Made by a program: the position numbers and the translations under genes. Shown one piece after another: positions 1 to 64,000 of a stretch of DNA of 64,000 bases; within the stretch, counting starts at the first letter, position 1, and each line of letters starts with the position of its first letter. The notes under the pieces were generated by a model. The model ran no database searches. It was given only the letters and a program-made list of their open reading frames with translations, and had not been told where the DNA came from. The stretch comes from Protoeuglena noctilucae (lineage: Eukaryota): the NCBI GenBank assembly GCA_958009085.1, contig OY253687.1, forward strand, positions 806,001 through 870,000, read 5' to 3'.

Positions 1-213
1 GAAGCAGTCAATGCAGCGCCAGTGCAACGTTAGGGTATGCTCCTGCCAGCCTCAGAGAGGGCACCCGGGCGCGCGTGAACGCATATCGAGCGCTGCACCG
101 AGGCGCATCTACGATCACTGCCGGCCGCCTGATAACGAACGTGACGACGCGGAGGGCTGCGATGGATTGCGCACTTACCCCGGTTAAAGGCGTTGCACCG
201 GATTGCTAACGAT

Positions 214-3200
214 ATGAGGTGGATCCCGTTCCTTCCGCACGAATGCTCGGGGACGCCCCCGGGACCCCGTAGCGGCCACACGGCTGCGGTTCTGACCCAG
301 GTGGGCCGGGGCCGATTCTCTGCGGGAAGTCCACTGCTGGCTCGCGCTCGCGTCTGTGGGCGCAACCTGGTCGTTTGCTCCTCCAATGATATCCATTCCG
401 CGCTCGCTGCTTGCGGCGCTTTCAGGCGTCTCGTTCCGCGACCCTGCGCGAGGCTCTCAACGCGCCCCTCGCTCGTCCGCGCAGTGCAAGCTCGGCAGGA
501 ACGCCGTCGTTGTCTTCGGTGGCGTCCGCGAGGGCCTCTTCCTTGGCGACCTGCACGTCTTTTTGCCGGAGAGCAACTCGTGGGTCGCGCCCGACGTGTT
601 TGCCGAGCGCCGGCCCCGCGCGCGGGCCTTCCACTGCTCCGCGGCAGGTAAGGATGACTTTGTGGACTCGACGCTATGCAAATCCTGGACTTTAAGACGC
701 ATCCCGGCTGCAGCGGGCTGCAGCGAGGCAACGCCGCACCGCTCTCCCCCTCTCTCCAGACGGCGCGCACGTGTACATCTGGGGCGGGCGCTGCGGAGAC
801 ATCACGTTCGAGGATTTCTGGCGATTCGACTTAGACGCGAACCACTGGTGACTTACAGCGCGTGGCGACCCCGACCGCCCCCGCAGCTCCCACACCCTGC
901 CTCGCTAACCTCCTCTACCCTTTCTCCGCGTATCTGTTCCTCAGGGAAGAACTGAGCTGCACCGGCACGGTCCCCCTCAGCCGCGACTTCGCGTCGCTGA
1001 CGTGCGTGTGCCCGGGCCGCCTGGTGTTGTTTGGCGGGTATGGCTCCGGTCAGTGGTTTGGCGACGCGTTGGCTTTCGATGTCGCCACGTGCGCCTGGCA
1101 CGGCCTGGAGCCGCCCGCGGGAGAGGGCTCGTCGCCGCCGCTCACGCCGCCGCCCCGCAGCACGCACGGCGCGCTGTGGGTGCAGCAGGGTGCCCCATCC
1201 ACCGGCCGGCTGCTGGTGTTTGGGGGCCAGGGCCACGGGGGAAGGCAGCTGGACGATCTGTGGGCGCTGAAGGGGGCGAACGAGGCTGACCTGGAGGGGG
1301 GGAGCCGAGAGGGCGTGGTGTGGGCCAAGATACCCCTGCCGGCCTCAGGTGTGACATGGCGCATGGGAGGTTTGGTGGGTGGGTCTGCTGGTGAATGTGG
1401 GCTTGTGAGAGAGTCTAAGGCGTCGGGTTGTTAGTTTGATTGTAGTTTTGTGTATCCTCTCTGACTCGACATGCAATGCTGTAGCTCGCTGTGGTTTGTG
1501 TTACGACTGATCGGCAGCAGTCGCTACTGCTGCCATCTCCCAGCAATGCCAACACCGTATAGTAATATATCTCTTTGTAAGAATTATCTCTTCGTGCCTG
1601 TTCGCGTCGCAGTGGGACCCGGCGCGCGGTCGGGGATGTGCGTGGCGGAGGAGAGCGGCGTGATTGTGGCCATGGGCGGGCACAGCAGCGGGCACCTGCT
1701 GAGAGGACTGGTGATGGGTGACAAGAGGGGCGTGTACCACAGGCGAGGGATGGTTGGGTGGGGTGGTCTAGTGGTGGGGTGAGAGTGGAGCGAGTGGACG
1801 GGCAATCTTTCCCCATTACTGCTCCTATGACTTTCATTCATGATTGCAGCACCGTCTTTGGCCGATGGTGTGCATTGATGAACCTGTGCTCTCTTCACTC
1901 ATCGCAGTTCCGTCGACGTCCTCAATCGCGTGCACTGATGTTACTGCATCATCTACCCCAATCGCAGTTCCGTCTATGTGCTAAATCGCGTGCATGAGGT
2001 CCACTGGCGCGTCCCCCTGGACCCCGGGGACGAGGCGGCCCGGCAGACGCGGCCACCCCCACGCGCCTACCACACGCTGGTGAGGGGGAGGGGGTAGCCA
2101 AGCCTCACTTCCAATATCCTTCCCTCGCCATCCATCTCACCCTCCCTCACACACTCACTCCCTCGCTCCCTCACTCTCTCCCTCCCTCTTTTACTCCCTC
2201 CCTCACTCCCTCACTCTACCACCACTCCCTCTCTCATCACCCCCAGTCCCCCCTGGGCACCGGCTCCCTCCTCCTCTTCTTCACCCACCCATTCACCATT
2301 CACTCACTACCCGCCTCTCTCCCCCACCCAGTCCCCCCTCGGCAACGGCTCCCTCCTCCTCCTGGGCGGCTACGACGGCGCCACGACCCTCGGCGACTGC
2401 TGGCTGCTGTCGGTGATGGACGAGGTGGACGCGCACCACTCGCTGACTGCGGCACATCGGCACAGGAGGAGCAAGGTGAGAGGGGATGAGTGGGTGTCGA
2501 GTGGTGTATATTGTCACTGCAATCACTCGCTCATGGCCGCGCACCAGCACCGGCGGAGCAAGGTGATGCATGAGTGGAGATGTGGGTTGATATGCTGTGG
2601 TATATGTCACTGCAATCACTCGCTGACGGCGCACCGGCACCGGCGGAGCAAGGTGAGGAGGCATGAGTGAATGGGGAGTATCATATGGCATAAGGGGTCA
2701 CTGCGCCAGTCACCACATGACACAGCTGCCATCTCACTAAGTCAGCTACGGCCACTCCTAGACTTACTAACACCCGTGGTTAACAACCACGGCTGCAGTG
2801 ATTACTCCGTGGTTGTCCCAGCCCACATGTGAGCAAGCGTGTCATCCTCCTGTAGATATAGTCCTTCAGAAGCTCACACATTCTGAAGTCCTTACAAAGT
2901 TCTTCAAACATGTGTGAGCTTCTGAAGGGCTATATCTTCAGAAGGATGACGCGCTCGCTCACGTATGGCTGGGACAACCACGGGGGGGGTGACCGTAGTT
3001 GATCCACTGAGACGGCAGCCATCACTGCACCACCCCCTGCCCATTGCAACTTTAAATTCAAACCTTATGTCCTTTAACCCCTATATCCCTGTTCCTCAAC
3101 CCCTGCAGGGTGGCACGGGGTCCGATGGCGCACTCTCCTCCATCACTCCCTCCCCCGACCCCACCACCCACGACACCCCACCACCCACGGCAATGCCCAC

Positions 3201-5163
3201 GCAACCATCCCAAGCCCCGCCCTACCCGCCCGCACCCCCGCCCCCTCCCAGCCACCCCCCGCCCCTCGCCGCGCCCCCCACCCTCTTACCCTGGCAAACC
3301 CCATCCGCCGCAACAATTACCCAACCACAATCGCAACCACAAAGCCAGTTGATGGGCCAGACAACGATTGCACCTTCCTTCGTCTCACCGCCACCTCCGC
3401 CGCCACCGCCACCGCCACCGCCGCCCCTCTCCGCCCGACCACCTCTCCCTGGCGGCTACGGTTACGGGTATGCCCCGCCAGACACCGCCAGATACGCAGC
3501 GACGGCTGCGGTGGCGGTGGCCGGGCCCGCACCTGTCGTGGCGGCGGGTGGGGGGGTGACGGCGCGCGATGGGCTGGGCGGGTTCCGCAGCACATTCCGG
3601 GGGATGTTTGCGGGACTGCCGGGAGCACAAGTGCTGGTGAGTCTGTTAGTGTTTGATGAACAGGGGGCGTTTGTGGGGTCTGTGGGGTGTAGGGGAGTGC
3701 GTGTCGAAGCGTGGCGCTGAGCTGGAATCCAGCATTATCTGCTCATGCCACTCGTCCTTATCATATCCTGTTTTATCCTATCTATTCCTCACCCCCTTGC
3801 AGAGCTCCTCCCCCTGGGCTGAGTCAGGGGGTCTCTCCCCGCTCGATTCTGACAGAGCGACGCGGCCCCAGGCGCCCTGGGCTGGACCCCGCGCCGCGCC
3901 CGGCCCGCCGCTCGCGTCGCAGATCGGATTTCAAATCGCAGCGCAGGGTGGGGGGCCAGCTGCCGCCGATGCCGCACTGCAGCCCGGGGCGGCGATGGCG
4001 GTGGGGGGTGGTGGTGGTGGTGGGGTGGCAGTGGTGGGGGCAGCGGGGGTGCGGGGCGGTGGGGAGGGCGCGGTGTTGCGCAAGCGATTGGAGTGGTTGA
4101 TGGAGGCACTGGGTGCGAGGCTGGATCTGACCGATGGTTTGCAAGGGGACGATGCGAGCGGTGCGGGGGCGGAGGGGGCAGAGGGGGTGCGGGTGGCGGT
4201 GAGGGAGGCGGTGGGAAGATGGGGCGGGGATAATAATGATAATGATGAGGGGGTATTGCATGAGGATGGGGTAAGTGAGACGGGGAGCACGTTAGAGGGG
4301 GCCGGTGGGCGTGGCGACGGGTGGGGTTCGGTGGACGCAGTGAAGTTGCGGGAGGTGGCGGGGATGCTGGGGGATTACAGGGCTCTCGCGGGCGAGTGGA
4401 GAGCGGCGGCGATGGCGAGGGGGGCGGAGGGGGTGGCGGGGTATCGGGATGCGGTGGCGTCCATGCGAGCGGGGAGGGAGGGGGAGGGAGAGGGGGAGGG
4501 TGGTGGGTCATGTGTGCAGAAGGGAGAAAGAGAGGAGGAGGGGACTGCAAGTGGGGACCGCGTGAGGTGAGGGAACCGGACTGTGCTGCGAGATGGTGTG
4601 GGTGACGCAAGGGGAAGTTGAGGGATGACTATTTCTATCTGTCGTATTGCAGATTGACTGTTGCATGTATGGATGACGGGTCGGTTCGAGTCACGCTGGC
4701 GGCGGTGGGCGCGGGCAGGTCCGGTGGTGTTGATGCAGCGAGGAGCGACGCGAGCGGCGGTGTCGCTGCGATGGCGGCGCTGCTGGGGGCGTTTGGGGCC
4801 TTCCTGGGTCGCGTGGCCGCATCAGAGGCGGCGGGGGCTGCGATGGCAGTGGGGGCGGTGGGGGCGGCGCGTGAGCATGCATCGGCTGGCGATGGTGGGG
4901 ATGAGGGGCGCCGCAGCGGTACGGTGGGTGATGAGGATGATGCCGATGCTGCGGGCGGGGCCGCGAGCGGCGGTGCGCGCGCGGCGGGGCAGGTGGGTGC
5001 TATGCCAGCATCGGCGTTGCTTTTGCGGCGCTTTGAGGGTGTGCCCCTGCCTTCGCTGCGTCTGGGGGACGTGGCGGCGCTCCGAGCGGAGCTGCGGGCC
5101 ATGGCGCGGGGACTGGCGCGGGCAGAGGGCGGTTACAGAGCGGCGGTGGCGGGGAGTGGTTAG
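214..5163 (+). CDS. Multi-exon plant-type kelch-repeat protein (resembles Arabidopsis At2g36360 / rice GPA3 family)
   Basis: Spliced exons give MRWIPFLPHECSGTPPGPRSGHTA, VVVFGG, RARAFH, PLSRDFAS, VLFGGYGSGQWFGD, RLLVFGGQGHGGRQLDDLWALKG, PPPRAYHTL and LLLGGYDGATTLGDCWLL, plus C-terminal LRLGDV-type motifs. ATG at 214, TAG at 5161-5163. Internal exon boundaries are partly uncertain. Confidence 0.8.
2724..3018. mobile_element. Foldback / MITE-like palindromic element in a kelch-gene intron
   Basis: 2807-2880 (CCGTGGTTGTCCCAGCC...CTTCAGAAGCTCACACA) is largely the reverse complement of 2911-2983. Outer arms also pair (TCAGCTACGGCCAC / GTGACCGTAGTTGA; GCTGCCATCTCA / TGAGACGGCAGC). No coding signal. 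Confidence 0.7.
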
Positions 5164-5612
5164 GGTCAGGGGTTTGGCGTATCGGGGCGTCGCGCGTGGT
5201 CGCGGGCGGGTCAGTTGAACTCATATCATTGTGTTCAAACGTTTCTGTGAAGAGATCTGGAGAATGAGCGCGAGATCGGCATGCAGGGGCGTGTCGCATG
5301 CACGCACTGCAGCGTGCGGATCTGTGAGGGTGGGGACGCAACGGGTATGCGTTTCGGATACCTGGGGACCTTCTGACGCGATATTGAGAGCTAATTTTGC
5401 GATTCGCGGGGCCTGTCCCCCGCTCTGGGCCCCCTAAGATGGACCCTGGGCTGCGGGTATATGAGGGCCAGAGTGTGACCTGGCAAGAAGGGGACTCGGA
5501 CTGGATAGCTTCAGCGAGGTTGAGATTGTGGCCTTTGTTCAGCTTATTACTTCTGCCACCAAATCATATCTGAAACGCCGCCACGGCGCCCCTCACAGCC
5601 GTCGCTGGCGGC

Positions 5613-6942
5613 ATGGAATCGGGAAGCGCGGGCGCGCAGGTGAGGACCTCTAGGTTGCACATTGGCCATGCGAGGTGGGCTAGAAGTGAGCCTGGCATTT
5701 GCTTGCCGTGTTGTGTGACGCAGGACGCTGCGGGGACGTCGATGACGGCCCCAGACGCGGCACTCAACGAGGTGCACAAACTGGGCTGCGAGCTTTCAGA
5801 GAGTTTTCGGAAGTACCTGGGAACAAATCTTAAACCAAAGAACTTCTGGCGCGCATGCAATTTGGGCTCGGATTGGCTTGACAGGAATTCTGAGGGGGTG
5901 TTCAAGAAACTTCAGTATGACGTGAGTGGGGTGGCGCAATTTCTGTCATTTGCAGGGCCAAAAGCCCGGTCTTGCTTTCATCAAGAGAGTTTTGTTCCAT
6001 AACCACAGGTCGTGGTCGATGCCGAGGTGTCCACGGGTGACCGGAGCGCCCAGGCTGAGGCACCTATGTGCAATAAAGGCGCCCAGACCAACGTGATTTC
6101 GACCAACTTTGAGGCCCAGGACGGGACGTTCATGGGTGGATGGAACGCTGCGCCGGCCGAATGGAGCGAGCTGGATGACTCTGGTAACAATTCTGAGGAC
6201 ATCCCTTTGCCTAAGAAATCGCGAGTCATTGGCGCAGACTATGTGTAACTGGTGCCCGACAAAAAGAGGAGGTGGATGTTCCAGCCCAATCCCTTTATCC
6301 ACGATGCCAAGAAGAATGCGCCGGGGTATCTGCACCAGATTGTGCGCACCGACGTGACGGATGACGGTGTGGGGAAGTGGCGTGTGTTCTTCGACCCCAC
6401 GTTTGAGCAGTTTTGCTCCAACGACGAGGTGGACTCCAATTGCTTCGTCCGTAAAGACAAGTGGCCGCTGGACAAGGTCACGCTCTACGCTCCCATGGTC
6501 GAGGTCGGCGACAATGTCGAGGTGAGTGCCTCTGCAGTTTTGAACATTACATTCCATGCAGGGTAGAGTATGGTGTCGAGGTAGGTAAATGCTTAGGCTC
6601 TAAGCATGTTGGTTTGTTGGATTGCGCTCATCACATCCGGATATCCGCAAGTGATGCCCGTACTTGCAGGTCCTGGTACTGAGCAAAGACGCCCCCCAGG
6701 TCGTGCCGGCGGGCTACAAGAGGCTCATCCCCTGCCTTAAGAGGAGCGGGCTGTTCAGTGAGGGCGAGGAGGGCAGGGCGCAGGACGTGGCAGCCCCAGA
6801 TGGGCAGCGGCGCCACATGGTGAAGATCCAGACAAACGACGGCGTCGTTTACATGGACCCCCAGTGTGGAGACAAGGGATACGACCACAAGAGCATGCAA
6901 GTATTCCTCTGCCCCCCACCGCCCCCGGCCGAGCATGCTTAG
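5613..6942 (+). pseudogene. Lower-GC spliced gene of unknown family, apparently disrupted; possible transglutaminase/papain-like fold
   Basis: Same-frame ORFs 5613-6002, 6012-6248 and 6252-6566 separated by TAA; canonical introns at about 5640-5723 and 6522-6669; motifs RACNLGSDWL, YLHQIV, FFDPTFEQF. Confidence 0.45.
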
Positions 6943-7396
6943 GACCTCGGATGGGCCCTCCCACCCCGACCCGATCGACATGCCTGCGTTTGGCTGACTA
7001 GCACCCGCTGGCCGACACCTCTTAAGTAGCACTCTGCTGCCCCAGATAACATCCTGTTACTGCCCTAGCCCTCTGCCCCCGGCAGGGGCACGCGCGCATT
7101 AGCAACCCAGCCCTGCTTGCCCCGCCTTCAGCTGGCCGACTCGTTTGTATTGAAAGCAGCAGTGACGGCCGCAACAGCTCTTCACAGCAGCTGCTTGCCA
7201 CAGCACATCACAGTTCCACTCCCACTCCCACTGCCGCTCCTGCTCACATGCAAAGACACACATTCCCAATCACAGCATCGCAGCTGTCCCCATACCCCAC
7301 GCCGTAACGACTCTTCACACACGTTGTGACTGATAACGTGCTTGCCGCCGTCGCTTCGCATATCACATTCAACATTCAAATAGTAACCCTCTCATT

Positions 7397-8710
7397 TCAC
7401 TTCCCCCCATTCTCTGCCAGCTCCTTAAACTTCCCCAGTGTCTCCTCGAACATGTCATTCACGTGACCCCACACCGGCATCGCGCCCACATACTGCTTCA
7501 GCAGCGTGGGCATCTGAGGGGTGGGGGGACAGGGGAAGGGAGGTGATGTTGAGGGTGTGAGTGCAGATACACACCCCTCATTGCTACCTCATCGCCCCTC
7601 CTCGCCATCACCGCCACCCCTACCCCACCTCCCCACCACAGCACGCCACCCCCCCACACCCACACCCCCACATCCACACACCCACACACCCTCACCTGGT
7701 ATTTGATTTGCACTGCCAGCCTCGTGGCCCCTCCCCCCGCCTCCGTCAGTTCGAATTCCCCCACGATGGGCATGCCCACGAGAGACACGAACTTGACTCC
7801 CTTTCCAGGTACTTTGTCGTATCGGTGTTCCGTAAACATGATCTGAAGAGCCGGGAGCTTGTTCCACCTGCGATGGTGTGATGAGAGGGGCATGGGTGGT
7901 GAGTGTGCGTGCACGTTAGACAAGAGAGAGGTTTGTACTAATGTATATACATACACTTTCACTCTCACATACTACCCAGCATCTCCCCTCCCCACCCATG
8001 CTCGCTCGCCTGTAATAGAAGCAGTAGTCGCAGACGTCGCTGTCCTCGACATAGACGTAGTGCTCGTCGTAGATAGACAGGCACCGCGTCACCAGGACCC
8101 GGTCCATCAGCATCTCGTACAGCTGCGATGGCGGGGCCTGCAGGGAGCAAAGCGGACGGACCAGGGTGGTTGGGCAAAAAACGTTGTTGCTCTCTCCCGC
8201 GCACGCTGAGCAAAGCAACCCGCGCCGCTCCGCGCAGCGACGGAACCGATGAATAGTATCCTTATCAAGTATTCCATGCAGCAAGCCACACCTGGATTTC
8301 GATCTCTCCCGTGTGCTCCATCACGGACTCGTCAAATATGACGAACTCCCACGGCGTGAAGCCGGGCAGGGAGTCCGCGAGGGCCCCGCGCGCCATGACG
8401 CCGCGGCGGAGATCGACGCGATCGCGCGTGGGAGACGACGCGCGGGAGCGAAGGGCCGCGGGCGGCGGGGGGCGGCTGCGGGAAGGCACCGGGCAAGCGA
8501 GGTCGGCCGGGGCGCCGCGCACACGGCCGGATTGGGGACACACGCGCGCTGTGAACAACCACGAACCACACAGTATTACGCCGCGAGCACGTATCGGCGA
8601 CGCCGGGCCTCCGCTCGCCTGGAGGGCCGCGAGCAAGGCCGCCGAGCCGCGACGGGGGCCTCGGACGTCGAGGGGGCGCAAGGCCCCCGGACCAGGCACG
8701 CGAAGGGCAT
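7397..8710 (-). CDS. SRPBCC / polyketide cyclase-dehydrase (START-like) family protein, probable organellar transit peptide
   Basis: Spliced MEHTGEIEIQ|APPSQLYEMLMD...CFYYR|WNKLP...GEFELTEAGGGATRLAVQIKYQ|MPTLLKQYVG...ETLGKFKELAENGGK*. R/S/A-rich N-terminus from ATG 8710; TGA at 7397-7399. Confidence 0.7.
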
Positions 8711-9570
8711 GACTCGCTGACGTGGACGCCGCGGCGGCCGGAGACCGACGCTATACGCGCAGGGGACGACGCCGCGCCCTGCCGGGACGTCGCGCGCTGT
8801 GCGCCCCGAATGCGGCGCCTGTGGAGGCCCTCCGCGGCGGTGCAAAGGCGCCAGACGCCGGAGATGTGTCACAAGGTCGCGACGGTCAAGATGGCTCAGA
8901 GATAGCAGTGGGTGGCGCGGAGCGGGCTGCGGCGTGGCTCGGGAAGCCGTTTCAAGCAGCTGCGCGAACCGAGTCACTTGCGGGCGGACTGGTAGAAACG
9001 CGAAACACCGACCGCGGTGGCCGGCGGTCGGCCCTTGCGCCCCCAGTCGCCGTTTCGGTCATGTCAGAAACACAGAACAGCTCTTGCTCTCAGCTCCCGG
9101 CTGAGAGCATGCCATTGTGCTTATGAAGCGCAGGCGGGGGTGTGCAGTCCGTGGCGCCAATCCACTAATCGGTAGCTCGATTGCACGTGTCCAAAGAGAC
9201 GAGCGTCGCACAGAGGTGAGTGGGGCAGCGCATGCGGCAATGGTCGCCGGCGTCGCAATTTCCCACATTTGTGGACTGCGGCGGCCTGCGCAGCTTGTGC
9301 CCGGAGAGCCCCAGCTCCGCGCACGGCCTGCACGCATGCCTGCGACGATTTGGCAGGCTCTGCTTCCTGAATGCCGCGCCCGTGCGTCTCGCTTCTCGCA
9401 GACAGTTACTTGCGAATAACAAGCATCAGCTGGCGCCCGAGGCTCTGCGGTGCGGGCTGCGTGCGGGCAGGGGCTGCGTGCGTCGGCATGTCCGACCCCG
9501 GCCGCGGCCCCCGCTGACCCCGCCTGTGCTGCTGCGCGCAGGTTGACGTCGTAAGCCGCGGCGGGCCGCC

Positions 9571-12500
9571 ATGGCGGACGAGGAGGTGAGTCGGGCGCGG
9601 AAAACAGCGCGCAAGCGACCATGTGCAATTTCCGGCCCGCGAGCAGCGCGGTGTGTGTCCGCAGGACGTGGGAATGCCCCCGGAGGAGGGATCGATTGAG
9701 GAAGAGGCGGCGGGCGAGGAGTTGGGGCAGGAGGAGTACGCGGCGGAGGACGGGGGCGCTGCCGAATGGGACGAGGGCGCCGCGAACGACGGGGCAGGCG
9801 AGATATGCGATGCGTGGGGCTTGTGCATGTCCATAGGCATTATTTGTTGTCTATACGTCATTGTTTATGATCTGCGAGAGCTTTGAAAGCTTCTGTGAGC
9901 TTCGCACGGGAGCGCAGTGCTCACTAGCTTGCTCACTGCAGTCTCTGTGTCTTTCTACTGTGCAGGGGATGACGGGGCTTTCGGCGACGACGGCGGCGTC
10001 CCCGCGGACGGTGGCGGGGAGGAGGAGGGCGCCGCAATTGAGGGCGAGGAGGGGGCGGAGGGCGGTGCGATGGATGAGGGCGGCGGGGAGGGTGGGGAGG
10101 GTGGGGGCGAGGGTGCGGGTGGGGAAATGGAGGAAGAGGGGTGGGGGGAGGGCGGGGAGATGGGGGGGGAGATGGATGGGGACATGGGGGGCATGGAGGG
10201 GGATGCGGGGATGGGGGAGGAGGATGGGATGTACGAAGACGAGGGCGCGGGGTACGGGGAAGGTGAGAGAGAGGGTGTGTGTTGTTCTGCGGAGGTGTTG
10301 GTGGTGATGAAAGGGACGGTGTAGAGTGTCTGTGTGTAAGGCAATGAGCGTTGCGAGCGTCATGCATCCACCCTACCCTGTCATTGCTACCCTCACGATT
10401 ACCACTAACCATTACCATCACTGCTCTCCGCATCCAACCCCACACGATGCTGTTTCCTTCAGCGAGTCCCCACTCATCACTAGCACCTCTCCCATTACTA
10501 CCCTCACTATGAAAGTAGTACTAACAGTACTATGTTAATCATACTAGTTACTAATCAACCACACCCTCCCCATATACCCACAGATGATGCTGTTTCCTTC
10601 AGCGAGTCCCAGCTGAGCGAGAGCGAGGCGGACGACGCACTGGGCGCGCTATCGAGAGATGAGCTGCTGGCGTCGCTGTTGGACGACACGATCATCGAGG
10701 ACGTGGCGGCCAAGATCGAGGGATTCGACGACGATTTCCAGGAGCCGGAAGACGAGCAGGTGTGTTACCATCGTGATAGTTATATTTCTATATTATGTAT
10801 ATGAATGCACACGTTTATACTAAATTACTATTAATTATTTACTGTATTTTACATTTATCATTCTCCACGCAGGAAGATGCTCAAGAGGAGGACCTGGAGG
10901 CTCAGGACCTGCAGTTGGACGAGCGCATTCTGGAGGCCAAGCGTCGGTGGGACGCGGGGATGGAGCTGCACCGGCTGCTGGAGTCGCGCATATCGCAGCA
11001 CCTGCAGAGCATACGGGGGTGAGTGAGTGTCTATATCAACACCCCCTCCATCTCCGTCATACAAATGCCCCTTCCCAGCACCACCCCTTCCCCCCTCCCC
11101 CCCACCCCACCACCACCCCCACTCAACACCTCCCCTCTCCCGCCCCCAGCGCCCACCAGCAAACCGCGTTGCAAGAGGACGCCCCCGGCACATTGAAGTT
11201 CCACCACAAGCTGTCGAGCTGGCAAGCACTGCGGATGGACAAGCAGGCGATGTCGCAGCGATACGAACAGCGATTGGCGGACATGAGAGGGCAACTGGAG
11301 GAGAGGAGGAGGAAGGCGGACGAGATCGCCAAGACGTTCCGGTGAGGGTGAATGGGGATTGAGTTTGATTGTTATGAAGTGGAACTGTTATTGGGGATGT
11401 GTGGTTGCAATATGAGGAGGGAGGCCGACGAGATCGCCAAGACGTTCCGGTGAGGGTGAATGGGGATTGAGTTTGATTGTTATGAAGTGGAACTGTTATT
11501 GGGGATGTGTGGTTGCAATATGAGGAGGGAGGCCGACGAGATCGCAAAGACGTTCCGGTGAGTCAGGAGTGGTGAATGAGTTTGATTGTTATGAACAAAG
11601 AAGGATGTCCTTCTGTGTGGTTGCCGTGTGATGGGTGACGAGATCGCGAAGACGTCCCGGTGGGGATGGTCGTAAATGAAACGAGATATGCGTTGGTAGG
11701 GGTGGTGGCAGCGTAGAGTTATGAGCTTGTATAGTGTGTGTTATCACAGCACAGTACAGCCTCCTTCCCCCCTCCCACACCCCCAGTGCCTTTGTGGTGG
11801 AGGTGGCGAAGGGATCTGAAGACTCCCGCACCGGCCACCCCCTCCCCGCGCGCGACATCCGACAACGCTTAAATGCCATCGCCGGAAAGGAACTGGAGCT
11901 GCAACACGTGCGTTTACGGGCCGTGCAGCTGCGGGGGAGATTTGAAAAGGCGGAGGCAAACATGAGGAGCAAGGAGCAGCTGGCGGAAGGGCTGCATTTG
12001 ATTGACTTTGAGCAACTCAAGATCGAGAACCAGAGCCTGAATGAGGAGATCGAGGAGAGGAACGAGGAGCTGAGGTGAGAGATGGGGGGGGGGGGGGTGT
12101 GGTGATGGTGGGGGTGTTGGGGGTGAGGAGTTGAGGTGAGAGGGGGTGGGGGTGGGGTTGGGGGTAGGGGGTTGGGGGGTGGGGGTTGTGGTGGGGGTGT
12201 TGGGGGTGAGGAGTTGAGCTGAGGTGATGGAAATGATGGGGACGGTGGGGACTGATGATGATGATGAGCGATTCAACAGTCGAGGGGTGCTATGACTCTC
12301 AGAGCCACGCCTTGCGGCAGAAGTGCCGTCCCCCGGGGCAGCTGACACCCCGGGGTTTCCATCGTTGCAGTGCATATGGCACGTGGCCCGCCCCCGCTAG
12401 GTTGCCCCACCCGAAGGCAAAGTGGGGACTGAGATGGTGTGTGACTCAACACACCACCACCAAGATTCCCCTTCCATAATACACTTTACAATCCCATTAT

Positions 12501-13431
12501 TGCGCACGCAACCCGCTCCCCTCCCACTCCCCCCAGCAAGCTCTCCCGCAAGGCCATGGCGAGCGTGCTGATCCTGACGCACGTGAAGGAGAAGCTGCAG
12601 TTCGTGGAGAAGGAGAATCTCCGATTGGTGGGCCGGTTGGAGGAATTGGAGGCCAGTTTGGCCGTCAAGAGGGATCGACTCCACGACCTCAAGGTGCACA
12701 GGGACGGGGCACGGAGGCGGCTGTCGAGGATGAAGGAGCAGAAGACCACGGGTGAGATATGGGGTGTAATTAGTGATAATAATCAATGTTTATGATTATT
12801 ATGATTGTATTGCTATCGTATATAGCTGTGGATGGCTGTGGATGGGTGTGCGCAGCCATGTGAGGCGGTGTGGCTGTTGGGGATCCGTACGCACGCTAAC
12901 ATCAAGTTATGCTGACATTAGCACTAATGCCCCACCCTCCCACCTCCCCCAGTGTCGTCTCCGATGCTGATTGAGGACATCCAGGGGCAGCGGATGAAGA
13001 GGAACGAGCTCAAGGCGCAGCTGATCAAGGTCAAGGTGAGACTGATTGATACAAGAGATAGGGTCAAACTGGTATTGACCATCACGATCCTGCCAATCCA
13101 AATACGTACATAGATACAATTGCACACCATAAATTTATTCGATAAGTGCCCTTATCGTTGCCTTGTCCCCAATCGCAGAACCAGTTCTCGGAGCTGACCA
13201 TTGTGCACTTGAATGCTATTTATAACAATACTTACACAGCAACACCCGTTATCATCGCAGGACCAGTTCTCGGAGCTGTCGAGCGAGGCCACGACGCTGC
13301 GAGGGCGGCTGACCACGGCGTCGGCTGCGGCGGGGGGTGGCGGCATGTGGGGGGGGTCGATGGCGATGAGTCAGGCCATGAGTCAGGGCAGGCCCAGCCG
13401 GCCATCCAGGGGGCCCATGGAGGGGGGGTGA
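9571..13431 (+). CDS. CCDC96: Cilia/flagella-associated coiled-coil protein CCDC96 (CFAP184, DUF4201)
   Basis: Signature KEQLAEGLHLIDFEQLKIENQSLNEEIEERNEEL and LTHVKEKLQFV; acidic Gly/Glu N-terminus; ATG at 9571 followed by a GTGAGT donor. Confidence 0.88.
11316..11662 (+). repeat. Tandem repeat of about 108 bp spanning an exon end and splice donor (two near-identical units plus a diverged one)
   Basis: GAGATCGCCAAGACGTTCCGGTGAG recurs at about 11322, 11430, 11538 and, diverged, 11640. Confidence 0.9.
12256..12421 (-). mobile_element. 5'-truncated non-LTR retroposon (SINE or LINE 3' end) with (CAT)n tail in a CCDC96 intron
   Basis: Reverse complement closely matches 59895-60060. Flanked by the direct repeat GTGGGGACTGA at 12245-12255 and 12422-12432 (11-bp target-site duplication). 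Ends in (CAT)n on the minus strand. Confidence 0.85.
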
Positions 13432-13738
13432 TGATCGGGGAGGGACGCGGCACGATATGTCTGGTCAGGGTACGATATGCGTGGCGAAGCACCATGTGCC
13501 TGGCAAGGCACGATATGCCTGGCAGGGCAGGGCGCAGGTTGTGAGGGCTCGAGTGTTTTTGCCGAAGCTGCCCTTTGAACGTCGCGATTCAAGCATCACT
13601 TTATGGCGTCAATTCATCCATCTACGGTCGCTGGGATAAGAGAACCAATGACAGCTCGCAGGCATCACAGACAAGACAAGCGGCGAGGGCGAGTTATTCG
13701 CACTGTGCATCCACCCCACCCCATCCCTCACAGCTCCT

Positions 13739-16700
13739 TTAAACCTCCCCCACACGCAACACCGCGTCCTCCCTGCACCACGACACGCGGCGTTGCACAC
13801 CAGACGCCAATCTACCCCCGCACCCCCCGCATCCGCTCGCCCGCTTGGCGCAGGCGGCGCGGGCGGGGCGCAGGATGCTGCGGTGGGGCCTGGCATGGCC
13901 CTTGCTGGGCGAGGGGGAGGTGGCGCCTCGTGGGTGGTGGGCGTGGGTGGAGTGGGTGGCATGCGTGGCGTGGGTGCGAGGGGGGCGGTGCGATCGGCGC
14001 AGGGATGCCTCCCGTATGGCGCGGAGGGCGGCCCACTCGCACTCGCTCGCTTCGATTAAAGCGGAGACGCGGGCGGGGGGGAGGGCCTGGGGGTAAGGGG
14101 CGGTGGGGGGAGTGGCGTGAAGGAAGGGTGGCAGATTGACGCATACATGGTCTGTGCTTCCCTCTTGCTCCACCCCGCGCCTCTCACAGCACGTCTGCCC
14201 CCCACAGCACGCTCCACCCCACCTGCTGCACCACCCCATCCCCCACCCACCCCAGCAATCGTGACTCTGTCCAGCCATAACACCTAGTCCAATCAACGCT
14301 TCTCCTTACCTGCTGCGCCGCCACCGCCGCCTCGGTCCACCTCTTGCGGATGTCGGCCGCCCTCGCGTCGTCCATGACCAGCCCACACCGGTCCGTGCTG
14401 GCCCACGCCTCCCCCGCGCGCCACTTCACCGCAAGCTTCTCGTTCACGTACCATTGCACGAAAGCGCCCGCCACCGCGTCCACGCCCACCGCATCCGCAC
14501 CCATCGCATCCCCCACCACTGCGCCACCGTCCGACTCCCCCACTGCATCCGCCCCCGCAGCACTAGCCCCAGATGCGCCCGCGACTGTCCCCCGCACAGT
14601 GACGTGCTCCCAGATCGACTGATCCCGCATGGATTGCTCCTTCATGATCTGACGGTGGTAGTGTAGCCGACCAGGTCCCCCGGGCACCACGTCCGCCCTC
14701 GCCCTCCGCACCACGTGGGCCCCCGCGGCCTCGTCGAACGCCACCCGGACGATCCCCGCGGCGCTCAGCGGCGACACGGGGCGGGGGACGCTGGGGGAAG
14801 GCGAGTGCGCGTGCGGGGTGGTGGCACTGGGGGTGCCGGTCTCGGCCATGCTCACGGCGACGTCTGCGGGCGACGGAGAGAGCAGGTGGTGCTATTAGCG
14901 ATGCTACTGTTGCCAGTCTGCATTAGATGTCAGCTTTGTTGAATGTGCAGCACCCCCTCATCTCCCAAAGTGCAACCCCATACAGGTGCGACCCGTACCA
15001 CGCTCTCTCATAACCTCTCACCTCCCTCGCCGCCTCCCCCCGGCAGCCGCAGTGGGGGCGACACCACGCTCCGCATCGCCAAGTCCTCGCACCCGTCGCC
15101 CCCGCTGGCCCCGCAGTCCCCCGCATCCCGGCCCAGCCGAGGCGCCACGGGCGTCGCCACCCCCCCTCCCTCCTCCGCCACCCCAGGAGCGCGCAGCAGC
15201 GCCGCTCGGTCCATCGGTGGCGTCCCCACCTCCGGGGACCCATCCCGGGCCTCCACGCTTTCCCCAACACCCCCCACGCGTGCGCCCCTGTTGTCACCCC
15301 CACAGCCCGCGCCAACCCCACCGCTCCCGACGCCCCCCGGGACCCCCGTCCCGCTTTCCACCCTCCCACTGTCCCACTCCGCACCCTGGCAGGCCCCCTC
15401 CGCCCCCTCCAATGCCCCGCTGGCATCGTGCAACGCGGCCCCGCACCCGGTGTCGTACCCAAGGATGTCGTCGATGGTCTCACGGGGCCCAGGCATGGTT
15501 AAAGCGAGCATCGCGGCCTCCAGGCGGGGGTTGGGGGGCGTGGCGACGCCCGGGGAGCCCCAGGGGAACGCCGGGTGGGGCGGGGCGAGCGATGGGCCCA
15601 TGCAGACATCGCTGTTGAGCACATGAGAGGGTGGCGAGGTGGCGGGCAGGGGGGTCGAGGGGGTAGAGGCTGACGCGACGGCGGCGGTGGGAGTCGGGGA
15701 CGCCACGCGAGGTGGCGAGCCGTGCTGCACAGCCGACGTATCGTGCAGTGCGAGCGGCGGCTGCTGCGGCGTGGGCGACGCCTCGTGCGCAGGGGACACA
15801 GGCGCAGCACCAGCCTCCGCCTCCGCATCGACTGCAACCCCCCCTGCTACTCCCTCCCCTCTCTTCCCCTGCCCCACCGCTGCGTCTGACGCCATCGTCG
15901 CTACCCGCGTCGCCGCCCGCGCACTCCGCCGCAGCGCCGGGCGACCCGGCCCGGCCGCAGACCCCGCCGCTGCCTTCGCCACCCCCGTTCGCGCCTTGCC
16001 ACCACCCCTCCGGCCCCTCCCCTTTCCACTCTTAGCAGCACTGCTGGGCCCGTCGCCCGCATCTGCCACGAACCCCTCCTCCCGACCCTCGCCACTCCCA
16101 CTCCCTGCCCCCTCTCCAGCCCCACCCACTCCCCTCTCCCCACCGCCCTCCCCACTCCCTCCCATCCCCTCCCCCTCGCTCCCTTCCCCCCTCCCCGCCA
16201 CCCCATCACCGCCACCCTCGCCCCTCCCCGCCCCGTCATCAAAGTCCAGCACCCGTACCACCGCCCCGCCCTCCTTCGCCGCACCCGCATCCCCCCGGCC
16301 CGCCCGGCCCCGCCCTGTCGCGGGGCTCTGGTCGGGGGTGGCGCCCTGCAATGCCAGCGAGAGGGCCCACACGACTGCCGGGCTGGGCGCGCCCACTGCC
16401 GGGCGCAGGGCGGTCGGCAGCGGGGGCGGGGAGGGTCCCGCGTGGGCGGAGGAGAGGCCGCGGAGGCGGCGGAGGGCGCTGGGGACGAGGGTGGTGGCCG
16501 AGGGTGGCCCGGCGGATGCGGGGGCGGAGGCCGGCGTCGCAGGGGAGAGGACGCGGGGGGTAGAATCGAGCAGAGGGCCGTCCGACACGGCGTTGCTGGT
16601 CGTGGGGACTGTAGGCGTGACGCCCGCAGCAGTGGTGGCGAGATCCGCAGCCGTGTCTGCACCGTCCCGCTCTGCGCCAACCGTGTCTGTGGCATTCGCA

Positions 16701-18641
16701 GCCACAACGACCCCCGCCATCGCTGCTCCCCCATCGCCCGCATCGCCCGCTGCCGCACCCTCCCCAGCGTCGCCGGCCGCAGCTGTGCCTGCCCCGCCCC
16801 CGTCGCTGCGTCTGCCCTTGCCACGACGCCCCGCCCGGACCCGCGGCGCCTCGTCCTCTCCAGCCGCGCTCCCCTCCCCACTCATCTGCATCTGCTTTCC
16901 CAGCCCCGCATCTCCGCCACCGCCACCCCCACCGCCCCCGCTCCTCCGTGCGCTCCGTCGCAGGCGCACCCCCTGCGACGACGGGGGGTGCGAGCGCTGC
17001 GGGGCTTCCCCAGACGGCCGCAGGGGTTCAGGGTCCTGCAAGGCCCCCTCCGCTGGCTGCGAGGGCGTCGGCAGTGGCTGGGACGGCTCCGGCACCGACA
17101 CCGGCTGCTGTGCCGGCCGTGTGGGCTGGTCGTCCTGCACTGTCTGGGGCATTGGCTGGGTTGCTGCCTGCACCAACTGCGTGTGCTGGGCGTGCTGGAG
17201 TGCCCCATCTGCGCCCTGGCGGGGCGAGAAGGCGTCCGTCGAGAGGCGCGGCCTCGGTCGCCTGGCACGGGCAGTGGCGCGCCTGGGGGGGAGGGGGAAA
17301 GGGATCCGATGCGTGGGAAGGGGGGGTGGCATCCACGGCGGCGAGCGGTGCAGTTGCAGGCGATGTGGGGAGCAGCACAGGCAATGGGTGAGCTTCTCAT
17401 GTTCTAAGTAACCGTTCCAGTCACATCATGGATCATATATATAACCACAACTCTTCGTGGGCGGCGTTACTTCAGAAACGATGACGATGCACACCCCATC
17501 ACCCCCGCAGCCTCACCTCCTCGCCAGCCGCACCGTCCGCACGTGCTCGGCAAAGTCGTACGCATCGCCATACGCGCCCTCGTCGTTCCCACTGCCGCCC
17601 ACGCCATCGCCAGCGCCGCCGCTCTCCGAGTCGCTGCCGGGGAACGCGAGGGGGTCACGCGGGGCCGCAGGGTCGCACGATGTGGCGAGGGGGTCAGTCG
17701 GGGCCGTGGCAGCGTCACGAGGCGTGTTGCCCTCCTCGCCATCCCCGCTCTCTCCCACCCCCCGCGGCCCCTCGACGGGGCCTCTTATCCCTTCCATATC
17801 AGCGTCGCCCTCATCGCCCTCTCCCCCCAGTCTCTCCCCATCCCCGCACTCCTCCTCCACCTCCTCTCGCTCCCCACCATCGCCATCGCCATCACCTCCC
17901 TCAGTCGCCTCGTCCGGGCTCCCCGTCGCATCATCGATACCCTCCGGCGATTTCTCACCGCCCAGCAACGACCCCTTTTCCTCCGCCAACCCTCCCGCCC
18001 CACCCACACGCACCCCCACCCCACGCGCGCTTGCCTCCCCACCCCTGACCCCCCGCTCCCCGCTCCCCTCGTCTCCCTCCACGTCCCGCTCCCTCCCTCG
18101 CCGTGCCAGTTGCCCCGCCTCCCCTCGCCCCGTCGCCTTGCTCTCAACTCCACCCACCCGCCGCTTGGCGCTGCCACGCCCGCCGTCCCCAGCACCCTCC
18201 CGCAATCGCTTCAGCCCCTTGCGGCGATCCGAGAGCGCCGGTGCCGCGCTGGGGCCCTGTCCCGACCCCCCCGCCACCACCCACCAGTCACTGGGACGTC
18301 GCGATGCCCGGCCGGACACCAGCACCGTGGCCCACGCGTCCTCCCCGGGTGCATTTGGCTCGCCCGCAGCGCCCGCCGGCGGAGTCTGCGGCGTCGCATC
18401 CCTGCGCGCGGCGCAGCTTGCGATGTATGAGGCACGGGCAGCGTGCGGCGAGCAGTGCGGCAGCAGGGGCAGCGCAAGGGTGCTGGAGAGACCTGCCGGC
18501 GCACGGCCCTCGCCTGGGTTTGGATGAGAAACGCCAGCGGGGCTTGGAGGGTGCCGGGGGCGTGGCGTGGGACCCGGCTCGCAGCTCCTTGCTTGGAGCC
18601 TGGGGCTGGGATGCGAGGTGCGGGCCGGCGGGAGCGGCCAT
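13739..18641 (-). CDS. Large, mostly low-complexity multi-exon protein with a CENP-C-like RxxxxPxxWW motif and a small globular C-terminal segment
   Basis: Long minus-strand frames 17513-18325, 15008-17332, about 14310-14870 and 13739-14086, linked by plausible introns (GTAAG donor at 14309). Motif SGRASRRPSDWWVV at 18275-18316. Start codon uncertain. Confidence 0.55.
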
Positions 18642-19316
18642 CCACCACTCCCGGGGCGCCAGGCGCGTCCGTCCGGTCATAACTACGAGATATTCTGAAA
18701 CAGAACGCCCTATTTGGACCTGCGCGCGGGAAGAGCGTGTTAGCTGTTTGCAAATGAGCGTGGGCGCTCACCCTCGCCGCAACGGTGAGCCGGGAAGGGT
18801 GTCTTCATGGCGAGACGATAGTACGACGCGGTGACATTCAAAAGCCCTGCGAGGCGGGGACCGGGGGGCTAGAGGAGTTGTCCCCACTCACCCGCAGCGA
18901 TGTCTCGCGTCCTGGGAAGAGCTGGGCTACTCCTCAGCGCCGCTGATCCTTCCCCCGGATTGTCTTTGTGGAGACAATCTCCCGAAGCCTAATCAGCCTT
19001 GACGGGGCGCCCCTCCACGCGAGAAAAGTCCTTGCCGCCCTCGGTTTTCAAATTGCCTCGCGCGGCGCGAGAGCGAATTCAGGCAACGGGTCTCCCGTTC
19101 ATCCTTGTTCTTGTTAATTGCGTTGGCGGCGAAGAGAATAGGCGGCAGGGGTGCCCGAGGCACTTGGATGCAAAGCCTCTCGTGTCGGAAACGGACGGAA
19201 ACCGACTCACGCCCGCAAGAGATCACGTACATTCAACGCGGACGCATATTTGTTCCGAACCAAGCCAGCATGCGCCTCAGGTGGCCTGCTGGTTCTGGCG
19301 TGCCTGCACCCACGCG

Positions 19317-21043
19317 TCATCCCGCACCCACGCGCTGCGCCCCGAACGGCCTCTCCTTCCCTACGATGACAGGCGCGTGGAACGCCTTCTCCCGCGTATT
19401 GAGCTCGTCCGCGAACTCCGCGAACTTGCGCGCCTTCTCCTCCCGGATGGCCCGACGCTGCTCCTCGATGTCCCTCCGCTGGCGATCGCGCTCTTCCTGC
19501 CGGGCCCGCCGCTTCTCCTCCTTCATGCGCGCCAAGTCCGCGTCGATGCGCGCCCCGAGCTCCGCCGCCTCCCTGCGCCGCGCCTCCTCCTCGAGTCGCC
19601 TCTGCTCCATCTGCCGCTGCAGCGTCGCCTGCGTCTCCCGCTCCCGCGCCGCCCGCGCCTCCCGCCGCGCCGCCGCGTCCTCGTCCGCGCGCCGGTTGTA
19701 CGCGGCCAGCTCCCGCGCGGCCCTCTCCGCGTCCTCGCGCGCCCGCTCCTCCAGCCCCCGCGACGGCGCTTCGGCGCCCCCGCGCGCCAGCAGAGCCTCG
19801 AGCCGCCGCTGCCGCTCCTCCGTCGCCCTCTCCCGCGCCTCCTCCCGCTCCTGCAGCGTCCGCTGGTACGCCTCCAGCTGCACCCTCTCCCGCAACGCGT
19901 CTTCCTCACGCTGCCGCGCCCGCTCCGCCCGCCGCGCCTCCTGCTCCGCCATCGCGCGCCGCATCTCCCCCTGCCGAGCCGCGCGCGCCCGCTCCTTGCG
20001 TTCCGACGCCTCCCGGAGCTCCCTGCGAGATCGCGAGTCCCCGATTACTGCTCGTGTCTCTGCACGTCCCCCGCTGCCACGCCGTGCCCCTCGCCACATC
20101 AATAACATGGCTCCCCGCACGCTCACCGCTTCGCCTCTTCCTCCTCCAGCCAATCCTCGAACCGCTGCCGCTCCCGCGCGTCCCTCGCCGCCGCCTCCCG
20201 CTCGGCCCTCAGGCGGTCGTGCTCGGCCGCAAGCGCCTCCTGCCGACGTCTCCTCTCAACACCCTCGTTCGCCTCGTCGCCGCGCACCCTCTCCAGCGTC
20301 GCGTCCATCTCCCGCTGCTCCCGCGCCCGCTCCTCCCGCTCCGCGCGCTCCGCCGCTGCCAGCTCGGCCAGCTGCCCGTCCAGCAGCGCCCGCTGCCGTG
20401 CCGCCGCCGCCGCCCGCGCCTGCCGCCGCCTCTCCGCGTCCTCCCGCGCCGCCCGGTCGTCGTCCGCGGCGATGCGACTGAAGTCCGTCACCGCCAGCCG
20501 CGCGAACGCCTCCAATTGGTGACCCGGCAGGTCCGCCGGGTGCCGCCCCGCCAGCCCCGTCCGCGCCACCCGCGCCCGGTGCTCCTCAAGCAGGTGCGCG
20601 GGCGGGCGGTACTCCCGACGCTCGCGCGCCAGCCGCTCCGCCTCCCTCGCCGCCTCCCGAGCACGGTCTGCGGCCTCACGCTCCGCCCGCCGCTTGTCCC
20701 ACCCCGCCCGACGCCGCGCCTCGCGCGCCGCGGCACTCCCCAGCGTGTCCGTCTTGTCCGCCGGGGCGATGCGCCGGGCGCTCGACATGAACGCGCCGGA
20801 GCCGGACGCCACGCCGCTCCACGCCCGCACCACGGGCAGCATGGCTTTGGCCGGGCGGGCCGCGCGGGGCTCCGAGATGGGCCGCGAGAGGATCCTGGCC
20901 ACGTCCGCTTTAAGCGCCGCGAGCGACGCCTCGGTGAAGTCTCCGTCGGCGAGGTGGCGCTCGCACCGGCGGAGGGCGCGCAGGAGCTTGTCTCGCTGCG
21001 CCTGCTCCGACATGTGGGTCGTGGCCAGCCGGGCTTGCAGCAT
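19317..21043 (-). CDS. R/E/A-rich long coiled-coil protein (trichoplein/TPH-like; possibly a ciliary microtubule inner protein)
   Basis: ORFs 20123-21127 and 19317-20153 join through an intron at 20023-20126 (GTGAGC...CAG). Charged helical sequence with strong GC3 bias. The 3' end may include one more small exon. Confidence 0.6.
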
Positions 21044-21707
21044 GCCCTGCGAGGAGTCGCGATAAAGATAACTTGAGTAAAACAGCGAAGAGAGGCAGTG
21101 CGAGGGCCGAAGCGGGCGCGATTCCACCGCCGCGCGGGCGGAAGGTGTGTTGAGCGCAAAGCTGAGGCTTGGTGGGGCGACGCGGGCGCCCCATCGCTTG
21201 CGACCAGGTCAGCGGAACACGACTTAGTAGATGTCTACAGCGGCAGCACCATGGTCCCACAAGATGGCGTCGGGGGGCGACATAGCTTGGCGCATGTCGC
21301 ACCTTCAGGACCTGGGCCCCGTTGCGGCTGGAGGCCGCCTCCTTCACCCTGTCCTCAGCCATCCCTCATGAAATACGTATCTAAGGCCTTTCGGCAAAGC
21401 GCGGACGCCTGTCCCGCGAGCTGGGCCAAACACACTGTTTCACACTGCCAAGACGCCTCAGAGCTAGTTTCCCTCCCTGGCCAGCCACCTCTGAAAGTTG
21501 TGCAGGAAGTGCGAGCCCGCTGGCCCCTCAGGCTTCAGGCTGTTCCGTCCCTCTTGCGCTCCGCTGACGCCGTGCAGCATGAGGCGCAGGTTTGTCGGTC
21601 TGGACGCCGATGCGGTGGCTCCACACGATCAGCATGCGCACCTCCAGTCGTCGGGTAGGTTTCGTGCCGATCTCCCGCCGCGTGGGCGCGGGCATAGCTC
21701 TGCGATA

Positions 21708-22395
21708 ATGGCCGTGTCCTGCGTGTGCATCGTCGGCCCGGAGAACGACCCGCTGTACCTAGAGGTTTTCAAGAAGGGTGCACAGGTGAGGGCTCCGCGG
21801 CAGCGGCGTTCGGGCGTCCCCCGCAGCACCCCTGTTCGACCCAACGCTCGTTGCGGCCGTGTGAGCGCAGGACGAGGGCAGCTTTCACTGGCTTTGCCAC
21901 GGAGCGCTGGACTACATCGAGACCAAGGTGAGGGTCCGATCACATGGCCCGTTCGCAAAGCCCGGGGCGCCCAAGGGGACAGAGACCCGCACGTCGACTC
22001 TGGGAGCCACGGCTGCAGGTCGAGCTGACTTCCAAAGCCCGCGGGGACCCCTCAGCCACCGACGAGTTCCTCGGTCTGCTGTACGTGACGGAGGACTATC
22101 AGATTTTCGGGTATCTCACCTGCACCAGGTGCGGCGCTCTGGGGAGGAACAGGCCGCAGCCCCCGCAGCTCCGCGCCCGGCCATTTGACGGCAATATGGA
22201 ATGGCAATTCGCAGGGCCAAGATCATCCTGGTCGTGGAGTCTGACGAGGACCTGGGAGACGCGCTGCGGGGCACGTTCGTGCAGCTGCACGAGCTCTACA
22301 CCCGAGCCCTCTGCTCGCCGTTCCACGATCCGGGCAGCCGCATCACCAGCTCCGACTTTGCAGCAGCCGTGGCGGCGGCGCTGAGCGTCCGCTAA
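21708..22395 (+). CDS. TRAPPC2L: TRAPP complex subunit 2-like (sedlin family, Tca17)
   Basis: Exons 21708-21785, 21871-21927, 22019-22128 and 22215-22395 give MAVSCVCIVGPENDPLYL...HGALDYIETK...FLGLLYVTEDYQIFGYLTCTRAKIILVV...LHELYTRALCSPFHDPGSRITSSDF. Confidence 0.88.
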
Positions 22396-22403
22396 CGGCC
22401 AAG

Positions 22404-23153
22404 ATGGCGGCGGCGGAGGGCAGGCCGATGCGAGAGGCGGGGGAGGGGGCGGTCGAGGCACCGGGAGCGTCGGCACGCGATGGGGTCCTGGCGATGTCGG
22501 ACCGAGTGCTGTCGCGGGTGTGCGACGATCTCAGGGCCAGGCGAGGTGGCAGGCAGACGTGGCATGGCGGATGGGGCAGCGCAGCGTGCGCAAGCGTGTG
22601 AGGCAGACTGTGACCTGCTCTTGACACTGTGCAGGGCCCGCGACCGGCTACCCTGCCCTCTGAACCGGCATTTGGTGGCCCTGGCGGTGCTGTTTGGTCG
22701 CCAGGCGGAGATGGCTCTGCAGATTGTCGACAAGGGGCAGGTGTCGAAGGCCGTGGGCCGCGAGTCGCGGCGGGAGGTCTTTCACGTGCGTGCGGGAGGG
22801 AGCAGGCGCAGGGCTTACAGGGATGCCGTGTGCACGCATGGCTAGCGTGCGCGTCTGGTCGTGGGTCGTGGCGCATGACGCGTGGCGAGCGAAGTTGAAA
22901 CACTGCCATGTCGCCGCGTTGCCACAACCTCGCCCGCGTTCTCTAATTGCAGGTGCAAGGTCGCGAGGAGCGCTACTTGGTCTTCCCGCCGCACTACTGC
23001 AGCTGCATGGCGTTCCACTTTGACGCGGTGACCAAGAGGGAGCACCTGACCTGCAAGCACGTCTTGGCGGCGAGGCTGGCCGACGCCCTCGGGCGCTGCG
23101 TCCTCGATACGGTCGACGACGCGCAGCTGGCGGCTCTGATTCTAGGGCGCTGA
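22404..23153 (+). CDS. ZSWIM7: Zinc-finger SWIM domain protein 7 (SWS1, Shu complex, homologous recombination)
   Basis: Three exons; ALAVLFG...ALQIVDKGQV...VFH|VQG...YCSCMAF...TCKHVLAARLADALG, matching the SWIM CxC...CxH pattern. Confidence 0.85.
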
Positions 23154-23871
23154 GTCTGATGGTGCTGCATCTGCCGCGCCGCTCCTGCCCAGCCCGGCCG
23201 CTGTAGGATCACTTGTACGTATACTAGCTGTCCGTCCATATTCATCGCTTGAGAGTTTTGCGAGCAGTTGTTCCATGCACTGAGTGCCGGTCTCTGGCAG
23301 CACCTTGCCGCCGCTGATGCGTGGCGGTCGGCACCAGAGGCATTCAAGAAAAGCACATCGATTCCCAGACATCGTTGCACCGGCAGGTCGACCGCTGCGG
23401 GTGACCGGGAGCCTCTCCCGGCTCGCCGAATCCGCGAGTGCCCGTCTTTAGACCCTCACAACGCATATATATCGCGTAGTTGGCTGAGCAGCACCGAGCA
23501 ACCTCCTCCTTTGCGCAGACAGGTGCCAGGGCCCCACGCATGCCCCCTGCACTTGCATTGGCCCACAAGCTCTCCTGGTCCTCGTTTGGACCGTGTACTA
23601 GCCCCGGCCTGTTCTTTCTGACATTGGCTACGTGTCTGTCTGCATCGAAAAGCCCGCAATGCTCTCTGCTCGCCGAGCCGATGCAAACGCCCCGCGCACC
23701 TTTTGGCCCGTGCGGCGTTCCGCCAATCGCATGGAATCCCGCCTGTCGATTGTCGCCGTGAACTGGGGTCGACATCGTTTCATCGCGTCACCAGCCGGAC
23801 CCTCGCCGCCCCCGCAGAAGGCAAGCCGATCCCGCGCGAGCCTCGCGCCACCCGCGCTACCTCGCGCCGCG

Positions 23872-26257
23872 ATGGGCTTCGGTAACCCGTCCTCCTTCCA
23901 CCTCCCAAAACCCCGGAGGCTGCAATGGTACCGCGCGGAGGACCACATGGAGTGGCCCGACGGGCCTTTGGACACGACCACGTTCCACGCGCAGCAGTAC
24001 CGCAGTTATGAGGTCCCCGTCCCCAAAATCATCCGGTGAGGGCGGCGAGGCAGTCTGCGCGATGCCGCTAAGTAACTGCACGACGTGGCGGAGGAGCCCC
24101 GCGCTATGGCCCGCTAAGCCCAGACCGTCGCGCACCCCATCGCCGGTCATCGCGACTCGCCCATGCATACCAGCACCGTCCCCGCCCGCAGCCGCGGCGA
24201 GACCAACCGCTGCGCGAGCACCGTACCCTCAGACGCGGGCCATGCCACGGATTACGCGCCCTCGTCGCAATTGCCGGACCTGCAAGTCGCGTACCCCGCG
24301 CACCGCGTCTCGCTCCCCACCCGCACGGCCTCCCGCGTCGAGATCGGCAAGGGCGAGTGGGACGCCCAGACGCGACGGGCCATCAAGGACGCGATCCACA
24401 ACACCCGCGCGTGGCAGGCGTACCAGTCACAGCGCGTCGACACGCGGGGGCTGAGGTGGGTGGGAATGTGGCTGGGGGTTTGGCGGTGGGGGACTTTCCC
24501 TGTGCCACGAGCACTCTGTCTGAGCCACGTGGCCTTTGCCTGGCATCAGAAACATGAACAGCCGGGGCGCATGCGAGCGCAGCGACTGCCGCAGCGCAGT
24601 CGTTGCCGCTGCCACCTAGCGTCGCCCCCCTTTCCCAAACGCTTCCCCTCGGCGCCTCTCATACCCTGCATGTTTCTCGCTCTCTCAGGCAACAGCACTC
24701 GGTGCAGCTGGCGTTCGCGGCCCCCGCACCGACGGCCAAGGAGGTGGCAGCGCTGTCGGGCAAACTGCGCGCCGCCGCAGCTCTGTGCGCGGAGGGCAGG
24801 GCGCCCCAAAGCAGGTGCGGTCTTGGGGGGGGGGGGGGGGGGGGATAATGTATGCGGAGTGGCTCGCTTCGGCTTTGCACGGGGGGTGGCACTGTCAGGA
24901 ACCCTATCCATAACGAGAGCGCTTTACAACGGTGCCGCCGTGTTCGTGCCTCTGCACAAATTCAAATCGTCTTGCCACGCCCTGGCACGTATCAAACACG
25001 CAACATTTATCTCCCAATTCCTCTCCGCAGTGACGAGGCCCGGCCGGCGCCCGCCTCGCGCCCCGCCAGCCGCGCTGGTAACCAAGCGCCCGACACATCG
25101 GCCCCAGCTCCCGAGGCAGCAGCGCCTGAGGTTGAAGGGCAGGGCGGGGAGGGTGAGGGGCGGGAGAGGGACGACGGATTCGAGGACGCGGCTGCGGTGC
25201 TGGAGCACTGGACGAGGAGGGGCGGGGAGGCGTGGGAGGGGGATGCGGCGGGGGACGAGCGGTGGCGGCTGAAGCTGGGGGAGGCCGGGATGGTCGGGAG
25301 AGGTGAGGGGGTTGGTGGATGCAAGAGAAATTGTCGGTAACGCATGCTTTGGGATGGCGTCAGTGACGCTAAGGGTGGTACGGATGTTAAATGACGTCGC
25401 TGATATCGGTGCTTGCTGCGCCTGCTGTGCGGCCGTCTATGCATACGCATGCCACGCGTATGTGCAGCATCCACCATGACCATGTGGTGCCACTCACACC
25501 GTCGTGCGTGCACAATATACACATGCTCTCTCTGTGCCCTCCCCAGGCACCGCTCGCTCCTTCGTCCCCTTCCGTTTCCCGGATGCGGGCACGGGCGGCA
25601 AGTCGACTGTCGCGCTGGGGCAGGGCGCAGAGCCGGACATGTACCTGACGACCAACGGGACGACGTACCTCAGCAAGCGGAGGGACGGGGTGCCAGGCAA
25701 GCGCAACGACCGGCAGCTGCCACAGGTGAGCGGGGTGCCAATCTTAGTATTAAAGTGTTGCTTTGTCACGCGGCCGCTTTGTTAAGGGCAGGGCAGGTGC
25801 ATGCACAGGCGGGCGATCGCGGTGGCCTCCCCCGCGATCGCCAAGAGCGATTCGCTCAACCCCGCTCTTACCCTCTTATCTCATTTGATCTCATCACCCC
25901 CTGCCTCTCTCCCCGCAGCACTCGGACCATTTGTGGGAGGTGCAGCGGGAGCTGGGCCCCAACGGCGCTCACTCGTTCGATACCGTGGCCGCTCTCACCT
26001 TCCGCCCGCACAGCCGGTCCGCCAGCCCGCGCCGCGTGGCGTTGGGCACGTTTAACAAGACGGCGAGTCACCTGGACGTGCCGCCTGGGGAGGGGGCGCC
26101 CTTAGATGGCACCACCACCTACCGAACGTGCTTCACCGACGAAGCACGAAAGGTCCCGCCCCACGTGACCCTGCCGCACCCCAGCGACGCGACGGTGGAT
26201 CTGCGGCGGGGGAGGGACCCGTGCGCGCGGCGGCGGTGCGGAGGGCGCGGGAGATGA
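23872..26257 (+). CDS. Hypothetical multi-exon protein with short T-T-x-aromatic motifs (possible SAXO/Mn-motif ciliary protein)
   Basis: GC3-rich exons MGFGNPSSFHLPKPRRLQWYRAEDHMEWPDGPLDTTTFH..., YLTTNGTTY, DGTTTYRTCF with canonical donors (24036 GTGAGG, 25726 GTGAGC). The exon chain is not fully resolved. Confidence 0.5.
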
Positions 26258-26667
26258 TGAAGGCGCAGGTGCGGGGGGGGACGGTGGCGGCGGCCACGTG
26301 ACGGGGTATGGGAGAGGGCATGGGAGGAGTACAAGTGACAGGGACACTTCTTTAGACACACACGCGATAGGGCGGCATGCGTCGATGAGTCTAGGGGACA
26401 TGGGCGAGGAGGGTTTCTTGGTAATGGGGCTGCTGCTGGGCACGCTGGGTTACGGTTGGCATGCACCGCCGCGCTCTCCGTTCAACTAGAGCTAGCAGCT
26501 AGGAACATGAACTATAACATGAGCAAAATACATGAACTGTGGACAGCATGCGCTAACAGGGTCAATGCACTCTGGCAGGCTGCGGCTGGGACGATGCCAG
26601 GGGTCGGCAACGTTGCTCCCAAATGCGGGCCTCCTAACGTGGCCCCCGCTGCACTTGTGGGCCGCCC

Positions 26668-28116
26668 CTACCCCTTCACTTGCCAAGCACGGAATGGCTG
26701 CACGTGAATCCACTTGGTCGCCGACCACTTCTCGCCTTTGATGACCGGGCACCCCGCATGCATGGCACTGGGGTCCTCGTGACCGTCTGTTGGCAGGGGA
26801 GGAGGGTCGAGAGTGGCATTTGCGATAAGCCAGCGCTCTGCACACTGCTTACAAACACTGGGCAGCGCCGCCACCCTCCGTTGCGCCTGGCCCCGCCCCT
26901 GCCCTCGCCCCTACCGCCGCCCCTGCCCCCACTCCCACCCTAGCTTCCCAAACCCGCTCCCCACCTGGCGTCAGTGACCAGAACAGCAGCGCGTCCCCCT
27001 TGCGCGGCTTCACCGCCACGCCCTGCCTCGCGCACTCCGACATGCCCTGCGCCTTGTACGCACTCTCCACCTCGTCATCCAACCACTTTCCATTCGGGAA
27101 CACCGTCTCGCCACCCTCCTCCACATCTGCAATGCAAGTCACAGTGGGAACTCTATGCATGCACCACGCACGTATAGTATACTATGGATAACAATCCATG
27201 AGCCGCAGCCATCCTCATCATTAACAATCCGTGCTCATCATTACCAATCATCAGCTGTGTCCTGTCGCTTGCCTGTCAGGTACATGAGCACGGTCGCACA
27301 CCGCGACTGCCCGTCCTCTGGCGTCGGATACAGCAGCACGTCCATGTGGGCGCGGTACTGCTGGCTCGGCTGGTACTTGAGCACCTGTGGAATGGTTGAA
27401 TGCAGACAGGGTGGATGTTTGACAATCATCCCCAGTGTAACTGTACCCCTGGGGCGCGTGCACACAGCACGTGCATGCGCAGCACGTCACCTGCAGGTCT
27501 TCCTGGTGCGGCATCGGCAGCATCGTCCACGCGGCGATGCGGTTCTCGACAGTCCGGATGACCTCGTCCGACTGGCGCGCCAGGAACGTGCCAGAAGAGG
27601 TGCGGATATCGTTCACCTCGCCGTGGCCCCCGTGGCCCTCCACGAGGCTCCGCTGCATCGAGGGGTCCGCGAGAGACCGGATGTGGTCGGCCTCGGCCGC
27701 GGACATGAAGTTGTGATACACCACGGCCCTGCGGAGATGCATGCAAGGGGGCCTGTCATAAACGCCCAGCGCTAAAACGCATGCGTAAGCAGCAGCACCC
27801 ATCAGTCGCCCCTTACGCACCTGGGGGACCACGAGATGATCTCAATCCATGGCTCGGAGTCGTCGTGAGTCGTTCCGACCAGTCCCCCCGCGTGCCGGAT
27901 GCGAGAAGTGGGGCCTGACGTGTAGCTCGAGCCGCTACCGTGGCGCTTCTTGTCCGGGAACGAGCGCGCGGCTTCGGGCGTCACGACGAGGAGGCATATG
28001 AGGATGATGCCGAGGATGAGCGCCCCTGTGGCCCGCACGGCCGGGGCCCTCCATGCCCTCCATGCCCTCCCGAGTGCTGGAGCCTCCGTCTGCGCGCGCG
28101 AGGGCCGGCAGCACAT
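26668..28116 (-). CDS. P4H: Prolyl 4-hydroxylase (2OG-Fe(II) oxygenase), tandem copy A, no evident ShKT domain
   Basis: N-terminal hydrophobic anchor, [59 protein letters not shown]. Start codon uncertain. Confidence 0.9.
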
Positions 28117-29009
28117 CAGAGCGGACCAGAATCCACAATTCATCCATAATTACAACATGAAGCGACAACTGCGGCGCCGTTGGACTTCTAGATGCTGCAG
28201 GCGCGCACTGCACCCATGCACATGGCACGTTGCGACTGCGTCGAATGCGTGACCGATTGCAGGTCGGCACGCGATGCCTCACCTCGACAGCGCGATAATC
28301 TGCAAATCGACGCCTCAGGAGTCCCGTCCGCCCATGCGATGCCCTGGGAGCGGCGGGAGCAGCACAGCGGGTGAGTCTGTGCCCCGCGGAGCGCGCAGGG
28401 ATTACGAAGACGCCCGGCCAGTGCTTCGTATCAACGTCGTAATGCATTTAATGTGGTGGGTTCCTTCCAAACGCCTCATTCATCTCTACATCGGCTGAAC
28501 GCTCCTGCAACGCTTGCTGCTAGCCCTGGTCTGGCCATGCGCAGGCTTCCAACATGGCACCCAGGCCCGTGCGGCTCCGCAACTAGAAAGTCTGGGTACA
28601 CTGAAGGCAAGCTGCACTCACTGGCCCGCACTGTCGTAGTAGTTTCCGACCATCCTCGCACCCGCTTAGCTGGCCGCACTGCTCTCCTGCGCTCCCCGAA
28701 CGCTCTCTATGCCGACTGTTCACCCGGTGGCAATTAACTGTGGACGTATGCTCAGGGAAGCGTGCTCCATGCGTGACATCAGTGGCATGGGCGGCCCATG
28801 GCCCGGCTCTGGGTGCCCCATGACCCGCAGTAGCGCAGCGCATGGCAACCAGCGCTATTCCGTTCAAACAGACGAAAGCAGGCGGTCTCATGCGCTCATC
28901 TATGTTGCCACTACTACAGGGTTCTATTCTAAGCCGACATCACGCTTGCGTCTCCCCCTCACGCCCCCTTGACTCCCCATGACATGACGGCCTGACCTCT
29001 CCCCGCTCC

Positions 29010-30555
29010 TCACGCCTCGCACACCCCGCATGCCTTGCGGCACGCCCCCGGGAAGCCGTTCGCCCCCACCATGTACTGCGGGTTCTTCTCGCACTCACCC
29101 CCCTGCAATCAGATCAACACAGCAGAGATCAAGAAAGTGATCAAGACACACGCTGTCCCTTCCCATTCGGCACAATGCCGCGGTATCGCTCCTTCCTGCC
29201 ACGACAAACGCCAGTCGCAACCCTTCGACGCGCCTTGACCATGCACGGTCCATCGCGCATGCCCCACTGCAATCGCTGACCACATCATTGGCTGTCTCAC
29301 CTTTGCCCACATGTCGCAATTCTCGTGGTGATCCGCGCACGTCGTCATGTCCTCCAGCTGTCGGGCCCGGAATGGCTGCACGTGGATCCACTTGGTCGCC
29401 GACCACTTCTCGCCCTTGATGACCGGGCACCCCGCGTGCATGGCACTCCCGTCCTCGTGACCATCTGTTGGCAAGGGAAGGGAAAGAGTGGCGAGAATGG
29501 CATTTGCAGCAAGCATGCACGCTGCTTACACACACCACACTGGGGCAGACAAACACTGAGCAGCATTGCCACCCTCGCATGTGCCTCCTCCTGCCCCTAC
29601 CCTTGCCCCTACCCTCGCTGCTGCCTCCCACCTGGTGTCAGCGACCAGAACAGCAGCGCGTCCCCCTTCCTCGGCTTCACCGCCACGCCCCGCCTCGCGC
29701 ACTCGGACATGCCCTGCGCCTTGTATGCCCTCTCCACCTCGTCATCCAACCACTTCCCATTCGGGAACACTGTCTCGCCGCCCTCCTCCACATCTGCGAT
29801 GCAGGTCACAGTGGCAACTGTCTGCAATCACCAACGCGCCACAGCACACCACGCCGAGTACCAAGCAGCCTCGCCCTCGCCGCCCAGGCTCGCCTGTCAG
29901 GTACATCAGCACGGTGGCGCACCGCGACTGCCCGTCCTCCTCCGCCGTCGGGTTGTTGACGACCACGTCCATGTGGGCCCGGTACTGCTGGCTCGGCTGG
30001 TACTTCAGCACCTGCAGGTCTTCCTGGTGCGGCATGGGGAGCATCGTCCACGCAGCGATGCGGTTCTCGACAATCTTTATGACCTCGTCCGACTGGCGCG
30101 CTAAGAAGGTCCCCGAGGACGTGCGGATTTCGTTGACGGTCGGGGACCCGTCAGCCCCGAAGACAGTGCTCCGCTGCATCGAGGGGTCCGCGATCGAGCG
30201 GATATGGTCGGCCTCGGACGCCGACAGGAAGTTGTGATACACCACGGCCCTGCGGGAGGGAGCTGGGGCGCACTGGTCGCACACTGTTGGCGCATGCAGC
30301 GAGACAGAGACGATTCCTGACCGCTCTGGGGCATGGGAGTCACCTCGGAGACCACGAGATGACCTCTAGCCAAGGCTCAGAGGTGTCGGTCGTCCCCGCG
30401 GTCGCAGAGCCTCGGCTCTCGGCTCGTTCTGCTCCGCCACCCCCGTCATTGCGCCCCTTCTCGGGGAACGAACGCGCCGCTTCGGGAGTGACTACCAGTA
30501 GGAGAGACAGCAATGCTGCTGCGGTCAGCGCCCTCAGCGACCCCAGCGCCCGCAT
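29010..30555 (-). CDS. P4H: Prolyl 4-hydroxylase with C-terminal ShKT domain, tandem copy B
   Basis: Same catalytic motifs (HMD...H...K) followed by CADHHENCDMWAK|GGECEKNPQYMVG...CRKACGVC; signal/anchor from ATG 30555; TGA at 29010-29012. Confidence 0.92.
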
Positions 30556-31498
30556 GCCTGGCCTTCTGCAGCAACACACAAAGCAGGACGGTGGCCCTCG
30601 ATCTGAGCGGCGACGATTGCATTTGCAAAAGTAATCGGTTGAATGACGCGGAAGCGAGATGGCCGAGGGCGCTTACCTGCAAGAAACCAGCCGCGGCCCC
30701 GCGCCATCCTTCGACCCTGGAGAGGCCCCGTTTCGACAGAAACGTGTGTTGCGTGGGCTCTGTTTCGCCAATAGGATTGCTTGGCCTTGTTGTGCCTCCG
30801 GCGCAGTTGTTCGACTTCCCTGCGCGGGAGCGATCGGACTCCGTCCGAGGCGTCAGCATCATCTTAGCTTTGGGGTCATAATGGACAGGTTTGGAGGTGC
30901 GTTGGCCGCGAGCGCATCGCGTGAGGACTCTTTGCTGGTGTTTTGGCTTAGATCCGGGGAGCCTGACCCGCAGCCTGCTTGCCCAGTCCCTTCTTGCACA
31001 TCTTTTGCACCTCCCAAAGCGGGCCCAGGACTCCCTTCGATCCTGGGCCCCCAGCATTCTAGCTGAGACACGCGGCTTCGCAGGGTCCTGCTCCTGCGCT
31101 GGAAACCCCCCCGCCCGTGCCTCGCTTGTGCGTTTCTTTCCTGTGTGCGCGCACATGCACTCCGGCCCCACAGCCGCTGCCCCCGCGCGGCGCTGCCTCG
31201 CTGGTCGTGTCGGCGGCCCACAGAGCCCTCGCGGTAGCGTTCGCGGGGTCTTCAGGGGCTGCGCGTTCAGCTGACAAAGCCTTGGGCATACCCCTTGGTC
31301 TCTCTTACCGCCCGCCCCTCTGCGCGGCCACACCGGCGCCGCCCTTCGTGCCGGGGCGCAGCGCTGGGTGGCCCCGACGCCTCTGAGCCCAATACGCGCT
31401 GCCCGCGTCGTTTCATAGCCAGCAATTGCACCAAAGAAGCATTTGGTGCGGCCGCTGCGTGCGCCCGGCTCACGCACCGTCGCCCTCGGCCCCCGCAG

Positions 31499-32132
31499 AT
31501 GGCTTCGTGGGTGCGAGCATCGACCGCGGCCCGCCCTCCGCCGCCCCTCCCGGCGCGTTCGGCTTCTTCGGAGATCTGAGCGGCGTCGCGGGGGAGGCGT
31601 TGGAGGACGGCCTGGAGGCTCCGCCCGAGGAGGCGATCCCACTGCCGGGCACGCTTCACGATGGGGGGGACGGGGACGATGGGATGGGCGCGCTGGGCAT
31701 GGGCGCCGCGGACGCCCTCGCCGCGGACGGCTACGGCGGCGATTCGGACATCATGGCGGCGCTGGAGGCTGACATCGACAGCGCCGTGTTCAGCGGGAGG
31801 GACGACGACGGCTTTGGGCTCGGGGGTGCGCTGGGGGCACTGGGTGGTGCGGACGGGGCAGCGCCGGACCTGCGCGCGATCGAGAGGGAGCTGAAGCGCG
31901 TCGGGCTGCTGCCGGACGCGGCGCCGGGGCCCGGAGTGACCGATGCCCCTCGCCCGACCCCGCCCCGGTCGTCGCTGCCCCCCGGGGCGCTGAGCGTGGC
32001 GGAGGTGGAGGCGAGGATGGCGGCGGCGGCGAGAGCGGGGCCGTCTCCCGGCCACCCCCCCTCGTCCTTTCCCATGGGACCACCCCCCACGCTTGCGATG
32101 GGGATGGGAATGGGCACGCCGCCCCCGCACCT
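31499..32132 (+). CDS. N-terminal fragment of a possible PAT1-like mRNA decapping activator (runs into the assembly gap)
   Basis: Exon after a CCCGCAG acceptor: FGFFGDL...EALEDGLE acidic segment, LSVAEVEARM motif, then a Pro-rich stretch. First exon not located. Confidence 0.4.
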
Positions 32133-32332
32133 NNNNNNNNNNNNNNNNNNNNNNNNNNNNNNNNNNNNNNNNNNNNNNNNNNNNNNNNNNNNNNNNNNNN
32201 NNNNNNNNNNNNNNNNNNNNNNNNNNNNNNNNNNNNNNNNNNNNNNNNNNNNNNNNNNNNNNNNNNNNNNNNNNNNNNNNNNNNNNNNNNNNNNNNNNNN
32301 NNNNNNNNNNNNNNNNNNNNNNNNNNNNNNNN
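32133..32332. other. Assembly gap (200 N)
   Basis: Run of N characters. Confidence 1.
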
Positions 32333-32907
32333 GTGGGTCGTCACTTCAGCATGCGTGATGCTGCCAAGGTCTGCCGGAGAGTGCGGGGGATGCACGGGGG
32401 GCTGCTGGGGAGGTGCCAGAGGTGAGAGAGAGAGTGGTGGTGGGGATGAATTAGTAATTTATGAAGTTGTAGTGAGGCAGCGGGTTGTGAGCGAGGGTCA
32501 GTGGGATGCTGGGCAGGTGCCGGAGGTGAGAGATGTTACAGTGTAGACATGAGGAGAGAGAGTGGAAGAGGGGGATGAGTTGATAAAGTGGTGCCAGAGG
32601 TGAGAGAGTGGTGGTGGTGATGGTGGTGGGGATGTCATTTGTCCAGAGTTATAGCGAGAAAAGCACTAGTTACCCTACCGTGACCCCTCAGTACCGACCC
32701 CCATCGCCACTCATCCGCACCAGCCGCCCTCACCCTCACCCCCCTGAGCAAACACCAAACCAAACAACCACCACAACCACCCCCTCTCCCCCCATCCCCA
32801 CCCCCCAGAGCCCATGCCTCCACCACTACTCACACCCCAACGCCCCCAATCTCTACCAAACCCCAAACAAACATACAACAACATTTCCCCCCCCCACTCC
32901 CCCACAG

Positions 32908-54885
<21,978 letters not shown>

Positions 54886-55569
54886 GGCTAGGTCTTACCT
54901 GGTGCATGCATGTTAGAAGGCATGCATGTTAGAAGGACGGGAGTGGTCTTGGCAGAGCAGGACGATAGAGTGGATGCCACGATTCGATGCAAGGTCCTCA
55001 GGGCAGGGCAGGAGCGGCATACGGAGTGGGACCCACTGCGCACGACTCTAGGACTATAGGACTCTAGGGTTCATGGCTTGAACGTGTTGAACAATGATGG
55101 GGAAGGGAAGTCCTCGAAGGTGTGACATCCGCATAACTGGCAGTCTCCCTGTCAGCTGCTCTGGAGTGCACTGTGCTGCATGGCACCCCGGCCGGCGACT
55201 AGGTCAGGTAAATCGTCGTAGCGCAGGGAGGGTATGCCCTTCCGAACGCTGCTTGGCGTGCAGCCCCTCTCCCCTGACAATGTCCTCCCATGTTGCTCTG
55301 GCAAGGCAGCGTTGCGAGTGGGCTGGAGAGCATAACGGGGCACGAGGTCTCAGTGTCGGCCACAGCTCTCGGCGCTAGATGACCGGATTTGTCGGGGTTG
55401 GAAGTCAATGCAGCTAATTCCAGACGGGGCTCGCCTTCAAGCTGCTGCACTCGCGCTTTCTTAGGCCTGTGGTCTGCTTGACCACGGGCAGCTGCACTGT
55501 CAAATCAAGCAGGTCGGAGTGGCCGGGGAACATGGAAGCATCGGTGTGGTGACATGAGTGGGTCATGCA

Positions 55570-56448
55570 CCCACGCGACCCTTCTTTGCCTTCTTGCCGT
55601 CCTCCTCTTCATCCTTAATAATCTTGTTCGCTGCACGTACAACCTGCTTCGCGTCTGCCTCCTCAGCGTCCTCATTCCTCGTCTTCATGTCCTCCAACAC
55701 CTTGCTCTGAAACAAGGGAACAAAGTAAGTGAACAGTTGCTAAAGTTGCTGATGCGCACCACAGATTTCCGTACTGAGACATGCGTTTTCCGAGTGCAAC
55801 AGTTTTACACCTGATGCCTCGCTACACTCCCTTTCATATTATCCAAAAGCAGCTTGTAACGTAAGTCTGAACCCACAACGCACCTGGATAACCTTGATTG
55901 TGTCCTTGATTTCTTTCTTCCTCTTCTTCTCAATGAGGTTTTTGGCAAGATTGATTGCCTGGGAGTCGTGCGCCTGGGTGCAGTGCATGCAACGTCAAGA
56001 TTGAGTAGTAGTTGTCTCGCGATAATCTCATGGACACCAATTATAGGAGGCACTCGCCTTGACGCTATTGAATCCTTGCTTAATTTTCCTTGCAATGCTC
56101 AGTGGTGGCCGCTTCGATGAGTACTCGTCGACACGCACCCGAACTTCGTGCAACTTGTTGATAGCCCCTTCCTGCGCAAATAACAAGACGCGCTGGAGGC
56201 TTGAAGCTTTGCCCTACTGCAAGATTAGCACTTCTTGCACGGCAATACCACGGAAACACACATCACTCCCCCCCTCACACGTTTATGTCAACGAACCCGT
56301 CCACTCTTACAACCCTTTGTCTTATCCAACAGTTATGTCCTCACCGCGAACTTCGTGATGTTTGGCTCCTTGTTCTCCTCCTCCGCCTTCTTTTTTTCCT
56401 CTTCCCACAACTTCTCCAGGAATGCCGTCTCCTCATAAAGCCAAGTCT
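55570..56448 (-). pseudogene. Lower-GC spliced, K/E-rich coding remnant of unknown origin (possible transposon accessory gene)
   Basis: Exon-like segments TWLYEETAFLEKLWEEEKKK, EGAINKLHEVRVRVDEYSSKRPPLSIARKIKQGFNSVK, AHDSQAINLAKNLIE, SKVLEDMKTRNEDAEE bounded by CAG acceptors and GT/GC donors; codon usage unlike host genes. Confidence 0.4.
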
Positions 56449-56458
56449 GTAAGCAAAA

Positions 56459-56465
56459 TAATAAA

Positions 56466-56563
<98 letters not shown>

Positions 56564-56575
56564 CAACAACAACAA
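56459..56575. repeat. (AAT)n microsatellite grading into (AAC)n
   Basis: Directly visible. Confidence 0.98.
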
Positions 56576-58553
56576 GAAATGTAATTTGTGCATTATGATG
56601 GCCGTTTCGGGGCCTGCGGCGTTGCAATCATGTGGTCGGTGATCGCATTAAAGCAGATGTCTGGTAACATCGAGCATCGGCATGCTGTGTCAGCGGGGGG
56701 ACCGCGAGCGTGCGGCGTGAGTGAATCGAAGCGACCCCCTCTCTCGGGCTACGGAAGTGGAGCGGAGTGAGCAGAGAACATGGTTTTCTTGTCTGTGCGT
56801 GCGATGGCTGGGAACCGGCTCCGGCCCGGTTGCACGGCTGGCGCGGCGGGGCGCGGCAAGGGCGGTCCCGCAGCTGTGGCTGATGGGCAGAGCTGCCCAG
56901 GGGGGCAATCCAAGCGACGGCTCGCCGCGATGCTTCATACGTCAATTAACATTTTGACGCGAGCACGTCCCGGGGGTTTCGATGCCATTTGGTCGCGCGC
57001 ACTTTGCCTGCGCTGCGTGCCCTATGCGCGTCTCGATGCTTGATGTGCAGCTTCGCTGCTGGCGTAGCGCGAGCTGTGACAAACTGGGAGCGAGGTTACG
57101 GACCCCAACAAGCATTGTTCCGCCCCGTAGATGCGCGGGGACCGCCTGCAGCGCCGGCCATTATGGGCGAATTACGGCCTCGAGCAAACGACGATGGGCG
57201 TACAAATGGTGTTGAAATGTGACAATTTGCTAAAGCAACTCGTTGGAAAGAGGAACGGAGCGTAAGACACCGTCGGGAGCAAGTTGGGGCAGGCGTGCAC
57301 TGTGTGGATTTCAAAGTGCCCGCGCTGCTTTCAGAAGATCCGGGGGCGGCGCAGAGCAGCATGCTGGGGTCGGTGTTCTTGGTAGCTAGCCTCCACCATA
57401 CCCAATACGGCACAGAGGGGGCCGTAATGGCGCGAAGTGCGTGCAGAGTTGTGGCACCTTTGCCGCCAAACACGGCATCGGCTGGGGCTTTCTCAAACCC
57501 CGAGCGCCGTTTATGCACTATGCCTCGCGTAAGTACTCCATTGCACGCGCAGTCAGGGCCATATATTGACAGCCCAAGGCGCTCATGGTGGCCAGCTTGA
57601 GCCAGCCCCGGGCGCCACCTCGGTGGTCCGATGCCGATATTGCCGATGCAGAACGTAGGTGATGGAAATGAATCACGCGCATCCATCAGCCGTAAGCGTA
57701 GGATGCAAAGGGCGCTCGCGGGCCGCTATGGAGGCAGCGATGGGCTTGTGCTAAGGCTTCGCGCATTTACCACGTATTCGTTCAGCCATCGCGGTACAAA
57801 TCAACCACGAGTTTCTCGCCTCGTTGTTGTTGAACATTGTTGAAGAGCCATACCTACAGCATTCAAGCACCTGGCATGCACTGCTACAGGGAACCTCACC
57901 CAACGACTGTGTTAGTGCGTGTCGCAGCGCAAAAATGATGCTTCCTTTTCAGTGCATGGCTTCTCCCTTAGCAACGCTGCAGGTCCCACGGTGCAGCTCA
58001 CTGTGCTGGGGCACGACGGGGTGGTGGCCGCGCTGGAGGGCGTGCTCCGGAACATCCAGGAGTCTTGCCCCTGTCGGAGACCGGCCTGACCTGGGCGTGG
58101 CTGGCAGTGGCTGGCGTTGCTGTTTGAGCGTGTGGAGGGTGGGGGGGGAACCCCGAATCGGGGGGAAAAAAGGCCCGCGGCGGGATTGGAGCCCGACACG
58201 TCAGCACCTGGTGCCAGACGCGGGTGCCTCTCACTTCTCTAAACACCAACCGTGACCCGTGAGGGACCACGATCTCGAGCTCGTCATTTCCCGCCGCGGG
58301 TGCCGGGCACAGGGGGGCGAACCCCCCCACTGGCCCCTAGGGATCCACACTCAGAGAGTGCAAGGGAGCTTTGCAAAGCGGCCCGGGGGCGGAAGCGTCA
58401 TCAGGCCACCTGAATCGGGTGGCACGCTGGACAGCACATTAAGACAAGTTTAATCGTAACAGGCATGCCAAGCCCGCCAATCTCGATTCAACAACGATAA
58501 ACAGCTAGCATTTGGTATATGTACTGTAAATTCGCGCTCTGTCGGTGTCAGGC

Positions 58554-58627
58554 GCCGTCGTGGCCAAGCTGGTTAAGGCGCCTCCTTAGTAAGGAGGAGA
58601 TCGTGAGTTCGAGTCTTACCGATGGCA
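58554..58627 (+). tRNA. trnT-AGU: tRNA-Thr(AGT)
   Basis: Acceptor GCCGTCG/CGATGGC, D region TGGCCAAGCTGGTTAAGGC, anticodon arm CCTCC-TTAGTAA-GGAGG, T-arm GTGAG-TTCGAGT-CTTAC, TTTT terminator just downstream. Confidence 0.96.
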
Positions 58628-58699
58628 TAAATGTTTTGCCCGCATCGGGGCGTCAACCCCCCCGTCCGTGGTCGACCTCCGCCCTCCCTCGCCTTTTCC

Positions 58700-58747
58700 T
58701 TATATACCATGAGGTCGCGGGTTCGAGTCTCACCAGCAACCAAAAAA
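58700..58747 (+). pseudogene. Orphan tRNA 3' half (variable loop, T-arm, acceptor strand) followed by an A-run
   Basis: CCATG-AGGTC-GCGGG-TTCGAGT-CTCAC-CAGCAAC-C-AAAAAA; no matching 5' half seen nearby. Confidence 0.6.
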
Positions 58748-58852
58748 GCTGCAGCGCCCAGGGCACCCCACGCAGTGTCCCCGAGGCTACCACGTCCCTA
58801 TTCTGGGGGGACTCGGACGCGCACACACACCCTTGCCTCACCCCTAGCCCTT

Positions 58853-59668
58853 CTTCAACCCCTAGCCCCCCTAGCGGGGGCGACGAGGGCAGCGGGGGGG
58901 CTCGGACGCGCGATGGCGCGATCCGCCGGCCGCCTCCTCGTGGCGCCCTCTGGACACCGCGCCTCTATGGCCGGTGACGAAGAGCCGGTTCACAAAAAAT
59001 GGCGCGGTGGCGCGCAGTGCGGTGGTTTGGCCAAGGCGGAGGCTGGCGAGTTGGCGAGGGGGTGCGGTTGGGTGTTTTGCATGCATTCGCGACGGCTGAT
59101 GCGGTCGCATATCCCCTGGCAGGCGCCAGGCGGCAGCACGACGCGCTCGAGTTCTACTGGTCGGGACAAGCCGCGCCCCCGAGTCTAGGGGGGCTTTCGG
59201 GGCGCTGCGCACTGTGTGCGTGCAGAGGGACGGCAGGCTTTCGTGACGGGGACGCAGAGCGACCGGCGGGACGCGGGGACCGCGCCGGTGGGACGAGGGT
59301 GGGGTCCCTTGTTAGCATGGGGCAAAAGTGCTCTGCGCCGCGGCATTGGGGCTTGTCTCTGCTTCGTTGCTTCGTTGTTGTATTTGTACCCAGGAGCCCG
59401 CTCGCGTGGCATCCTGCGGTTGCTCGTCCCGGCAGGGGCGGCGGTTCGGCGAAGGGGCTAGGGGCGCTGGAGCCCGGGGCGGCGGCTCCATAGCCTTCGG
59501 GTGGGGGGACCTAGCGGGGGCGGGCCAAGTGCCATATGCACTGCGATCATGGAACCCCCGGGGTGCGGCAGCCCCGGGGGAAGGCGCCCCTGTCGCGCGG
59601 GCCTAGCTCGTGCGGCGAGGATCCTGATGGACCTCAGCACCCTCAGCTATTGAACTGCACATCATCAT
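58853..59668 (+). mobile_element. (CAT)n-tailed structured retroposon, diverged copy
   Basis: 59454-59668 aligns with 59859-60060 and with the reverse complement of 12256-12421. The 5' limit is inferred from the direct repeat CCCTAGCCCTT at 58842-58852 and 59669-59679. Confidence 0.6.
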
Positions 59669-59679
59669 CCCTAGCCCTT

Positions 59680-60060
59680 TGCAGCTGGGAGGAGGGTAGG
59701 GAGCGGGGGATGTTATGATTGGCCGCACATAAGCTACACAGATCGTCATTAGCCTCGGCCTCACCTTTTGTAATAGACGCCCGGGGGTCTCCACGGAGGG
59801 CCCCCGTGGCTGCATCGTCCCACTATGGGACGGCGATTCTGCCTTAGGGCGCAGCGAGGGGGCTAGGGGTGCAAGAACCCGGGGTGGGCGACCCCTTTGC
59901 CTTCGGGTGGGGCGACCTAGCGGGGGCGGGTCTTAGTGCCAATGCACTGCGACGATGGAAACCCCGGGGGGTTCCCCTGCCTCGGGGGACGGCACTTCTG
60001 CCGAAAGGCGTGGCTCTGAGAGTCATAGCACCCCTCGACTGTTGAATTGCTCATCATCAT
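59680..60060 (+). mobile_element. (CAT)n-tailed structured retroposon, copy closest to the CCDC96-intron insertion
   Basis: 59895-60060 is near-identical to the reverse complement of 12256-12421 and ends TTGAATTGCTCATCATCAT. The 5' limit is uncertain. Confidence 0.75.
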
Positions 60061-60161
60061 CCTCACCCCTGCGGCGCAGCATCCCTTTCACCGCTACTGG
60101 CCGGCAGCCCTCAAGCTCGGCAGCTGCATTCATAGCCACCCCTCAGACCAGACGGCACTCC

Positions 60162-61377
60162 TCAGGCGCCACTCGCCCCCCCACCGCGGCGCTGGGCGTG
60201 CCTCTCCAGGACGTCCACCCCGCGCAGGTACTGCTTGGAGCGCTTGACCTCGACCCTGCGCGGCTCATGCGCCGACGCCTCCCCCGGCGCGTCCCCCGGC
60301 GCCGCCCTGGACCGGTGCTGCCGCCACTTGGCCAGCGTCTCCTGCAGCCGCGCACTGTGCGCCCGCTGCTCCTCCAGCGCCCTCTGCTGCGCCAGCGTCA
60401 CCGTGTCCAGCAGCGCCTGCTCGGCGCGCCACTGCGGGGGAGCGCGCGGGGAGATCGTCGGCAGCCGCGAGGGAGGCGAGCCGATAGCGTGTGCGACCCG
60501 CCCCACGCACCCGCGTCAGGCGGATGGGCTTGGAGGGCGGCTCTTCTGGCACTTGCTCGGACCACGTGGCGGGGTACGAGTACTTCTGAAACATCGCATA
60601 CGACGCCACGTCCCCGCGTTCCAGGAACTGCGGCAGAGAAGGTGCAGACGAGAGGCGTCGAGATGCATGCGCGCGGCTGCGGCGCGGGTCCCGGTGGGGG
60701 AAGGTGGAACCACCCCCATCACCTCCATGGCGCAGCTGTAGGGCGTCAAGGTCGGTCCCGGCGGCGGCTCGAACTGCACGGCCGGCCACGCCTGCCCCGG
60801 CTGCGTCGACACGTCGGTGAAGTGGTAGTCCCGGACGTCGGGGGACTCGAGGCCCAGCTGGGCCCAGTACGGGTGATGCAGCGGGACGGCGGAAGCCGCA
60901 CCGGCACCCGCACCGGCCCCGCTGGCCCCCGCCTCCCTCGACCTTGCCGCACGCGCCTCGGCCTCCCCCGCCGCCCCCTTGGACCCTTCCCCCAGCCCCG
61001 CCGCCATGGCGTCCCGCACAATCTGCGTTCAAGGCGTCGTCATTAAGCCATCCTCCCTGTCACCATCCGCGTGTGCTGCAGCTGCCACGCCCGCTCCCTC
61101 ACCCGCGCCGCGTCCTCGGCGCTCGACGACTGCATCAGCTGGCCCAGCAGCTTCTCGGTGGGCAGGGACTTGGGCGCGGTGGGCGTGGCCGCAACGGACC
61201 TGCGTGGACGGCAGACGAGAAGGGATGGTCCGTCCCTTCTCGGGGGGCTGTCCCCAACTCTGCCCCAGCGCGTCCCCGCCTGCGCGCTGCTCACGTCTGC
61301 ATCTGCCGTAGCTGGTCCAGCACGTCGCGCTCGACATGACCGAATCCCGCGGGAAGAACCGCGCCCCTCGAGCCCAT
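60162..61377 (-). CDS. Hypothetical multi-exon protein
   Basis: MGSRGAVLPAGFGHVERDVLDQLRQMQT|SVAAT...LQHTRM|IVRDAM...PLHHPYWAQLGLESPDVRDYHFTD...YSCAME|FLERGDVASYAMFQKYSYPATW...|WRAEQALLD...; consistent splice phases including a 41-nt intron at 61023-61063. Confidence 0.6.
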
Positions 61378-62082
61378 CGCGCGGGGCGAGGGCCGCGAAC
61401 AGCGCGCCTGCGCGTGCCGAGTCTAGCCCCGCTGCGTCGCCGCAGGGGACCCCGGGACGGGCTTCTGCCCCTCTACGCTATCAAGAGCTACAGGCGACCC
61501 CCAAAACAAACCCAGAGGCGCCCCCGCGCTGCTAGCCCATTGTCAACGACGCATGCAGGTGCGATGCGAGCTCCGCCGAGCCTGCCTGCGAGAGAGAGCC
61601 CGGGCGGCTGCACTTGCGGTCGCGTCACATAAGGCTGGCGAACGAGGGCCCCGGTGCCCATGGGACCGCACCCGGGTGCAAGAACCCCGGTGGTCGGGCC
61701 GCAAGAGCTCGTGGGCGCCCCGCGGGCCGGCAGCCATGAGGATCGCAGGCGCCCTCGTCGCAAACAACGTCCATCTGCGACTGTCGCCGACCCTCCTGAC
61801 CAGGTGCGGAGCAGATGCCGGGGTGCCGACCGCCGACGATGGATCGCCGCCCCTTTCGCGGGGATTCCGCGGCCCCGAAGATCTTCGATGCTGCAGCGCT
61901 CATTAGACGCGACGCTGGGTGGGGGAGGGGCCCGCAAGGGATCGCGGGGACCGATTGCTGTCCGGCGGTGGTTCTCGACCAGCCCGGGGCGCGATCCGGC
62001 CCGGGCCCCGCACGGCGCGGTTTCGATGAAGGAATTCGTCGATTCTCGGCGCAGGAAGCATAGCCCGCGGGCGCGCGCAGCC

Positions 62083-63984
<1,902 letters not shown>

Positions 63985-64000
63985 TGCGGAGGGGTGGCGG

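Follow-up and report, generated by a model that had tools for sequence, protein, structure and literature searches.

A TRAPPC2L gene and a SWIM-domain gene 8 nt apart: a probable bicistronic nuclear locus

Background

Can two genes that lie on the same strand with 8 nt between them be expressed from one nuclear mRNA, and if so, how would ribosomes reach the second of them? The question is raised by a locus in the window (the whole 64-kb stretch of DNA that was analysed) in which a small gene for the vesicle-tethering subunit TRAPPC2L (ORF1) is followed by a small, unrelated gene for a SWIM-domain protein of the putative Shu2/SWS1 (ZSWIM7) type (ORF2). Exclusively bicistronic nuclear loci are known in green algae, for example TOM22-SDHAF3, OST4, REX1S-REX1B and CDC26-TTM3 (Gallaher et al. 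2021, PMC7896298; Duenas et al. 2025, PMC11892635), and their published hallmarks are a short ORF1, a very short spacer, the lack of AUG within ORF1, and leaky scanning (PMC11892635). The reading favoured here, to which a probability of about 0.65 is assigned, is that the locus yields one bicistronic mRNA encoding TRAPPC2L and the SWS1/ZSWIM7-like protein, the latter being translated through leaky scanning.

Layout of the locus

On the + strand, ORF1 extends from an ATG at 21708 to a TAA at 22393-22395, and ORF2 from an ATG at 22404 to a TGA at 23151-23153. Each is complete with its own start and stop codons, and ORF2 is offset in frame by +2. The spacer, CGGCCAAG (22396..22403, + strand), is 8 nt long, exactly the gap that the sequence-only reading had reported. 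The 3' flank of ORF2 (23154..23871, + strand) spans about 720 nt before the next coding-like segment of the same strand, in which the first ATG is at approximately 23872; thus, the spacing of ORF1 and ORF2 is locally exceptional. The canonical TGTAA was looked for after ORF2 and is absent from this flank, where the nearest approaches are TGTAG at 23202 and TGTAC at 23214; this counts against the bicistronic reading.

A divergent gene is present upstream of ORF1 on the minus strand, the divergent region measuring 350-670 bp. ATG triplets precede ORF1 on the + strand at 21579, 21610 and 21634, and the transcription start is predicted to lie within 21637..21707 (+ strand) because this is the longest ATG-free stretch before the ORF1 start; its GC content by codon position is not coding-like. 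The predicted 5' UTR could therefore be AUG-free over as many as 71 nt, as compared with published medians of 54-83 nt. An N-terminal extension of ORF1 from the in-frame ATG at 21579 was considered and rejected, as the region is not coding-like and similarity to fly TRAPPC2L starts only with residue 4.

The window as a whole has a GC content of about 65%, short GT..AG introns, and 27 TGTAA sites on the + strand and 25 on the - strand, against approximately 19 expected by chance (our estimate), all of which is consistent with a green-algal host. One tRNA was all that ARAGORN and Rfam scans found in the window, and no marker of taxonomic value was identified. Kelch and midasin domains, neither of them specific to a taxon, were identified elsewhere in the window by Pfam among the first 150 of 175 long ORFs listed, a set that extends to 58.5 kb, and the sole Pfam match among the 64 long ORFs at 15-32.5 kb was a sub-threshold 2OG-Fe(II) oxygenase.

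Identity of the two gene products

The coding sequence of ORF1 consists of four exons separated by three GT..AG introns, and totals 426 nt (141 codons plus the stop). Exon 1 (21708..21785, + strand; GC3 0.85, GC2 0.35) begins with the ATG at 21708 and ends at the donor CAG|GTGAGG; its residues 4-19 align with residues 3-18 of fly TRAPPC2L (7b6d_H) at E = 0.19. Exon 2 (21871..21927, + strand; GC3 0.84, GC2 0.37) is bounded by the acceptor GCGCAG|G and the donor AAG|GTGAGG. Residues 7-36 of exon 3 (22019..22128, + strand) align with residues 46-75 of 7b6d_H (E = 0.0014). Exon 4 (22215..22395, + strand), which ends with the stop codon TAA, matches Pfam Sedlin_N at 5.5e-9 over profile positions 73-125 of 129, and among PDB chains it matches TRAPPC2L 7b6d_H, over residues 79-133 of 138 and at E = 9.6e-7, better than sedlin (E = 0.016), so that the earlier naming of the upstream gene as TRAPPC2L is upheld. 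The best match of exons 1, 3 and 4 is in each case 7b6d_H, a chain of 138 aa, and the three exons follow its residues 3-133 in colinear order. By this alignment, ORF1 is a complete TRAPPC2L that ends at the natural C-terminus of the family.

An exhaustive search of representative proteins with ORF1 exon 4 gave six matches: the 64-aa ORF of the window itself (P0001), a weakly matching 66-aa TRAPPC2L-like fragment (P0005, 42% identity), the likewise weak 116-aa fragment P0004, which we take to be sedlin-like, and three repetitive multi-stretch matches that were set aside as presumed low-complexity. A protein search for longer homologues with the same exon gave no matches.

ORF2 is composed of three exons totalling approximately 470-530 nt and encodes 155-177 aa, the range being set by the choice of its first intron; 232 combinations of introns are free of stop codons, and four of these are plausible. 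Exon 1 (22404..22558, + strand) has coding-like GC periodicity in the frame of its ATG only, and its 3' end is uncertain, with in-frame GT donors at 22520, 22546, 22559 and 22586. Exon 2 (22635..22785, + strand; GC3 0.84, GC2 0.42) has two candidate acceptors, of which TGTGCAG|G at 22633-22634 is favoured over the alternative at 22605-22606 because the other four acceptors of the locus share the pattern GCAG|G. Exon 3 (22953..23153, + strand), which ends with the stop codon TGA, contains the SWIM zinc finger (Pfam SWIM, E = 3.2e-4, a marginal score of 20.6 bits against a cut-off of 19.6). Its translation reads C-S-C, X15, C-K-H-V-L-A at 22998..23069 (+ strand), in conformity with the motif CXC..Xn..CXHXXA of the Shu2/SWS1 family (PMC6316741, a review).

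An Atlas feature search with exon 3 returned SWIM-type clusters at 0.90-0.91, scores that shuffled proteins reach 4-10 times in 100, and the corresponding search with exon 2 returned nothing above 0.77. There were no matches to exon 3 in PDB at E values up to 10, and protein searches with this exon found no longer homologue, the near search returning only P0007, an ORF of the window itself that starts with TTG. The candidate name ZSWIM7, proposed by the sequence-only reading, is based on the finger motif and a marginal Pfam score. The coding pattern of GC content by codon position is present in the exons of both ORF1 and ORF2, extends to ORF2 exon 1 when this is read from ATG 22404, and is missing in the introns; both ORFs are coding by this measure.

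The loosely fixed 5' half of ORF2 invites the objection that it has been mis-modelled, its start being further 3' (at ATG 22428, at 22494, or at 22564 without the first intron), or that it is an unexpressed, decaying gene; in either case the 8-nt spacing would be meaningless. This objection draws on the four in-frame donors that remain for the first intron, on an N-terminus that is covered by no homologue found, and on a frame that stays open for 149 codons after the TAA and coincides with that of exon 2. It is nonetheless scarcely credible. From 22404 on, the ATG frame shows the GC periodicity of coding sequence, 22546-22634 has an intron-like pattern, and nothing is missing from the SWIM motif. 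Among the ATGs at 22404, 22428 and 22494 only the first has both A at -3 and G at +4; even a start at 22494 would leave a gap of just 98 nt.

RNA processing that joins or separates the two ORFs is a further alternative, prompted by an AG immediately before ATG 22404. A donor at 21786 or 21928 could be cis-spliced to this AG (22402-22403), fusing the two ORFs in frame, because exon 1 (78 nt) and exons 1 and 2 together (135 nt) both end in phase 0; otherwise, the AG might serve as an acceptor for a trans-spliced leader. Spliced-leader trans-splicing is not known to occur in green algae. The sequence around this AG, CCAAG|A, does not resemble the GCAG|G of the five acceptors at the locus, and ORF1 is already a complete TRAPPC2L with a natural end. 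Protein searches with ORF1 exon 4 and ORF2 exon 3 returned almost nothing except fragments of the window itself and no full-length spliced protein, and in these sets, which are nearly empty of relatives, there was no fusion of Sedlin and SWIM domains and no colinear relative, an outcome that speaks neither for nor against any of the readings. Processing of either kind is considered extremely unlikely.

Start codons and the AUG-free stretch

The start codons of ORF1 (GCGATAATGG) and ORF2 (GCCAAGATGG) share A at -3 and G at +4, and their contexts differ only at -1, -2 and -4, with T and A at positions -2 and -1 of ORF1 and A and G at those of ORF2. To the sequence-only reading the downstream start context had looked the stronger; this is borne out in part only, for ORF1 shares the two key Kozak positions of ORF2, so that a contrast between weak and strong starts is not demonstrable. 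The ORF1 start is not evidently weak, and this was counted against leaky scanning.

The spliced ORF1 and the spacer together place 431 nt between the two starts, and none of the three frames has an ATG in this stretch, even across the exon junctions. The start codon is the only ATG of the spliced 426-nt upstream coding sequence, just as had been noted from the sequence. Three ATGs are found in the three ORF1 introns (at 21944, 22196 and 22201; 262 nt in total) and six in ORF2. The probability of finding no ATG in 431 nt is 0.011 by a mononucleotide Poisson model (4.55 expected) and 0.027 by 5000 dinucleotide-preserving shuffles, and the fraction of ATG-free windows among 12714 windows of 431 nt on both strands of the 64 kb is 0.0186. 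When the coding-like segments of the window are the reference (72 segments totalling 15738 nt, with 200 ATGs, or 5.1-5.5 expected per 431 nt), the Poisson probability is 0.004, and block resampling with 20000 draws gives 0.014. The ATG-free stretch is real, with a likelihood of chance occurrence of approximately 0.4-3% across the null models.

The lack of out-of-frame ATGs alone, given the protein sequence, is not significant (P = 0.19-0.33), so that the depletion signal consists mainly of the absence of internal methionine: there is none in 140 codons, against 3.7 expected from the coding-like segments of the window. At the methionine rate of the window, a methionine-free protein of 141 aa would arise by chance in about 2% of cases.

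These observations bear on the possibility that the locus produces two overlapping monocistronic mRNAs, that of ORF2 starting within the body or last intron of TRAPPC2L and that of TRAPPC2L ending in or past ORF2. The sequence is compatible with an internal transcription start site, the ORF1 Kozak context (A at -3, G at +4) is as good as that of an ordinary monocistronic gene, and the methionine-free 141-aa protein could be a chance occurrence at the level of a few percent. A spacer of 8 nt, however, is too short for a 3' UTR and a promoter, and no TGTAA is found from the ORF1 stop to the ORF2 stop. Overlapping transcripts also leave unexplained why spliced ORF1 is free of ATG when its introns have three and ORF2 has six, and on balance such an arrangement seems unlikely.

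Translation of the proposed bicistronic mRNA

Under the favoured reading, a single promoter, placed before 21708 within the divergent region of 350-670 bp, would direct synthesis of one pre-mRNA with five introns, and the mature mRNA would comprise the TRAPPC2L ORF (426 nt), the 8-nt spacer, and the SWS1/ZSWIM7-like ORF (about 470-530 nt). Part of the scanning 43S complexes would initiate at the TRAPPC2L AUG, and the remainder would bypass it, encounter no AUG for 431 nt, and initiate at the AUG at 22404. ORF1 would then be both a protein-coding gene and a large upstream ORF that holds the dose of the recombination factor low.

A single mRNA could also be translated by termination at the ORF1 stop and reinitiation at ORF2. 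The gap of merely 8 nt between stop and start suits such a mechanism, a scarcity of AUG near the ORF1 stop could be selected under reinitiation as well, and the two mechanisms are not exclusive of each other (PMC11892635). On the other hand, the best reinitiation efficiencies cited are for upstream ORFs of a few codons (PMC11892635), whereas ORF1 has 141, and its depletion of AUG reaches more than 400 nt upstream of its stop. Depletion across the whole of ORF1 suits leaky scanning better than reinitiation by an argument made for the published loci, and in vivo tests in A. protothecoides supported leaky scanning (PMC11892635). Leaky scanning is therefore favoured, and reinitiation in its place is considered very unlikely.

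Two other routes to the ORF2 product were rejected. Because ORF2 is offset by +2, ribosomes that read through the TAA could not make an in-frame fusion; in the spliced models they would meet a stop 50-63 codons further on. An internal ribosome entry site in the spacer would have no room in 8 nt.

Significance and comparison with known systems

The TRAPPC2L-SWIM pair is not among the 36 + 43 curated loci nor in the 2021 lists, which would weigh against the bicistronic reading if the window belonged to one of the species covered there. The pairing was not found in the supplements of the two papers on these bicistrons (PMC7896298, PMC11892635) or by full-text literature searches, in agreement with the earlier impression that it is unreported. 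The locus is probably a further example of the known green-algal class of bicistrons. If confirmed, it would be a clean and compact addition to the catalogue, with an 8-nt spacer, an AUG-free ORF1 of 141 codons, and two functionally recognisable partners; it would indicate that the second cistron of an mRNA can encode a mediator of homologous recombination of the Shu2/SWS1 type, and cassettes for the expression of two genes could be designed after this natural model. Such loci are relevant to the annotation of algal genomes, in which paired genes of this kind are often lost or merged by gene callers. The known mechanism of bicistron expression is left unchanged by this locus.

A more far-reaching proposal, which is doubtful and offered as speculation, is that TRAPPC2L-SWS1 is an old, conserved chlorophyte bicistron missed by the curated sets, in which the membrane-traffic subunit, as a methionine-free "coding leader", fixes the dose of a RAD51-regulating factor at a low and proportional level. 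If this were true, the retention of any ATG-bearing ORF1 intron would switch off production of the recombination factor, and a recombination mediator would join the DNA-repair genes already present in algal bicistrons, REX1S-REX1B and an RMI2-like ORF1.

Among known proteins, TRAPPC2L/Tca17, a sedlin-family member of the TRAPP complex, resembles the ORF1 product in its Sedlin_N domain, full-length colinearity and size (138 aa compared with 141 aa); ORF1 differs in having no internal methionine and in its proposed position as an upstream cistron before another gene. ORF2 is likewise similar to Shu2/SWS1 (human ZSWIM7, a SWIM-domain partner of RAD51 paralogues) in being small with a C-terminal SWIM finger, a likeness that pertains to the finger motif, whereas no counterpart is known for the N-terminal stretch of about 30 residues, which is rich in Ala and Gly.

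The short ORF1, 8-nt spacer and AUG-free ORF1 agree with the description of green-algal bicistrons in PMC11892635, as the sequence-only reading had claimed. The 426 nt of ORF1 exceed the published medians of 291-357 nt, and the spacer is shorter than the A. protothecoides median of 40 nt, although many spacers there are of 0-14 nt: among the 43 rows shown of the A. protothecoides table, 16 have a spacer no longer than 14 nt (our count), 20 have an ORF1 without internal ATG, and ORF1 sizes of 399-480 nt occur. The locus shares with these bicistrons an AUG-free ORF1, a possible AUG-free 5' UTR of up to 71 nt, and a good AUG context for ORF2; it differs from them in being known from its sequence alone and in an ORF1 start that is not evidently weak. 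Many leaky-scanning bicistrons of land plants and animals also yield monocistronic forms (PMC11892635). In these systems, of which CDC26-TTM3 is an example given in PMC11892635, translation of a downstream ORF is held back by a coding ORF that precedes it on one capped mRNA, which is the arrangement proposed here for TRAPPC2L and its SWIM-domain partner.

Structure of the TRAPPC2L-ORF2 locus

GC content is approximately 54-72% across the window (in 2-kb steps), and spliced eukaryotic genes are present. On the forward strand, the upstream gene (ORF1, TRAPPC2L) extends from an ATG at 21708 to a TAA at 22393-22395, and the downstream SWIM-finger gene (ORF2, ZSWIM7-like) from an ATG at 22404 to a TGA at 23151-23153, separated by an 8-nt spacer, CGGCCAAG (22396-22403). 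These positions of the TAA, spacer and second ATG, read in the window sequence, are exactly those of the sequence-only reading, which had proposed a bicistronic locus (21708..23153) translated by leaky scanning. ORF1 consists of four exons (21708-21785, 21871-21927, 22019-22128 and 22215-22395) with three GT..AG introns, giving 426 nt when spliced (141 codons plus stop). Processing-based joins at the AG preceding ATG 22404 are unlikely to account for this arrangement. Read-through cannot fuse the two proteins, because their frames differ and the extension past the TAA stops after 50-63 codons in spliced models; this candidate was excluded. In unspliced DNA (22396-22845, forward strand), the ORF1 frame past the TAA meets no stop for 149 codons and is also the frame in which ORF2 exon 2 is read; this is probably a GC-rich coincidence (rough chance estimate ~5%).

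More than one position fits the first ORF2 intron: there are 232 stop-free splice combinations, of which 4 are plausible, with donors at 22520, 22546, 22559 or 22586 and a favoured acceptor at 22633-22634 that shares the GCAG/G pattern of the other acceptors in the locus; the protein is 155-177 aa across the plausible models. GC3 is ~0.81-0.88 and GC2 ~0.35-0.47 in every exon of ORF1 and in exons 2 and 3 of ORF2, a pattern not found in the introns and flanks. By codon-position GC, the first ORF2 exon resembles coding sequence in no frame but that of ATG 22404, and 22546-22634 looks intronic. Mis-modelling of ORF2 is improbable.

Identity of the encoded proteins

Exon 4 of ORF1 covers positions 73-125 of 129 in the Pfam Sedlin_N profile (E = 5.5e-9) and matches residues 79-133 of the 138-aa fly TRAPPC2L chain 7b6d_H (E = 9.6e-7), sedlin/TRAPPC2 being a poorer match (E = 0.016). 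The best matches of exon 1 (residues 3-18, E = 0.19) and exon 3 (residues 46-75, E = 0.0014) are to the same chain. Exons 1, 3 and 4 are colinear along it, and ORF1 therefore has the N- and C-terminus of the TRAPPC2L family. Judged by these matches, ORF1 is a complete TRAPPC2L, as it had been named.

ORF2 exon 3 (22953-23153, forward strand) contains a SWIM finger that narrowly passes the Pfam SWIM threshold (20.6 bits, cut-off 19.6, E = 3.2e-4). Its motif, C-S-C, 15 residues, C-K-H-V-L-A, agrees with the CXC..Xn..CXHXXA motif of the Shu2/SWS1 family as worded in a passage of PMC6316741; n = 6-16 is usual for SWIM domains in a passage of PMC5727457. A PDB search with ORF2 exon 3 gave 0 matches, and the protein collections returned no named SWS1/ZSWIM7 relative, only an ORF fragment of the window itself. 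The ZSWIM7 label is probable rather than proven because ORF2 aligned to no named SWS1/ZSWIM7 sequence; ORF2 is probably a small SWIM-finger protein of Shu2/SWS1 type.

The protein collections contain bacterial-style ORF calls from single exons of this locus. One (P0001) begins at the intronic ATG 22201, and another (P0007) at TTG 22947, in a cluster of 3 member sequences seen on 9 contigs; the ESM Atlas has a letter-identical 66-aa translation of ORF2 exon 3 that lacks the start codon of P0007. No full-length spliced protein was among the matches.

Absence of internal ATG codons and mode of translation

The start codon is the sole ATG in any frame of spliced ORF1, exon junctions included, as had been noted; the introns contain ATGs at 21944, 22196 and 22201, and in 3 of 4 splice models ORF2 contains 6 ATGs, of which 5 are in frame. 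The two start codons are separated by 431 nt of spliced sequence without any ATG. The chance of this is 0.011 by a mononucleotide Poisson model (4.55 ATGs expected), 0.027 by 5000 dinucleotide-preserving shuffles (2.8 expected) and 0.0186 among 12714 windows of 431 nt drawn from the two strands of the 64-kb window (6.5 expected); when 72 segments with a coding-like signal in the window (15738 nt, 200 ATGs) serve as the reference, it is 0.004 by Poisson (5.5 expected) and 0.014 by block resampling (20000 draws, 5.1 expected). With the ORF1 protein fixed, 19-33% of synonymous resampling or permutation trials were free of out-of-frame ATGs, and so there is no significant avoidance by codon choice. 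The signal comes mainly from the lack of internal methionines (0 among 140 codons versus 3.7 expected). The ATG depletion is real, but as evidence it carries moderate weight.

We favour, with a probability of about 0.65, a single mRNA carrying both ORFs, on which some ribosomes would scan past the TRAPPC2L AUG and initiate ORF2 at the next AUG downstream. The main rival, a distinctly less probable one, supposes two monocistronic transcripts that overlap, ORF2 being transcribed from an internal start site; it offers no explanation for the ATG-free ORF1. Reinitiation after ORF1, on one shared mRNA, is improbable: the 141-codon length of ORF1 counts against it, as does ATG depletion extending >400 nt upstream of the ORF1 stop. 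The proposal of leaky scanning is partly supported: its layout and ATG-free ORF1 are confirmed, and its Kozak contrast holds only in part. The ORF2 start had been described as looking the stronger, yet both starts have A at -3 and G at +4, the dominant determinants, and consequently differ only at -1, -2 and -4, a contrast whose scoring requires a species matrix.

Flanking regions

A coding-like, coiled-coil-like gene lies divergently upstream (19320-21079, reverse strand; possible start ~21362 or ~21040), and the 350-670 bp between it and ORF1 provide space for a shared promoter region. Forward-strand ATGs at 21579, 21610 and 21634 limit an AUG-free leader of ORF1 to <=71 nt, and transcription is predicted to start inside 21637-21707. 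Of these ATGs, the one at 21579 shares the ORF1 frame, and no stop intervenes. The ATGs at 21610 and 21634 share the frame of a 32-codon upstream ORF (21610-21708), whose terminal TAA at 21706-21708 runs into the TRAPPC2L start codon (TAATG) and which is relevant only with a transcription start upstream of 21634.

The next forward-strand coding-like segment begins at ~23872, ~720 nt beyond the ORF2 stop, as against the 8 nt between ORF1 and ORF2. TGTAA occurs 27 times on the forward and 25 times on the reverse strand of the window, and nowhere on the forward strand in 12765-27436 (14.7 kb); 3' of ORF2 there are only TGTAG (23202) and TGTAC (23214). The second intron of ORF2 contains a reverse-strand TGTAA (TTACA at 22815).

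Other features of the window

Kelch-repeat exons (296-1431, forward strand) occupy the left end. Long open frames on both strands of 14000-21000 (70-72% GC), very long in several frames (up to 805 codons) and Ala/Pro/Arg-rich, gave no Pfam matches. Two near-identical coding-like genes in tandem (26948-28062 and 29271-30287, reverse strand) have long peptide stretches in common and look like prolyl-4-hydroxylase-type duplicates; one has a sub-threshold 2OG-Fe(II) oxygenase match (23.4 bits, cut-off 27). A 200-N assembly gap spans 32133-32332. A very large multi-exon gene (~33200-44200, forward strand, possibly longer) has repeated AAA_5 and midasin AAA-lid domains (Pfam matches 33212-44176) and is therefore a midasin/MDN1 homologue. 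The only tRNA is tRNA-Thr (AGT) at 58554-58627 (forward strand). Neither the Kelch and midasin domains nor this tRNA nor the two 2OG-oxygenase-like genes are taxonomically diagnostic.

Comparison with bicistronic loci of green algae

The pairing, of which the sequence-only reading knew no report, was likewise not met here. Neither Duenas et al. 2025 (PMC11892635) nor Gallaher et al. 2021 (PMC7896298) mentions TRAPP, SWIM or sedlin, by name or Pfam number, or trafficking, in the article itself or in its supplements (7 files each, table cells searched to 400 characters); supplementary file 5 of the latter includes functional descriptions. Full-text literature searches found no joint mention of ZSWIM7 and TRAPPC2L, and nothing on bicistronic or polycistronic ZSWIM7 or polycistronic TRAPPC2L; in a looser search TRAPPC2L was absent among the best 10 of 1,695 matches.

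The class itself is established, as had been stated: the portions of Duenas et al. 2025 (PMC11892635) drawn on here describe 36 bicistrons in C. reinhardtii and 43 in A. protothecoides, respectively with short ORF1s (medians 357 and 291 nt), spacers (183 and 40 nt) and 5' UTRs (83 and 54 nt), weak Kozak-like contexts at ORF1 and AUG depletion upstream of ORF2, and the in vivo evidence presented in that paper points to leaky scanning rather than reinitiation. By our own count of the A. protothecoides table in that source, 20 of 43 rows have no internal ATG in ORF1 and 16 of 43 a spacer of <=14 nt. Like these, the TRAPPC2L-ORF2 locus has a short spacer and an ATG-free ORF1, whereas its ORF1 start, having A at -3 and G at +4 like the ORF2 start, is not evidently of the weak kind described there; it is probably a new addition to the known algal bicistronic loci.
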